Source of the DNA: an uncultured Candidatus Binatia bacterium
GTDB lineage: Bacteria; Desulfobacterota; Binatia; UBA9968; CAXXLF01
Assembly: GCA_965218425.1 (NCBI GenBank)
Contig: OZ244621.1
Coordinates: 3,008,001 to 3,072,000, forward strand
DNA: 64,000 nt
Direction of reading: 5' to 3'
Each line of letters starts with the position of its first letter. Position 1 is the first letter of the stretch. The position numbers and the translations under genes were made by a program. The notes under the pieces are model-generated. The model saw nothing but the letters and a program-made list of their open reading frames with translations. It searched no databases and was not told the origin of the DNA. Below are positions 1-64,000 of this stretch, piece by piece.

Positions 1-716
1 ATCCGCTCGGCATCTGCTAGTGTTGAACCCGATAGTTTATCTTCTAACTCTGGGAGACGTTGGGCCTTTGGCCCCACACATCCCACCGCCAACCGAACGC
101 TATCAATGGTCCCGTCGCTGAATTTTGTTGCGGCGGCGACATTTACGGTGGGACGGTAGAACTGCTCGATTCTCAGGTAGCCGTGCCCCCAGCCGGGTGG
201 TAGGGGAGGCACCTTGACCTGTGTCAGTAGTTCATCCGGTTGCAGGATGGTTTCATACGTTCCCAAGAGAAATTCGTCCAACGGCAGGTCTCGGCTTCCG
301 TTGCGCCCAGCGATCCCAACCAATGCGCCATGGACCAATAACGCCGTTGCGGGATCGGCGTGGGGATCCGCGAAGCAGAGGTTCCCTCCCAAAGTGCCCT
401 GGCAACGGACACGAATATTACCAATGTGGGACTCAGCGTGGGCCAACATGGGGAGGTGCTGGCGAACCAGCGGGTCCGTCTCCAGATGCCGATGGGTTAC
501 AGTGGCGCCTATGCGAAAATGGCTCCCATCCCAGGAAGTTCCTTTTAATTCTGAGATCCCTTTGATGTTGACGAGGGTGCCGGCTTCAATCAACCCGTAA
601 CGCAGGAGCAGGATGAGCTCGGCACCGCCTGCATAGACCCTTGCCTGTTCGTCATCTAGTTCCGAGGCGGCTTCTTCGATGGTGGTGGGTTCCTGGATTC
701 GGAGTGGCTTCAGCAT
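1..716 (-). CDS. FAD-binding (CoxM/CutM-like) medium subunit of a xanthine dehydrogenase-family molybdenum hydroxylase, truncated by the window edge
   Basis: Manual translation of the 5' part from ATG 716: MLKPLRIQEPTTIEEAA...YAGGAELILLL...IGNIRVRCQGTLGGNLCFADPHADP. AGAGGA RBS upstream. Paralog of 49925-50800. Missing from the ORF track, presumably because it runs off the edge. Confidence 0.9.
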   Translation of the reverse strand, partial: MLKPLRIQEPTTIEEAASELDDEQARVYAGGAELILLLRYGLIEAGTLVNIKGISELKGTSWDGSHFRIGATVTHRHLETDPLVRQHLPMLAHAESHIGNIRVRCQGTLGGNLCFADPHADPATALLVHGALVGIAGRNGSRDLPLDEFLLGTYETILQPDELLTQVKVPPLPPGWGHGYLRIEQFYRPTVNVAAATKFSDGTIDSVRLAVGCVGPKAQRLPELEDKLSGSTLADAER

Positions 717-940
717 GAAATCCTCTCAAGCAATCTCTGCAAAAACATGACAGTAAATCCGGTACTATGTCAACACCTGATCCGATGGGTAAGGCCAGGA
801 GGATCATGGATTGATGCATGGGAATTATTTGACTGCACCGGGTAATGAGGATATAGGGTTCCTACGCGCCACGTTCCAAGGCTTGTCATAGATAAAGGAT
901 GGAGTCAGGGAGCATCCCAACCAGTTCTGGGGGGTTATCA

Positions 941-1783
941 GTGAAGGTCGTCGTAACCGGTGGATCGGGAAGGATCGGTCAATACGTTGTCAAAGAATTG
1001 CTGGGTTCCGATCATGAAGTAACCGTTTTTGATCGGGTAGCTCCGCCTGCGGAGAAAGGTGTGCGGTGGGTTAGAGGTGACATCGAAGACCTGGGTGAGG
1101 TTATAAGCGCGCTGCGCGGAGCCGAAGCGGTCATTCACCTGGCTGCGTTCACCATGCCCTATCGTGACGTGCCCGACCACGTTTTATTCCGCTGCAATAC
1201 CATGGGAACGTACAATGTCCACGAAGCCGCGTTTACCCTGGGTATCCGGCGTGTGGTTTCCACCAGCAGTGGCGCCGTGGTGGGTTGGACCTACCGAACC
1301 CGCGAGTTGCGGCCACAGTACCTACCCGTTGATGAGGATCATCCTGTCTGGCCTCAGGATCCTTATGGCCTCTCAAAGCTCTGTGGTGAGGCTGTGGCGC
1401 GATCCTATACGTTAAAATGTGACATGGAGACCGTAGCGCTTCGTCCCGCCTGGGTAATGACCCCCGACGCCAGTGATGAGCTGCGGGCGCGGGGTGGACG
1501 GAGCGCCCAGAGATTTGATTTGTTTGCTTATATCGACGTCCGGGATCTTGCCACTGCCTATGGCCGGGCAGTGGAGCAGCCCGGGCTGCGCCATGAGGTG
1601 TTCTATGTGGTGGCAGACGACAGCGTTGCCAAAGAGCCTCTATGCGACCTGTTGCCGAGCTTGATGCCAGGCATTGGAGATATGGCGAAGGATTTGACCG
1701 GTGTCAGGTGTGGGGTCTCCAACGAGAAGGCGAAGCGAATGCTCCAATGGCGACCGCGCCACTCGTGGAGGGATGCTGTTTAG
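941..1783 (+). CDS. NAD-dependent epimerase/dehydratase (extended SDR)
   Basis: VTGGSGRIG Rossmann motif, HLAA, YGLSK (YxxxK). GTG 941 chosen as start. Confidence 0.88.
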   Translation: MKVVVTGGSGRIGQYVVKELLGSDHEVTVFDRVAPPAEKGVRWVRGDIEDLGEVISALRGAEAVIHLAAFTMPYRDVPDHVLFRCNTMGTYNVHEAAFTLGIRRVVSTSSGAVVGWTYRTRELRPQYLPVDEDHPVWPQDPYGLSKLCGEAVARSYTLKCDMETVALRPAWVMTPDASDELRARGGRSAQRFDLFAYIDVRDLATAYGRAVEQPGLRHEVFYVVADDSVAKEPLCDLLPSLMPGIGDMAKDLTGVRCGVSNEKAKRMLQWRPRHSWRDAV

Positions 1784-1807
1784 GATAAACGGACGTTCAA
1801 TGGAGAG

Positions 1808-2602
1808 TTACTGGACCCGCGCAGCCGCCTGATAGTACCCATCGTAGCTGACCCACTGACGCGCGATGGACCTCTCTTGATGAAGCCACATCTCTTGTTG
1901 TGCTTCTTGGGTGGTGGCTCGACTGATAACGATCTGCTTGCCGATGTCGCTGTGGTCCTCATCGGCTTCTTCATGGGAGGTGAAAAATTTCACCCCTTCC
2001 TTGGACACTTTGTATTTTTCCCTCAACACCTCCGCCCAGATGGGATAGACGATGGAGGTCACCCGTTCTCCAAGCCGCAGGTTGGTGGGCAAGCCGCCGA
2101 TTTTCTGTGTCATGGATCGTGCATGTTCGGCGGTGAGGACGATCTCAGTGATGGCCGTGGGTTTTGAAGTCATGATTTTATCTCGGGAGAGCCCCAGAGC
2201 TTCCCCGAATTGCATCCAGAGTTCCGGGTGGCTGGGCTCCCCGGAGCTTTCCACGCCCACTTCGCAGGCGAGGACCGATGCCTGTTTTTTCATTTCCTCG
2301 AGCGTAGGAGAGGTGGCCACGATCATGGCATCATTTCGGATGGTCTGAACTTTGTCGTGGTAGCCCTCTTTGGCCCACTCTCGAATTTGATTGAGACTCC
2401 ACTCGCCTTTGACCAGCTTCACGATAAATGGATGTTGCACTTTGGGTGAATTGACAAAGACCGCCTCGGCCAGTTGCGCCAGGAATTCCTCCGGAGTAAG
2501 GAAACGGCTGGGCGGAGGTGAAAATTCGGGATTGTGACGGGGTGAGGTATTGCCCTCATACATGGATTTGGCCCGTTCCCGCAACGCTACAAAGTTTTCC
2601 AT
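1808..2602 (-). CDS. Heme-oxygenase-like (PqqC/CADD/TenA fold) iron-containing redox enzyme
   Basis: HPF near N-terminus, REWAKEGY, E..EPSHPELWMQFGEALG, GE, FFTSHEEADEDH (HxxxDxxH diiron ligands). Confidence 0.8.
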   Translation of the reverse strand: MENFVALRERAKSMYEGNTSPRHNPEFSPPPSRFLTPEEFLAQLAEAVFVNSPKVQHPFIVKLVKGEWSLNQIREWAKEGYHDKVQTIRNDAMIVATSPTLEEMKKQASVLACEVGVESSGEPSHPELWMQFGEALGLSRDKIMTSKPTAITEIVLTAEHARSMTQKIGGLPTNLRLGERVTSIVYPIWAEVLREKYKVSKEGVKFFTSHEEADEDHSDIGKQIVISRATTQEAQQEMWLHQERSIARQWVSYDGYYQAAARVQ

Positions 2603-2774
2603 AGTCGTGTATCCTTTCGAAAAGGCCGTGTTGATATAAACCAGACTCTAAAAACCGTGTCAAGGGAACGGACACTGTGTTACCGGCTCTGCCGCAAAAA
2701 GTGTGGTGTCGTGAGTTGAGAACCTCGTCCTGGCTTTGATCTGACATGCCAGTATGGCTTGAACCTCCAGTATC

Positions 2775-2990
2775 GGACGTCTCCCTCTTTTCGGTGCAGG
2801 CCCCTGCACCCAAAAACCGGAAGCGACGCTGGGGAGCGAGACGCAAGGCCGTGGGCATCGAACGTTCAGCTTCAGATATTCACAGACCTGTTACCCGCGG
2901 CCGGAGGCTCGCTCCACGAGGAGCCTTGAAGCTTTGGAGGTTCATAGGAGCGAATGCCCGATGGGTCGCTACGGGAGTCCCGTGGAGCGA
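2775..2990 (+). repeat. Conserved structured intergenic element, copy 1 (composite)
   Basis: 2833-2988 aligns with 33173-33309 (minus). 2790-2845 aligns with 50981-51035. Stems GGAGCGAG/CTCGCTCC and GGCCGTGGG/CCCGCGGCC. Confidence 0.7.
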
Positions 2991-3230
2991 AGGAAGCCCC
3001 AGAAACCCAAAGTGTAACAACAACGGAGCATGTGTAATTGGCATCCCGCCCCAGTCGGACACGGTCGACGAAACATTTCGCACCACACTTTCTGAAGGAG
3101 AACCTGTGTTACCTTGACTCTCCGCATTCTTGCATGGTATCCGGAGAACAACGAAAGAATTTAGAATGGAGTTAGATAATTACATCTATCAATCGTACAA
3201 AACAGTAACTACGGGGAAGGAGGAACCAAG

Positions 3231-3764
3231 ATGGAGAGGGAAAGGGTCAGAGAGAAAGAACCCACGCAGAAGGGAGAGGGGGAGCATTACGAAGACATGT
3301 TGAAGGCTAACGCGGCGGCTAGAGAGCGAGCGAAAACCGGCAAGATCGTTATAAGGGCCAAAGATCTTCCGTGGCGGCAGTCGAGAATGGGGTATACCAA
3401 GGGATTCCTTGCCTGGAACCGTCCAAAGGACGAGGCTGCGGAAGACTGGACCGTATTCATCAAGGACCTCAAGATCCATTCAGGTAAACATCGGCATCAA
3501 GGGGGCATCCAGTTGTTCATTCTGGAAGGGGAAGGTTGCACTGTGGTGGATGGTGAACCAGTGGATTGGGAAAAATGGGACCTTATAGTCTTGCCGGTGA
3601 AGCCCAACGGCTGTGAGCACCAGCATTTCAGCAAGGTCAAAGGCATGCCATCCAAGTGGATGGCCTTCCGGTATCATCCTTTCTCCAAGGTTCTCGGAAA
3701 CATGTTTGAACACGTGGAGGATTCATCCGACTGGAAGGGTGAGAACCGGGTGGCGGGAGGCTAA
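3231..3764 (+). CDS. Small cupin, gentisate-dioxygenase-like single domain (MERERVREKEP family)
   Basis: HSGKHRHQGG..FILEGEG..W..WD..HQH. GGAGG RBS. Three close paralogs in the window. Confidence 0.85.
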   Translation: MERERVREKEPTQKGEGEHYEDMLKANAAARERAKTGKIVIRAKDLPWRQSRMGYTKGFLAWNRPKDEAAEDWTVFIKDLKIHSGKHRHQGGIQLFILEGEGCTVVDGEPVDWEKWDLIVLPVKPNGCEHQHFSKVKGMPSKWMAFRYHPFSKVLGNMFEHVEDSSDWKGENRVAGG

Positions 3765-3793
3765 GAGGTGCGGGGCACTGGGATTTGAAGCAT

Positions 3794-4963
3794 ATGAGTT
3801 CCCTCAACATCGCTGAAAACGGCACCGACTTCGTCCGCACGGGTCCAGGGACTCCTGCGGGTCGGTACCTCAGAAGGTTTTGGCAGCCCGTGTATCGCGC
3901 CGAGGATCTCGCCCCCAAGCAATTACGTCCCATTCAAATCATGGGTGAAAGGTTTACTCTCTACCGAGGAGCAACGGGGGTTCCCCACGTGGTGGCGTTC
4001 CGGTGCGCCCATCGAGGCACCCAGCTGTCAACGGGTTGGGTCGAGGGGGATTGCGTGAGGTGCCGTTATCATGGATGGAAGTACGAGGGCTCCGGTCAAT
4101 GCGTGGAACAGCCGGGGGAGGAAGCCTCCTATGCGCAAAAGATTCGCATTCGCAGTTATCCTACCCAGGAATATCTAGGGCTCGTCTTCGCCTACTTTGG
4201 CGAGGGGGAGGTCCCTCCACTACGCCGCTATCCCGGCCTCGATGGCCCTGGAGTCCTCGAGGTGTACCCCGCTGAATACTGGCCCTGCAACTACTTCAAT
4301 CGCATTGACAATGCCTGTGACGTTGGGCACGTTGGTTTCACTCATCGTGATTCCAGGGAGGCGGTTGACCAGCACCCCGAACTCCCCGTCTTGTCAGCCC
4401 ATGAGACACAATCCGGCATCATGACCCGGGTGGAGCGAGGCGGGAAGCTCGTTGCGACACTCCAGTTCCATATGCCCAACACGAACCATTTCAGGACGGA
4501 TCTGAGTCTCAGGGACCCGAAGAGTGGTGTATCCGGCGGGTATCTGGACCGCCTTCTCTTCCGGGTGCCAGTGGACGATGAGTCCTGTGTCAGCTTTCCC
4601 ATAGACTTTGCCCATGTAAGTGGCGACTCGGCCGAAGAGTACCGGGAGCGCCGTGGTCGGGCTCTCCGGACCACCAAGGATTCCCATGTGGAATTGGGTG
4701 AGGCGATGCTTGCCGGAAAGTTGCGTATGGCCGACGTGAAGAAACAGAGCAATCTTAAAAATTTGACGAGCCTGGAAGACTACATTGTTCAGGTGGGTCA
4801 GGGTGAAATCGCGGATCGAATCAATGAAAGGCTTGGGCGGATGGATGTGGGTGTCATTCTCTTGAGAAAGGTGTGGGAACGCGAGATCAAGGCCCTAGCA
4901 GAGGGGAGACCCCTTAAGAAGTGGGTGATCCCGGAATCCTTTAACGAAAGGGGTCTCGTCTAG
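3794..4963 (+). CDS. Rieske non-heme iron oxygenase alpha subunit (LigXa/phthalate dioxygenase-like, alpha-only type)
   Basis: CAHRG...CRYHGW Rieske motif; DNACDVGHVGFTH and EDYIVQVGQG mononuclear Fe ligands. Confidence 0.92.
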   Translation: MSSLNIAENGTDFVRTGPGTPAGRYLRRFWQPVYRAEDLAPKQLRPIQIMGERFTLYRGATGVPHVVAFRCAHRGTQLSTGWVEGDCVRCRYHGWKYEGSGQCVEQPGEEASYAQKIRIRSYPTQEYLGLVFAYFGEGEVPPLRRYPGLDGPGVLEVYPAEYWPCNYFNRIDNACDVGHVGFTHRDSREAVDQHPELPVLSAHETQSGIMTRVERGGKLVATLQFHMPNTNHFRTDLSLRDPKSGVSGGYLDRLLFRVPVDDESCVSFPIDFAHVSGDSAEEYRERRGRALRTTKDSHVELGEAMLAGKLRMADVKKQSNLKNLTSLEDYIVQVGQGEIADRINERLGRMDVGVILLRKVWEREIKALAEGRPLKKWVIPESFNERGLV

Positions 4964-5020
4964 CAGGTCGGTGACGACATCTTCGGGATTTTCCGTCGAG
5001 AGAGACATGGGTATGACATT

Positions 5021-5863
5021 ATGGTGAGCAAGGTAGGTTACATCGGTATCGGCAATATTGGCAAGCCCATTGCTGCCAACGTCATCAAGGGTGGATTTGA
5101 TCTCATGGTTTGCGATCTCCATGAGGAGCCCATGAAGGAACTGGCCGCCTTGGGCGCAAAAACGGCCGCTTCCCCCATGGAGGTGGGTAGGCACGCGGAG
5201 ATCATCGAAATGTCCGTGGTGGATGATGCCCAGGTGGAGAAGGTCATTGCCGGGGAAAAAGGGATTTTGAGTGGAGCCAGGCCCGGGGTCATTATCGCCA
5301 TTCACAGCACTATCCATCCAAGAACGGTCAAGCGTGTGGCTGAACTTGCAAAGGCCGGCGGGATCCATGTGGTGGATGCTCAGGTTAGCGGTGGTGAGAG
5401 GGGGGCACGTGCCAGGACCCTGTGCTACATGGTGGGAGGAGAGAAAGAAGACTTTGAGAGATGCAGGCCGGTGTTTGAAACCTCTGGCAGGGAAATCTTT
5501 CACGTGGGCCAGGTGGGCATGGGGGCAGTGGCCAAACTCGCACAACAGGTCATCGTCATGATGAACAGGCTTTCCGCCTACGAGGGGATGCTTTTGGGTG
5601 AAAGCGCAGGCCTTGATCCCAAGATCCTACAGGATGTGGTTCGAGCCAGTAGCGGAGATAGCCGGGTGGCAAGCAACTGGGACCAGTATCGGGATGTGGG
5701 AACTTCTGACCTAGCCATGGCTCAAGAGCGCCTGGATGGTTTCTATAAGGGTCTGATACCCGCCCTTGAGCTGGGCCATGAACTTGGACTTTCCCTCCCC
5801 GGGCTAGCCTTGACGCAACAGCTTTTAGACCGCGTGCTGGGCGTGCGTTCTCTGGGGAGTTAA
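5021..5863 (+). CDS. beta-hydroxyacid dehydrogenase (3-hydroxyisobutyrate dehydrogenase/GarR family)
   Basis: GYIGIGNIG, DAQVSGG, GAVAKLAQQ with catalytic Lys. Confidence 0.88.
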   Translation: MVSKVGYIGIGNIGKPIAANVIKGGFDLMVCDLHEEPMKELAALGAKTAASPMEVGRHAEIIEMSVVDDAQVEKVIAGEKGILSGARPGVIIAIHSTIHPRTVKRVAELAKAGGIHVVDAQVSGGERGARARTLCYMVGGEKEDFERCRPVFETSGREIFHVGQVGMGAVAKLAQQVIVMMNRLSAYEGMLLGESAGLDPKILQDVVRASSGDSRVASNWDQYRDVGTSDLAMAQERLDGFYKGLIPALELGHELGLSLPGLALTQQLLDRVLGVRSLGS

Positions 5864-5919
5864 GAGAGACCTCACTCTCATCCTACGATTCCTATGAGAC
5901 CATAAGGAGGAGCAACCCA

Positions 5920-7107
5920 ATGGAACTTTCTCAGGACTATAACGATTTTGTCCATACGGGGCCAGGCACCCTCGCTGGTCGTTTTCTGAGAAAATTTTGG
6001 CAACCGGTGTATCGTGTTAAAGATCTGAAGCCGGGGCGTGCGGTACCCATCCAACTTATGAGTGAACGGTTTACCCTTTACCGTGGCGAGGGTGGAACAC
6101 CTTATCTGGTGGACTTTAACTGTGCCCATCGCGGCACCCAGTTGTCAACGGGATGGGTTCAGGGTGAATCCATTCGCTGCCGTTACCACGGGTGGAGATA
6201 CGATGGTACGGGGCAGTGCGTGGAACAGCCAGGGGAGGATGAAGTTTACGTCAGCAAGGTAAAAATTTGCAGTTACCCCGCCAGTGAATATTTGGGTCTG
6301 ATCTTCGTGTACATTGGTGAGGGGGATGCCCCGCCCCTGAGGCGACATCCAGACTTTGAACAGCCCGGGGTGCTGGATGCGGGTGTTCCAGAGATTTGGC
6401 CGTGTAACTATTTCAACAGAATTGACAACGCCTGCGACGCGGGTCACGTGGCCTTCACCCACCGCGAATCCATCTCACGGGTGAAAAACATGGAGAGACA
6501 GCTTGCCGTCCGTTCCTTAACCTCGGAAGAGACGGAGTATGGAGTCCGAACCGCCAGTAAGGTGCCCGGGAGGGATCCTTTCTATCTCCATTTCCATATC
6601 CCAGTGACCAACCAGAACAGATCCCAGGCGAGAGTTGAGGGTACATTGGAAGATGCTGCCAACCTTTGGGTAGACCGTTTGTTCTGGCGGGTACCCATCG
6701 ATGACGAAAACTGTATCAGCTTCGTGGTTGACAAAGTGCCTTTGACGGGAGAACAGGGCGAGGCCTATCGCAAACGTCGCCGGGAGGCGGAAGAAACCCA
6801 GGCGGCGCCGCTCAACCAGATCGCCGAAGACATCCTTGCCGGGAAGACGACTCTGGCCGATGTGGATAAGAGTTTATCCACCTACAAGCTTTTCTGGATT
6901 GAAGACTACGTGGTCCAGGTGGGACAGGGTGCCAGAGAAGATCGTCCTGAGGAGCATTTAGGGCGAATGGATGTAGGTGTCTTCCTGCTGCGAAAAATCT
7001 GGCAGCGCGAGCTAAAGGCACTGGCCGAGGGACGGCCTCTCAAACAGTGGAAGACTCCTGAGGGGCTGGCTGATATGAGTAAACTGGCTGTTCCCAAGGC
7101 ATCCTAA
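5920..7107 (+). CDS. Rieske non-heme iron oxygenase alpha subunit (paralog of 3794)
   Basis: CAHRG...CRYHGW; DNACDAGHVAFTH; EDYVVQVGQG. AGGAGG RBS. Confidence 0.92.
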   Translation: MELSQDYNDFVHTGPGTLAGRFLRKFWQPVYRVKDLKPGRAVPIQLMSERFTLYRGEGGTPYLVDFNCAHRGTQLSTGWVQGESIRCRYHGWRYDGTGQCVEQPGEDEVYVSKVKICSYPASEYLGLIFVYIGEGDAPPLRRHPDFEQPGVLDAGVPEIWPCNYFNRIDNACDAGHVAFTHRESISRVKNMERQLAVRSLTSEETEYGVRTASKVPGRDPFYLHFHIPVTNQNRSQARVEGTLEDAANLWVDRLFWRVPIDDENCISFVVDKVPLTGEQGEAYRKRRREAEETQAAPLNQIAEDILAGKTTLADVDKSLSTYKLFWIEDYVVQVGQGAREDRPEEHLGRMDVGVFLLRKIWQRELKALAEGRPLKQWKTPEGLADMSKLAVPKAS

Positions 7108-7149
7108 ACAGTGAGGAGTGGAAATCAAATACCGAGCCCGGATAATTCA

Positions 7150-7290
7150 TCGCTCTCGGAACGAGCCCTTCGGTTCGGCCGTCTTCGACCCCGAGGCTCA
7201 GACCCGAGGGGAGCGCACCGTCGAGGCCCGCTCCAGGGCAATAGGCCTGTGCCTTGAGGTGGCCTGCAAACTCCAGGACACCAGCGCACG
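7150..7290. repeat. Partial copy of the conserved intergenic element, interrupted by nested REP-like palindromes
   Basis: GGAACGAG (7158-7165) and GGGCAATAGGCCTGT (7236-7250) are identical to 33226-33233 and 33246-33260. They are separated by CCCTTCG..GTCTTCGAC..GCTCAGAC..AGGG REP-like units. Confidence 0.55.
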
Positions 7291-7455
7291 GCATGAGCGG
7301 ACGCGGAGCGGATAGGCAAGCACCGTAGAAGTCATCGAACTTTCAAACTCGGTGCCCTCGCCCGTCATGGCTCGCCCCCCGGCCGACACTGTGTCATGGT
7401 TTTTCCCAGTATCATGAAAAATGCCGGCTGGTAGCAGACAGCGGAGGAAAATGCA

Positions 7456-8283
7456 GTGGTAAAAAAAGTTGGATTTATAGGGTTAGGCACCATGGGGAAG
7501 GCCATGGCCGCAAATGTCCTCAATGCCGGTTTCGACTTGATGGTCTATGATCTTCGAGAGCAGCCCTTGAAAGAACTGGCAAGGCTGGGTGCCGGGATAG
7601 CTCAATCTCCCAGAGAGATCGGCCAGCATGCGGAGGTGGTGGAAATTGCCGTAGTCGATGATGCTCAGGTAGAAGAAGTGGTGCTCAATGAAGGTGGCGG
7701 TGTGCTGGCTGGGGCGCAGTCAGGCGGTGTGATTGCCATTCACAGCACCATACACCCAGATACGACGAGAAAACTAACACCCCTGGCCAGGGCCAAGGGA
7801 ATGGATGTGGTGGATGCACAGATGAGTGGTGGAGAGAGGGGAGCCAAAGCCAGAAGCCTATGCTTCATGGTCGGTGGCAGGAAGGATTCCTTTGACAAGT
7901 GCCAGCCTGTTCTATCTGCGTCAGGAACCAATGTCTTTCACATGGGTGACGTGGGGACAGGGTCCATAACCAAGCTGGCTCAGCAGACCATGGTCCTTAT
8001 TAATATGCTTTCCGCCCATGAGGGTATGATGCTGGCTGGAAAGGCGGGGATTGACCTCAAGGCCTTTCAGGATCTCGTTCGGGTGAGCACCGCTCAGAGT
8101 TCCATCGCCGACAATTGGTTGCGGTTTCAGGAAGACCAGAGAACTGACCCTGTCCATCGTGCGGAACTCTTCTATAAGGGGGTCGGCCCAGCCCTTGAGC
8201 TTGCCCACGAGCTGGATGCTCCGCTTCCCGGGCTTGCTCTCGCTCGACAGCTTCTGGGGAGAGTGCTCGGTACAGGAAAATAG
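7456..8283 (+). CDS. beta-hydroxyacid dehydrogenase (paralog of 5021)
   Basis: GFIGLGTMG, DAQMSGG, KLAQQ. GGAGG RBS before the GTG start. Confidence 0.88.
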   Translation: MVKKVGFIGLGTMGKAMAANVLNAGFDLMVYDLREQPLKELARLGAGIAQSPREIGQHAEVVEIAVVDDAQVEEVVLNEGGGVLAGAQSGGVIAIHSTIHPDTTRKLTPLARAKGMDVVDAQMSGGERGAKARSLCFMVGGRKDSFDKCQPVLSASGTNVFHMGDVGTGSITKLAQQTMVLINMLSAHEGMMLAGKAGIDLKAFQDLVRVSTAQSSIADNWLRFQEDQRTDPVHRAELFYKGVGPALELAHELDAPLPGLALARQLLGRVLGTGK

Positions 8284-8400
8284 CATTTCCCTGCGCAATA
8301 ATGTTACCTTCCAATAATTTGAGTCTCAGTGCCCGAGCAATTCTAGGGGGCACGCAAAGCATAAGTGCAATCCCGTAGTGCGGGAAGTCCGTGCTCTAAT

Positions 8401-9651
8401 CTAGGAATTTTCCTTGATCCTGGGCATATTGATGGTGGCGAAGGCGGCTATCCCAGTGGCAATGACAAAGGCCGGGTAATAGCTGTCTGCCATGTCGAAA
8501 ATAACACCACTCAAATAGGCACCCGTGGCCATGCCCAGATGGTGTGTCACTTGCAAGGCTCCATACACGGTTCCGACGGAACGTTGACCGAACACTCGGA
8601 CCACGAGGGTGCTTGTGGAAGGGAACCCCATCATCACGGTGGCACCGTATATTGGTGTGAAAAGAATCAACCAGACGAGGTTGCCCGTGAGGCCGAAGAG
8701 GATCAACATGGGGAGACTGACGGCCCTTAGACCATGCATCAAGCACAGGGCGGACTTGCGGTTATAGTGGTCACACATCCACCCGGAGGCGATGCTCCCG
8801 GCTACGGCCGCCAGATGGCTTGCGCTTAGGAACATTGCGGCAAAGAGGTCTGTTTGCCCTTCATCGGAGACGAATGGAATGAAGTGAACCGAAACCACAT
8901 GGTCCACGATCCCGCAGCTCACCTGGCTCAAAAGGAGCAGACGAAAAAGTGGGGTCCCCATTGCCTCACGTAAAGTCATTCTTGGTCCAATGGACAGAGA
9001 TTGAGAGGTCAAGAGCTGTTCCGTCTCAGGCACCTCCTTCGCGGTTGGCCCATTGCGTAGAAACAGTAGGATCAACGGCAAGATCAAGAGGAGAGTTGCG
9101 CTAAGAACAATGTAGGAGATTCTCCAGCCCATATGTGGAACCAGGAGTGCTGTGAGGGGGGTGAAAACCGCCCAACCCAGGGGTAACGCCGACGATATAA
9201 TACCGGAGGCAAACCCAGCGCGGTTGTGAAACCACCGGCCCATGAGGCTTGCAGCGGGAACATTGGTGGAACCAGCGATGGCAGCACCCGGTAAGATTCC
9301 GAAGAACAAATAGAGGGCCCATAACGATTTTACCCAGAAGATGGGTAGCACCACAACGATCATGAGAACAATGCTAGCCACCATGACGCGCTTGGCTCCG
9401 TAGCGATCCACAAGGGGGCCCACCAGGGGCAAGGTCAGAGCCCAGGCCAGGGTGCTGATGGCATATGAGCCAGCGGTGGTGCCTCTCCCCCAACCGAGGT
9501 CCTTTTGCATGTCCTTGAACAGGGCTCCAATGGTTCCCTTTGTGCCCGTGACGACGAATACCGTGGCGGTGCAAATGCCTACGATGACCCAGCCGTAGTA
9601 CCGGGTGTTTGTGGTTGGCCGCCTATTCAACCGGGAAGTCTCAGATGTCAT
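8401..9651 (-). CDS. MFS transporter (OFA/monocarboxylate-like)
   Basis: About 12 hydrophobic segments, YYGW N-terminus, GPLVDRYGAK motif A, WF..RAGFASG. Confidence 0.9.
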   Translation of the reverse strand: MTSETSRLNRRPTTNTRYYGWVIVGICTATVFVVTGTKGTIGALFKDMQKDLGWGRGTTAGSYAISTLAWALTLPLVGPLVDRYGAKRVMVASIVLMIVVVLPIFWVKSLWALYLFFGILPGAAIAGSTNVPAASLMGRWFHNRAGFASGIISSALPLGWAVFTPLTALLVPHMGWRISYIVLSATLLLILPLILLFLRNGPTAKEVPETEQLLTSQSLSIGPRMTLREAMGTPLFRLLLLSQVSCGIVDHVVSVHFIPFVSDEGQTDLFAAMFLSASHLAAVAGSIASGWMCDHYNRKSALCLMHGLRAVSLPMLILFGLTGNLVWLILFTPIYGATVMMGFPSTSTLVVRVFGQRSVGTVYGALQVTHHLGMATGAYLSGVIFDMADSYYPAFVIATGIAAFATINMPRIKENS

Positions 9652-9659
9652 AATTATTC

Positions 9660-9808
9660 TTTCGGGTTCGAAAGCCGAATTTTAAAGCTCGAAATCTTTA
9701 ACAGACCAAAACGCTGCGCTCCAAAAATCGAAATCCAAATCCGGATAATCTTGAAATTTTGGTTCTTGAGCATTTGAGTTTATTTCGAATTTCGGATTTC
9801 GAATTCAT
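9660..9808. repeat. AT-rich degenerate short-unit repeats (CGAAAT/ATTTCG) in inverted arrangement
   Basis: aaatcgaaatccaaatcc ... atttcgaatttcggatttcgaattc. Confidence 0.55.
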
Positions 9809-9820
9809 GGTTGATTTATA

Positions 9821-9888
9821 CTTGGCGCGCTTTGTGGTTCGACTCTGCTCGCCACCCTGAGTCTAGTCGAAGGGCGCCTTTGCGCGAG
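9821..9888. repeat. Nested REP-like repeat
   Basis: CTTGGCGCGCTTTG[TGGTTCGAC...CCCTGAG...TCGAAGGG]CGCCTTTGCGCGAG. Second copy at 19160-19265. Confidence 0.75.
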
Positions 9889-10103
9889 TCTTCTTTTCCC
9901 TTAAGTGTCTATAGATGAGCCATGTCATGAGTGCGAAATTCCTGTGTTAGAGGAGAGAGACTAACCGATGGTAGGGTGCTGTGTCAAAGAGCCGGTGAAA
10001 GTCTTTGTTGCCCACGATCTTCTGGTTTGACATTGGCTTACCGGTGAGGCTAAGGTCAGTACAATTTTTGAATTTGTTCATTTGCTCCTAGGAAAAAATC
10101 CTT

Positions 10104-11372
10104 TTGGCCACAAGCATTTCACAAACCGCAGTGCCAAGGGCGGAGCCCGCGCCGCGCTTTGCGGCCCTGCGTAACCCAACATTCCGTCTTTACTGGTTGG
10201 CCACGGTCAGTTCCGCTCTAGGTGATATCTCTGAGGCGGTGATCCGAAACTGGCTGGTTTGGGAGTTGACCAAGTCGCCTTTTTGGCTGGGCATCGCAAA
10301 CTTCTGTCACTGGCTACCCTTCAGTCTCCTGTGCCTTCATGCCGGGGTGTGGGCCGACCGCGTTAACAATAGAAAACTGGTCCGACTGTCGGAGTTCTTT
10401 TACCTCGCTTCGGCCGTCGTCATGGGAGTGCTTGTCCTGGCTGGAGTCATTCAGCTTTGGATGGTTTTGGTGCTGTTGATCTTACATGGCACCGGCGGGG
10501 GAATGAGCCAGCCCAGCAGAATGGTGATAGTGCATAATATGGTGGGAAAAGAGGCGCTTCTCAATGCCGTCAGTTTGAGTTCCTCAGCGCGTCATTCCTT
10601 GCAGGTCATCGGGCCCCCATTGGCAGGTCTGGCCCTTGTATCCATTGGAGTGGGGTGGGCCTACCTCATCATTGGAATGCTCTTTTTGCCTCTCATCCTG
10701 ACTCTGGGCGCCATGCGAATCGCTGAAACCCCTCATACAACAGAGGGGGAGCCCGTATCCGCATGGCTGAGCCTTAAGGAAGGGCTTCACTATGCAAGGT
10801 CAAATCCGATACCGTCGAGCCTATTGGCTCTGGCGGCCGCCCCCACCATACTCATCGGTAGCAGCTTTCAATCCATGCTTCCTTATTTTACGGAAAAGGT
10901 GTTTGGCCTGGGAGCACAGGGGTACAGCTTCTTACTGGCGGCCACCGGGGTTGGGGCCATTTTGGGGGCTCTAGGATTGTCCTGCATGCGCAGTGTCACC
11001 CACAAAGGGGCCGTGGTGCTCGGGTTTACCCTTGCCTATGCATTATTCATTATCGCCTTCGCTTGTTTCTCCTGGTATGTACCCGTGGTTGCGGCGTCGC
11101 TCTTTCTGGTGGCTTATGGTTCATCCTTTGTCATTCATCAAGCCTCAATCAATACGCTCCTGCTAATGGTGGCGCCACAGGCCGTGCGCGGACGGGTCAT
11201 GGGACTTTACAGCATGTCGGTATTTGGTCTACAGATCTTTAACGGGCCTGCTGTGGGTACCCTGGCGGTCGTCATCGGCATGTCCTCCGCCTTGTCCATT
11301 GTTGGGGCGTTAATTGTCATGATTACTCTAACCATTACTCTGAAGGTTCCGGCCTTGAGACGATTGCAATAA
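10104..11372 (+). CDS. MFS transporter (DHA3/EntS-like, MFS_3)
   Basis: FAALRNPTFRLYW, WELTKSPFWLG, AGVWADRVN, RGRVMGLY; about 12 TM segments. Confidence 0.9.
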   Translation: MATSISQTAVPRAEPAPRFAALRNPTFRLYWLATVSSALGDISEAVIRNWLVWELTKSPFWLGIANFCHWLPFSLLCLHAGVWADRVNNRKLVRLSEFFYLASAVVMGVLVLAGVIQLWMVLVLLILHGTGGGMSQPSRMVIVHNMVGKEALLNAVSLSSSARHSLQVIGPPLAGLALVSIGVGWAYLIIGMLFLPLILTLGAMRIAETPHTTEGEPVSAWLSLKEGLHYARSNPIPSSLLALAAAPTILIGSSFQSMLPYFTEKVFGLGAQGYSFLLAATGVGAILGALGLSCMRSVTHKGAVVLGFTLAYALFIIAFACFSWYVPVVAASLFLVAYGSSFVIHQASINTLLLMVAPQAVRGRVMGLYSMSVFGLQIFNGPAVGTLAVVIGMSSALSIVGALIVMITLTITLKVPALRRLQ

Positions 11373-11434
11373 GCCCTGGCAGGGAAGATGCCGCCTATTC
11401 ATCTAAAATCTATTTATGGAAAGGAGTTGGAACC

Positions 11435-12178
11435 ATGCGCTTAAAAGATAAAGTCGCCATTATTACGGGAGGAGGTGGTAAGATTGGCAAAGCCTATGCT
11501 CTGGGAATGGCCAGGGAGGGGGCAAAGCTGTGTCTCCCTGACATGGTTGATGCCACTCCGGTGGTGAAGGCCATTACAGACGTTGGTGGGGAGGCTATGA
11601 CCGTCCAGTGCGATGTCTCCGATGAGAAGAGCGTTCAGTCCATGGTGGAGGCTACCGTAAAGCGATTTGGCAGGGTGGATATTCTCGTGAACAATGCAGC
11701 CTATTTCATGAACATCAAGAAGAGTCGCTTCTGGGAAATGGAGGTGGAAGAGTTCGACAAGGCCATGGCGGTGAACGTACGAGGGGTCTGGCTTTGCGCC
11801 AAGGCCGTTTTCCCGCATATGAAAAAACAATCCAAAGGAAAGATCATTAATATTTCCTCCGGTGTGGTCCTCAACGGTACTCCTGATTACGTGCACTACG
11901 TCTCCTCTAAGGGCGCGGTCATGGCCATGACCCGTGCCATGGCTCGAGAGTTGGGAGACTACGGGATTTGCGTCAACACCATTGCCCCGGGATTTGTGGT
12001 GACGGAGGGTCGAAATGTGACTCCCGAGCAAGTAAAGAGGGCCAACGAGCGGCGTAGCTTCAAGCGGTCACAGGTGGAGGGGGATTTGGTGGGGACCATG
12101 CTGTTTCTTGCCTCTTCGGAAAGCGATTTCATGACGGGGCAGCTCCTGTCAGTGGACGGGGGCACCAATTTTCTATAG
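11435..12178 (+). CDS. Classical short-chain dehydrogenase/reductase
   Basis: TGGGGKIG, NNA, YVSSK (YxxxK), VNTIAPG, VDGG. Confidence 0.92.
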   Translation: MRLKDKVAIITGGGGKIGKAYALGMAREGAKLCLPDMVDATPVVKAITDVGGEAMTVQCDVSDEKSVQSMVEATVKRFGRVDILVNNAAYFMNIKKSRFWEMEVEEFDKAMAVNVRGVWLCAKAVFPHMKKQSKGKIINISSGVVLNGTPDYVHYVSSKGAVMAMTRAMARELGDYGICVNTIAPGFVVTEGRNVTPEQVKRANERRSFKRSQVEGDLVGTMLFLASSESDFMTGQLLSVDGGTNFL

Positions 12179-12215
12179 AGTCTAACCCAATTCAAAACGA
12201 AAAGGAGATTACCCT

Positions 12216-13241
12216 ATGGCAAAGGGATACGTTGACGCCGATGGTCATGTCATGGAAAACGAACAGGAGTTGAACGAATTCATTGAAGCCCCATTCAACA
12301 ATCGTTATGTCTCCGCGCGTCTGATGCTTCCGAGCCTCGACGAGTTTCATACCCCCAACGCTCGCCCGCGCCAGCCCGGAACCTTCGATCCGACTGTTGG
12401 GCCTGAAAGATGGCTTGAGTTCCTGGATAGGACGGACACCGATCATTCGGTGCTGTATCCCACCCTAGGGTTGGCCTATGGTCATGTGGTTTATCCTGAT
12501 TGGGCAACGGCCTTTGCCAAGGCTTACAACAATTGGCTGAGTGAAAAGTATTTGAGATTTAGCCCCCGCTTCAAGGGTATCGCACTCATCCCGATGCAGG
12601 ACGTTCCCAGCGCCGTGGCCGAGCTGAAGAGGGCAATGAAAGAACCTGGAATGGTCGGAGCCATGATCCCCTCCAACGGTCTCAAGAGGCATGTCAGCGC
12701 CCGGGAGTTCTGGCCCATTTACGAAGAGGCGGAAAGGCTGGATTGTGTGATGGCCGTGCATGGTGGGAGTTACAGCGACCTGGGGTTCAATACCTTTACG
12801 GTTTTCCCGCCCACCAGGGCGTTGGGGATGCCTGTCCCCTTGGCCATTGCAATGACGGGCATGATCGCGGACGGAGTGTTCGATCGATTCCCCAAGCTCC
12901 GGGTGGGGTTTTTAGAGGGAGGAACCAGCTGGATTCCAATGGTAATCGACCGGTTGGAGCGGGAGGTGGAGTATGGGGGGCTGCGCCTGAAGAGTTCCCC
13001 GGAGGATTATTTTCGCAACGGTAGAGTGTTTGTGGGGTGCGAAGGCAATGAGAAGGCCTTGGCCTATTCCATTGACCGCATCGGGCATGAGCCGTTTATG
13101 TTTGCTTCCGACTACCCCCACGAAATTGCCGCGGACAACGCCATGGGTGAGATTGATGAAATACTGGAGCGCAAGGACCTGAAAGAAGAACATAAGGCGG
13201 CGATCCTGGGGGAAAACGCCAAGAAGTTTTACAAGATTTGA
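12216..13241 (+). CDS. Amidohydrolase_2 family protein (decarboxylase/hydratase-like)
   Basis: DADGH, AYNNW, AVHGG, GVFDRFPKL..FLEGG, FASDYPH. Confidence 0.9.
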   Translation: MAKGYVDADGHVMENEQELNEFIEAPFNNRYVSARLMLPSLDEFHTPNARPRQPGTFDPTVGPERWLEFLDRTDTDHSVLYPTLGLAYGHVVYPDWATAFAKAYNNWLSEKYLRFSPRFKGIALIPMQDVPSAVAELKRAMKEPGMVGAMIPSNGLKRHVSAREFWPIYEEAERLDCVMAVHGGSYSDLGFNTFTVFPPTRALGMPVPLAIAMTGMIADGVFDRFPKLRVGFLEGGTSWIPMVIDRLEREVEYGGLRLKSSPEDYFRNGRVFVGCEGNEKALAYSIDRIGHEPFMFASDYPHEIAADNAMGEIDEILERKDLKEEHKAAILGENAKKFYKI

Positions 13242-13278
13242 AGGATCGACTTCAAGGCGATCATAGGGAGTGGTAATC

Positions 13279-14457
13279 GTGGCCACACATTCCTTCGATT
13301 TTGCCCGCACGGGACCCGACACCTTGGCCGGACAGTATCTGCGAAAGTTCTGGCATCCGGTCTACCGATCTCAAGATTTATCGCCCGGCAGGATGGTTCC
13401 CATACAAATCATGAGTGAAAGGTTCACGCTCTACAGGGGAGAGACGGGGACTCCCCACGTGATTGCATTTCGATGCGCCCATCGTGGAACTCAGCTATCC
13501 ACCGGTTGGGTCGAAGGGGACTCTGTTCGATGCCGTTATCATGGGTGGAAATACGATGGCTCCGGACAGTGTGTGGAACAGCCGGGTGAGGAGGAGTCTT
13601 GCGCCCCCAAGGTCCAGATTCGCAGCTACCCCACGAAGGAGTACCTAGGTCATATCTTTGCTTATCTCGGTGAAGGTGAAACCCCGCCTCTGAGGCGGTT
13701 CCCAGATTTTGAAAGGCCAGGTATTGTGGAAGCGGCGACCCCGGAGATCTGGCCCTGCAACTATTTCAGCCGGATTGAAAACGATCCAAACCACGTGCCG
13801 TTTGTCCATCGGGAGTCCCTGTTGCGAGCAGGTCGCACTGAACGACTCTTTCCACGCAAGGTTTCAGCCGAAGAGACGGAGTACGGTGTTAGAATGGGCA
13901 TGAGCGTCCCCGGAGAACCGCAAGCCTTTCTTCATTTCCACATGCCGAATATCATACAGTCGAGATCACGAGTCCGGGTAGAAGGCTCGCAGGAGGACGT
14001 GAATACCCTATGGGCGGACCGTTATCTCATGCATGTCCCCATTGACGATGAAAGTAATGTTACCTTTATCGCCGATTGGATCCCCGTTATCGGCACGGCG
14101 GCACAGAGCTATCAAAATCGGCGCCTTCAGGCGCGGAAAACCATGAGTGTCTCTCCAAATCAAATTGGGGAAGCCGTTTTAGCCGGGAAAATGCGTATCG
14201 AGGACATGGATAGAGAGACTCCTACTTATTACTCATTTTGGGTGGAGGATTACGTGTCCCTGGTGGGGCAGGGCCCCATTGCCGACCGCGCCCAGGAGCA
14301 ACTCATCCAAGCGGATATAGGAGTTGTGTTCATACGCAAGATTTGGGAGCGTGAGCTTCGCGCGCTGGCAGAAGGACTCCCCCTCAAAGAGTGGACCACG
14401 CCGCCAGGGCTGGCAGATCAGAGCGTGGTTGCGGCTCCCCAGCGGATTTCCACGTGA
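13279..14457 (+). CDS. Rieske non-heme iron oxygenase alpha subunit (third paralog)
   Basis: CAHRG...CRYHGW; ENDPNHVPFVH; EDYVSLVGQG. GTG 13279 fits the GGGAG RBS spacing. Confidence 0.92.
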   Translation: MATHSFDFARTGPDTLAGQYLRKFWHPVYRSQDLSPGRMVPIQIMSERFTLYRGETGTPHVIAFRCAHRGTQLSTGWVEGDSVRCRYHGWKYDGSGQCVEQPGEEESCAPKVQIRSYPTKEYLGHIFAYLGEGETPPLRRFPDFERPGIVEAATPEIWPCNYFSRIENDPNHVPFVHRESLLRAGRTERLFPRKVSAEETEYGVRMGMSVPGEPQAFLHFHMPNIIQSRSRVRVEGSQEDVNTLWADRYLMHVPIDDESNVTFIADWIPVIGTAAQSYQNRRLQARKTMSVSPNQIGEAVLAGKMRIEDMDRETPTYYSFWVEDYVSLVGQGPIADRAQEQLIQADIGVVFIRKIWERELRALAEGLPLKEWTTPPGLADQSVVAAPQRIST

Positions 14458-14586
14458 CGCTATCTATTAAGAGATGTATTGCTCGATTTGCTCGTGTATT
14501 AGTTCAAGTGTCTGGTTGGGTAATGACAGGGGCGACGTTATTTTTATCGGCGTAAAATCCCCCACGGCTTTTCAAGGAGTGTAGTT

Positions 14587-16008
14587 ATGGGTATCTACGA
14601 TCTTCATTCCTTCTTGGATGAATACGAGCGAGATTTCCCGGATGAGGTGGTGCATATCGAAGAACCCCTGAACGCCGCCTGGGAGATCACCGCGTTGGCC
14701 ACAAAGATGGAAAAAGCCAAACGGTTTCCTGTGATCATCTGCCATAACGTTATGGTGGAAGGCCGACGGATGGAAATGCCGCTGGTCACTTTTCTCATGG
14801 CCAGCCGAATTCGGTTGGCCCGTGCCTTGGGAACGGACATACAACAGGCGGGGGTCGCCTGCTACCAACGAGTGCAGGAGAGACGGAAGCCGCAAGTGGT
14901 TCCTCGTGGTGATGCACCGGTGAAAGAGGTGGTGGAAAAGGGCTCAAATGTGGATGTTCAGGGCTTTCCCGCCCCCCTGCACCACCGCATGGATCCGGGT
15001 CGGTACATTACGGAGGGACTGTTTCTCACACAAAACCGCAATTCTCGGTTGGACAACTCAGCCATGCATCGGGGATGGTTGTATGGGAGTGATGAAATTC
15101 AAGTATTCCTGGGGCGAAACTCCCATAATGCGGACAACCTCAGGCAGTACGAGCAGGCGGGTGAGGATATGCCCGCTGCCTACTGGGTGGGACACCATCC
15201 CCTGGTCCTGCTGGGAGCGGCAACCCATGTGGGGCCGGATGAGAGCCATTTCGAGACCGCGGGTGGTACCGTTGGTTCACCCCTTAGGCTCGTGCCGTCC
15301 GAAACCCTGGGTGAGGACTTTCTGGTGCCAGCCGATGCGGAGATCGTAATTGAGGGGTATGTCCCCAAGGGCAGTCGCAGGCCGGAGGGCCCCTTTGGTG
15401 AATACACCCGGTACGTTGGCCCCCAGCGTTGGAATCCGACCTTCAAGGTAACGGCAGTGACCCGTCGTCGCAATGCCTTTTGGGATGACGTCATGGTGGG
15501 CCATACCCATTGGATCACTAGCCTCAGCCGCGAAGGCGTCATCCTCCGAGCCATACGAAGCATCGTTCCTGGAGCGCGTGCCGTTCACCTGCCCATGTCA
15601 GGTGGTGGAGGTGTGCACGTTTACGTGCAAATTCGTAAGACTGTGGAGGGACAAGGTAAGGCTGCAGCCGTGGCGGCACTGTCATCAGGATTCGGGCATA
15701 AGCATGTGTTCGTGTTTGACGAGGATGTTGACATCTTCGATGAGAAAGAGGTGCTGCTGGCGGTTGCCATGCGGTTTCAGGCGGATCGCGGATTGATTGT
15801 GTTGCCCGGATTGACCGGCGGGGTGCTTGACCCCAGCTCTCCGGACGGAACCACCGCCACCAAGATGGGTTTTGACTGTACCAAGCCTGTGGGCACGGCC
15901 TTCGCAGAGCGTCTTTCGGTACCCCCAGAAGTATTGCAAAAGATTGACCCCTTAAAGCTGCTAAGCCGCGAGAAGTGGGAGCGTATCCCAGTGGAGCCGT
16001 GGGGCTGA
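14587..16008 (+). CDS. UbiD-family prFMN-dependent (de)carboxylase
   Basis: DPGRYIT, PADAEIVIEG, EGPFGEY, VFDEDVDIFD, LDPS, KMGFDCT. Confidence 0.92.
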   Translation: MGIYDLHSFLDEYERDFPDEVVHIEEPLNAAWEITALATKMEKAKRFPVIICHNVMVEGRRMEMPLVTFLMASRIRLARALGTDIQQAGVACYQRVQERRKPQVVPRGDAPVKEVVEKGSNVDVQGFPAPLHHRMDPGRYITEGLFLTQNRNSRLDNSAMHRGWLYGSDEIQVFLGRNSHNADNLRQYEQAGEDMPAAYWVGHHPLVLLGAATHVGPDESHFETAGGTVGSPLRLVPSETLGEDFLVPADAEIVIEGYVPKGSRRPEGPFGEYTRYVGPQRWNPTFKVTAVTRRRNAFWDDVMVGHTHWITSLSREGVILRAIRSIVPGARAVHLPMSGGGGVHVYVQIRKTVEGQGKAAAVAALSSGFGHKHVFVFDEDVDIFDEKEVLLAVAMRFQADRGLIVLPGLTGGVLDPSSPDGTTATKMGFDCTKPVGTAFAERLSVPPEVLQKIDPLKLLSREKWERIPVEPWG

Positions 16009-16152
16009 GGTGGAGCGGAACCCTGCCAGCCTTGACTCGTCTCAAGGCGGTGTGCTATGCGAAGTTGAATTCAATAGAACTTTTGTAACTCAGAGGAGTT
16101 AGTCTTGCCTGCGCCATTGGCCGGGTGATTTCATCGGCCGGAGAGACGCTTC

Positions 16153-16686
16153 ATGGAGAGAGAAAGAGTCAGAGAGAAAGAGCCGGTACAAAAAGACCGG
16201 GGAGAGCACTACGAAAACATTCTGAGACTCAACGCAGAGGCCAGGGATCGTGCCCGAAATGGAAAAATCGTTATCAAGGCCAATGAACGGCCCTGGTACC
16301 AGTGCAGACAGGGTTTGATCAAACAATACCTTTCCTGGCACGACATGGAAGACTCCGCCGCAACGGACTGGTCCTGTTTTGTTCATGATATCAAGCGTCA
16401 TTCAGGCAAACACCGACACCAGGGTGGATTCAATCTATTTGTACTCGAAGGTGAAGGGATGACTGAAGTGGATGACCAGACAGTGGAGTGGGAGAAATGG
16501 GACCTGATACTGTTGCCGGTTAAACCGGGTGGGTGCGTTCACAAACATTACAACAAAGTCGAAGGAGAACCGGCCAAGTGGATGGCTTTCAAATACAATA
16601 CCTTTTCACAGGTTTTGGGCAGTATGTTTGATCAGGTGGAAAACTCGCCGGATTATAAAGGGGAGAAAAAAGCATCATCGGCATGA
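16153..16686 (+). CDS. Small cupin (MERERVREKEP family)
   Basis: HSGKHRHQGG..FVLEGEG..HKH. Confidence 0.85.
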   Translation: MERERVREKEPVQKDRGEHYENILRLNAEARDRARNGKIVIKANERPWYQCRQGLIKQYLSWHDMEDSAATDWSCFVHDIKRHSGKHRHQGGFNLFVLEGEGMTEVDDQTVEWEKWDLILLPVKPGGCVHKHYNKVEGEPAKWMAFKYNTFSQVLGSMFDQVENSPDYKGEKKASSA

Positions 16687-16733
16687 TTTAGTTGGAATTT
16701 TAGCACAGTAGAAGTCAGCAGGGAGGTTCCTAG

Positions 16734-17219
16734 ATGGCAAAAGACTTACTCGATAATCTGTTTTCGAAACGGGATGCCTGGCGCAAGAAGATGGAAGGTG
16801 CCAGGGCCTTGATCAAGTGGAAGGATCTCAAGTGGGAGATTAACAAACAAGGCAGGTTCAAGTGGTATCTTCACCCGGATATTGAAGATATTGCCAGCCC
16901 GGCCCATTTGTTTTTTATGCAGGAGATCCTCCCCGGGAGCCGCAGCGGGAAGCAGAAGGTCCAGGGGGGGATTGTACACCACATCCTGGAAGGAAACGGT
17001 TACACCATCGTAGATGGGGTGAAACATGACTGGGAAGCCGGAGATGTGGTGGCGTTGCCATTTCTACCCGACGGCTTGGAGTATCAACACTTCAATTCCG
17101 ACCCGGAAAAGTCAGTAATGCTAGTGGCAGCCATGCCCAACTTCTTCGACGTTTTCGGGGTGGACATGGGATCGGGTTTTGAACAACTCGAGGCCTGTCC
17201 CGAGTATCAGGCCGGCTAG
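16734..17219 (+). CDS. Cupin partner protein lacking the HxH metal motif
   Basis: SRSGKQKVQGG aligns to HSGKHRHQGG; HILEGNG..WEAGD..YQH. Confidence 0.8.
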   Translation: MAKDLLDNLFSKRDAWRKKMEGARALIKWKDLKWEINKQGRFKWYLHPDIEDIASPAHLFFMQEILPGSRSGKQKVQGGIVHHILEGNGYTIVDGVKHDWEAGDVVALPFLPDGLEYQHFNSDPEKSVMLVAAMPNFFDVFGVDMGSGFEQLEACPEYQAG

Positions 17220-17478
17220 GGTCTATTACTCTCAGCTGTTTTCGACGGGAAAGCGCGGGGTGGTCCCTTTTCTCAGTTGGTCTTGTGGTTCGCGGAGCGG
17301 AAGACCATCTGACCTTTTTAAGGCAACACCTTCGCCGTCTCCATACTTAACCGCCATTGGAATCAGTGAACCTGACCCACGGGTTTGTATGAAATCCGAG
17401 GGTCTCGGCCGGATTGTATGGGTGTCGAGTTGTGTGTTTGGAATGCCGGCAATAAATTCATGCGGCATAAGCTAGTTT

Positions 17479-19029
17479 ATGCATTTGGAAACATCCATTG
17501 CTGAGCCTCAGTTCCCGGCGTTCAATCTTCACGAGGGGCACTGGGACGAAGATGAGTTCTCAGAGGCCATGGACATCGCCCTGGGTGATGAATTTCTCTA
17601 CGGCAAGACCGACCTGGTCAAGGTTACCAGTATGGGCGTGCACATCGGCTCGGCAACGACCCATCTTGGAATCAGCAAGCTTTCTTTGCGCAAAGGCGGC
17701 AAGAATCTATCCAGTAAATCTGTGGTCAAAAGCAGAGAGATCTTTTACGAGTCTGCGGTGATTTCGACCCCGTTTCAAGATGACGGGCAGCTCCATGGGA
17801 AACAACTGAAAGCGTTTATTGAAAGTTCTTATAACGAGGCCCGCCTTGTGGGTCATCTGATCGAGACCGGAGTGGTGGTGATGAGTGGTAAGGCGACTGG
17901 GCCGAAAAATCTATCCGTGGTTGAAGAAGTGTTGGGACAGGAAAAGAGTCGGCTTCTTTTTGTTTCAGAGGGTTTGAAATTGCAGGCCATGCTGGCCGCA
18001 TTGGGGGCGGGAGCCGTGGAAAAATCCGGCAATGAGAAAAAAAGAGTCCTCAACGTGGACCTTGGAGCCGACGGAATCAGATTCGCATGGGTGGCCAATG
18101 GGTCCTTTGAGAATTTTTACTTTACCCGGGCCGGGGCGAAGGTGCTGGACATGGATGAGCAGGGGGAATTGACTCATTTGAGTGAGACGGGGCAGAAGAT
18201 AGCGGCTCAACTAGGTCTCAAGCTGCAGGCGGGCAAGCCGGTATCACGTTCCGAGAAACAGGCGCTGGGCAGGTTTCTGGCCGAGACCTTGCTTGACTAC
18301 CTGGAGGGGGAAAGTGTCTCAGAAAAAGGTAAGATCATATTCGACTCGACTCCTCCGCCCTTGGACAAGGTGGATTTCGTCCAGTTCTCCGGTGGGGTGG
18401 CTGAGTTTGTCTATGGTTACGAGAGTCAACCAGGAGTAGACGTTGGCTTTGATTGGGGAACCGCAATTCGTAAACGAGCACCCAGACTGGGTGTCAAAAT
18501 GGGAGTGCTGACACCCGGAAACCGGGTGCGTGCAACTCCGGTGGGGGTAGCCCTTTACTCGACTCCTGTGCCCCCTGAATCTTTCTTCTGCTCCCATGGC
18601 CATGTCCATGGTTTGAAAAATCTATTGGTGGTTTCTCCAAAGTTTGAGCCGGGATTGAAGAATGCAGAGGGCACCCAAAAAGAGATTGAAAAGGCACTCT
18701 CCCGTTTTGAGCTTCTTAACGGCTCGAGACAACCCTTTGCCTTGTCCATGGATTTGGTTGAAGGGCAGGACTCCGATGAGGCCGTCACCATGGGACTTTC
18801 CTCTGCCCTGGGCCATCTGTGGAATCATGACTTCCCCCTGGTCTTGGTGGGTGAATCGGATGCGCCATGTCGCCTCGCCAGAGAACTGGCCGCTCGAAAT
18901 CCGGATAACAATGGTAGTTTCATCGGGTTGAGTGGGCTCCATGCACACGATATGGACTTCATTGAAGTCCGAAACGCGGATCCAAATGGTGAGGTGCCGG
19001 TGCTGGTTCGTTCCATGGTGTTTCGGTGA
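17479..19029 (+). CDS. EutA-like (ethanolamine ammonia-lyase reactivase family) actin-fold protein with degenerate motifs
   Basis: SMGVHIGSATTH (EutA: SVGIDIGTTTT), Y.S.V..TP, TGVVVMSG, MLAALGAGA, NVDLG, FSGGVAE, RATPVG, C-terminal VPVLVRSMVF. Confidence 0.75.
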   Translation: MHLETSIAEPQFPAFNLHEGHWDEDEFSEAMDIALGDEFLYGKTDLVKVTSMGVHIGSATTHLGISKLSLRKGGKNLSSKSVVKSREIFYESAVISTPFQDDGQLHGKQLKAFIESSYNEARLVGHLIETGVVVMSGKATGPKNLSVVEEVLGQEKSRLLFVSEGLKLQAMLAALGAGAVEKSGNEKKRVLNVDLGADGIRFAWVANGSFENFYFTRAGAKVLDMDEQGELTHLSETGQKIAAQLGLKLQAGKPVSRSEKQALGRFLAETLLDYLEGESVSEKGKIIFDSTPPPLDKVDFVQFSGGVAEFVYGYESQPGVDVGFDWGTAIRKRAPRLGVKMGVLTPGNRVRATPVGVALYSTPVPPESFFCSHGHVHGLKNLLVVSPKFEPGLKNAEGTQKEIEKALSRFELLNGSRQPFALSMDLVEGQDSDEAVTMGLSSALGHLWNHDFPLVLVGESDAPCRLARELAARNPDNNGSFIGLSGLHAHDMDFIEVRNADPNGEVPVLVRSMVFR

Positions 19030-19110
19030 TGGCCGCAACTCGTAACGAGAGAGTGCTTTTATTGAATTTGATCAATAGAATGCTAAATGGGATGAATTTG
19101 AGAAAATTTT

Positions 19111-19265
19111 TTGCGTTAAGACGCCAAGGCGCAAAGAAAAAATTTTTGTTGTTTCCAATCTTGGCGTGCTTTGTGGTTCGACCAGGCTCGCCACCCTGAG
19201 TCCATCGAAGGGCGTCTTTGCCCCTCGATTCCCCTTGGGGTCCTGAGGCTCTCGAAGGACGCGAG
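19111..19265. repeat. Inverted REP-like pair with two nested 39-nt inserts
   Basis: Host CTTGGCGTGCTTTG^CGTCTTTG^CGCGAG carries inserts at 19174-19212 and 19221-19259. Inverted partner at 19111-19136. Confidence 0.75.
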
Positions 19266-19353
19266 CCGTCTTGTTCCGGATTCGGAACGCCGGTTTAGAG
19301 CTCACAGGTGAATTTACATATAGCTAGGACAGCAAAATGAGGGAGGAAGGTTC

Positions 19354-21513
19354 ATGGCGGTTTTCTTGCAGGTAGAAGAGTGTCCTGCCGCCTATTCGGC
19401 TCAGGGACGTGTGCTTCTGGATCCGGAGATCATGAAAAAAAACGGTATCAAAGCGGACGATGCCGTGGAGGTGGAGACCAACAATGGCCGGAGTGTTCTG
19501 GCGCGGGTGGCCAAGCCACAAGAAGAGGATGAAGGGAAGAAATACATCCGCATGGATCAGTACCTCAGGCATTCCACCAAGAGCCTCTTGGGTGACTGGG
19601 TTTCGGTGGTTCCCATTCAGATGAAGACGGTAAGCAGGGTTACCCTCGCTCCCTTCGTTAATATCTCTGACATCAAAGGGGTCGATGCCTATCTGATCAA
19701 GAATTTTGCCTCTAAGGGATTGCTGGTCAGTGACGGGCAGGTCCTCTACGCGACGTTGCCGGGGCAGAGTCAGGGCACCGCGTTCAAGGTCACTGAGATT
19801 GAGCCGGAAGCCGGCCTGATGACGGCAGAAACAAAACTCGACCTGGACTATGTGTTCTCGTCATGGGGCCAGGTCTCGGATCAGGTCACCTTTGAGGACG
19901 TAGGAGGTCTCCAAAAGGAAATCGGTCTTATACGGGAACTGGTGGAACTCCCGTTGCTCTTTCCGGATGTCTTTCGTCACCTTGGCATCAATCCGCCCCG
20001 TGGAATTATCCTGTACGGTCCGCCGGGGAGCGGCAAGAGCCACACGGCCAGGGCCATTGCCAATGAGATCAATGCAAAGTTTCTTTACATCAATGGTCCC
20101 GATATCGTGAGCTCGGTGTATGGTGAGACGGAATCCAACTTGCGTAAAATTTTTGAGGAGGCGTCCCATCATCTCCCTTCGATCATTTTTATTGACGAGG
20201 TGGACGCCATCGCACCTATGCGGGGGGAAAGCGGCTCGCATTCCGACACCCGGATGGTGGGCCAGCTTTTGGAGTTGATGGACGGCCTTAACCGAGTAGA
20301 GGGGATAATAGTCCTGGGGACCACCAATAGGGTGGAGTCTCTGGACAAGGCCATACGACGTCCCGGCCGATTCGATAGAGAGATCTTCATTGGACCGCCC
20401 GATGCTCAAGGGAGATTGGAGATACTACAGATCCATAGCCGGGGCATGCCGCTTGCCGAAGGAATATTTGAGACCTTGAGGGAGGTGGCACGTGTTACCC
20501 ATGGCTTTGTGGGGGCGGACCTGATGGAGCTGTGTCGTGAGAGCGGGCTGAACTGCCTGAGAAGGATCATGGGGGATCGGCGCCTTTCGCCGGCACGATT
20601 CAAGGTAGGTCTCGACGATCTGGTGGTTACGGGTGAGGATTTTACCAAGGCCGCAGGCCTGATTCGACCCTCTGCCATGCGGGAGACCATCACCAGCATT
20701 CCTGATGTTGGATGGGACGACATCGGCGGATTGGAAGTGGTCAAGAATAAACTTCGCGATCTGGTGGAAAAGCCGCTGGTGGACCCGGAGGCCTTTCGCG
20801 CAACGAATATCCGTCCCCCCACTGGAATTCTCCTCTATGGACCTCCGGGTACAGGGAAGACCCTTCTAGCCAAGGCCATCGCACGGGAGTCGGGGGCGAA
20901 CTTCCTCTATATCCGGGGGCCTGAGGTGTTCAGTAAGTGGCTGGGAGAATCGGAAGAGAGTGTTCGTCACGCCTTTCAGGTGGCCCGGCAGGTGGCCCCA
21001 GCGGTCATTCTATTCGATCAAATCGATGCCATTGCTCCAAGCCGGCGCGCCGACAGTGATACGAAGGCTTCCGAACGGGTCGTCAACCAAATCCTGACCG
21101 AAATGGATTCCATTGATAACTATAGTCGCATTGTCGTGGTGGCGGCATCCAACCGGCTGGATTTGTTGGATCCGGCAATTCTTCGACCTGGACGATTTGG
21201 GGTCCACATTCACGTGCCCCTACCTGAGTTGACCGATCGTAAAGCTATCCTGGAGTCCAAATTGAAGAAGGCTTCGTTCAAGAACAACGATAATCGAAAG
21301 AAGGTTGTCGTTGAAGTGGCAGAAAAAACTGAAGGGTTCTCAGGCGCTGAGCTTGAAGCGCTTTGCAATGAAGCACAGCTCATCTCCCTCAAGGAAAACA
21401 ACTATGCAGGAACAAATAAACTTGAGGTGATTCATTTCCTTCGGGCGCTGGACGATATGGAAAAGGCCCGGGAGATCTACCACGCCGAGAAGAAGGAATT
21501 GTCCCTGAGTTGA
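19354..21513 (+). CDS. Cdc48/p97/VAT-family double AAA+ ATPase with N-domain
   Basis: N-domain (..IRMD..LR..), TFEDVGG, ELVELPL, GPPGSGKS, IFIDEVD, RRPGRFD, PSAMRE, WDDIGG, GPPGTGKT, SKWLGESE, LRPGRF. Confidence 0.92.
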   Translation: MAVFLQVEECPAAYSAQGRVLLDPEIMKKNGIKADDAVEVETNNGRSVLARVAKPQEEDEGKKYIRMDQYLRHSTKSLLGDWVSVVPIQMKTVSRVTLAPFVNISDIKGVDAYLIKNFASKGLLVSDGQVLYATLPGQSQGTAFKVTEIEPEAGLMTAETKLDLDYVFSSWGQVSDQVTFEDVGGLQKEIGLIRELVELPLLFPDVFRHLGINPPRGIILYGPPGSGKSHTARAIANEINAKFLYINGPDIVSSVYGETESNLRKIFEEASHHLPSIIFIDEVDAIAPMRGESGSHSDTRMVGQLLELMDGLNRVEGIIVLGTTNRVESLDKAIRRPGRFDREIFIGPPDAQGRLEILQIHSRGMPLAEGIFETLREVARVTHGFVGADLMELCRESGLNCLRRIMGDRRLSPARFKVGLDDLVVTGEDFTKAAGLIRPSAMRETITSIPDVGWDDIGGLEVVKNKLRDLVEKPLVDPEAFRATNIRPPTGILLYGPPGTGKTLLAKAIARESGANFLYIRGPEVFSKWLGESEESVRHAFQVARQVAPAVILFDQIDAIAPSRRADSDTKASERVVNQILTEMDSIDNYSRIVVVAASNRLDLLDPAILRPGRFGVHIHVPLPELTDRKAILESKLKKASFKNNDNRKKVVVEVAEKTEGFSGAELEALCNEAQLISLKENNYAGTNKLEVIHFLRALDDMEKAREIYHAEKKELSLS

Positions 21514-21585
21514 TCAAGCAAAGCGTTGATTTCGGGTGAGTCGGACAGGCCGTATTGATTCATTCCCAGGAAGAAGAGGGGGGAC

Positions 21586-22332
21586 ATGGCGAAACAGTCA
21601 ATAGTGAAGGATTTAAAAGATCGATTAATGGATGGAATCAAGGTGTTAACAGGGGAACAGGTTTTGACCGGCTCGGGGCATCTAAGCGTCAGAATCCCGG
21701 GAACGGATACTTTCTTGATCAACCCCAGGTACGCGGGAATTCTTGCCGACGTCAAGGATATCTGCACGGTCAACATGTCCGGCCAACGAGTTTCGGGTTC
21801 GGAGCCCATCCCCCTGGAAATACCCATTCACGCCGTGGTGTATCGGGCCAGGCATGACGTCATGAGTGTCCTTCACTGTCACGCCCGCTATGCCGTCATG
21901 GTGGGACTGCTGGATTCGGGGCTGGTCCCGTTTCACCGGGAGGCCAGGGCCTTCGAGGCCGGCGTGCCCGTATTTCCCGACAGCAACGGAATCAACAATG
22001 CGGCTCTTGCTCAACGGATGGTGGAGAGCCTGGGGTGGCACTCCGCAGTGTTTCTCAGGGGACATGGGATCGTTGTGACAGGAAAGAGCATAGAAGGGAC
22101 CTGTGTCTCCGCCATTCAGTTGGAGCGGGCCTGTGCGGATCAACTCCTCATGTCGAGTTCCACAACCATCAAGCCCTTAACCGAGGAATACACCACCAAG
22201 GTGCCGGGCAAGGATGAGAATCCCTACCGGGCCTGGCCATTCCTCCTGTATAAACACAAGGTCAGGTCCCGGCAGGCGATCAAATCCACCACGAAGAAAA
22301 TGATCAAAACCTTGTGGCCGGATGAGAGGTAA
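21586..22332 (+). CDS. Class II aldolase/adducin family protein
   Basis: GHLSVR, PLEIPIH, VLHCH, LRGHG metal-binding motifs. Confidence 0.9.
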   Translation: MAKQSIVKDLKDRLMDGIKVLTGEQVLTGSGHLSVRIPGTDTFLINPRYAGILADVKDICTVNMSGQRVSGSEPIPLEIPIHAVVYRARHDVMSVLHCHARYAVMVGLLDSGLVPFHREARAFEAGVPVFPDSNGINNAALAQRMVESLGWHSAVFLRGHGIVVTGKSIEGTCVSAIQLERACADQLLMSSSTTIKPLTEEYTTKVPGKDENPYRAWPFLLYKHKVRSRQAIKSTTKKMIKTLWPDER

Positions 22333-22463
22333 TCAGATGAGCTGCTTTCTTTCGGCCCGTAAAACACAATTAAAGCGTCGTTTAGTTTCTTTCTGGAATG
22401 AAAACATTTCTTAGGCACCTAATCATTGGGCACCGTTTTGTAGGATAAATACTACAAAACGTA

Positions 22464-22846
22464 TCAACCCAACCTCTTTAATTCCGCTTCCGCCTGCTCC
22501 AACCACAATCCCATTTGCATTGCCCGTATCATTGAGATTGCAGTCGTGAGGTGTCTCTTTGCTTGCTCCGGATTATCTATCCGCCGATACAGTCTTCCCG
22601 GACCGAGATGACACTGGGCCATGGGCGGGCGCGTGCCGAGTTCTTCAGCAAGGGCGAGAGCTTGATGATAGTAGTCTTCAGCTTCCCCCAACACTAGGGG
22701 GATCCATTAGCCCCGCCAGCGGATAGCCCTTGGTGAGCCACGCCATAGGGAGCGAATCGCCTTGAAGTCTCCTGCCGCTCTGACCCACGACCTCCTCTAG
22801 GAGCTCGATAGCCTGGGCGACCCGACCTGAGTTGAGATACAAGGGA
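22464..22846 (-). pseudogene. C-terminal TPR remnant of an adenylate/guanylate cyclase-AAA-TPR protein, truncated at IS481
   Basis: AEDYYHQALALAEELGTRP..AQCHLG.GRLYR..AK.HLTTA..M.RAM.M..WLEQAEAEL is the characteristic C-terminus. The upstream part lies in another frame and ends at the IS. Confidence 0.7.
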
Positions 22847-23954
22847 TGAACTGGATCAAACACATGTGAGACAGATTTAAGCTACAAAGGAGAGGTTTTG
22901 TAAGTATAAAGAAAGGACCCCTCCATGAGCTACTTTGGACTGAACTGGCAATTTAACTGGGCTTGCCGTCATCTCCACACTAACCTCTCGCCCAAAGAGC
23001 GCGATCGACTTAGAGCCCTCCTTCTGTGGCAGGAGACCAAAGACATAAAGCTTACCTACCGCACTTTTGACCTGAGCCGACCCACTGTTTACCTCCGGCT
23101 CCAACGCTTTGATCCCAACGACCTCGGCTCCCTTCGAGAGCGTTCTCGCAAACCGCACCGGTTCACACAGCCCCAATGGCCCCTGGCCCTCAAGCAGGCA
23201 ATACTACGCTTAACAGAGCAATATCCCCGCTGGGGTAAAAACAAACTCGTAGTGCTACTTCAAAACGAAGGCTTTGAGGTCTGTGCTCCTACCGTGGGCC
23301 GTATTCTCAGCTCTGTCAGGCAGCGCGGACAACTCATAGAGCCAAAACCCCAAGCTATCTCCACAAAAAGACGGCGTAAGCTAAGACCCTACGCTATCGG
23401 TAAACCCAAAGACTATCAGCCCCTTTACCCTGGCGACCTGGTTCAAATCGACACCCTCGACATCGGTCCCGTGCCAGGCGTGATCCTCAAACAGTTCACT
23501 GCCCGCGATGTGGTCTCGCGCTGGGACGTACTCAAAGTTCATCGTCAAGCTAGCGCCCCCCTAGCCGCCTCGTTCATCGATACCATCAAGGCTCGTATGC
23601 CCTTTGCCGTACGTGCCTTTCAGGTCGATGGAGGCTCAGAGTTGTTCTCTGACTTTGAGACCCACTGCCAACAACATGGCATCCGGTTGTTCGTCGTGGG
23701 GCCTAAAAGTCCTAAGCTCAATGGTGCTGTGCAACGGGCTAACCGTACTCACACTGAGGAGTTCTATGAGGTCCAACAGTGTGCTTGGACCGTTGAGGCT
23801 CTTAACCAATCAACTGCTCGAATGGGAACGGACCTACAATACGGTACGGCCCCACCAGGCACTTAATTACTTAACTCCCTTGCAATATCTCCAAGACCGA
23901 GGCATCGTATCCTCCAAAAATCCCTCCCTGTCTCATATGTACTGATCCACTACA
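22847..23954 (+). mobile_element. IS481-family insertion sequence
   Basis: Imperfect terminal IRs: TGAACTGGATCAAACACATGTGAGACAG (left) vs TGTAGTGGATCAGTACATATGAGACAG (right, reverse complement). They enclose an integrase-core transposase. Confidence 0.8.
22925..23945 (+). pseudogene. IS481-family transposase, frameshifted
   Basis: HTH region, PRWG, PGDLVQID, QVDGGSE, SPKLNGAVQR (expected catalytic E is Q). Frameshift near 23810, after which YNTVRPHQAL..LTP continues in another frame. Confidence 0.85.
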
Positions 23955-23959
23955 GGGGA

Positions 23960-23988
23960 TTGACAACAGCCAACGCACGGGGTATTTT
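23960..23988 (+). promoter_or_regulatory. sigma70-type promoter
   Basis: TTGACA-N17-TATTTT immediately right of the IS end, upstream of 24120. Confidence 0.55.
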
Positions 23989-24119
23989 TTCTAGATGCTC
24001 GCTTAGGCAGGCAATAACGTTTCAGTGGATTTCCGTGGGTAGCGACTAGCGCTACGAGCGCTCCAGGGGAAGGACCCGTAGCATCGGCGGCGCACACACC
24101 ACTGAAGAAAGTAAGGCGT

Positions 24120-25226
24120 ATGGGTTGGATAGACTCGGACGCGCACGTAGTGGAGACGACTCAGACGTGGGACTACCTCTCGGCCTCGGAGCAACGGCTC
24201 CGCCCCCTGCCCGTCTTCACCGATCGCGAGAACTCCAAGCAGCGGGCCTGGCTGATCGATGGCAAGATCGGCGGCCTCCACAACGAGCCTCTCTCCGCTG
24301 AGGAGTTTGCGGAGCTCTCTCGTCGCATGTCGGGCAGGCAGATGGCGACGACGAAGGAAACCCGCGAGATGGGGGACGTCGAAGCCCGCGTGGCCCACAT
24401 GAATGAGCTGGGGATTGAGATCCAGGTCGTCTACCCCACCTTCTTTCTGGGCCCTTATGCCGATCGGCCCCAGGTCGAGGTGGCGCTCTGTGGCGCCTAC
24501 AACCGGTGGATGGCGGACGTCTGGAAGCAAGGAAAGGGCCGCATCCGCTGGATGTGTGTGCTGCCCTTCCTGAGCATTTCCGACGCCCTGGACCAAATGC
24601 GGTTCGGAAAAGAGCATGGTGCCTGTGGCATCTTCATGCGGCCCATCGAGGGCCACCGTCGCCCGGTCGATCCCTATTTCTACCCGGTGTACGAGCAAGC
24701 GTCGCAACTTGACCTGTGCATCGGATTCCACCAGTCCAACGGGAGCTATAACATCTTTGATTTCTTCCGTCCGCCCCAAGGGGGCAACGACTTCTTCGTG
24801 CAGTACCGGATGTTCTGCGTAGCAGCCTTCTTCTCCATCGTCAGGGCCGGCTTGCCGGAGCAGTTCCCGCATCTGCGCATGGGGATCATCGAGTGTGCGG
24901 CCTCATGGCTCCCCTGGCTCCTCACGCACCTCCACGGCCTGACGAGCCTTGCGGGTGGCAAGCTGCCCGAGGACCTGCTCAAGGAGTACCGGCTGTTCGT
25001 GACATGCCAGAACGACGACGACGTGCCCTACCTGGTGAACAGCGCCGGAGAGGACAACCTGCTGGTGGGGACGGACTACGGCCACCGGGACTTCTCCACG
25101 CAGATTGACGCGCTGCGGCTGTTGACGGAGAATGGGCGGCTCAGCCCGAGCGCGGTGAACAAGATCGTCGACGACAACGGCAGGACCTTCTATGGCCTGG
25201 AGCAGGTTGCCTCTAGAAGCCCGTGA
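24120..25226 (+). CDS. Amidohydrolase_2 family protein
   Basis: IDSDAHV, YPT, AYNRW, FYPVY, GFH, FPHL..IE, GTDYGH. Codons are visibly more G/C-ending than in neighbouring genes. Confidence 0.9.
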   Translation: MGWIDSDAHVVETTQTWDYLSASEQRLRPLPVFTDRENSKQRAWLIDGKIGGLHNEPLSAEEFAELSRRMSGRQMATTKETREMGDVEARVAHMNELGIEIQVVYPTFFLGPYADRPQVEVALCGAYNRWMADVWKQGKGRIRWMCVLPFLSISDALDQMRFGKEHGACGIFMRPIEGHRRPVDPYFYPVYEQASQLDLCIGFHQSNGSYNIFDFFRPPQGGNDFFVQYRMFCVAAFFSIVRAGLPEQFPHLRMGIIECAASWLPWLLTHLHGLTSLAGGKLPEDLLKEYRLFVTCQNDDDVPYLVNSAGEDNLLVGTDYGHRDFSTQIDALRLLTENGRLSPSAVNKIVDDNGRTFYGLEQVASRSP

Positions 25227-25324
25227 GACACCGGCCTTGGCCCTGTCAATGCTGATTGCAGAACAGCACAGTAGTCCCAGCTATCGATAAGGTTTAGGAA
25301 TTCAAGAAAAAAGGAAGGCATGAC

Positions 25325-26506
25325 ATGAATACAGGATGGTCAAAGCGAATAGTGTTTTCTGTGGCAGGCGCAGTCTTGCTTGGTCTTGTGGTTGCATGTT
25401 CGGATGAAGAGTCAGCCACCGGTACTCCTAGTGCCCCGGTTGCTCCCGCCGCTTCCGCATCGAATGAACAGCAAATGTCGCTGCCGCAGTCGGGCCCAGC
25501 GCTCACCCCCGCAATGAAGCAACTCATCAAAGACGCTCAGGCCGAGGGCACCCTCGACATAACGGAGACAATCTTGGGCGAACCTAAGTTCCTGAGCGAC
25601 GTTGAGAAGGCGATGAATACCAAGTACGGCATCAAAATTCGTCTCGAAGCAGGGGCCGGGTCATTCATGGGCGCAATGGTGTCGCGCATCGTTGAGGAAC
25701 GGAAAGCAGGACAACCCCCGTCGTCCGACGTGCTCTACGTGAGCCCTCAATCACAACTCAATTTGAGTAGGGGAGGGGGCGTGGTTACGGGAATCAACTG
25801 GAAGCAGTATGACCCTGCCATCACAGACTTCGAGATTGTTGACGATAGTTCCGGGCTGATATTGTTCGCCGACTCCATTGGGCTCGTCTACAACACAGAG
25901 GTTATCGCACCGAAGGACGTGCCCAAAACCGTGGAGGAGCTGCAGGACCCGAAGTGGAAGGGGCTGGTGACCACGACGCCATACGGCACCGGTTGGGGAG
26001 AATGGGCGTTCTTCGTTGGGCCGGACAAAGCCTTTGAGGTGGCGAGGGGGATAGCCAAGAATGTTGGAGGGACGACTGGGAGCACCGACTTTGGGCCCAT
26101 CATCTCGGGTCAGTTCCCGATAATGGCCTGGACCGGGAGCACACAGAAGGCACTAATGGACAAGGAAAAGGGCGCCCCCATTGACATTGTCCGCCCAGAT
26201 TTCGTGTATTTCCTGTCCTCGGTCGTCGTCATCGATGGAACGCCTCATCCGAACCTGGCGAAGCTCTTCATCCTCTTCCTCCGCACGACAGAGGGTCAAG
26301 ACATCCTTTGGAAACATAACCGCCAAGACTCTCCCTATTTGATGGGGCGTCATATCTGGGCTCAAATCCAGGATGCTCTCGACAACCCGAATGTTCGCAT
26401 CCATTTGGAGACCCAAAGCTCGCTCAAGAAATGGCCAGGGGGCGGCCTGGACGCCTATTTCGGGTTCCGGAAGAAGATCAACAAACTCATGAAGCAAGGG
26501 GGCTAG
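25325..26506 (+). CDS. ABC transporter substrate-binding lipoprotein (AfuA/FbpA/SBP_bac_6 type)
   Basis: Lipobox LVVAC (Cys25), Ala/Pro/Ser linker, YNT, DPKWKG, PHPNLAKLF..FL.T.EGQ. Confidence 0.85.
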   Translation: MNTGWSKRIVFSVAGAVLLGLVVACSDEESATGTPSAPVAPAASASNEQQMSLPQSGPALTPAMKQLIKDAQAEGTLDITETILGEPKFLSDVEKAMNTKYGIKIRLEAGAGSFMGAMVSRIVEERKAGQPPSSDVLYVSPQSQLNLSRGGGVVTGINWKQYDPAITDFEIVDDSSGLILFADSIGLVYNTEVIAPKDVPKTVEELQDPKWKGLVTTTPYGTGWGEWAFFVGPDKAFEVARGIAKNVGGTTGSTDFGPIISGQFPIMAWTGSTQKALMDKEKGAPIDIVRPDFVYFLSSVVVIDGTPHPNLAKLFILFLRTTEGQDILWKHNRQDSPYLMGRHIWAQIQDALDNPNVRIHLETQSSLKKWPGGGLDAYFGFRKKINKLMKQGG

Positions 26507-26626
26507 AGCGCGGCCCCCCCCTGCTCGTTACCTCGGCAGGGCCGAAATGAAGAGCGGCGATCGAACGCAGTCCATGGGCACTGCATCCCCATCGGCTCAG
26601 GATCCCTGTGTTCTCCATATGATAAA

Positions 26627-28441
26627 TTGGCTAGGGCATCCCGCGCCGGGGCGAGAGATGGAGCGAGGGCGGTGGGCGTAAGTCAACCAGCACATACACG
26701 CTGGTCCCCGCAGAATCTCTCGTGGAATCTCTTGGGAGACTTGGGCAGGCGCGGCCCCATATACCTCCCTGCCTTCGTCACGATAGGGGCAGTGGTGGCC
26801 CTACTTGCCGTCATTGCGATGGTCGCGTTTCAACACCGCGTGGGCGCGACCGGCAAGGAAACGAGCTTCACCCTCGACAACTTCGTCGAAGTCTATACAA
26901 ATTCCTTTGTTTACGAGAGTTTGCTGAACACCGTTGGGTTCGCCCTTATAACGGTGGTGGTCGCGTTGGTTCTCGCAATTCCCATAGCATGGCTTTCAGA
27001 GCGGACGGACCTGCCGGGACGTTCGTTGGTCTTCCCGGTCATGACCATGACGATTATCATCCCTTCGTTCTTCACCGCGATGGGGTGGCAATTCCTCTTT
27101 GGAAACCGGGTCGGCTTCGTTAACCGATGGATTCAGCAGATCACGCCGTTGGAAGTTTCCCCCTTGAACATCAATACGGTGGTCGGTATGGGATGGGTGG
27201 AGGGATTGGGCCTGACCGCGTTGGCCTACATCATGGTTGCCGGTGTCTTCAGGGCCATGGACCCCTCCCTTGAAGAAAGCGCGCAGGTCCACGGCATTTC
27301 GCTGTTTAGGCGCCTCTGGACCGTGACGTTGCCGCTAACGTGGCCAGGCATTCTGGGGGCGGGGTTGTACTGTGTCACTATTGCCTTCGCCGCCTTTGAC
27401 GTTCCCGCAGTACTGGGCCTGACGTCAAACGTCTACACGTTCAGCACCTTCATCTTTACAGAGATAAATGACCCGAGCGGTAAAGTGCCGAACTACGGCC
27501 TCGTTGGCTCGTCCAGCGCAATCATGCTGGTCGCGGCGCTGTTCATGAGCTGGTGGTACCTGAGCGTCATCAGCAAGTCAAACCGTTACGCCGTTGTTAC
27601 AGGCAAGGGCTATCGCCCCAGTCTTATCTCACTGGGGCGCTGGTGGATTGCGGGCTGGGGTTTCATCCTTGTATACACCACCCTGAATCTCGTGCTTCCT
27701 TTCATCACACTCGTGTGGGTGTCGCTTACGCCATTTATCCAGATGCCTTCCATCAGCGCCCTCGAGGCGGTGTCTTTGGACAATTTCCGCGAGATCCCGG
27801 TGAAGGGGGTAATGCGGGCAGCCGGGAACAGCGCCATTTTGGGCATTGCCACGCCGACGCTGACCACGATAGTCGCTCTCACAATCTCTTGGATCGTAGT
27901 TCGAAGCCGCCCACGCTTCGCCCCGGCGATGGATGTGCTGGCGTTCCTGCCGCACGTCGTGCCCAACCTGATCTTCGCGGTGGGCGCATTGCTGTTGGCG
28001 CTGTTGTTCCTACCGAAGTGGACTGGCATTTATGGGAGCGTCAATATTATCTTGTTGGTGTATGTAGTGACGAGGATCAGTTTCGCCACTCGCATTTACA
28101 ACAGCTCCTTGTTGCAAATCCACCGAGACTTAGAAGACGCCGGCTATGTTTTCGGCCTTGACTCCGTGCGGGTGCTGTGGCACATCTTTACACCCTTGAT
28201 TCGCCCGGTGTTAGTGTACATTTGGCTATGGATGGGGCTCATAACACTGCGTGAGCTCACGGTTGCCGTGTTCCTGGCATCGCCCCGGAATGCGACCATT
28301 CCGGCTTACATTTGGAGCGTCTGGGCTACCAGCGACTATAACGGGTCGGCCGCGATGTCATTGGTGTTTGTATTGGGGCTGATTCCTTTGATATTGCTCT
28401 ACTTCCTCGTAACTCGACGTTTCATAACTTCGCCCGGGTAA
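26627..28441 (+). CDS. ABC transporter permease, fused double domain (FbpB-like); start uncertain
   Basis: ERTDLPGR, MDPSLEESA.VHG, LEDAGYVFG EAA-like motifs; many TM segments. Confidence 0.88.
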   Translation: MARASRAGARDGARAVGVSQPAHTRWSPQNLSWNLLGDLGRRGPIYLPAFVTIGAVVALLAVIAMVAFQHRVGATGKETSFTLDNFVEVYTNSFVYESLLNTVGFALITVVVALVLAIPIAWLSERTDLPGRSLVFPVMTMTIIIPSFFTAMGWQFLFGNRVGFVNRWIQQITPLEVSPLNINTVVGMGWVEGLGLTALAYIMVAGVFRAMDPSLEESAQVHGISLFRRLWTVTLPLTWPGILGAGLYCVTIAFAAFDVPAVLGLTSNVYTFSTFIFTEINDPSGKVPNYGLVGSSSAIMLVAALFMSWWYLSVISKSNRYAVVTGKGYRPSLISLGRWWIAGWGFILVYTTLNLVLPFITLVWVSLTPFIQMPSISALEAVSLDNFREIPVKGVMRAAGNSAILGIATPTLTTIVALTISWIVVRSRPRFAPAMDVLAFLPHVVPNLIFAVGALLLALLFLPKWTGIYGSVNIILLVYVVTRISFATRIYNSSLLQIHRDLEDAGYVFGLDSVRVLWHIFTPLIRPVLVYIWLWMGLITLRELTVAVFLASPRNATIPAYIWSVWATSDYNGSAAMSLVFVLGLIPLILLYFLVTRRFITSPG

Positions 28442-28612
28442 AGCAATGACGGGACTCTGGGACCATCCCTCGGAGGACAGCGTTGTGCTGCCTTCTATGG
28501 TTCTGCGCTGTTGGTTGCTCGCTACTTTGCCTCCATGGGGCGAACGCCACCAGGGGTCCGTCAGCTTGACTTGTAAGTTCCGAAATTCAGAGATTGGATT
28601 GATAACTAGGGT

Positions 28613-29728
28613 GTGGAACTCATGATCACCATTCAGGATCTGGGCAAGGTATTTAAAGCCAAGGACAGTGAGGTCGTCGCCCTGCATGACCTCAACCTTC
28701 AAGTAGAACCGGGTGAGTTCTTTGTATTACTGGGGCCAAGCGGGTCCGGTAAGACAACGCTCCTTCGTTGTGTGGCAGGTTTAGAAAAAGCGGACCAGGG
28801 CGAGATGTACTTGGCTGGGAGATGCGTGTTCTCCAGTGCGCGGCGGATACTCGTGCCGGCTGAGGACCGGAAAGTTGGGATGGTATTCCAATCCTACGCC
28901 ATCTGGCCGCACCTGACGGTCTTTCAAAACGTTGCTCTTCCCCTCAGGCACGGGAAAGGCAAGATTCCCAAAGCAATGATCACAGACCGGGTGCGGCGGG
29001 CATTGGCACTGGTGGGTTTGGAAGAGATGGAGTCGCGACCGTCCCCCCTCCTTAGCGGAGGTCAGCAACAGCGAGTAGCCCTGGCCCGGGCATTAGCCAT
29101 TGAACCCTCAATCCTGCTCATGGACGAGCCCCTCAGCAACCTGGATGCCCGGCTGCGGGAGGAGGTGCGCGCCGAGATCAAGGCGCTTGTGGAGAGGTTG
29201 GGAGTCACGGTCCTTTACGTGACGCACGATCAGGCTGAGGCTATGGACCTGGCCGATCGAGTAGCGGTTATGCATCATGGTGGCGTGCTTCAACTAGGAG
29301 CGCCCGAAGATCTGTATATGTTTCCGGCTCACTCCGAAGTGGCTCAGTTCCTCGGCTCAACAAATTGGCTGCAAGGCGAGATGGGGGCTGATGAGGTAGT
29401 ACAGACCTCTGTCGGCAAATTGCACACCAAAGCGGACGGCAGGTTCGGTCCACACGATTCCGTGACGCTCGCAATCCGGCCCGAGAGCATCGAACTTCTC
29501 GCAGATGCTCCAGAGGGCGACCTCGCTGAGAACTCATTCAGCGGTGAGATCATCTCCGCCCGGTTCTTGGGAGATCACCGGCTTTATACCATTAGGGTAA
29601 ACGATGCAACGCTCCTTGTAAGGACTGCGCAATCCCAGAAGCTAACGGGCCAGGTTCACGTCAGGATAGCCAGAACAGACATCCGGCTGTTCCCCAAGGA
29701 TGCCGCTGGACAAACGGCGAACTCGTAG
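28613..29728 (+). CDS. ABC transporter ATP-binding protein (FbpC/PotA-like, TOBE domain)
   Basis: GPSGSGKT, LSGGQQQR, LMDEP, YVTHDQ. Confidence 0.93.
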   Translation: MELMITIQDLGKVFKAKDSEVVALHDLNLQVEPGEFFVLLGPSGSGKTTLLRCVAGLEKADQGEMYLAGRCVFSSARRILVPAEDRKVGMVFQSYAIWPHLTVFQNVALPLRHGKGKIPKAMITDRVRRALALVGLEEMESRPSPLLSGGQQQRVALARALAIEPSILLMDEPLSNLDARLREEVRAEIKALVERLGVTVLYVTHDQAEAMDLADRVAVMHHGGVLQLGAPEDLYMFPAHSEVAQFLGSTNWLQGEMGADEVVQTSVGKLHTKADGRFGPHDSVTLAIRPESIELLADAPEGDLAENSFSGEIISARFLGDHRLYTIRVNDATLLVRTAQSQKLTGQVHVRIARTDIRLFPKDAAGQTANS

Positions 29729-29749
29729 CAAATGCCCCGGCTCTGATTT

Positions 29750-30820
29750 GTAGCATGAAACTACTCCAATGCCGTTGGCGGGCGCAAGCTGCCGTCGCAG
29801 GCTTCCAGGGGATGGAGCGGAACGCATGATGAGCTACGGAACAAGCAACGGAAGTAGCCGGTCATCGGGGTAGAGAAGCCAAGGAGAAGCTGAGTCCCAG
29901 GGGCCGCAGGGCAGGACGAGAAACCGGCCCCCTGCAAGCGCAAGATTGGGAAGATTAAGAGTTTTCTGAACTCCAGCCCCAACAACATCGGCTCCAGTGC
30001 TACCGAGCCCAAGAGCAACACCACCGATCCCCAAAGCGCCAAGATGTGGACGAACCACGCAGTGGTTCAGGGCTACAACGGATTGGCAGTGGTGGATGAA
30101 AAACATCGAGTCATGGTCAAGGCTAAAGCCCACGGGGGCAGGACAGCAATCGCACTTGCTTGAGCCCATGGTTGAGAGCACGGGGGAAGAACTCAAAGCT
30201 GTTAAGATGGCCCAAGATGTTTACCAACGAACGAAGTGACCGCCGACGCGGGTTATCCCGGCGGAGCATGGGTCAGTTGCGCCCCAGACAACGGCCTGGA
30301 TGCCTAATGGCCGATGGCAGCTATCGCCAGGGTGATCGAGCATTTGCGGATTACCGTCGGTGTAAGGTTCGATTCCGAAAAGACAAGGGTCGTTATTATG
30401 GGATTGATTCTCACGGTTTCACGGCTAAAGAGTTCATTTACGATGAGAGGAATCGGAGTTGTGGTTGTCCGGCGGGAAATCGCCTGTAGCGTAACGGCAA
30501 CGACATCAACGTCCATGGGTTTATCGGCATGAAGTTTTGCGGCGCCAAGTGGGTATGCGGGCCAGGCATGCTGAGAGAGGGTTGTCTAAAGACGCCTAAG
30601 ACAACCGAGACCGGGCAGGTGAGCATCTTTATGGACCGTTCTGACCAAACTAAGGACAGCCCGATGGAAAGGATGAAACGGAGGTTCGACACCTTATTCG
30701 GCCAGTTCATCTACGACATGCGGCTTGGGGTCGTGGAGCCGGTGTTCGGCAATCTGAAAAACAAGGGGATGGGTCGATTCACGCTACGGGGAAAGAAGAA
30801 AGTAAATACTCAATGGCAGT
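29750..30820 (+). pseudogene. IS1182-family transposase remnant, multiply frameshifted
   Basis: Fragments in different frames: SNTTDPQSAKM..QGYN..AVVDEKH, TADAGY, F.YD..CPAG, R..VVEPVFGNLK..G..RFTLRG..KV..QW. Boundaries are approximate. Confidence 0.8.
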
Positions 30821-30882
30821 GCCCTGAAATGATAGATTTTTGGCGGTTTTTTGCTGCTCCACTGAAATGAACTAGGGCCTGC

Positions 30883-31413
30883 TCAAGCGGGGGCCTTTTC
30901 TTCACCCTTCCAATCGGGGGAGTTCTCCACCTGCTCGAACATGTTTCCCAGCACCTTAGCAAATGGGTTGTAGCGGAAGGCCATCCACCTGGCGGGCGCC
31001 CCTTTGACTTTATTGTAGTGCTTGTGGGTACAGCCTTCGGGCTTCACCGGCAGGATAATCAGGTCCCACTTGTCCCATTCCACTCTCTGATTGTCCAATT
31101 CCGTATGTCCTTCACCTTCGAGGACAAATATCTGAATTCCTCCCTGGTGCTTGTGCTTTCCTGAATGGACCTTGATATCATGAATAAAACAGGTCCATTC
31201 GGTAGCCGCCGTGTCATCATGACCGTGCCAGGAAAGAAAGGTCTTCGTTAAGCCCTGGCGACCCTGGTGCCAGGGACGCTCCTTGGCCTTGATTACGATC
31301 TTGCCCGACTTGGCACGATCCCTGGCCTCGGCGTTTAACCTCAGCGTGTTCTCGTAGTGCTCTCCCTGGTCTTTCTGTACGGGCTCTTTCTCTCTTACCC
31401 TTTCCCTCTCCAT
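30883..31413 (-). CDS. Small cupin (MERERVREKEP family), tandem copy
   Basis: HSGKHKHQGG..HKH. Start at ATG 31413 with AAGGAG RBS. Confidence 0.85.
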   Translation of the reverse strand: MERERVREKEPVQKDQGEHYENTLRLNAEARDRAKSGKIVIKAKERPWHQGRQGLTKTFLSWHGHDDTAATEWTCFIHDIKVHSGKHKHQGGIQIFVLEGEGHTELDNQRVEWDKWDLIILPVKPEGCTHKHYNKVKGAPARWMAFRYNPFAKVLGNMFEQVENSPDWKGEEKAPA

Positions 31414-31459
31414 GTTCAAAACTCCTTTTTTCGGTACTAAATGACCTAGTCCGTGCGGA

Positions 31460-31993
31460 TCAAGCCGAGGTACTTTTTTCTTCACCCTTCCAATCAGGAG
31501 AGTTCTCCACTTGATCAAACATGTTGCCAAGCACACTAGTAAACGGATGATACCGAAAGGCCATCCACTTGGCAGGTGAACCTTTTACCTTATTATAGTG
31601 TTTGTGGGTGCAGCCATTGGGTTTCACGGGGAGGATGATCAGGTCCCATTTCTCCCACTCAACTTTTTCATTATCCACTTCTGTATATCCGTCCCCTTCG
31701 AGAACAAACAACTGGATTCCACCCTGGTGCCGATGTTTTCCCGAATGGGCTTTCACGTCATGGATAAAGCATGTCCAGTCTTGTGCAGCCGTGTCATCCA
31801 TGTCATGCCAGGCGAGGTATGATTTGATAAACCCCTGTTTGCCTTGACTCCAGGGGCGCTCTTTGCCCTTGATGACGATCTTGCCTTTCTTGGCACGTTC
31901 CCTGGCCTCGGCGTTGAGTCTCAATGTGTTTTCGTAATGCTCTCCCTGGTCTTTTTGTACCGGTTCTTTCTCTCTGACTCGTTCTCTCTCCAT
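31460..31993 (-). CDS. Small cupin (MERERVREKEP family), tandem copy
   Basis: HSGKHRHQGG..HKH. AAGGA RBS. Confidence 0.85.
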   Translation of the reverse strand: MERERVREKEPVQKDQGEHYENTLRLNAEARERAKKGKIVIKGKERPWSQGKQGFIKSYLAWHDMDDTAAQDWTCFIHDVKAHSGKHRHQGGIQLFVLEGDGYTEVDNEKVEWEKWDLIILPVKPNGCTHKHYNKVKGSPAKWMAFRYHPFTSVLGNMFDQVENSPDWKGEEKSTSA

Positions 31994-32069
31994 GTATGTT
32001 ATCCTTTCTTAGCTGTGTGTGAATTGTATATCATTCGCCCATTGTAGAGTCAAGGCTGTGACGTTATGC

Positions 32070-33029
32070 CTAGGCGGTGGCCCGTTTTGCGCTCCTGGGA
32101 CGGTACTTCTCGCAAAGGCCCTTCCAATGTTCCACACGCGTTTGGATACTTTTCAGCACGTTCTCCGGCACGTTGATAAAGGGTGGGCGTAACGAACCCG
32201 GGTTACAGTAACCCGCCTGCTGAATAGCGATCTTGGCCGCCGTTTCGCGCCAGCTCAGATTGGGTGGCCCGCCCATACCAGAGGTGAGGCCAAGGATAAT
32301 CTCCCTGGCCGTTGCTACATCGTTCTCATTAATCGCATCCCGGAGACGTAACACGGGCCAAGGTCCCATCCAGGCATCAATGGACCAGCAACCGGCCGCC
32401 CCAAGTGAGGCGAAGGGATGATACTGCGCCTGGTTTACGAAGACGCTCATTTTGCCATTGACAACCTCCATGAGCCTCATAAATTCCGGTGTGGTTCGGT
32501 GACTGTCCTTCATGGCCACGACGTTGGGACTCTGGGTTATTCTTTTAAGGGCGTCTACGGGTAAAGTTACATTGTGCAGCGTAGGATTGTGGTAGACCAT
32601 AATAGCCAGATCCGGGAACATCTCAGCGATGTCATGGTAGAATTGCACCGCATTATCCACGGTGGAAGGAAAATAGAAGGGAACACCTACCAGCACGCCG
32701 GTTCCCCCGGCTTCCCGAATGAACTTCATCTTTTGGACGGTTTCCCGGCTATTCAGGCTGGTACAGCCTATGAAGAGCGGTACCCGGCCGTTCACCGCTT
32801 CCACCGTGGCACGGGTTATGGTTTCAAACTCTTCCCATAAAAGCGTGTGAAATTCGCCAAAGCTTCCTGTGGTAGTGATAACGTCACCGCCGTCGGAGAT
32901 CATCCGGTCGACACCCGCTTTTAAATTGTCCACATCAATGGTGGACGTGGAATGAATGTCATTGGCGTCTGGGGTGGCGAAGGCAGGCATCATTGCCATT
33001 ACTCCGTGGAGATCCTTCGCGGTTAGCAT
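32070..33029 (-). CDS. NahE-like hydratase-aldolase (DHDPS/NAL family)
   Basis: LTAKDLHG..MMP..TPDA.D..ST.T.D and GSFGE..TL.WEE resemble trans-o-hydroxybenzylidenepyruvate hydratase-aldolase. YHNP and the Schiff-base Lys in AMKDS are present. Confidence 0.8.
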   Translation of the reverse strand: MLTAKDLHGVMAMMPAFATPDANDIHSTSTIDVDNLKAGVDRMISDGGDVITTTGSFGEFHTLLWEEFETITRATVEAVNGRVPLFIGCTSLNSRETVQKMKFIREAGGTGVLVGVPFYFPSTVDNAVQFYHDIAEMFPDLAIMVYHNPTLHNVTLPVDALKRITQSPNVVAMKDSHRTTPEFMRLMEVVNGKMSVFVNQAQYHPFASLGAAGCWSIDAWMGPWPVLRLRDAINENDVATAREIILGLTSGMGGPPNLSWRETAAKIAIQQAGYCNPGSLRPPFINVPENVLKSIQTRVEHWKGLCEKYRPRSAKRATA

Positions 33030-33172
33030 ATGTTTCCTCCCCTTCTTCTGTTTGGTGGGTTGTTCAAAAACAATTTGACATTACCTGCCTATCTTATCAA
33101 TAATGGCCTCTAAGAACAAGCCTGTCGGTGTTGGATGTCCTCCTAGCCCTGGGCGCTCCGGAAAGTTTCTTT

Positions 33173-33309
33173 GCTCCACAAGACTCCAGTAGCGATCCTA
33201 TGGAGGCTTGCTCAGTGCTCCTCGGGGAACGAGTCTTCAGGCCGTGGGCAATAGGCCTGTAAATATCTGAAGCTGCACGTTCGATGCCCACGCCCTTCAC
33301 CTTCATTCC
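33173..33309 (-). repeat. Conserved structured intergenic element, copy 2
   Basis: CGTGGGCATCGAACGTGCAGCTTCAGATATTTACAGGCCTATTGCCCACGGCC on the minus strand aligns with 2850-2902. Confidence 0.75.
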
Positions 33310-33582
33310 TCTCGTCGAACCTGAAGCAGCCCATGCGTTCCCAGTGTGGGCGGACCCCCTGCGCCTGCAATGTTTAGCTCAGTCCCCTGCCAGGACCAGG
33401 GTTTGTAGCGGTCTGAATCACTCTTTGTCTCAAAAACTTGAAAGGGCATTGTGCAAGTTGACAGCCTCCACCATTTCGCATACAAGATCGGAAGCAACTG
33501 AAACAAATTCTTGGGCTTGCGGTTCTAATGCTCGCTGCGAGTCTACTAACATAATAGGCTCTAGTTAATTAAGGAGGCAAGT

Positions 33583-35040
33583 ATGGGGTCCGTTGGATAC
33601 AACGATCTGCGGGAATTTATCGATGCGGCGAAGGAGATTAGTGATTTCCGACAGGTGGACGGGGCAGATTGGAACACTGAGATCGGTACCCTCATCGAGG
33701 CGACGACAGAATTGATCCCACAACCTCCCATGCTCATGTTCGATAACATCAAAGGCTACCCTAAGGGATACAGGGTGTTGAGCCTCCCTTTTGCCGCGTA
33801 TAAACGGGTGGCCCTTGCTTTGGGGCTCCCAACGGACAGGAGCAAGCTTGAAATTCTACGGTTGGCCACTCGCAAATTCAAATCGGCGACTCCCATTCCA
33901 CCCAAAGAGGTGTCCACCTCGCCTCTCATGGAGAACGTTTCCAAGGGAGACGAAGTGGATTTGTTAAAGTTCCCAGCCTTGCATTATCACGAACATGATG
34001 GAGGACGCTATCTTGGGACCGGCGATTGCCTCATTAATGCCGACCTAGAGGGGAACTTCATCAACATGGGCACCTATCGGATGCAACTCCACGATAAAAA
34101 TCTACTGGGATTGTGGATGAGTCCCGGGCAGCATGGGAGGCTCATCTGCATGAAGTATTGGGAACAGGGCAAAGCCTGTCCCGTGGTAGCCGCCTTCAGC
34201 GTGCATCCACTTGCATTCATGGTCTCCCATTCCAAGGTTCCCTGGGGCCATTCGGAATTGGAACTTGTGGGGGGGCTTATGGGCAAACCGTTTGAAGTCA
34301 TTCGTGGGCCCATTACCGGTCTTCCCATACCAGCCAGTGCAGAGATTGCCATTGAAGGGGAAGTTCCTCCACCCAATAAGGAAGCTCGCGATGAGGGTCC
34401 ATACGGCGAATGGCCGGGATATTACTCCGGTGGGACCATAGGGACGGGTGAAGCTCAACCGGTTATCAAGGTTAAGGCACTGTACCACAGAAACAATCCC
34501 ATCCTTGAAGACGAGGCCCCGCAATGGACAATGGCCATGAAGATGGACATAAGCATATCCTCAGGGGTCTTGTGGGATCAGCTGGAGAGCGCAGGGATCC
34601 AGGACGTGGTAGGGGTGTATAGCCATAGTCCTTACCTGGTAGTTGTTTCCATTAAGCAACGGTACGCAGGGCATGCGAGACAGGCAGGATTGGCTGCTCT
34701 GAGCTGCTCGGCTGCGGCCCGTAACGGAAGATACGTTGTGGTGGTGGACGAAGATATCGATCCTACAAACATTAAGGATGTGCAGTGGGCCATGATGACC
34801 CGCGTGGATCCTAAAACCAACATTGATATTATAGATCAGTGTTGGAGTACTCCTCTGGATCCGCGCATGCCTCCGGACAGGCGAGATTCCGGTGATCACA
34901 CCAATAGCAGGGCCGTTTTTTACGCAGTCAGGCCGTTTGAATGGCGCGATAAGTTTCCCAAGGTTAGCCGGAGCCGGCGGGATCTGCGCGAACAGGTCAT
35001 AAAGAAGTTTCAGGGAATCATCCCTTTCCCCGGAGTGTAA
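33583..35040 (+). CDS. UbiD-family (de)carboxylase
   Basis: DGGRYLG, NMGTYR, PASAEIAIEG, EGPYGEW, VVDEDID, STPLDP. Confidence 0.92.
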   Translation: MGSVGYNDLREFIDAAKEISDFRQVDGADWNTEIGTLIEATTELIPQPPMLMFDNIKGYPKGYRVLSLPFAAYKRVALALGLPTDRSKLEILRLATRKFKSATPIPPKEVSTSPLMENVSKGDEVDLLKFPALHYHEHDGGRYLGTGDCLINADLEGNFINMGTYRMQLHDKNLLGLWMSPGQHGRLICMKYWEQGKACPVVAAFSVHPLAFMVSHSKVPWGHSELELVGGLMGKPFEVIRGPITGLPIPASAEIAIEGEVPPPNKEARDEGPYGEWPGYYSGGTIGTGEAQPVIKVKALYHRNNPILEDEAPQWTMAMKMDISISSGVLWDQLESAGIQDVVGVYSHSPYLVVVSIKQRYAGHARQAGLAALSCSAAARNGRYVVVVDEDIDPTNIKDVQWAMMTRVDPKTNIDIIDQCWSTPLDPRMPPDRRDSGDHTNSRAVFYAVRPFEWRDKFPKVSRSRRDLREQVIKKFQGIIPFPGV

Positions 35041-35119
35041 ATCGGAAAGCGTGATATACTATTGCGGATTAGATTAAAACGAGTTCTTTCGGCGCAATAA
35101 CTCCAAGGGGGCAAAAGCT

Positions 35120-36424
35120 ATGATGACTCAAGAAGAGAACGAACTGTTAACTCGAGTGGGTCCCGGCACACCGGCTGGCGAGATGCTCAGACGTTATTGG
35201 CAACCGGTGGCATTGGCCGAGGAGCTGCCACCGGGGGGAGCCCCAAAGGCGGTTAGGTTCTTCGGCGAGGACCTGGTGCTCTTTCGAGACGATCAGGGAA
35301 AAATCGGTCTCCTGGACATTCACTGCTGCCACCGTGGCGCAGATCTCAGCTATGGGCGGGTGGAAGACGGAGGACTCCGCTGTATTTATCATGGTTGGCT
35401 CTATGATGTGAAGGGAAACTGTTTAGACCAGCCTGGCGAGGCCGAAGGGGGCAAGAACCGTGAAGCCATTCGGCACAAAGCCTATCCCTGCCAGGAGAAG
35501 GCGGGGTTGATCTTCGGATACTTTGGTCCTGGCGAGCCGCCCCTGCTGCCGGCATACGAGATATTTGAGATTCCAGAGGAGTACCGATTCGCCCACAAAG
35601 TCTACTCCGAATGTAACTATTTACAGGGGAACGAGGGTAATATTGACCCGCGTCACCTTTCCTTCCTGCATCGTTTTTTCGACGAGAATCTAGTGGTTGA
35701 GTCGAGAGAGTCCCGGTACAGGACGGTGGGCAGGAGCAATAGCTCACCCAATCAGCTCTGCGGTGAGAATCTGGCTCCGCCCATTGAACTCGAACTGGAA
35801 GATTTCGGCGTGCGTATCCATACCTGGCGCCCGGTGGGGGAAAACGCCTACCTCAGGGTTTCCAATTTTGTGATGCCAAACCTCTGTACCGTTCCCGGAG
35901 AGACCCAAGGAGCGGGATACCTTGTTAACTGGCACGTGCCCATCGACGACGAACATCATTGGAAATTTATGATCGTTTTCAGTCGTGAGGAACCTCTGAA
36001 CAAGGAAGTGTTTCACAGTCGCTATACTACGGGGATGCTTCCTGGATACCAATCAGCGCGCAATGCCTCTAATCGCTATCTCCAGGATCGAAATGAGTTG
36101 AAAACCCGGTCCTATACGGGGATGGGATCGTCCTTTCCAGTGCACGATCTCTATGCCACGGAGAGTCAGGGGGCCATTCAGGATCGGACCAAGGAACACC
36201 TGGTCACTTCAGACAAAGCCATTGTTGCGGCGCGTAAACAGCTCTTGAAAGCGATTAAAGATGTTCAAGAAGGCCGCGATCCGATGCATGTGATCCGCAA
36301 TTCTGAACAGAACCGCTTCCCGCATATGCTTGTCATATCGGAAGTTGTTCCCACCTCGACTGATATGAAAAACTATGTGCAGGAGGTGGAATCGGGAGCG
36401 CAGGAAAAGTCGAGCGTCGTGTAG
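35120..36424 (+). CDS. Rieske oxygenase alpha subunit, phthalate 4,5-dioxygenase (OphA2)-like
   Basis: ENELLTRVGPGTP, CCHRG...CIYHGW, EGNIDPRHLSFLH, ESQG.IQDRTKEHL..SD. Confidence 0.92.
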   Translation: MMTQEENELLTRVGPGTPAGEMLRRYWQPVALAEELPPGGAPKAVRFFGEDLVLFRDDQGKIGLLDIHCCHRGADLSYGRVEDGGLRCIYHGWLYDVKGNCLDQPGEAEGGKNREAIRHKAYPCQEKAGLIFGYFGPGEPPLLPAYEIFEIPEEYRFAHKVYSECNYLQGNEGNIDPRHLSFLHRFFDENLVVESRESRYRTVGRSNSSPNQLCGENLAPPIELELEDFGVRIHTWRPVGENAYLRVSNFVMPNLCTVPGETQGAGYLVNWHVPIDDEHHWKFMIVFSREEPLNKEVFHSRYTTGMLPGYQSARNASNRYLQDRNELKTRSYTGMGSSFPVHDLYATESQGAIQDRTKEHLVTSDKAIVAARKQLLKAIKDVQEGRDPMHVIRNSEQNRFPHMLVISEVVPTSTDMKNYVQEVESGAQEKSSVV

Positions 36425-36449
36425 TTTGTGCTCATTCTAAGGGGGTGTT

Positions 36450-37637
36450 ATGGCTCGAGTGTTGAGAATGGGAATGGCGGGCCTTGGAGTCGCCAGCACT
36501 CAAATCCTTCCCTCTGTGGCGAGGCTTTCACATATAAAAATCGCCGCAGCGGTGGATGTTCGAAAAGAAGCCATGGGAAAGTTTCGTGAAGAATACGGGG
36601 GAAAGACCTTCGATACCGTTGAGGAGATGTGCAAGAGCGACACCATCGACTTTATTTATATAGCCACCCCCAATGAGCTACATGCCGAGCATGTGATCAC
36701 GGCCGCAAAGCACGGCAAACATGCCATTGTGGAAAAGCCCATGGCGCTGTCCATTGAACAAAGTGAGGCCATGAACGACGCGGCGGAAAAATACGGGACT
36801 AAACTGCTGTGCGGACACACCCACAGCTTCGATCCCCCCGTCAGGAAGATACGGGAAATCGTCAAAAATGGCGAGCTGGGTAGGCTCTGCATGATCAACA
36901 CCTGGAATTACAACGAGTTCATGTACCGCCCGAGGATGAAGCATGAGCTGGCCACGAGCCGGGGAGTGGTGTTAAACCAGGGGCCCCATCAGGTGGATGT
37001 GGTCCGATTGATTGGCGGAGGAATGGTCAGGAGTGTCAGAGCCACCACTGGCATCTGGGACCCATCCCGTGTCCACGAGGGAAGTTATGTAGTCTATTTA
37101 GAATTTGAAAACGGAGTACCTGCCACTCTGGTCTATAGCGGTTACGGTTTCTTTGACACGGCTGAGCTCCACTGGTGGGTGGGGGAAGGGGGCCAGCCAA
37201 GGAAGCCAGATCATAATCTCAATGTGCGACGCAGGCTCCGTGCAATCAGTGACCCCGAAAAGGAGGAATCACTTAAGGAGCAAATGCGCTACGGGGGGCA
37301 ACGTGAGGGAGAGTACAGTCACAGGTCTCAGGGTGAGAGGAAACAACCCTTCTTTGGCTTCACTGTAGTGACTTGTGAAAAGGGCGACATCCGGCAGTCT
37401 CAGGACGGGTTGATTATTTATGGAGATGAAGAAAAGCGCGAGGTGCCCCTTGAGGCGCGTCGAATCGGACGGGAAGCCGAGATGGACGAGCTTTACAATG
37501 CGGTGGTGAACAAACGGCCGGTCTTTCACGATGGTCGCTGGGGTGAGGCAACCCTCGAGGTTTGCATTGCGATATTGGAATCTGCCAAGCAACGGAAGGA
37601 ATTATCTCTTTCCCATCAGGTACCGAGCCCCGAATGA
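36450..37637 (+). CDS. Gfo/Idh/MocA oxidoreductase, phthalate cis-dihydrodiol dehydrogenase (OphB/Pht4)-like
   Basis: EKPMAL, GHTHSFD, NYNEFMYRPR..EL, Q.PHQVDVVRL, WDPSR..EG, YSGYG.FD, ATLEVC. Confidence 0.82.
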   Translation: MARVLRMGMAGLGVASTQILPSVARLSHIKIAAAVDVRKEAMGKFREEYGGKTFDTVEEMCKSDTIDFIYIATPNELHAEHVITAAKHGKHAIVEKPMALSIEQSEAMNDAAEKYGTKLLCGHTHSFDPPVRKIREIVKNGELGRLCMINTWNYNEFMYRPRMKHELATSRGVVLNQGPHQVDVVRLIGGGMVRSVRATTGIWDPSRVHEGSYVVYLEFENGVPATLVYSGYGFFDTAELHWWVGEGGQPRKPDHNLNVRRRLRAISDPEKEESLKEQMRYGGQREGEYSHRSQGERKQPFFGFTVVTCEKGDIRQSQDGLIIYGDEEKREVPLEARRIGREAEMDELYNAVVNKRPVFHDGRWGEATLEVCIAILESAKQRKELSLSHQVPSPE

Positions 37638-37693
37638 GCATTGGAGCTGTGTGATAGCGTGGTGCAATTCTAGCGGAGAAAAGGCGGTATAAG

Positions 37694-38860
37694 ATGTTTA
37701 GTCAATTAAGATCGAAGCCGAGCAATTGGTCCGTTGTGCTTTCTTCTTTCGTTATTTTGTTGGCTTGGGGTTCGCTGACAAACGCCAAGGCTCAATCGGC
37801 CAGGCAATCGGAGTGGGAAAAGACCCTGGAGGCTGCCCATCGGGAGGGACGGGTGGTTTTAAACGTGGCCAGGAGGTATGATCGGATTTTTCGTCATTTT
37901 CAAAAGAAATATCCGAAGATCAAAGTAATCACCATCGGCGGACGCGGGAGTCAGATTGCGGAGCGCGTGATGGCAGAGCGACGGGCCGGAAAGTACCTCT
38001 CGGATATTTATCTCAGCGGTTCGGGAACGCCCTATAGGATTTTTTATCGGCGAAGGGTCCTGGCCTCGGTTAAATCAACTCTAATATTACCCGAAGTCCT
38101 GGATCAGTCGAAGTGGTGGGGAGGCAAGCATTTTTATCATGATGATGACAGTGAATATATCCTTGCCTTTAATGGGATCCCCCAGTCCTACTTCGCCTAC
38201 AACACAAATGTAGTCAACCCGAAGGAAATCAAATCATACTGGGATTTTCTCGATCCAAAATGGAAAGGAAAGATCGTTAGCCTGGACCCCACCATGGGAG
38301 GAGCCGTTAGTGGCGTGCTAACGTTTATCTATCGGAACCCCAAGCTTGGCCTTGACTATCTAAGACGGTTTTTAAGTGAAACGGATCTCACGCCTACCCG
38401 TAGCGGGATTCAGTTGGTGAACTGGTTGGCGGTAGGTAAATACCCGATTTCCGCTTTGGCTCCGCCCGACAGAGTAGGCATCTACGATGCTCAGAAGCAG
38501 GGCCTGCCGGTGAACATTTTTGATTCCCGGAATTTTAAGGAAGGAATTCCCTTGAGTACCAGTAGCGGCAATGTGGCATTGTTCAAAAATGCCCCCAACC
38601 CTAACGCAGCGAAAGTGGCCATTAACTGGCTCCTTTCCCGAGAGGGGCAGAAAGTCTATCAAAAGGTCAATCTGGACAAGAACTCATTGCGCATTGACAT
38701 TCCGAAGGACGATGTACTGTCGCACGTGCAGCGGGAAAAAGGAGTTGAATACCAGATCCTTGCAGGACCAGGGTTAAAAGAATTGGGACCGGTGCTGGAG
38801 GTCATAAGAGAGGTTTGGAAAAAGAAAAGGCCCGGGAGGAAGGGCAAGAAAAAGTCATAA
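37694..38860 (+). CDS. ABC substrate-binding protein (AfuA/FbpA type), orphan
   Basis: Signal peptide ending AKA; ERRAGKY, YNT, DPKWKG, APNPNAAKV..NWLLSREGQ. Paralog of 59254. Confidence 0.88.
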   Translation: MFSQLRSKPSNWSVVLSSFVILLAWGSLTNAKAQSARQSEWEKTLEAAHREGRVVLNVARRYDRIFRHFQKKYPKIKVITIGGRGSQIAERVMAERRAGKYLSDIYLSGSGTPYRIFYRRRVLASVKSTLILPEVLDQSKWWGGKHFYHDDDSEYILAFNGIPQSYFAYNTNVVNPKEIKSYWDFLDPKWKGKIVSLDPTMGGAVSGVLTFIYRNPKLGLDYLRRFLSETDLTPTRSGIQLVNWLAVGKYPISALAPPDRVGIYDAQKQGLPVNIFDSRNFKEGIPLSTSSGNVALFKNAPNPNAAKVAINWLLSREGQKVYQKVNLDKNSLRIDIPKDDVLSHVQREKGVEYQILAGPGLKELGPVLEVIREVWKKKRPGRKGKKKS

Positions 38861-38902
38861 TTAGGTTATTCCCGGTAAATCGCCGAGAAGGTTATTGTTC
38901 TC

Positions 38903-39868
38903 ATGGCTCCTGCTCCGGTTATGGTCATTGGCGGGTCCGGTTTTCTCGGCTCCCACGTTTGCCTCGAGCTGGCTGAGAAAAGTATCGACGTCATCTCCTT
39001 TGACGTTCAAGCCCCTGATTTCGAGGTGCCTAAATCGACCCCTGGTTCCATAAGGTCCGTTGTGGGGGATATTTTGGACCCGAAATCGTTGTCCGATTGT
39101 GTTCGTGACCTTGGCGTCGGCGCAATCATTCATACTGTGGCCTTCGGTAACGAGGCTGCCGCAAGACAGAGTCCCCATCCTGCGATTACACTGAATGTTC
39201 AAGGCACCTTGAACGTTTTGGAGGCGGCTAGGAAAAACGAGATCCAAAGGCTTGTTTATATCAGTACCGCCGGGGTCTACGGCAAACAAAGCGAAGAAGC
39301 TCCCATCAAGGAAGACCAGGCCATCACCTGGCGGGGAACCATCTATCATCCGAGCCATTACATGGGCGAAATCCTGGTGGAGATGTTTCACCAGGTCTAC
39401 GGTGTGCAGGGGGTTATTCTCCGTCCCCTGTCACTCTACGGGCCCGCCCTCTCATCGAACAAGGACAAACACCTAAGGACAAAATCTCTGTTCCTGGGAG
39501 GGTGGATTAAGCAGGCCCTTAAGGGAGAGGTCACGGAGATCCATCATGCGGACACTCTCACTGATCTTACCTACGTAAAGGACTTGGCCACCGCGGTATT
39601 GTTGGCCTATGCCACGCCAAAATTAAAGCAATGGGTGTTTAACATTAGCTCGGGGGTTCTGGTGTCCTATAGAGACATTGCCCTAGCCATTCAGAACAAT
39701 CTACCCAGTGCGGAATTTGAGTTTCACCCGGGAACACAGGACAACCCCCTAAGGCCCAACCGAGGCCCGTTGGATATTTCCAGGGCCAAAGAGGAGTTTC
39801 AGTTCGTGCCGCAGTATGATCTACAGCACGGGATGCATAAATTTATTGCTTGGTGTATGGCTGGTTAA
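38903..39868 (+). CDS. NAD-dependent epimerase/dehydratase with an atypical catalytic motif
   Basis: GGSGFLG, NVQGT.NV, ST..VYG. YHPSH replaces YxxxK. Confidence 0.82.
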   Translation: MAPAPVMVIGGSGFLGSHVCLELAEKSIDVISFDVQAPDFEVPKSTPGSIRSVVGDILDPKSLSDCVRDLGVGAIIHTVAFGNEAAARQSPHPAITLNVQGTLNVLEAARKNEIQRLVYISTAGVYGKQSEEAPIKEDQAITWRGTIYHPSHYMGEILVEMFHQVYGVQGVILRPLSLYGPALSSNKDKHLRTKSLFLGGWIKQALKGEVTEIHHADTLTDLTYVKDLATAVLLAYATPKLKQWVFNISSGVLVSYRDIALAIQNNLPSAEFEFHPGTQDNPLRPNRGPLDISRAKEEFQFVPQYDLQHGMHKFIAWCMAG

Positions 39869-39900
39869 GCGAAGGCTGGAAGCATTTTTGGAGGAAAGGG

Positions 39901-40626
39901 ATGGACGTCGTCATGTCGGAATCAAATGTAGGAACCTTTAATGAATATGAGAAATGGTGGGATCAGGAAGCGAAACCGCTATATGAGAAGTGGATGGCGC
40001 TGCCATTTTTTACTGACCTACGGGCTGGAAAACTCACGGAAGAACGACTCAAGACATGGCTGGGTAACTGGTACGGCCATGTGCAGGAAGGCGATATGCA
40101 TCGGGCTCTCCTGTGGTCCAGGCACCATTACATTCTCGGGCGGTTCCCCGAAATGGAGGAAATTGTTACCGAGAGAGCTGGAAAATCCCTCAACTATCCT
40201 TACCCGGGCGGGCAGGTGCGTGGCCTTCTCAAATTGAGCGACGCTTTGGGAGTGAGCCACCAGCAGTTACTTCAGTCCCGTACAGGCCCATTCACGGTTC
40301 ACCTCACCAGTTTTCTGAAATCCTTGTATCTGGAAGGAACCTTGGCAGAATCTGCCTCTCAACTCATTGGGGAAGAGTATCTTTTGCAATTTTGCGAACT
40401 ATTCCAGGAGGCCCTTGGCAAACCCCCTTTTAAACTCAAGGGCGATGCGTTGGACTATTTTAAATTTTGGAAAAGATGCTTGCTGATGGACCATGGCAGT
40501 CCAGGAAGGTTCCTTCTCAAGTCTCTTTTTGATAAAGGGCTGGTGGAGGAGCGACCCAACGCGGGTATCAGGCATGTGGGAAAGAGGTACGCCGAATATT
40601 TGATCCGAGTGTATCAAAGTCTTTAA
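39901..40626 (+). CDS. Heme-oxygenase-like fold protein with degenerate metal ligands
   Basis: Aligns with 40669 (TF..Y..W, PFF, PGG, DHG.PG..LL..L...GLV). The E/H ligands are replaced (KSL..PGGQ; YFKFWKRCL). Confidence 0.7.
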   Translation: MDVVMSESNVGTFNEYEKWWDQEAKPLYEKWMALPFFTDLRAGKLTEERLKTWLGNWYGHVQEGDMHRALLWSRHHYILGRFPEMEEIVTERAGKSLNYPYPGGQVRGLLKLSDALGVSHQQLLQSRTGPFTVHLTSFLKSLYLEGTLAESASQLIGEEYLLQFCELFQEALGKPPFKLKGDALDYFKFWKRCLLMDHGSPGRFLLKSLFDKGLVEERPNAGIRHVGKRYAEYLIRVYQSL

Positions 40627-40668
40627 TAACAGGCTTTTGCTATAAATTTTCTCTAAAGGGGACAACCT

Positions 40669-41436
40669 ATGGCCGGTGAGCTAGTGCAATTTCCTACCTT
40701 CCAGTCTTTTAAATCCTGGTTTGACGAAAAGACGAAGACTCATCCTTTTAAAACAGGGAAGGAGCGGGGGCGTTTTTATGATGATTTCGCCCAGGGAAAA
40801 GTCCCCAGGGATTTTTTGAAGGAGTATGCCAAGCAATACTATATCTTTATACAGCTAACCAATACCAACGTGACTTGGACCATTGTGAACTACCTGGATC
40901 TGTGGCGTAAAAACCCTGATCTCTACGATATCGTGGCTTCGAAGATCGGATCCGAGCTGGCTGACCCCAGACCAGGCGGCCATGGTCGTACCTATATAAA
41001 ATTCGCACGCTACCTGGGTCTGAAGGACGAAGACCTCCATTACTCAAAGCCCATCCCGGAGCTGGAGGCCCGTTTCAACACTGCCCTCGTTTACCGGTCG
41101 CAGAGTCCTGCGCTGACCGCAGTCAGGTGGATGTTGGAAGGATTTGTCGGATACAGCATGAAGTTTTGGCGTGACGTCCTGCATGAAAAATACGACATTC
41201 CCGATGAGCTGCTGGAGTATTGGGATATTCACGTAGTGGCAGATCTAGAGGAGCATGGACCAGAGGGCGAACTGCTACTTGCCAGGCTGTATAAACTCGG
41301 CCTGGTTAGGGAAGACGATTACGATGGAATGAAGGTGCAGGTGGATAGGGCTGTGGAAGGGGCGCGTCCAGGAAGCAAGACTCTCCCGTGGCCCGACGCC
41401 CTCTACGCCAGTTACTGTGAGCGCCACCCGCAATGA
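40669..41436 (+). CDS. Heme-oxygenase-like diiron (CADD/PqqC-like) redox enzyme
   Basis: HPF, EYAKQYY, SELADPRPGGH, EGFVG, YWDIHVVADLEEH. Confidence 0.8.
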   Translation: MAGELVQFPTFQSFKSWFDEKTKTHPFKTGKERGRFYDDFAQGKVPRDFLKEYAKQYYIFIQLTNTNVTWTIVNYLDLWRKNPDLYDIVASKIGSELADPRPGGHGRTYIKFARYLGLKDEDLHYSKPIPELEARFNTALVYRSQSPALTAVRWMLEGFVGYSMKFWRDVLHEKYDIPDELLEYWDIHVVADLEEHGPEGELLLARLYKLGLVREDDYDGMKVQVDRAVEGARPGSKTLPWPDALYASYCERHPQ

Positions 41437-41563
41437 GCAATGCGGGCAGTCAGAACAGAAGGCACCGTTCAAAAAAGGGAGTTTGTCTTCACCTGAGTTC
41501 TGATTGCGATGGTATTACCGGCGGAAACCGAATAGTCAATCAGATTTCCCGAAGAAAGGGGCA

Positions 41564-43120
41564 ATGATGATGAAACGAATTATGGTGATAACCGTTTGTT
41601 TCGGACTCCTTGTGGGTTTGGCACTGGAAGGCATTGCGGATCAGCCAAAGCGCGGTGGGACCCTTAGAATGGCCATCCGAAAAGACATCGATATTATGAA
41701 CCCGTTGGTCGGCACAAAGTCCACCGATGGGCGGATTCGCGAGCTGATGTTCGAGCCGTTGTTGGGGATCGACCTGCAAGGCAATGTCCACCCAAACCTG
41801 GCGGAGTCGTGGGAGATGTCTCAAGGCGGTAGGGTTTACACTTTCAAGCTCCGCAAAGGGGTGAAGTTCCACAACGGGAGAGAGATGACCGCAGAGGATG
41901 TAAAGTTTTCCATTGACTACACCCTGAACCCGAAGAATGGTGCCTACGGCTTGGTTCGGCTTGCCTTGTTAGACCGGGCGGAGGTGGTTGGCAAGTACCG
42001 CTTGAAGCTGTACCTGAAGAAAGCTGGCCCGGGTTTTCTCTCCGTGTTGACCAACATCCAAACCTTCTCAGTGGTTCCCAAAGAGTCACTGCCGGAGGGG
42101 ATCGAGAAACTCGTTAACTTTCCGCCCGGAACCGGTCCTTTTAAGCTGGTAGAATGGAAGCCTGGACGGCGAATCGTAATGGAACGTTACGACGACTACT
42201 GGGGGCATAAGGCTTATATCGATAAACTGGTTCTAAGGCCGGTGAGGGACGCGACGGTGCGTTTCACGGCGCTGCGGTCGGGAGATGTGGACTTGGTGGC
42301 ACGGACACCCCTGGAGTGGGTACGGCAGGTGGCCGACGGCAAGGTAAAGGGGGTCAAATTTTCTGCGGCTACTCATGCGGAATTTCGTAGCATTGAGTTC
42401 AACCTGGTTCGTCCGCCCTTTGACAACAAGAAGTTGCGCCAGGCCGTCGTCCATGCCGTTAATAAGAACGAGCTCCTGGAGGCCGGCTTCTTTGGCTTCG
42501 GCGATCCCACCGACCAAAAATACCCCAAAGGACATGCCTGGTACCTGGAGGGAGTGCCATCCTATACCTATGATCCCGATAAGGCGATGAAGCTGCTGAA
42601 AGAGGCCGGTTACAAAGGACAAGCCATCGAGATGTTGGTCCAACAGTCGGCGGCACGAGAGGCCGAGGCGGCCATGCTCCAGGCCCAGCTCAAGAAAGTG
42701 GGAATGAATATCAAGCTCGCTATGGTAGGACGTGGGGTCTACAATGCGCTCCTGCGCAAGGGCGAATTTTCCTTTCATGCCGGCGGTGGCAGCTACTACG
42801 CGGACCCTTCGATTACCTATGGGCCGGATCTCAGGTGTGCCCCGGACCTAAAGAAGCGCAGCAGCAATAACTCCGGATACTGCCGGCAGGAGATGGATAC
42901 CTTGCTCGATAAGGCGGAATCGGAATCGGATCCGGCTAAGAGAAAGATGCTGTTCAAACAGATCGTTAAGATATCAGTTGAAGATTTACCGGAAATGAAT
43001 ATTGGCTTTGGGCCACAGTTCTATACCTTCCGCGATTATATCAAGGGTTTTACCACTGACAGTGATGCTGCGTTTCGTTGGTGGGGAGGCGGGATAAGCC
43101 ACACGTGGATTGACAAGTAG
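41564..43120 (+). CDS. ABC substrate-binding protein, family 5 (DppA/OppA-like), orphan
   Basis: PNLAESW, YTFKLRKGVKFHNG..TAEDV, GTGPF, PFDNKKLRQA. Start is one of ATG 41564/41567/41570. Confidence 0.9.
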   Translation: MMMKRIMVITVCFGLLVGLALEGIADQPKRGGTLRMAIRKDIDIMNPLVGTKSTDGRIRELMFEPLLGIDLQGNVHPNLAESWEMSQGGRVYTFKLRKGVKFHNGREMTAEDVKFSIDYTLNPKNGAYGLVRLALLDRAEVVGKYRLKLYLKKAGPGFLSVLTNIQTFSVVPKESLPEGIEKLVNFPPGTGPFKLVEWKPGRRIVMERYDDYWGHKAYIDKLVLRPVRDATVRFTALRSGDVDLVARTPLEWVRQVADGKVKGVKFSAATHAEFRSIEFNLVRPPFDNKKLRQAVVHAVNKNELLEAGFFGFGDPTDQKYPKGHAWYLEGVPSYTYDPDKAMKLLKEAGYKGQAIEMLVQQSAAREAEAAMLQAQLKKVGMNIKLAMVGRGVYNALLRKGEFSFHAGGGSYYADPSITYGPDLRCAPDLKKRSSNNSGYCRQEMDTLLDKAESESDPAKRKMLFKQIVKISVEDLPEMNIGFGPQFYTFRDYIKGFTTDSDAAFRWWGGGISHTWIDK

Positions 43121-43163
43121 CCGCGGCCGCCGAGAGAATCAGTATCAAGCAAAGGGGTTTGCG

Positions 43164-44291
43164 ATGAAGCGTCCTGTGAGCATGACAAAGGTCCCTCCCA
43201 TGACCAGTTACGAGGAGTGGATGAAAGGAGAGGGGATACCCGTGATTGAGGCAGAAGGTGGGATTGAAGACGTTAAAGAGGTTGACCGTAAACCCTGGGC
43301 CCGTACCGGTGGTAAGGGGGCGTTAATTTATTTGAAGGGGTTGAAGCAATCAGGCTTTACCGGAATGTATGTGGGGGAAATCGACCCGGGAAAGGTCCTC
43401 AACCCCGAGCGGCATCTCTATGAGGAACTGATCTACATTCTGAAGGGTCAGGGGGCCACTGAGATCTGGCAGGAGGGCCAACCTAAGAAGACTTTTGAAT
43501 GGGGTGAGGGGAGCTTCTTCGCTCCTTCATTAAATGCCTGGCATCGATTATACAACGTGGGTAAGGAACCGGTAATTTTCCTCGGTGTTACCAATGCTCC
43601 CATAGTGATGGATCTCTACCACAATCCGGACTTTGTTTTTGGAGATAGTTTTAAGTTCACAGACCGGTATGACGGCGAAGAGGACTACTTCAAAACAGCC
43701 AATCGGGTGGAACGGGGCAAAGGGGAACACTTGGTCTTGGAAACGAATTTCATTTCTGATCTGAAAAGCGCCTTCGTGGATCCCCGCAAGCGGCCAAAAG
43801 GGGAGGGTGTCCGGATCATGGGATTCGAGATCTCAGAAAACATCCTCACCGGGCATATCTCTGAGTGGCCGGTGGGTATGTACCATAAGGCCCACTATCA
43901 TGGACCAGGTGCTATACTCCTTGGCTTGAAATCGAAAGGTTATGTCCTAATGTGGCCCAAAGAGTTAGGGACTACTCCCTTTAAGGACGGGTATGGGGAT
44001 CAAGTTCTCCGGATCAACTGGGGAGATGGGGCAGTCTATAGCCCGGGAAACGGCTGGTTCCATCAACACTTTAACACCGGGGTAGAACCGGCACGCCACA
44101 TCGCCTTTCGTACCGGCGGTGCAAAGTATCGCATTGGGCTTCGCGGCAGCGACAACACAAGGGCCACCGTCACCAGTATCAAAGAGGGAGGTGCCATGAT
44201 CGAGTACGAAGATGAGGACCCCCAGGTGAGGCGAGACTTTGAGGAGGCGTTGCGGGAGGCCGGGATTGCCTGTGAAATGCCAACCCTATGA
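43164..44291 (+). CDS. Bicupin, gentisate 1,2-dioxygenase-like
   Basis: PERHLYEE..LNAWH in domain 1; YHKAHYHG..WFHQHFN in domain 2; IEYEDEDP tail. Confidence 0.82.
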   Translation: MKRPVSMTKVPPMTSYEEWMKGEGIPVIEAEGGIEDVKEVDRKPWARTGGKGALIYLKGLKQSGFTGMYVGEIDPGKVLNPERHLYEELIYILKGQGATEIWQEGQPKKTFEWGEGSFFAPSLNAWHRLYNVGKEPVIFLGVTNAPIVMDLYHNPDFVFGDSFKFTDRYDGEEDYFKTANRVERGKGEHLVLETNFISDLKSAFVDPRKRPKGEGVRIMGFEISENILTGHISEWPVGMYHKAHYHGPGAILLGLKSKGYVLMWPKELGTTPFKDGYGDQVLRINWGDGAVYSPGNGWFHQHFNTGVEPARHIAFRTGGAKYRIGLRGSDNTRATVTSIKEGGAMIEYEDEDPQVRRDFEEALREAGIACEMPTL

Positions 44292-44448
44292 GAATTGTGG
44301 TTTTCGGAGCCAAGGGAGAGAGGACGGCCGGCCCCTTGGATACGAGCTAGTGTAAGGACCGCTCCCAATGAACGATCGAGAAGTTACCCTTCTGCGCCTT
44401 TGAAGCAGAGATCGGCCTGGTAAGAACGGTCTTCGCCAAGAAAAACCC

Positions 44449-45219
44449 ATGGACACACAGGCAACACAATTTCCAACTTTTGATTCGTTCAAGGTCTGGT
44501 TTGATGAGAAAACCAGGAGCCATCCATTTAGAACCGGCAAGATAGAAGGGCAGTTCCTGAAAGATTTTGTTCAGGGAAAGGTTCCCATTGACTTTCTCAA
44601 GCAGTACGTCCAACAAAATTATTTCTTCATCCAGAATACCAATGCCAGTTTGGCTTGGACACTCGTGAATCACCTTGATTTGTGGCGGCGACATCCCGAC
44701 CTTTACGATATGGTGGCCGCCAAGATAGGAGAGGAGTTTTGCGATCCTGGTCCGGGTGGTCATGGTCGCACCTATATTAAGTTCGCTCGCTATTTGGGTG
44801 TAAAAGACGAGGAACTTATCCATGCCAAGCCCATTCCTGAGATGGAAATCAGGTGGCTCAATGTAAGTAGCACATATCGCTCCCAACGACCCACTGTGTT
44901 AGCAGTGAGTTGGATCATGGAGGGGTTTGTTGGTTACGATATGAAGCTCTGGCGTGACATATTGCATGATAAGTATAGTGTCCCCGACGAATTCCTTGAG
45001 TTTTTTGATATTCATGTGAAGGCGGACCTTGAGGAGCATGGTCCCATGGGTGAGATGTTGCTGGCGAGACTCTATGAGCTGGGCTTGGTGCAGGAACAGG
45101 ACTACGACGAAATGAGGGCTTGGGTTGACAGGATCGGTAACGAAGCCCTGCAACGTGCCCGAGGCAACTCCTGGCGAGATGCCATCTATCTTCGATTCTG
45201 CGCAAGTCATGCCATCTGA
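44449..45219 (+). CDS. Heme-oxygenase-like diiron redox enzyme (paralog)
   Basis: EEFCDPGPGGH, EGFVG, FFDIHVKADLEEH. Confidence 0.8.
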   Translation: MDTQATQFPTFDSFKVWFDEKTRSHPFRTGKIEGQFLKDFVQGKVPIDFLKQYVQQNYFFIQNTNASLAWTLVNHLDLWRRHPDLYDMVAAKIGEEFCDPGPGGHGRTYIKFARYLGVKDEELIHAKPIPEMEIRWLNVSSTYRSQRPTVLAVSWIMEGFVGYDMKLWRDILHDKYSVPDEFLEFFDIHVKADLEEHGPMGEMLLARLYELGLVQEQDYDEMRAWVDRIGNEALQRARGNSWRDAIYLRFCASHAI

Positions 45220-45356
45220 CTCGACCATGGAATCCTGTCTTGAAAATCGGGTACTCGTGCTTTCATGACCTCTAGAACTCGTCAGGATATAATCTAGAAC
45301 CATTGTGATCTGCGAAATGGAAATGTACGTTGCGAGATCAAGGGAGGGCGAAAAAG

Positions 45357-46778
45357 ATGGCCTACAATGACTTAAGAGAATTTACCGATGCGCTTGAGCA
45401 GGAAGGTGAGCTACATCGCATTACCGTGCCGGTAGATCGCGAGTGGGAGGTGGGGGCCATATGTCGCGAAGTATCGGACCGAAATGGGCCGGCGTTGTTG
45501 TTCGAGCGGGTAGGGGATTTTACAACGCCGTTGGTTACAGGTGTCCTGGGGACCCGCAAGCGTTACGGGAAGGCTTTAGATGTGGGACCGGACATTTCGA
45601 GCATTTCAAAACGTTGGGAACAGGCCTATGCCTGTCCGGTTTCTCCGCGGGAAACCACAAAAGCATCTTGCAAGGAGGTGATCCTACGGGATGTTGATTT
45701 TTTCAAGGATCCGTTTCCCATTCCCCGTTGGCATCACCTGGATGGAAAGTACATGCTGGGGACCTATCATGCTGTGATCACCCAGGACCCGGAGACAGGC
45801 TGGATTAACCTGGGAACCTACAGGAACGCCATCTTTGAGCCCAATATCCTTGGCTGTGCTTCTTCACCACGCCGCCACCTCTGGCAGCACTGGAGCAAGT
45901 ACAAGGCCATGGGCCGACCTATGCCCATTGCCATTGCCATTGGATTGGATCCCTATCTCGCGCTTGTTACTGTCAGTGCGGTGCCCCCGGGTATTGGGGA
46001 CTATGCCGTTGCGGGTGGTCTCAAACGGGGTCCTATTGAAACCGTGAAGGCTGAGACCAGCGATCTTCTGGTTCCGGCCCATGCGGAAATGATTATTGAA
46101 GGGGAAATGCCCACGGATAAAACCTACGAGTCTTCGGACGGACCCTTTGGTGAATTCGCAGGTTACATGGGCGGATCACGACCTCGTCACTGGTACATCG
46201 ATGCAAAGATGGTAACCCATCGGCAGAGTCCAATTTTTCAGGGAACCTACGAGGGGCGTGCCCCAAACGAGAGCACCACGGTGCGGGCCACGGGTGGATC
46301 CATGGGTTTAAAACAGTTTCTGCAAAAGTCCGGGATACCTGGGGTCGTTGGTGCCTGCATAACCGAAGGTGGTTGCGGCACGTTCCATGCCGTAGTGAGC
46401 ATCCAGAAATCCTATCCGGGACAGGTCCAGGATATCTTAAGCCTCGTGTGGGGTATGCCCACCCTGTCTGTCAAGCTATGTATTGTCGTGGACGATGACG
46501 TTGATCCGTGGAATCCTCAAAAGGTTGAATGGGCTTTGGCGACTCGGATGCAAGCGAGTCGAGATGTTGAGATCATTCGTCATAGCCGGGGCCTGGCCCT
46601 GGATCCGTCGAAACCGCCTTCCAATAGCCTGCGGTCTGACAAAATGGGTATCGACGCGACAAGGCCAGAGTTCGAATACAAGCAGGAAGATCAGGAGTTC
46701 CCGGCCTCGGCGGATCCTAATCAAGAACACCTGGAGCAGGTGCGCGGTCGCTGGAGTGAGTACGGATTTCGTTTCTGA
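45357..46778 (+). CDS. UbiD-family (de)carboxylase
   Basis: AYNDLREF, NLGTYR, PAHAEMIIEG, DGPFGEF, VDDDVDP, LDPS, KMGIDAT. Confidence 0.92.
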   Translation: MAYNDLREFTDALEQEGELHRITVPVDREWEVGAICREVSDRNGPALLFERVGDFTTPLVTGVLGTRKRYGKALDVGPDISSISKRWEQAYACPVSPRETTKASCKEVILRDVDFFKDPFPIPRWHHLDGKYMLGTYHAVITQDPETGWINLGTYRNAIFEPNILGCASSPRRHLWQHWSKYKAMGRPMPIAIAIGLDPYLALVTVSAVPPGIGDYAVAGGLKRGPIETVKAETSDLLVPAHAEMIIEGEMPTDKTYESSDGPFGEFAGYMGGSRPRHWYIDAKMVTHRQSPIFQGTYEGRAPNESTTVRATGGSMGLKQFLQKSGIPGVVGACITEGGCGTFHAVVSIQKSYPGQVQDILSLVWGMPTLSVKLCIVVDDDVDPWNPQKVEWALATRMQASRDVEIIRHSRGLALDPSKPPSNSLRSDKMGIDATRPEFEYKQEDQEFPASADPNQEHLEQVRGRWSEYGFRF

Positions 46779-46840
46779 GAAGTTTTCAGTCTCTGGTAAC
46801 TTAACCGAAGAATTTCGCCAATTATCGCAGACGAAAAACA

Positions 46841-47058
46841 GCAAAGCGCATGGCGCAAAGCGTTAAGAAAACTTAACCGCAGACTCACGCAGATTAACGC
46901 AGACGAGAAATGGCAAAGACCAGAACGCAAAGCGTCCACTTTAAAGCCATCAGCTCTCAGCCTTCAGATCAGGACTTATGGTTACCATCTGCTAGCTTCT
47001 TTTTGTCTTGAAGTCCCGCCGTCAGTAGTCTTATTACGCTTTGCGCCATGCCCTTTGC
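46841..47058. repeat. Long inverted repeat with internal short repeats between convergent genes
   Basis: GCAAAGCGCATGGCGCAAAGCGT (46841) vs ACGCTTTGCGCCATGCCCTTTGC (ending 47058). Internal CGCAGA repeats, and CTCAG repeats within and just beyond it. Confidence 0.7.
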
Positions 47059-47134
47059 GCTTAGCTGTTTAGGCTCAGTCCTCAGTACCCTCTACTCAGT
47101 GCTGATCTCGCTGTGCGCCCTCTGTTGATACTCT

Positions 47135-49450
47135 TTACGGTTTTTCAACGGGCGGTTTGACCATTGGTTCACCGAGGGCGCGCCACACCCTTTCGCTTTT
47201 GAGAGGCACGTGCTTGATCCTCACGCCGGTGGCGTTAAAGACCGCATTGCACACTGCAGGGGCCACCCCAAGAATTCCTCCCTCACCCACTCCCTTGGCC
47301 CCGTAAGGTCCCGGCCCGCCGGTGTCCTCACGAATTCGACTGGTAAAAACATGCGGCAGGTCACGGAAGCGAGGCAACCGATAATCCACCAGGTTAGGGT
47401 TGGCGAGTCGCCCGTCTTCGTAGAGTAACTCTTCAAACAGGCTTAGCCCAATGCCGAACACCGCCGCCCCCTCATCCTGTCCCCGGCAATGCACCGGGTG
47501 GATCATTTTTCCTGCATCTGTCACAGAGACGTATTTTAGAATCCTGATGGCCCCCGTCCATTCATCCACCTCCACCTCCGCCCCGCCAAAACCCACCTCC
47601 CAAAAAGGAGAGCGTTGCCCGAGGGGGACGTTTTCATCCCGGGTCTGGTTAAAACTACCCTGCCCCACCACTTCGCCGCCGAAATTTGCAAAACACAGAC
47701 GCATGACCTCCGGCAAACTCAGACTTTTTTCTTTAACGATGATTCTCCCTTCCCTGAGCTGGACTTCTTCCACAGGGACTCCCATTGCAGCGGCGGCTCC
47801 CGTCACTAGTTGCCGGCGCGCGTCCTGGGCCGCGCGCTGTACCGCCTGGCCCATGACGATGGTGGCGCTGCTCGCGTTGGTGGAATGATCATAGGGGGTG
47901 GAGTGGGTGTCCAGTGCCGCCACTTCCACTTTGTCTGCTGGTAGAGTCAGCTCTTCGGCGGTGACCTGAAGCATGGTGGTGCGCACACCCTGACCGATCT
48001 CCACGGATCCGGTGGAAAGAACCGCGCTGCCGTCGCTCATGATCCGTACTGTGGCGCTGGCTGACTTTCCTGACCCGCCGCCGTCTTTAACCGCACAGGC
48101 GATTCCTTTACCCCGTTTGAATCGTGGGTTCTTAGGGGCCTCTGCTTTTTTGTCCCATCCGATGGTTTCCACCAGCTCGTCTAACATAGCCTTGAGATCG
48201 CAATCGATGGGGGTATCCCCCGCGGCGTATTCATCGCCGCGACCCAGGAGATTGCGGCGTCTCAGTTCGACGGGATCCATCTCCAGCCGATGGGCGATGA
48301 TGTCAGCCTGGGATTCATAGGCAAAGGCGGCTTGGTGCCCGCCGAAGCCGCGGAAGGCTCCTGCCGGAACCGTATTGGTGTATACCGCGTAGGAATCCGT
48401 TTGGACGTAAGGGAGATGATAGGGCCCGTGGGCTCGATAGCCGGCTTTCTCCGCTACCGACGGCGTGCTGTAAACATAGGCTCCCGCATTTAAATAGACC
48501 TGGGACTGGCGCGCGACAAAAGTCCCGTCCTTCTTAACTCCGGTTTTGACTACAATCTTTATTTGCGGCTGGCAGATGGTTTTGAAATTCTCATCGGCAC
48601 TGAAGGCTACTCGCACTGGCCGACCCACGTATTGGGATAATGCCACAGCAAGAATGGAGGTGAGCCCGCCTTTAGCTCCGCCGTAACCGCCTCCCACGTG
48701 GGGGACAATGACGCGGATATGGCTCAAGGGCAACCCAAAGACCCGGGAAATCTCCTGGCGGGCAGAAAATGGCGCCTGACTAGGGCTCCATACGGTAACG
48801 GAGTCCCCTTCGAAGCTGGCCACAGAGATAGTGGGTTCCATGGGGTAGTGTTGGGCCGTGGGATAAAGGAACTCATCCTCAAAGATGACATCGGATTGAC
48901 GGAACCCTTCGTTTATGTCGCTCCGCTCGTAATGGAAGTGGTGACATATATTACTGTGCTCGTGCACGATATAGCTGGCCCCGGCGCCGTAAGCGGGAGG
49001 ACGGCTGCGCTGGATCTTGTCATGAACCAGCGGTGCAGCAGGACTCAGCGCGTCATCGACAGACATTACAGAAGGCAGTTCCTCATAGTCCACCTCGATG
49101 GCCCTGAGGGCCTCTTCCGCCGCGGCTTCGTCCAAGGCGGCCACCGCTGCCACCACGTCGCCGGCGTAGCGCGCCTTTTCTATGGCGATAAACGGTTGAT
49201 CCTTGATCATGGCGCCGATGTAAGGGGTTTCCACTTTCAAGTTGTCGCGGGTCAGGACTCCGACAACGCCGGGAATGCTTTCCGCTTTGCGGGAGTCGAT
49301 GCTGCGAATCCGTGCATGGGGGTAGGGGCAGCGTAGAACCTTACCTTGAACCATGCCGGGTAATCTAAGATCACCGGTATAGAGAGCCTTACCTCTAACC
49401 TTCTCCTGTCCGTCCACCCGGGAAACGTTTTCACCAATGACCTTGCTCAG
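47135..49450 (-). CDS. Molybdopterin-binding large subunit, xanthine dehydrogenase family
   Basis: R.DG.EKV.G, VGGGYG, AFRGFG, EIGQG, KGVGE. Probable CTG start at 49450 after a GAGGAGG RBS. Confidence 0.9.
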   Translation of the reverse strand: MSKVIGENVSRVDGQEKVRGKALYTGDLRLPGMVQGKVLRCPYPHARIRSIDSRKAESIPGVVGVLTRDNLKVETPYIGAMIKDQPFIAIEKARYAGDVVAAVAALDEAAAEEALRAIEVDYEELPSVMSVDDALSPAAPLVHDKIQRSRPPAYGAGASYIVHEHSNICHHFHYERSDINEGFRQSDVIFEDEFLYPTAQHYPMEPTISVASFEGDSVTVWSPSQAPFSARQEISRVFGLPLSHIRVIVPHVGGGYGGAKGGLTSILAVALSQYVGRPVRVAFSADENFKTICQPQIKIVVKTGVKKDGTFVARQSQVYLNAGAYVYSTPSVAEKAGYRAHGPYHLPYVQTDSYAVYTNTVPAGAFRGFGGHQAAFAYESQADIIAHRLEMDPVELRRRNLLGRGDEYAAGDTPIDCDLKAMLDELVETIGWDKKAEAPKNPRFKRGKGIACAVKDGGGSGKSASATVRIMSDGSAVLSTGSVEIGQGVRTTMLQVTAEELTLPADKVEVAALDTHSTPYDHSTNASSATIVMGQAVQRAAQDARRQLVTGAAAAMGVPVEEVQLREGRIIVKEKSLSLPEVMRLCFANFGGEVVGQGSFNQTRDENVPLGQRSPFWEVGFGGAEVEVDEWTGAIRILKYVSVTDAGKMIHPVHCRGQDEGAAVFGIGLSLFEELLYEDGRLANPNLVDYRLPRFRDLPHVFTSRIREDTGGPGPYGAKGVGEGGILGVAPAVCNAVFNATGVRIKHVPLKSERVWRALGEPMVKPPVEKP

Positions 49451-49932
49451 GGGTTCCTCCTCAATTTCTCGGCGGCAGCCGTTACGGACTCGATAATCAT
49501 CTGGTATCCCGTGCAGCGGCAGAGGTTTGCGTCCATATACTCTCGGACTTCCTCTTCCGTGGGAACCTGTTTTTCGTCTAATAGCGATTTGGCCAACAGG
49601 ATCATGCCCGGCGTGCAAAAGCCGCATTGAAAACCGCCGCATTGAATAAAGGCTTCCTGAATGGGGTGAAGCCCTCCCTCAGGAGCAAGCCCTTCAATGG
49701 TAAGAACATCTTTGCCGTCCACGTCAAATGCAAATAGAGAACAGGAACTTGTGGCTTTGCCATTGACCAAGACGGTGCAGGATCCGCAGATCTCCATGTC
49801 ACAGGACCTCTTGGTGCCGGTAAGACCGAGGCGGTCACGGATCAAATCGATCAGAAGCTCCTGGGAAGGAACCTGCACGGCGTGCTGCTGGCCGTTCAGA
49901 CGAAAGCGGACGGAAACCACATTTTCATCCAT
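49447..49932 (-). CDS. [2Fe-2S] small subunit (CoxS-like)
   Basis: CDMEICGSC..C, QCGFCTPG, NLCRCTGY. Confidence 0.93.
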   Translation of the reverse strand: MDENVVSVRFRLNGQQHAVQVPSQELLIDLIRDRLGLTGTKRSCDMEICGSCTVLVNGKATSSCSLFAFDVDGKDVLTIEGLAPEGGLHPIQEAFIQCGGFQCGFCTPGMILLAKSLLDEKQVPTEEEVREYMDANLCRCTGYQMIIESVTAAAEKLRRNP

Positions 49933-50800
49933 TGCTTGTCCTCTCCCTGGAAACACGGCAAAGCCCATCAGCCACCAGCGCCTTTATGACCTGGCGTTTG
50001 TATTCCACCGAACCCCAAAGGTCCTCCACTGGATCGCAGAGGCCTGCCGCCTCTTGCGCCACTTCGGCCGACTCTGCGGCAATTTCTCTCGCCGTTTTCC
50101 CTTTCAACCTGTCTTCCACCGCAGCAACCCGAAAAGGCTTGGAACCCACGCAGCCCAAAGCAAGTCGAGTATCCGATGCCACCCCGTCGCTCCAGCCCAG
50201 GGCGAGGGCGGCGTTGGCCATGGGGCGCTCCGCCGGACAGAACCTCAGGTACGCGGCGCGGAAATTCGCAGGAAGCTTGTTCACTTCAATGGAGGTCACC
50301 ACCTCGTCTTCCGCGAGGGCGGTGCGGTAGTCATCGATGAAAAAGTCCGCAAGGTCAAGGGGCCTCTCCCCCCTCGTGCTCCGCGTGTTTACTCTTGCCC
50401 CATGTGCAAGGAGCAATGTGCCGGGGTCGGCATGGGGCTCGGCAAAGCAAAGGTTGCCAATCAAGGTGCCCACATTACGGACCCTCACGTTGGCCAGGGT
50501 CTGTTCCATCTCCACAAGGAGCGGAAAATGATCTCTCACCACCGGGGACTGCTCGATCCAACGGTGGGTTACCAGGGCCCCGATACGCAGAACCTGATCT
50601 TCCGAATCGAATTCGACGTCGTCTAGCCCCGCGACTTTCTTTAAATTTATGACGTGGGGCGACCTCACCAGGCCCAGTTTTAATAGCAGGATCAGCTCGC
50701 TTCCTCCTGCCAGGAGCTTCGCATCGCCGCCGTAACGACCCAGAAGGGAAGCAGCCTCTTCAATGGAACCTGGTTGGTGAAGGACAAAAGGTGAAATCAT
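49925..50800 (-). CDS. FAD-binding medium subunit (CoxM-like)
   Basis: AGGSEL, RIGALVT, ANVRVRNVGTLIGNL. Confidence 0.92.
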   Translation of the reverse strand: MISPFVLHQPGSIEEAASLLGRYGGDAKLLAGGSELILLLKLGLVRSPHVINLKKVAGLDDVEFDSEDQVLRIGALVTHRWIEQSPVVRDHFPLLVEMEQTLANVRVRNVGTLIGNLCFAEPHADPGTLLLAHGARVNTRSTRGERPLDLADFFIDDYRTALAEDEVVTSIEVNKLPANFRAAYLRFCPAERPMANAALALGWSDGVASDTRLALGCVGSKPFRVAAVEDRLKGKTAREIAAESAEVAQEAAGLCDPVEDLWGSVEYKRQVIKALVADGLCRVSRERTSNG

Positions 50801-50920
50801 AAAGGCACTCCACTGAATAACTTACATGGAATTATTCGTGCAGATGGAGCCTATCACGGGGAAAGGGGATAAAGTCAAGGGGTTCTAGCGCCGGTTCATT
50901 AGTGCACATTCTATGCTCCT

Positions 50921-51035
50921 GCATTTTGGGGCTTGGGAGACGGCTCCCCTCGATCTTCCTCGCGGTTGCGAGCAACTTTCTTCGGTGCAAGCCCCCTTCG
51001 CCCCAAAACCGCAATGGACCAGGGGAGCTAGGCAG
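50921..51035 (+). repeat. Structured intergenic element related to the 5' half of 2775-2990
   Basis: TTCGGTGCAAGCCCC..CCCAAAACCG..GGGGAGC resembles 2790-2837. Stems GCTCCCCT/AGGGGAGC and TTTTGGGGC/GCCCCAAAA. Confidence 0.6.
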
Positions 51036-51170
51036 GTCGCCTCAGGTCACAGCAGTGCCAGTGAACTTGACTTTAAACCTCCCCATGGAATATGTGAGAA
51101 GGGGATTGGCAGGTTTTTATTACCAGTAAAGATAAAAATTAGATGTAAACTACTTACAAGGAGCACGCCG

Positions 51171-52295
51171 GTGAGAAAAACAGCAGAGACAACCTACGAG
51201 AAATGGATGAAGAAAGAGGGGATCCCCATCATTGAGGATTATGGATTGCGAAACCTGCGGGAATTGGAACGTCGGCCATGGTCGCGCACGGGCGGTTTGG
51301 GTGCCTTTGTTGAACTCAAAGGCATGGAAGGTTTTACCGGCACATACATAGGCGAGATTCCGGGCGGCCAAGCCCTCAAACCGGAACGTCACATGTATGA
51401 GGAAGTGATCTATATCCTCGAGGGGTTGGGCCTCACCGAGGTCTGGGCATCGAGTTCGGGGAATGAAAAGGTCCGATTTGAATGGGGACCAGGGAGTATG
51501 TTTGCCATACCTCTCAACGCCCGGCATCGCCTTTATAATGGTGCCCGGGACCCTGTGGTCTTTTTGGCAGTGACGAGTGCCCCGGTTATGATGGACCTGC
51601 TGCATAACGAGGATTTTATTTTTAACTGCGATTACTGGTTTGCCGATCGCTTTAACGGTAGCGCCGATTATTTTAAGACCAGCAACAATCGATACCGAAG
51701 CGAAAGTGGAAGCGAAGTCTGGGAAACCAACTTCATCGCAAACGTTAACGGTGCCTTGACCGATCATAAACGTCATCACAAGGCCGTGGGCGGCGGCACC
51801 ACCCTGTTTCAGATTGCCGAAAACGCCCTCGTAGGCCACATCGCGGAGTGGCCCACAGGCAGTTACCATAAAGCACACTGGCATGGCGGCGGAGCCGTTC
51901 TGTTCCCCATCAGTTCCGAAGGGTACGTTTTACTGTGGCCTAGGGAAGCTGGTACCCGCCCCTATCAACAAGGAAATGGAGACAAGGTGGTCAAGGTGTA
52001 TTGGCAAGAAGGGGGCATGTACAGCCCGCCCACCGGGTGGTTTCATCAGCATTTCAATACCGGTGGGGAGCAGGCAAAACACGTGGCGTTTCGTTATTCG
52101 GAAAACAATCACAAATACGCCTTTGGCATCTTCAAGGCCTCCGTGCTCGGGGGTGTCAATGTGAGCATCCGAGATGGCGGGAATCTTATTGAGTATGAGG
52201 ATGAGGACCCCAAGATCAGGCGGGATTATGAGGAGGAGCTCGCAGAAAAGGGAATTAAATGCGAGATGCCTCCGGTGGACTATCGATTGGATTAA
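51171..52295 (+). CDS. Bicupin, gentisate 1,2-dioxygenase-like (paralog of 43164)
   Basis: PERHMYEE, YHKAHWHG, WFHQHFN. GTG 51171 follows an AAGGAG RBS. Confidence 0.82.
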   Translation: MRKTAETTYEKWMKKEGIPIIEDYGLRNLRELERRPWSRTGGLGAFVELKGMEGFTGTYIGEIPGGQALKPERHMYEEVIYILEGLGLTEVWASSSGNEKVRFEWGPGSMFAIPLNARHRLYNGARDPVVFLAVTSAPVMMDLLHNEDFIFNCDYWFADRFNGSADYFKTSNNRYRSESGSEVWETNFIANVNGALTDHKRHHKAVGGGTTLFQIAENALVGHIAEWPTGSYHKAHWHGGGAVLFPISSEGYVLLWPREAGTRPYQQGNGDKVVKVYWQEGGMYSPPTGWFHQHFNTGGEQAKHVAFRYSENNHKYAFGIFKASVLGGVNVSIRDGGNLIEYEDEDPKIRRDYEEELAEKGIKCEMPPVDYRLD

Positions 52296-52336
52296 GTGGG
52301 GCCATGTTGTAAGGTGCCGCACAGGAGAATCGTAGG

Positions 52337-53683
52337 ATGAAAAAAACCAGAAAAAGTGTCCAGCCCAGGAAGAAGCCATCCCAATCGGGAAACGGTTTCT
52401 TGAACAAGCTGGTGCAGGTGGATAAGGGGGTCATAAGCTCGCGGATCTTTAATGACCCCGAGATCAATCGACTGGAGATGGAGCGGATCTTTACCCGAAG
52501 TTGGCTTTATGTTGCCCATGAGTCGGAAATACCCAAGGCCGGGGATTTCGTAACCCGTTATATGGGGGAGGATCCCGTAATTGTGTGGCGGGGGCAGGAC
52601 GGCAAGGTGAGAGTGTTTTTAAATGTCTGTCGCCACCGTGGGATGAGAGTGTGTGGTCAGGATATGGGTAAAGCCTCTCAATTTCGATGTTCCTACCATG
52701 GCTGGACGTACAGCAATCTGGGGGAGCTGATTTCTGTCCCGTTTTACGAAGGATACCATGGGGCGTTGGACATGAGCAGTCTGGGCCTCTGTCGGGCTCC
52801 AAGGGTGGAAAGCTACCATGGGCTTGTATTTGCCCACTGGGAACCAAAAGGGCAATCCCTGGACGATTACCTGGGCGAGATGAAGTGGGTGTTGGATATC
52901 CTATTCGGGCGTTCCGCGGAAATGGAAGTGGTGGGGGCCCCCATGAGGTGGGAAGCGGATGCCAATTGGAAGTTGGGAGCCGCGAACTTCTCTGGAGACG
53001 GCGTGCATCTCTTTACCACCCACGGATTCAGGTCGGCTCTGGGTTTAGAAGATAAGATGCAGGGTGAGCGTAAGAGTTTTCGCATGATCACTGAAAACGG
53101 ACATGCCTCCTCCCTCACAGGGTTTACGGGTAATTTTGCCATGGGATTACCGGAAGAATTACGGCCAGAAATGGAACGCCACCTCACCGCACAACAGTTG
53201 AAGTTTCTCGACCCTCTGCTCATTGCTGTGGGCAACGTTTTTCCGAACATGAGTTTTCTTAACAGCGGGCAACACACTTCCGCAGAGTGGGGAGGTGGCG
53301 ACGCCGGGAAGGATGTGGTTTCTTTTCTTACCCTGCGCCTATGGCAACCAAAAGGGGCGGACAAGATGGAAATTTGGTCCTGGTGTTTCGTGGACAAGAA
53401 CACCTCGGATGAATGGAAGCGGGCATCCAAGGAATCCTATCTTCGTGTGTTTGGCGCAGGGGGGATGTTTGAACAGGATGACATGGAGAATTGGGGCGAA
53501 ATCACCCAGGGCCTGCGGGGCCCCATAGCAAAGCGACTCATGCTGCAATACAAAATGGGAGTGGGTGTACCGCGTAAAGATCGTCCCATCAAGGGCCTCA
53601 AAGATATGATGGTGGGCGGCTTGAGTGAGGACAGCGAGCGTTCGTTTTACCGCAATTGGCACAAGCTCATGATGCAGGAATAG
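52337..53683 (+). CDS. Aromatic ring-hydroxylating dioxygenase alpha subunit (BphA/HcaE/NahAc type)
   Basis: CRHRG...CSYHGW, NWK..NFSGDGVH..TH, NVFPN, EQDDMENW. Confidence 0.93.
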   Translation: MKKTRKSVQPRKKPSQSGNGFLNKLVQVDKGVISSRIFNDPEINRLEMERIFTRSWLYVAHESEIPKAGDFVTRYMGEDPVIVWRGQDGKVRVFLNVCRHRGMRVCGQDMGKASQFRCSYHGWTYSNLGELISVPFYEGYHGALDMSSLGLCRAPRVESYHGLVFAHWEPKGQSLDDYLGEMKWVLDILFGRSAEMEVVGAPMRWEADANWKLGAANFSGDGVHLFTTHGFRSALGLEDKMQGERKSFRMITENGHASSLTGFTGNFAMGLPEELRPEMERHLTAQQLKFLDPLLIAVGNVFPNMSFLNSGQHTSAEWGGGDAGKDVVSFLTLRLWQPKGADKMEIWSWCFVDKNTSDEWKRASKESYLRVFGAGGMFEQDDMENWGEITQGLRGPIAKRLMLQYKMGVGVPRKDRPIKGLKDMMVGGLSEDSERSFYRNWHKLMMQE

Positions 53684-53687
53684 AAGA

Positions 53688-54218
53688 ATGGAGATGGGTG
53701 GCAACGGGAGGAACCTGAGCCCCGCTGATCCCTGTTACGCGGAGATCGTCGAATTCCTCCATCGGGAGGCGGAGCTCTTGGATCACGGGCGATTTTCGGA
53801 TTGGTTGGGGATGCTCGCCGGGGATGTGAGGTATCGCATGCCGGTACGTTCGAACCTGGCGCCAGCACGGTCGGATTATAGGGAAAAAACGGAAATCTTC
53901 TCTGAGAATATGGCCTCACTGCAGGTCCGGGTGAAGCGGTTGAGTACGGACTATGCCTGGGCCGAAAGCCCCCGGTCTCGGACCCGCCATCTCGTTACCA
54001 ATGTGCGCGTACGGGTGACGGAAAACCCACAGGAAGTGGAAGTGTCGAGCTATATCCTTGTTTATCGCAACCGGTCGAACTCGTCGAGCCAGGACCTGCT
54101 ATCCGGGGAAAGACAAGATAGGATGCGCCGGGTTGATGGGAAATGGCGCTTGGCTTCAAGGACGGTTTTATTGGATCAGGTGGTGGTTGGGTCGAGGAAC
54201 CTTAGTATTTTCTTCTAA
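53688..54218 (+). CDS. Ring-hydroxylating dioxygenase beta subunit
   Basis: FLHREAELLD, YRMP, WAESPRSRTRH, R.D, NLSIFF. Confidence 0.93.
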   Translation: MEMGGNGRNLSPADPCYAEIVEFLHREAELLDHGRFSDWLGMLAGDVRYRMPVRSNLAPARSDYREKTEIFSENMASLQVRVKRLSTDYAWAESPRSRTRHLVTNVRVRVTENPQEVEVSSYILVYRNRSNSSSQDLLSGERQDRMRRVDGKWRLASRTVLLDQVVVGSRNLSIFF

Positions 54219-54223
54219 CGTCA

Positions 54224-54994
54224 ATGGAGCCTAACCAAAGAATAAGCTTTCCAACCTTTAGTTCATTTAGGGACTGGTTTCATGAGAAAACGAAGAACCA
54301 TCCGTTTAAAACTGGCAGGAACCGGGGCCCATTCCATGAGGATTTCGCTCGAGGGAAAGTGCCCATGGATTTTCTGAAGGAGTACGCGAAGCAGTACTAC
54401 ATCTTTATCCAACTGACCAATACGAATGTGACCTGGACCCTGGTGAACTACCTCGACCTGTGGCGGCGCAATCCTGACCTCTACGATATCGTGGCCGCGA
54501 AGATCGGGTCCGAGCTGGCGGACCCCAGACCCGGGGGGCATGGTCGAACCTACATCAAATTTGCCCGTTACCTCGGGCTAAAGGATGAAGATCTCCATTA
54601 TTCCAGGCCCATCCCAGAGCTGGAAGCCCGCTGTAATACCGCGCTCGTGTATCGGTCCCAGACTCCGGCCCAGACGGCGGTCAGGTGGATGCTAGAAGGC
54701 TTTGTGGGTTATTACATGAAGTCCTATCGCGAGATACTGCATGAAAAATATGGTGTTCCAGACGAGATGCTCGAGTATTTCGACATCCATGTGCTGGCGG
54801 ATCTTGAAGAACATGGCCCTGAAGGCGAGTTGTTGCTGGCGAGGCTCTACAAGCTAGGTTTGGTCAATGAGGAGGACTATGAAGGGATGCGGGTACAGGT
54901 GGAACGAGCGGCTGGAGGCCCCCAACCTGGTAGCCAATACTTCTCATGGCCAGATGTACTCTATGACCGCTACCGGAGCCAACATCCCCTGTAG
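54224..54994 (+). CDS. Heme-oxygenase-like diiron redox enzyme (closest paralog of 40669)
   Basis: EYAKQYY, SELADPRPGGH, EGFVG, YFDIHVLADLEEH. Begins 5 nt after the beta subunit stop. Confidence 0.8.
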   Translation: MEPNQRISFPTFSSFRDWFHEKTKNHPFKTGRNRGPFHEDFARGKVPMDFLKEYAKQYYIFIQLTNTNVTWTLVNYLDLWRRNPDLYDIVAAKIGSELADPRPGGHGRTYIKFARYLGLKDEDLHYSRPIPELEARCNTALVYRSQTPAQTAVRWMLEGFVGYYMKSYREILHEKYGVPDEMLEYFDIHVLADLEEHGPEGELLLARLYKLGLVNEEDYEGMRVQVERAAGGPQPGSQYFSWPDVLYDRYRSQHPL

Positions 54995-55167
54995 GGGTTG
55001 AGGTGACTGGGTCCAAGATGGCCTTGCCGTCATTAAAAAAATGGTAGTCATGTGTCCCATCAACCGGTTTCTGAACAAAAAACGACCAAAGGGTTTGACG
55101 GTTTACAAAAGCAGTTTGAGTCCCACGGCAATTTTATGCTATTGATCCGCAGTCCTATGGGGTCTAT

Positions 55168-56418
55168 GTGAGTAACGACGCGTCGGCAGCATCTCGAAAC
55201 CAAGTGAGAAGACCGCTACTGGCGGGAACTCGAGTCCTCGATTTCACTCATGTGCTGGCAGGTCCGTTCTGTACGCGATTGCTAGCCGATTTGGGTAGCG
55301 ACGTGCTCAAGGTGGAGTCTGCCACCAGGCCGGAGCGCATGGGCTCCAGAAAAGCGGCATCGAACGCCGCACCCAGGAGTCGACAGGACCGAGCACCTTC
55401 CTTCCTCAATACCAATCGAAGCAAACGATCCATCACCATCAATCTTAAAACCGATGCCGGTCGCGATTTGGCGAAGCAACTCGCCGGCGTGGCCGACGTT
55501 GTGGTGGAGAACTTCAGCGCCGGAGTCATGGACCGCCTGCGGCTTGGGTACGGGCACCTGCAGCCGCTCAATCCCAAGTTGATTTACGTAAGCATGTCGG
55601 GGTATGGCCACGACGGGCCGCGCAAGGCCTGGACCAGCATGAATATGAACCTTCAGGCCTACACCGGTTTAATGATGGTGACCGGCGCAGAGGAGGACCC
55701 TCCAACGGCCATCGCCAATTCCTGGAATGACTACATCGGAGGGTTGCATGCCTGCTTCGGTATCCTTCAGACCTTGACGGAACGAACAAAGACGGGCCGG
55801 GGCGCCAAAATAGATCTAAGCCAGTTTGAGTGTAGCGTCTCCACCTTTGGGCCATTATTGTTGAGTAGTATTGTAAACCAAACCGTGCCTCCGCGATTTG
55901 GCAACCGTTCGCTGGTGGCGGCTCCCCAGGGGGTTTACCGTTGCACAGGTTCCGACGAGTGGTGCGCCATTAGCATCCAAAATGACGACCAGTGGCGCGC
56001 GTTCATCGCCGCCGTGGGAAACCCTTCCTGGGCTAGGGAGGATCGGTTTGCGACGTTGCAGGGAAGGCTCGGCCATCATGATGATCTCGATAATCTGGTC
56101 GAGAGCTGGACTAGCCGGTTGTCGAATATTGAAGTAGAACGATGCCTCAAGGAGGCCGGGGTTCCGGCAGAGCGCATGCGGCGGATTCCAGAGGTACTGA
56201 ATGGTCCGGACCGGGCCCAGGTATTTCACCCTTGGGATGATCCCCAGGGCGGTTCGGAACTCACCACCGGAGACCCGTTTTCCTTCAGTATGAGCCTCTT
56301 GTCTCCCTTACGTCCGGCCCCGATGCTGGGTGAGCACACAAAGGAAGCGTTGAGCGAGTGGCTCGGCCTCTCGGAGAATGATATCAGGGAGTTGAAGGAC
56401 CAAGGGGCCTTAACTTAA
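55168..56418 (+). CDS. Family III (CaiB/BaiF) CoA-transferase, catalytic type
   Basis: VLAGP, LADLG, NRSKRS, ENF, SGYG..GP, WNDYIGG (catalytic Asp). Confidence 0.9.
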   Translation: MSNDASAASRNQVRRPLLAGTRVLDFTHVLAGPFCTRLLADLGSDVLKVESATRPERMGSRKAASNAAPRSRQDRAPSFLNTNRSKRSITINLKTDAGRDLAKQLAGVADVVVENFSAGVMDRLRLGYGHLQPLNPKLIYVSMSGYGHDGPRKAWTSMNMNLQAYTGLMMVTGAEEDPPTAIANSWNDYIGGLHACFGILQTLTERTKTGRGAKIDLSQFECSVSTFGPLLLSSIVNQTVPPRFGNRSLVAAPQGVYRCTGSDEWCAISIQNDDQWRAFIAAVGNPSWAREDRFATLQGRLGHHDDLDNLVESWTSRLSNIEVERCLKEAGVPAERMRRIPEVLNGPDRAQVFHPWDDPQGGSELTTGDPFSFSMSLLSPLRPAPMLGEHTKEALSEWLGLSENDIRELKDQGALT

Positions 56419-56456
56419 AGCGGTTTTAGTTTTCCCTCGGGAGGAAATTCCAATTC

Positions 56457-57581
56457 ATGGCTCGCATTATTGACTTGACCGCTCATCCAGGTGTCTATGC
56501 TACCCGTCTCCTGGCTGAAACCGGGAATGAAGTGATTCGGGTGGAATCCGCCTCCGGCGACGACCTAAGAAAGTTGGGCCCCTACCTCGGCCAGAAGCCG
56601 GATCTGGAAAAGGGTGCCTACCATCAGTTTTTCAATGCCGGCAAGAAGAGTTTTAAACTCAACCTGGAATCCCCTACCGCCAGGAATGTACTTCTCAATC
56701 TCATCGGTACCGCGGATGCCGTGGTGGCCAGTACCCCGCTATCGTTCGACGAAAACCAGCTGTTGGAAGGGAATCCAAGGCTGGTTCTTGTCAAAGTCAT
56801 TGAGGACGAGCCTGAGCTTTGCGCTGTGGCCCGGTCGGGCCTGTTGACTCTCACCGGTCACCCGGGGCAACGGCCGGTCTTGCTGGGCGGCCATGTGGTT
56901 TATGCGGCTACCGGGCTTTATGTGGCTGTAGCCACGGCTGGGGCATTGTTCGCCTTGCAGTTAACGGGTCAAGGGCAGCTGGTGGAGGTTTCCATCAGGC
57001 AGTGTTTGGAGTCCCTGGCGGAGCAATCCATGGTGGACTACACAAGCTTGGGACAAGTGACCGAGCGCTGTGGCTATAGGGGGGCCATTACCGCGGTCTC
57101 CGGGGCGTTTCCCTGTAGTGACGGTTACTGGATGGTCAGTGTGCCCCATTCGCGGGAGGGGTGGGGAAAGTTCGTCGATTGGGTTCGAGACCCGGTGCTA
57201 TCCGCTGACCCATCCTTGGCCGATGAGGCGGAGCGCGACGCGAAGAAGGATTTGGTGGTTGAGCGATTGGGCATGTGGTCAAAGCGCTTCTCCAAGATCG
57301 ACATCGTAACCGAGGCACAGAAACGCCATGTGCCTGCATCTCCCGTGTCTACACCGCTGGATCTGGTCAATGACCCCCAGCTTACTGCTCGTGGGTTTCT
57401 CTGTGAAACGGATCACCCGGAATTCGGTCGCATTCTGTTTCCCCAGGGGGCCATTGGAAGCCTGAAGGGAATGCGCATTGGCCCCGCGCCATCGTTGGGT
57501 CAGCACAATGCTGAGATCCTGGTTCAACTGGGGTATACGGATTCTCAACGTCAAGAGCTCCTAAGCTCTGGAGCCATGTGA
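56457..57581 (+). CDS. Family III CoA-transferase, second subunit lacking the catalytic Asp (BbsE-like)
   Basis: RLLAE.G, GDDLR, NAGKKS, FPCSDG, APSLGQHN. GHVVYAATG at the Asp position. Confidence 0.85.
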   Translation: MARIIDLTAHPGVYATRLLAETGNEVIRVESASGDDLRKLGPYLGQKPDLEKGAYHQFFNAGKKSFKLNLESPTARNVLLNLIGTADAVVASTPLSFDENQLLEGNPRLVLVKVIEDEPELCAVARSGLLTLTGHPGQRPVLLGGHVVYAATGLYVAVATAGALFALQLTGQGQLVEVSIRQCLESLAEQSMVDYTSLGQVTERCGYRGAITAVSGAFPCSDGYWMVSVPHSREGWGKFVDWVRDPVLSADPSLADEAERDAKKDLVVERLGMWSKRFSKIDIVTEAQKRHVPASPVSTPLDLVNDPQLTARGFLCETDHPEFGRILFPQGAIGSLKGMRIGPAPSLGQHNAEILVQLGYTDSQRQELLSSGAM

Positions 57582-57663
57582 GACCGGTGGTGAAACCTCG
57601 CCAGCAAATCCAATCCCCGGGATCCTCTTTACTAATTCCCTCGGATACGGCGCGGAGTTGAGC

Positions 57664-58824
57664 ATGGCAAATATCCGAGGCCGATATGCCATTGTGGGCA
57701 TCGGGGAGACCCAGGTGGGAAGACGATCCGATAAGTCGGGTACGGCTCTAGGCCTCGAGGCTGCTGCTGCGGCCATTGGAGACTCAGGCTTAGACAAACA
57801 TCGAATCGACGGCGTTATCACCCATCAGGCTCGGAGCAATCCGCAGCCAAACTGTTCGGCCTTTTTGGCCGAACGTTTGGGTATCACTCCCGCCTATATC
57901 AACGATATCAGTCTAGGCGGCTCCGCTGCAGTTTCCATGGTGTTGAACGCCGTGTCCGCTATCGAGGCGGGATTGTGTTCCACCGTTCTGTGTGCTTCGG
58001 CGGGTGGCGAACAGCCCTTGGGCCGGCACGGACGTAAACACGGTCATCTGGCGTCGGGGTGGGAAGACTTTATGTTTCCCTTTGGCGCGGTGGGTGCCCC
58101 CATTGACTATGCCCTGGGCGCCCGTCGCCATATGCATGAGTACGGTACCACCTCGCGACAATTCGGGGCCATTGCAGTGGCCTGCCGCAAGCATGCGTCG
58201 CTTAATCCCAACGCACAGATGCGAACCCCTATCACCCTTGAAGACCATCAGAAATCGAGGATGATTGCCGCCCCGTTTCGCCTGTTGGACTGCTCCCTGG
58301 TTTCCGTGGGGGAGGGCGCGGTCATCGTGACAGGCGCAGAGCGGGCCAAGGACTTTCCCCATCCGCCGGCCTATGTGTTGGGCATGGGCTATTCCTGTCG
58401 ATTTGGCAGCATCGCCTATGCCGACAACCTCACCACGGTTGCTGGCAAGGAGGCCTCCGCCCAGGCCTTCCAGATGGCGGGGCTCACTCCGAAGGATGTG
58501 GATGTGGTGGAGCTATACGACTGCTTCACGTATACCGTCTTGGTGACTCTCGAGGACTACGGGTTTTGCAAAAAGGGTGAAGGGGGAGGCTTTGTAGAAA
58601 ATGGGAGAATCGAATTGGGCGGCGAGTTGCCGGTAAACACCCACGGTGGTTTGCTGTCACAAGCCCATGTGGGCGGTATCCTCCACGTGACTGAAGCGGT
58701 CACCCAGCTCCGCCACGATGCCGGGGGACGCCAGGTGAAAGATGCGAAAGTGGCCGCCGTGAGCGGTCAGTGTGGGCAGCTGGGTATTCATACCACTCTT
58801 TTACTCGCTGCTAGTCCCAACTGA
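57664..58824 (+). CDS. Thiolase-fold protein (SCP2-thiolase/Ltp2/BbsB-like)
   Basis: AIVGIG, P..YA..A.RHM, NPNAQ, LLDCS, ELYDCFT, NTHGGLLS. No Cys at the usual nucleophile position. Confidence 0.88.
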   Translation: MANIRGRYAIVGIGETQVGRRSDKSGTALGLEAAAAAIGDSGLDKHRIDGVITHQARSNPQPNCSAFLAERLGITPAYINDISLGGSAAVSMVLNAVSAIEAGLCSTVLCASAGGEQPLGRHGRKHGHLASGWEDFMFPFGAVGAPIDYALGARRHMHEYGTTSRQFGAIAVACRKHASLNPNAQMRTPITLEDHQKSRMIAAPFRLLDCSLVSVGEGAVIVTGAERAKDFPHPPAYVLGMGYSCRFGSIAYADNLTTVAGKEASAQAFQMAGLTPKDVDVVELYDCFTYTVLVTLEDYGFCKKGEGGGFVENGRIELGGELPVNTHGGLLSQAHVGGILHVTEAVTQLRHDAGGRQVKDAKVAAVSGQCGQLGIHTTLLLAASPN

Positions 58825-58838
58825 ACAAAGTCCCTGCC

Positions 58839-59252
58839 GTGATGGAAAAGACGACCCAGCCACTTCCGATTCCCAACCCGGACACTGAGCCGTTCTGGCA
58901 GGGTTGTGGCCGGAGCCAACTGTTGCTTCAGCGCTGCTCGTCGTGCCATTCCCTTCGGCATCCCCCCAGCCCCATATGTGGTTCCTGTCTTTCGCCGGAC
59001 AACGAGTGGGTGCCGGCCAGTGGTGATGGGACCGTATACAGCTTTGTCATTGTGCGGGAGTCATTGCGCGGGTGGAAATTTACAGTCCCGTACGTTGTGG
59101 CAATTATCGAATTGGCGGAGGGTCCCCATATGCTGAGCAACGTAACGGGGATTTCCCCTGAGCAGGTCCAGATTGGACTGCGGGTCGGAGTGTTTTTCGA
59201 GCGAGTGAATGAAGAAATTACCTTGCCGAAGTTTAAGCCGTTGGAGGTTTGA
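58839..59252 (+). CDS. DUF35 Zn-ribbon/OB-fold protein (ChsH2/BbsA-like)
   Basis: PFW, CSSC..PP..CGSC, G.VYS, PY.VA.IEL.EG. Confidence 0.9.
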   Translation: MMEKTTQPLPIPNPDTEPFWQGCGRSQLLLQRCSSCHSLRHPPSPICGSCLSPDNEWVPASGDGTVYSFVIVRESLRGWKFTVPYVVAIIELAEGPHMLSNVTGISPEQVQIGLRVGVFFERVNEEITLPKFKPLEV

Positions 59253-59253
59253 G

Positions 59254-60357
59254 ATGCGTTTTGTGTGGTTGCTGGTTGTTATTATTGGTTGGTTTATTCC
59301 GGGCACCACAGTGGCAGAGTCGTCCTGGAAGGCTGAATGGCAAGAAACCCTAAAGGCGGCCAAGCAGGAAGGACGGGTTGTCCTTTATGTCAGTGATGTC
59401 TATTTCGAAGTGTTTCAGCAGTTTCAAAAAAAATATCCCGATATAAAAGTGACCTCAGTGATGGGTAGGGGGAGTCAACTCTCCCAGCGAGTCATGGCTG
59501 AACGCAGGGCCGGCAAGTACCTAGCCGACCTCTATATGGGGGGTTCCGGCACTCTCTATAATGTTTTTTACAAGGGAGGGGTTCTCAGTCCAGTCAAGCG
59601 TTTGTTGATCCTCCCCGAAGTGGTGGATGAGTCCAAGTGGTGGAGTGGGAGGCATATCTATCACGACGATGAGAGTCGCTACATGCTTGCGTATAACGGG
59701 AACGCGCAGTCCTACTTTTCCTACAACACCAAGCTCGTAAATCCGAAAAAATTTAGCTCTTACTGGGATTTCCTCGATCCCTCCTGGAAAGGACAAATGG
59801 TTTCCTATGACCCAACCATGGGGGGTGCGGTGAGCGGCGTCTTGATGTTTCTTTACAAAAACCCCCAGCTGGGGCCAAAATTTATCCGGCGAATTCTGAC
59901 TGAGATGGATCTGAGGGCGACCCGTGACTCCCGCCAGTTGGTTAACTGGTTGGCGGTGGGAAAATATCCTCTTGCCGCATTGGTGGGCCCCAATAGGGCG
60001 GGGATCTATAGCGCTAGGGAACAGGGACTTCCCGTCAATACTTTTGATTCCCGGCGCTTCAAGGAAGGTGGACCCTTGAGTACCAGTAACGGGAACGTGG
60101 CGTTTTTTGACGGGTCCCCTCATCCCAATGCAGCGAAGGTGGCACTCAACTGGCTGCTGTCCCGTGAAGGCCAGATAGCCTATCAAAGATTCGGCTACGA
60201 TAAGGATTCCTTGCGCATCGATATACCGAAGGACAAAGTCCCGCCCCGGGTCCGGCGATTGGAGGGTGTCGACTACCTTGTGCTGGCAGGACCCGGGTTC
60301 AAGAATATGGAGCCAATCAACAGGATCATTCGGGAGGTGTGGAGAAAAAAGAAATGA
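59254..60357 (+). CDS. ABC substrate-binding protein (AfuA/FbpA type)
   Basis: Signal peptide; close paralog of 37694. Confidence 0.88.
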   Translation: MRFVWLLVVIIGWFIPGTTVAESSWKAEWQETLKAAKQEGRVVLYVSDVYFEVFQQFQKKYPDIKVTSVMGRGSQLSQRVMAERRAGKYLADLYMGGSGTLYNVFYKGGVLSPVKRLLILPEVVDESKWWSGRHIYHDDESRYMLAYNGNAQSYFSYNTKLVNPKKFSSYWDFLDPSWKGQMVSYDPTMGGAVSGVLMFLYKNPQLGPKFIRRILTEMDLRATRDSRQLVNWLAVGKYPLAALVGPNRAGIYSAREQGLPVNTFDSRRFKEGGPLSTSNGNVAFFDGSPHPNAAKVALNWLLSREGQIAYQRFGYDKDSLRIDIPKDKVPPRVRRLEGVDYLVLAGPGFKNMEPINRIIREVWRKKK

Positions 60358-60576
60358 GGATCTTTGCAAAAATCATGGTGGATTTCTCTTGCACTCGAAT
60401 TGACTTCATGGGATATGGTCTTTTCATTGACTCAATTTAAATCTAATGATATCGATGACCCGGAAGAGTCGCTGTGAAAGTAAGGTACGAAACCCTGAAA
60501 AATTTTAGTTTGTGGAATTTCACGTCGGTCCCTGGGGTCTCCTCCATGGCGACCCGTTGACCCAGGAGGAAATTTC

Positions 60577-62304
60577 ATGCCTGAGATGAACCATGTTGAA
60601 GTAGGAACTGCGCCCCGGCCCAAGAAAATATCCCCCTTGAATTGGGGGCTGTTTCTAATGATCATCCTCATTGGGTTTATGGGGTTCTATATCCTTTATC
60701 CCCTGCTCTTGATCCTGATCAACAGCTTTAACGTCGCAACCATAGCCGATCCTCCGGAGTATGGTTTTGGCGCTTGGGTAGAGGCCTTCAGTGAGTACGG
60801 GATTAGGGAAGCCCTATGGAACACCATCAAGGTGACCGTTGTCCGCCAGAGTATCGTCTTCGTCATCGGCGTGGGTTTAGCCTGGATCCTTGCACGTACC
60901 AATACTCCCTTCTCCAGGGGGTTCGAGTTTTTCTTCTGGATGTCTTTTATGTTGCCAAGCGTGGCGACCACCTACGGTTGGATTCTCCTTTTGGATCCTG
61001 ATACCGGCCTCGTCAATAGTTGGTTTAGCGACCTATTCGGCGTTATGCCGTTCGATATCTACTCCTTCTGGGGTATCATCTGGGTGCACACCATTAGTGG
61101 GTTGGATACCAAGGTCATGCTGCTGACCCCGGCATTCCGTAACATGGATGCCTCCATGGAAGAAGCAAGCCGCATGTCCGGCGCCAGCACGTTAAGGACC
61201 ATGTTTAGCGTGACCCTTCCCGTGATGACGCCCGCATTGATTGTGGTACTGCTGCTTAGCCTTGTTCGCTTGTTTGAGTCTTTTGAGACCGAGCTCCTGC
61301 TTGGTGTTCCATGGGGTTTTTACGTTTATTCCACCATGATTGTGGATCTGGCAAGGCAAGAACCCCCCCTCACCAACCAGGCGGCGGCATTGGGAAGCCT
61401 CATTCTACTTTTTTTAGCGGTCTTTATACCTCTGCAGAGAAAGCTCATCGGCCGAAGGCACTTTACGACCATTACCAGCGCGTTCAAGCCAAAGATCATT
61501 GATCTTGGCTTCTGGAAGTATCCATCGGTGATAGGGATAGCAATCGTTGCCTTCCTGGCCGTGGGGGTCCCTATTATCAGCGTAGCGGGTGGGAGCGTGA
61601 TGACTCGCTTCGGCTTTTTTAACCTACCCGTAACCTGGACCCTGGACTACTGGAGGATCGCTTTAAACGACCCGCGATTATTGCTGGCCCTGAAAAACAC
61701 TTTGATTATTGCCGGCTGCGCGGCAGCAATCGGGCCATTTCTCTTTTCCATCATTGCGTATATTATCGCTCGGACCAAGCTTCCCGGTCGGGGCATTCTG
61801 GATTCCATCTGTTGGATGCCTTCGGCCGTGCCCGGGGTACTTTCAGGACTGGGACTCCTCTGGATGTTTCTAGGGACTCCGTTCTTTCGGCCCCTTTACG
61901 GAACAATTTTTCTATTAATTATCGCCTCTATGTTTGGTGGGGTCACTCTTGCGACCCAGGTTTTCAAAGCAAACTTCGTTCAGTTGGGTCAGGAACTGGA
62001 AGAGGCCTCTCGCATGTCCGGGGCGGGCTTTTGGCGGACCTATTTTAAGGTGGTGCTACCATTGATGGCACAGACCATGATCCTGATCGCGGTATTGAAG
62101 TTTTTGTTTGCAGCCCGCAGTGCTTCTAGTGTAATCCTATTAGCCACTTCGGAGACCAGAACGTTGGCATTGTTGGCCCTGGATCAAATTGCAGCTGGAT
62201 ACCGCGAGGCGGCGAGCATTACGGTGTTACTGATTGTATTGCTGACCACCGGCTTGGCCCTGGTCGCGAGAATGTTTGGTCTCAAGGTTGGTATCCGTGC
62301 TTAA
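60577..62304 (+). CDS. ABC permease, fused double domain (FbpB-like)
   Basis: ARTNTP, MDASMEEASRMSGA, ELEEASRMSGA. Confidence 0.9.
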   Translation: MPEMNHVEVGTAPRPKKISPLNWGLFLMIILIGFMGFYILYPLLLILINSFNVATIADPPEYGFGAWVEAFSEYGIREALWNTIKVTVVRQSIVFVIGVGLAWILARTNTPFSRGFEFFFWMSFMLPSVATTYGWILLLDPDTGLVNSWFSDLFGVMPFDIYSFWGIIWVHTISGLDTKVMLLTPAFRNMDASMEEASRMSGASTLRTMFSVTLPVMTPALIVVLLLSLVRLFESFETELLLGVPWGFYVYSTMIVDLARQEPPLTNQAAALGSLILLFLAVFIPLQRKLIGRRHFTTITSAFKPKIIDLGFWKYPSVIGIAIVAFLAVGVPIISVAGGSVMTRFGFFNLPVTWTLDYWRIALNDPRLLLALKNTLIIAGCAAAIGPFLFSIIAYIIARTKLPGRGILDSICWMPSAVPGVLSGLGLLWMFLGTPFFRPLYGTIFLLIIASMFGGVTLATQVFKANFVQLGQELEEASRMSGAGFWRTYFKVVLPLMAQTMILIAVLKFLFAARSASSVILLATSETRTLALLALDQIAAGYREAASITVLLIVLLTTGLALVARMFGLKVGIRA

Positions 62305-62349
62305 GTAAGAATGAGCGTTGGTGATTTTTCATAGGAGGCAGGAAATCAG

Positions 62350-63462
62350 ATGAGTTTTCTTCGACTCCAAAACCTGCACAAATTCTTCAACGAAGTCCAG
62401 GCGGTAAATGGCGTGAACCTCGAGGTTCATGAGGGGGAGTTTTTTACCCTCCTGGGTCCAAGTGGCTGTGGTAAGACCACCACCCTTCGGATGGTTGGCG
62501 GTTTGGAAGAACCGGATGAGGGAGAGATTCTCCTGGGGGACGGCTGCTTGGTATCGGTCAGCAGGGGGGTCTTCGTCAATCCCGACAAGCGAGATATGGG
62601 CATGGTGTTTCAGTCCTATGCCCTGTGGCCCCATATGACCGTTTTTGAGAATGTGGCCTATCCGCTTAAGCTTCGTTGGATGAAAAGACCGGTGATTCGA
62701 GACAAGGTCCTTGCGGCATTGGAACTCGTGGGTTTGACGGGATTGGAGGATCGACCCATTCCGGCCCTCAGCGGCGGACAGCAGCAGCGGGTTGCGCTGG
62801 CCCGGGCCCTGGTCTTTTCGCCGAAGGTTTTGCTTCTGGATGAACCCCTGAGCAACCTGGATGCGCAGCTGCGCGACGAGATGCGCAGGGAGTTAAAATC
62901 CCTGCAGAGACGAGTTGGCGTTACGGTGCTATTCGTAACCCACGATCAGATCGAGGCTCTGAGTCTGTCCGATCGAATCGGGATTATGTCCAAGGGAAAG
63001 TTAGAGCAGGTGGGCAGCCCCGAAGAGGTGTACCACAAGCCGGTGACCACGTTCGCGCGGGATTTTCTGGGCAAGACGTTTATCGTCCTGGGCAAAGTGA
63101 CCAGGATGGGCGACCCGGTCCAGGTTGAACCCCACGGGATTAAAGAAGCTTCACTGTCCATTGATCAGGCCAATATCCCTTCTACGGTCGCCGGTTCTCT
63201 CAAGGACGGGAGCGAGGTGGTGGTGTCCATTCGGCCGGACCATATCAGAGTTTCGGGAACCGGGCCGAATTCCAACCCTAATGTGCTTCCGGCGATTTTG
63301 GAGAACGTGCATTTCTTGGGAGATCGGTACGAGTACACGGTGTCCATGGGGTCGGATACACGGGTGCTGGTTTTGCCTGCGTCCCAGGTGCTCAAACCGG
63401 GTGAAAAAATCTTTTTGGATTTAAAGACAGAAAGCCTCTCTCTGTGGCCCCGGGAGATGTAA
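62350..63462 (+). CDS. ABC ATP-binding protein (FbpC/PotA-like)
   Basis: GPSGCGKT, LSGGQQQR, LLDEP, VTHDQ. Confidence 0.93.
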   Translation: MSFLRLQNLHKFFNEVQAVNGVNLEVHEGEFFTLLGPSGCGKTTTLRMVGGLEEPDEGEILLGDGCLVSVSRGVFVNPDKRDMGMVFQSYALWPHMTVFENVAYPLKLRWMKRPVIRDKVLAALELVGLTGLEDRPIPALSGGQQQRVALARALVFSPKVLLLDEPLSNLDAQLRDEMRRELKSLQRRVGVTVLFVTHDQIEALSLSDRIGIMSKGKLEQVGSPEEVYHKPVTTFARDFLGKTFIVLGKVTRMGDPVQVEPHGIKEASLSIDQANIPSTVAGSLKDGSEVVVSIRPDHIRVSGTGPNSNPNVLPAILENVHFLGDRYEYTVSMGSDTRVLVLPASQVLKPGEKIFLDLKTESLSLWPREM

Positions 63463-63568
63463 GGGCGATGATTTAGAGCGCAAATTCGTGAGGGGGGCCT
63501 TGACAAAAGAAGTCCAATATGGTGTAAGACGGTATTTTTAAGGGTCAAGTTTCGAAAGGAGGAGTGAG

Positions 63569-63958
63569 ATGAAAAGGATCTATCTAATGGCCGTGGCGGT
63601 CCTGATGATTTTGAGTTTTGTTGGGACTGCTGATGCGCAGAGGAAGAAGAAGAGTCAGGGGAAGCGGATTCAGACGATGGATATCGTGATCAGCGAGGTG
63701 GGTGAGGCGACCGTTGGTTACCAGGTCCGGCGGAGGGGAAGGATGCGGACGAGTTACATCGGCGTGGCGGATGTCACCAGAGTCCAGAAGGCTGACTACA
63801 AGGATGTCGCTCTCAAGGATTTAAAGAAGGGCGATAAGGCTCTAGTTACCCTTTACAAGGACCCTGACGATCCATACTTTCCTGCACTGTCGATTAAAGT
63901 GTATGGGAAGGCGGTTATGATGAAGAAGGCTCGAAGGGCCAAAAAGAAGAAAAAGTAA
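63569..63958 (+). CDS. Small exported basic hypothetical protein (possible OB-fold/DUF5666-like)
   Basis: AGGAGG RBS, signal peptide ending ADA, LKDLKKGD motif, Lys/Arg-rich ends. Confidence 0.75.
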   Translation: MKRIYLMAVAVLMILSFVGTADAQRKKKSQGKRIQTMDIVISEVGEATVGYQVRRRGRMRTSYIGVADVTRVQKADYKDVALKDLKKGDKALVTLYKDPDDPYFPALSIKVYGKAVMMKKARRAKKKKK

Positions 63959-64000
63959 GAGGGTTCCTTCCAACCATGATTTAGCGCTGTGCCATCTGGT

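Follow-up and report, generated by a model that had tools for sequence, protein, structure and literature searches.

A divergent bacterial Cdc48 clade is linked to a split, gentisate-dioxygenase-like cupin pair and may service its metal site

The 64,000-nucleotide stretch of DNA analysed here (the window) encodes an AAA+ ATPase, Cdc48*, from a distinct clade of bacterial proteins; the conserved partner of this clade is a pair of cupins, CupA and CupB, and not the UbiD-family decarboxylase encoded nearby. The run of nine co-oriented genes from an SDR to a class II aldolase was confirmed in the order given by a sequence-only reading of the window, all on the + strand and with intact frames (Table 1). 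The absence of EutB and EutC, which that reading had noted beside an EutA-like protein (EutA*), was also borne out: neither was found among the 50 window proteins scanned (of 65 open reading frames of at least 150 aa) or in the 97%-complete single-contig genome (0 matches, in a search that detected the E. coli positive control). EutB was found in none of 61 related genomes, all of which carry EutA-like genes.

Table 1. Features of the gene run and its surroundings (positions in the window)
Feature	Position	Strand	Assignment
SDR	11435-12178	+	Upstream catabolic context; 44 paralogue matches in genome
Amidohydrolase-2	12216-13241	+	Upstream catabolic context; 117 paralogue matches in genome
Rieske oxygenase	13270-14457	+	Upstream catabolic context; 85 paralogue matches in genome
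UbiD-family decarboxylase	14587-16008	+	Pathway context; one of 72 paralogues
CupA	16153-16686	+	Predicted metal-binding half of split gentisate-dioxygenase-like bicupin; module core, presumed client
CupB	16734-17219	+	Paralogous cupin half, without HxH and third His; module core
EutA*	17479-19029	+	PF06277, EutA-family ASKHA-fold protein; lineage-restricted insertion into cupin-Cdc48* unit
Spacer, 324 bp	19030-19353	none	Dispersed REP-like repeat at about 19212-19286
Cdc48*	19354-21513	+	N-D1-D2 AAA+ ATPase; module core
Class II aldolase / 3,4-dihydroxyphthalate-decarboxylase-like	21586-22332	+	PF00596; NF053537 below cut-off; local pathway context
IS481 transposase	at 22925		Downstream of nine-gene run

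Members of the Cdc48* clade were selected by sequence motif alone, and their neighbours were counted afterwards. From 120 motif matches in the metagenome set, 40 without flanks and L160 (GC 0.22, broken frames) were dropped, leaving 79 loci, among them 30 well-flanked ones (1.5 kb on both sides) and 63 with one such side. A gentisate-dioxygenase-like cupin lay within 2 kb of Cdc48* in 27 of the 30 well-flanked loci, in 45 of the 63 one-sided loci and, after clustering at 90% identity, in 36 of 49 clusters, against a background in this genome in which any family cupin lies within 2 kb of 38/202 catabolic genes and a cupAB gene within 4.5 kb of 15/202. The linkage was seen in all nine Cdc48* loci of the 61 related genomes and at none of the four loci that encode canonical Cdc48 in the same order, and again in a second phylum, Chloroflexota (6 of 8 loci); no family cupin was nearby at the other two Chloroflexota loci or at three well-flanked metagenome loci (L172, L215 and L220). 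A related-locus search with Cdc48* gave, among the matches listed, mostly canonical Cdc48 or FtsH-like loci, which served as controls. Arrangements include A-B-Cdc48*, B-Cdc48*-A, fused AB and arrays of 4-6 bicupins, and because order and orientation differ between loci, the link between Cdc48* and cupins has outlasted rearrangement. The counts are not independent, since the loci share descent. Cdc48* and cupin genes are translationally coupled or less than 300 bp apart in 38 of the 63 loci. The cupins can do without Cdc48*: of the 61 relatives, 22 had a match to the CupB profile, and 15 of these had no Cdc48* match (only five of the 15 carry a small AAA ATPase), so that Cdc48* is no obligatory subunit. 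A complex prediction of CupA, CupB and the Cdc48* N-domain (three 24-row alignments, controls not folded) scored 0.00 in two runs and was counted neither for nor against the link.

The other neighbours behave differently. Across all 79 metagenome loci, cupins were found beside Cdc48* at 52, UbiD at 9 and EutA at 1; in the well-flanked set, Rieske (8/30), UbiD (6/30) and EutA (1/30) genes likewise stand against 27 cupins. The UbiD share is like its background around this genome's catabolic genes (38/202), and the co-occurrence with UbiD that the sequence-only reading had proposed to survey did not exceed that level. UbiD, Rieske and amidohydrolase neighbours are commonplace in the genome (Table 1), and UbiD is pathway context and no conserved part of the module; in G001 about 5 kb of inserted genes part it from cupA. 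Nor is a linkage between EutA and Cdc48 generally conserved, as direct adjacency of EutA* and Cdc48* occurs in three of nine related loci, all from one family. We consider it highly improbable that, as first suggested, the two proteins jointly exchange damaged prFMN in UbiD or mend Rieske centres. UbiD does adjoin the unit at this locus, at that of G002 and at the distant L149, L162, L171, L182 and L186, two alphaproteobacterial EutA-like genes lie directly 3' of a UbiD gene (L359 and L369), and EutA and Cdc48* share genomes in Chloroflexota; the neighbour counts point the other way, as do G061, which has cupA-cupB-Cdc48* and no EutA match (it may be incomplete), and six alphaproteobacterial genomes that carry EutA-like genes without the Cdc48* motif. 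What stands of that proposal is that both ATPases look dedicated to a catabolic metalloenzyme and that, of the clients it offered, the data favour the iron centres of cupins; a general two-part module of EutA and Cdc48 is not supported.

Proteins of the Cdc48/p97 type are known as general unfoldases that work with ubiquitin or the proteasome. Cdc48* has the N-D1-D2 layout of VAT/Cdc48, p97 and Cpa (PF02359 followed by two PF00004 domains), yet it falls short of the CDC48 model TIGR01243 (720 bits, cut-off 803), and a quick tree split its clade from canonical Cdc48 (SH-aLRT 100), with which it shares 39-45% identity, both Walker A motifs, sensor 1 and the Arg fingers. D1 is complete (K228, D281-E282, N325, R336/R339), and D2 keeps K502, W529, N600 and R611/R614, but its Walker-B catalytic Glu is replaced by Q556. 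Across the clade this position is Q or H (FDQ in 103 of 109 relatives retrieved by the N-domain alone, 6 being unmatched), most members have a D1 pore loop without the K-aromatic pair, and the C-terminal tail of canonical Cdc48 is missing in the alignment. The genome search found no 20S proteasome, its sole PF00227 match being HslV. In Cpa, an actinobacterial proteasome interactor encoded with psd/pssA, the same E-to-Q change is described as leaving ATP bound and not hydrolysed (PMC6017811). Matches to Cdc48* on plasmids (53 records) were all at or below 45% identity, and one match on a viral contig (L265) had the clade's motif without a Cdc48 frame and was taken as chance. D2 of NSF/Sec18 hydrolyses ATP poorly. 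That protein is described as a type II AAA+ which loads substrate in the D1 pore and serves one client class (PMC6160233); Cdc48* differs in being bacterial and nearer to Cdc48 in sequence, in keeping the D2 pore Trp and in having no SNAP-like adaptor that we could see.

If Cdc48* were an unfoldase for general quality control in oxygenase-rich bacteria, tied to cupins through a shared mobile or co-regulated block, this would account for its patchy distribution (8 of 61 relatives, 8 of 301 and 0 of 351 genomes in other samples), for its retained D2 pore Trp, and for the fact that seven of the eight Chloroflexota carriers are among the 13 genomes in which EutA-like genes are orphans, and so share one lifestyle. 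We regard this explanation as quite unlikely, because the cupins remain beside it, whichever side or strand they are on, while all other neighbours change, canonical Cdc48 of the same order lacks the cupins, and the D2 catalytic Glu is lost across the clade.

The profiles of CupA and CupB align with each other (probability 100), and fusions of the two exist (e.g., L056, L161, L184 and L186); this genome has a fused paralogue at C1:4266045-4267121. CupA, with a predicted cupin fold (pLDDT 85.5), has H87, H89 and H130 as predicted metal ligands and additionally H132; H87 and H89 are invariant, and H130 and H132 are present in at least 90%, of 24 Cdc48*-linked homologues, and the best PDB profile match of CupA is the gentisate 1,2-dioxygenase 3bu7 (E 6.8e-21). 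CupB has neither the HxH nor the third His, and only H119 is conserved in it. The sequences thus resemble the gentisate and salicylate 1,2-dioxygenase bicupins (3bu7, 2phd, 2d40), with a predicted three-His triad in one cupin domain and a second domain without a metal site; they differ in being encoded by two genes and in lying far below the cut-off of the gentisate dioxygenase model TIGR02272 (17 and 16 bits, and 32 bits for a fused paralogue, vs 442). We infer that the two proteins are halves of one gentisate-dioxygenase-like enzyme, which would have one predicted metal site of three histidines and probably acts in an aromatic-acid pathway as a ring-cleaving or related oxygenase. The genome has 103 genes of the cupin clan, and 13 cupAB genes to one Cdc48*. 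That it has at least ten cupA-type genes, with few cupB partners and frequent tandem copies, is odd for a heterodimeric enzyme and would suit cupins that act as adaptors or metal carriers bringing the ATPases to UbiD, Rieske enzymes or amidohydrolases, as would the presence of UbiD within 2 kb of cupAB in 4/13 cases vs 28/202. Such a role seems improbable to us, however: CupA retains all three histidines of the site as well as the second His of the gentisate dioxygenases, and no further enzyme family tracks Cdc48* above background.

EutA is described as the reactivating factor of adenosylcobalamin-dependent ethanolamine ammonia-lyase (PMC5821096). EutA* belongs to the same family by its full-length match to PF06277 (E 2.8e-56, residues 48-515) and its ASKHA fold, but does not reach the NCBIfam EutA equivalogs (best 143.6 bits, cut-off 598). 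Its phosphate loops are altered (D to H55, E to Q169, GGGT to GADG at 196-199), reading HIGSAT and DLGADG instead of the ASKHA DxGxxT and DxGGGT/S, so that the Asp of phosphate 1 and the GGT of phosphate 2 are lost, while the adenosine motif FSGG (303-306) is intact and an HxH (H488-x-H490) has been gained. The subfamily has 22 members with the same changes (D to H in 21 of the 21 covering the site), and three true EutA controls keep both loops. The genome also has an intact paralogue of EutA* (C1:1788037-1789548). A decaying pseudogene was rejected in view of a dN/dS of 0.15 against G001 and the 22 intact or partial relatives. The EutA* model resembles FtsA/PPX/PilM (best Z 13.8, rmsd 5.0, 239 aligned); its profile gave weak MreB/FtsA matches only in the PDB, a single-sequence PDB search gave 0 matches, and the diol dehydratase reactivase DdrA was absent among the Foldseek and VIA-align matches listed. 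Judged by these motifs, most ATPase activity of EutA* is probably gone, and the protein is probably retained, in one family, to assist next to Cdc48* by binding metal or as a scaffold. Catalytic positions are thus altered in both ATPases, which the sequence-only reading had missed. The closest EutA orthologue to EutA* had no cupin alongside in 27 of 27 loci.

Other EutA-like genes pair with bicupins in three lineages, apart from Cdc48*. A cupin lies within 1.5 kb of seven of the nine EutA-like genes of this genome, of 11 of 13 in an Alphaproteobacteria sample and of 17 of 30 in a Chloroflexota sample, and many of the cupin-linked proteins have His-rich tails; two true eutA-eutB-eutC loci had neither a cupin nearby nor such a tail. 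These genes differ from eutA in being multi-copy, without EutBC, with a cupin partner and with an N-terminal His/acid extension, and by analogy they likely follow the same logic, an ATPase opening its partner enzyme for cofactor exchange. A NicO nickel transporter gene lies 3' of one of them. Pairs of a bicupin gene and an eutA-like gene also occur in the cultured rhizobia Phyllobacterium zundukense (NZ_CP104971) and Sinorhizobium chiapasense (NZ_CP133152). No EutA-cupin fusion was found among 8000 candidates, five longer proteins being four MFS-EutA and one methyltransferase-EutA fusion, and a supposed Cdc48 adjoining an EutA-like gene (L332) proved to be FtsH-like. A third, unrelated family, a small single-domain AAA ATPase with His-rich inserts, adjoins these cupins in 10 of 11 loci. 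Mutual exclusion of this ATPase and Cdc48* was rejected, as both occur in G013, G160, G205 and G214.

To our knowledge, gentisate and salicylate bicupins have no ATPase partner, and cupin dioxygenases are not thought to require ATP-driven maturation or repair; in the literature searched we found neither a paper on inactivation or reactivation of gentisate-type cupins nor a description of this cupin-ATPase system. The reading we favour, to which we give about even confidence, is that the metal site of the cupins is loaded or repaired at the expense of ATP, with Cdc48* as an accessory motor dedicated to the CupA/CupB family. In a presumed hexamer, D2 would bind ATP and hold the ring while D1 hydrolyses, as Q556 suggests; Cdc48* would grip and open the cupin, which would allow metal to enter, or a spent metal or a stuck product to leave. 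The EutA-like ASKHA ATPases and the small AAA may serve sister subfamilies of cupins in a similar way. The functional model is NorQ/NorD, in which ATP hydrolysis by an AAA+ protein is described as inserting non-heme iron into a partner enzyme (10.1101/2022.11.16.516607). There, a MoxR-clade ATPase works with a VWA adaptor on a membrane client; the putative system here would have a classical-clade double ring and a soluble cupin client, its AAA matches being classical and not MoxR and no VWA family occurring among the 50 window proteins scanned.

The ATPase might instead act in the catalytic cycle or assembly and not on the metal, building the A/B heterodimer or stripping a tight product or inhibitor as Rubisco activases do. 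The same linkage counts and close gene spacing fit, and His-rich tails are not general in Cdc48* (5 of 109 have at least three His in the first 30 residues); but with most CupB-positive relatives lacking Cdc48*, a single Cdc48* for 13 cupAB genes and His-rich parts recurring in the EutA-like and small AAA families, we think this unlikely. Metal-site servicing may have a wider form, which we offer as a tentative suggestion with a low chance of being right: the cupin clan would need such servicing and have recruited three unrelated motors (EutA-type ASKHA, D2-locked Cdc48 and small His-rich AAA), two of which merged here, with the pseudo-ATPase EutA* holding metal by its new histidines and Cdc48* supplying force. 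If this is right, Cdc48* would be the first member of the Cdc48/p97 group to serve a metabolic enzyme as a metallochaperone. The finding of three independent ATPase partners suggests a need for ATP-driven maturation or repair in a very large cupin family, which could explain why such cupins remain uncharacterised and tells what to co-express. A bacterial Cdc48 clade that is tied to a single family of metabolic enzymes, and whose second ring is locked by nature, would allow the role of each ring to be dissected in a simple setting free of ubiquitin. A common mis-annotation is also corrected, most 'eutA' genes in these lineages being unrelated to ethanolamine or B12.

The nine-gene run itself is not tightly coupled, with gaps of 259 bp between CupB and EutA* and 324 bp between EutA* and Cdc48*. 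A promoter/terminator scan gave 4 and 13 sites, vs 8.0 and 14.9 in shuffled sequence. The class II aldolase gene lies 3' of Cdc48* in none of the 79 metagenome loci and does so in G001 and G002. The repeat in the spacer before Cdc48* is not module-specific: it has 15 blastn matches in the genome, itself included, the best others being 89-93% identical.

Re-reading the window's genes with family matches bore out the sequence-only reading of nine co-oriented genes (SDR-amidohydrolase-Rieske-UbiD-cupin-cupin-EutA-like-Cdc48-class II aldolase), and the same layout occurs at locus L065, with a Cdc48 88% identical to the window's. EutB and EutC, the B12-dependent client of true EutA, had been reported missing from the 64 kb, and neither was found in the whole genome either (G000; 4.46 Mb, one contig, 97% complete). 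EutB was found in 0/61 genomes of the order, yet EutA-like genes are present in 61/61. Catabolic gene families are extremely expanded in this genome, with 72 UbiD, 85 Rieske and 117 amidohydrolase matches, 103 cupin-clan members, 9 EutA-like genes and one Cdc48, and because of this expansion UbiD or Rieske adjacency by itself means little.

Locations of the window genes and of accessory features
Feature	Location	Remark
CupA	window 16153..16686	
CupB	window 16734..17219	
EutA*	window 17479..19029	
Cdc48*	window 19354..21513	
Three further cupA-type genes	window 3231-3764 and 30883-31993	each lacks a cupB partner; two form a tandem pair that follows a DHDPS-like aldolase and diverges from a UbiD
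Gene remnant	window 22400-22760	resembles the terminal part of a TPR/adenylate-cyclase-type gene and immediately precedes an IS481 element; in G001 a broken relative lies downstream of the aldolase
Five heme-oxygenase-like/TenA diiron enzyme genes	window 1808-2602, 39850-41436, 44449-45219, 54224-54994	among Rieske, UbiD and cupin genes
EutA-like orthologue	G000:C1:961788-963416; L027-L053	His-rich C-terminal tail; one syntenic spot order-wide; no cupin; metallo-beta-lactamase-fold gene often next
Split EutA-like paralogue	G000:C1:1738881-1740388	follows an intact bicupin; a frameshift or an assembly error divides it into pieces of 113 aa and 384 aa in two frames
Cdc48* locus L152	L152:915-1865	nearest cupin, two genes upstream, is a ChrR-like Cupin_7 member and outside the clan
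Small AAA	L299:816-1688 (G043:C137); also L345-L358	Walker B FDDVE; His-rich inserts
NicO-family nickel transporter	L369:2938-3675	after one alphaproteobacterial EutA-like gene
YjbE-family putative metal transporter	L266:10523-11164	two genes behind a Phyllobacterium EutA-like gene

CupA and CupB are predicted to form a split bicupin with a single three-His metal site, because CupA carries the triad (within H87-x-H89 and H130-x-H132, conserved among 24 linked homologues), CupB is a CupA paralogue (profile alignment probability 100) from which the triad is absent, fused CupA-CupB proteins occur naturally, and the closest solved structures are gentisate and salicylate 1,2-dioxygenases (3bu7, E 6.8e-21). 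Scores fall far short of the gentisate equivalog cut-off. Ring cleavage in an aromatic-acid pathway would fit the neighbouring Rieske, SDR, decarboxylase and aldolase genes. Genome-wide, cupA-type genes outnumber cupB-type ones.

On its sequence features the window's Cdc48 is assigned to a special clade, Cdc48*. In alignment the first AAA+ ring (D1) is complete (K228, D281-E282, N325, R336/R339), and the second (D2) retains Walker A, pore Trp529, sensor 1 and the Arg fingers, with Walker B reading DQ (Q556). Canonical Cdc48 differs in having a K-aromatic D1 pore loop, where Cdc48* has SSVYG, and a C-terminal tail, which Cdc48* lacks. A quick IQ-TREE run, on 58 representatives drawn from 106 full-length sequences, separated the 29 Q/H sequences from all others by a branch with SH-aLRT 100. 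A profile of the N domain only found 109 proteins, 103 with FDQ in D2 (the other six, four short and two full-length, giving no match there) and 106 retaining DE in D1; where the source was named, they came from Alpha-, Beta- and Deltaproteobacteria, Methylomirabilis, Acidobacteria and Chloroflexi. A Cpa variant with the equivalent E-to-Q change binds ATP without hydrolysing it (PMC6017811), so in Cdc48* D1 probably acts as the motor and D2 as a structural ring. NSF divides the work between its rings in this way. Its substrate is loaded in D1 (PMC6160233), and PEX1/PEX6 has the opposite asymmetry, D1 being degenerate (PMC6862443). A canonical 755-aa Cdc48 accompanies Cdc48* in G001 (L061, G001:C6); G000 has Cdc48* only.

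A D2-signature DNA motif matched 17 of 144 collected loci, all of Cdc48* type, and gave at least 120 matches in metagenome contigs, 80 with flanks among the matches listed; L160 (low GC, broken frames) was dropped as no member of the clade, leaving 79. Among the matches listed, a clan cupin lay within 2 kb of Cdc48* at 27 of the 30 loci whose flanks reach 1.5 kb or more in both directions (exceptions L172, L215 and L220), and a cupin at 45/63 with such a flank on one side, or at 36/49 clusters at 90% identity and 15/18 at 70%. Shared ancestry makes these counts descriptive. Layouts vary (A-B-Cdc48*, B-Cdc48*-A, convergent, fused AB, arrays of 4-6 bicupins). At five loci (L057, L058, L059, L150, L191) one Cdc48* ends an array of 3-6 tandem bicupins whose metal motif, HxH...EE...H, is in the C-terminal domain. 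The motif was matched in 8/301 sampled Chloroflexota genomes, 6 of the 8 with an adjacent cupin, and in 0/351 sampled alphaproteobacterial genomes. Among the 61 relatives, a cupin accompanied 9/9 Cdc48* loci (8 genomes; the G013 copy partial) versus 0/4 canonical ones; the 0/32 canonical loci overall, among the matches listed, are mostly archaeal and a weak control. That Cdc48* is a general unfoldase is unlikely. HslV is the only proteasome-family member found in G000. The cupin-Cdc48* link is one-way: a CupB profile matched 22/61 relatives, 15 of them with no Cdc48* match. A role of the cupins as adaptors is about as unlikely as a general unfoldase.

The proposed linkage of EutA-like and Cdc48 genes with UbiD and cupins held for the cupins and was not supported for the rest: among the matches listed, EutA occurred near Cdc48* at 1/79 metagenome loci, UbiD at 9/79 (6/30 well-flanked), Rieske at 11/79 (8/30), amidohydrolase at 8/79 (7/30) and class II aldolase at 0/79. 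As background, UbiD lay within 4.5 kb of 38 of 202 Rieske/amidohydrolase genes of G000, and a cupAB gene of 15. Repair of UbiD or its prFMN, as first suggested, is therefore very improbable.

A further ATPase, a 285-aa single-domain AAA, follows cupA-cupB and precedes another bicupin in G023, G043 and G049, which have no Cdc48* match. It occurs in 7/61 relatives, not in G000, and in 4/301 Chloroflexota genomes, each of which belongs to the 13 that carry orphan EutA-like genes. A cupin directly adjoins it at 7/7 and 3/4 loci respectively, the miss being a contig end. The family appears undescribed; a search of 50%-identity representatives at E 1e-30 gave 31 relatives. Mutual exclusion with Cdc48* was rejected, both being present in G013, G160, G205 and G214.

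EutA-like genes pair with cupins independently. A neighbourhood survey like the one proposed by the sequence-only reading recovered a cupin within 1.5 kb of 7/9 copies in G000, 11/13 alphaproteobacterial loci and 17/30 Chloroflexota loci (30 of 52 matches examined), mostly of a different subfamily (63 members in G000); the pair is also on Phyllobacterium and Sinorhizobium plasmids. There is no uniform EutA-cupin rule, since the orthologue closest to the window's copy is cupin-free at 27/27 loci of the order. EutB occurs in only 2/21 outside (alphaproteobacterial and Chloroflexota) genomes with EutA-like genes; in both, eutA precedes eutB, with no cupin or His-rich extension, and two haloarchaeal plasmid matches are likewise true eutBCA. 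Tails rich in His and acidic residues are common among the orphan proteins, with as many as 13 His in the 50 residues that precede the first motif and as many as 31 beyond the last.

The window's copy, EutA*, diverges most among the nine in G000 (192 bits versus 325-417) and, among loci whose context was read, lies between cupB and Cdc48* only in G000, G001 and G002. In a structure model search its fold was of ASKHA type, with FtsA matched at Z 13.8 (rmsd 5.0, 239 aligned). Across its subfamily (22 clusters, 43-100% identity) His takes the place of the phosphate-1 Asp (21/21 covering the site), Gln that of the Glu aligned to the EEA motif of MreB (21/21) and Gly that of the phosphate-2 Thr (22/22); the adenosine motif is retained, and an HxH is new near the C-terminus (22/22). 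Actin still hydrolyses with Gln at the second of these positions, so the case for impairment depends on the loss of the Asp and of GGT. The dN/dS of EutA* against G001 is 0.15, compared with 0.045-0.062 for neighbour genes and with 0.062 and 0.132 for two further EutA pairs, and it is therefore kept under selection.

Three unrelated ATPase families are thus encoded beside one cupin clan. We give about an even chance to the reading that the cupin serves as client of an ATPase that would open it so that metal is loaded, or spent metal or product cleared, with Cdc48* acting through D1 and EutA* as a catalytically impaired helper, possibly holding metal. Its models are the removal of damaged cofactor from EutBC by EutA and the insertion of non-heme iron by NorQ/NorD, as described in PMC5821096 and 10.1101/2022.11.16.516607 respectively. 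A reading in which the ATPase serves cupin assembly or product release is rather improbable. The system is not EutA, canonical Cdc48 or MoxR/VWA, and is placed with ATP-driven enzyme activases and metallochaperones. In the literature searched, which covered few subscription journals, neither a Cdc48-cupin nor an EutA-cupin system was found described, and no paper on inactivation of gentisate-type cupins came up.

EutA-like domains also occur fused to an MFS transporter (four proteins, one from Pseudonocardiaceae) or a methyltransferase (one) in P0110-P0114.
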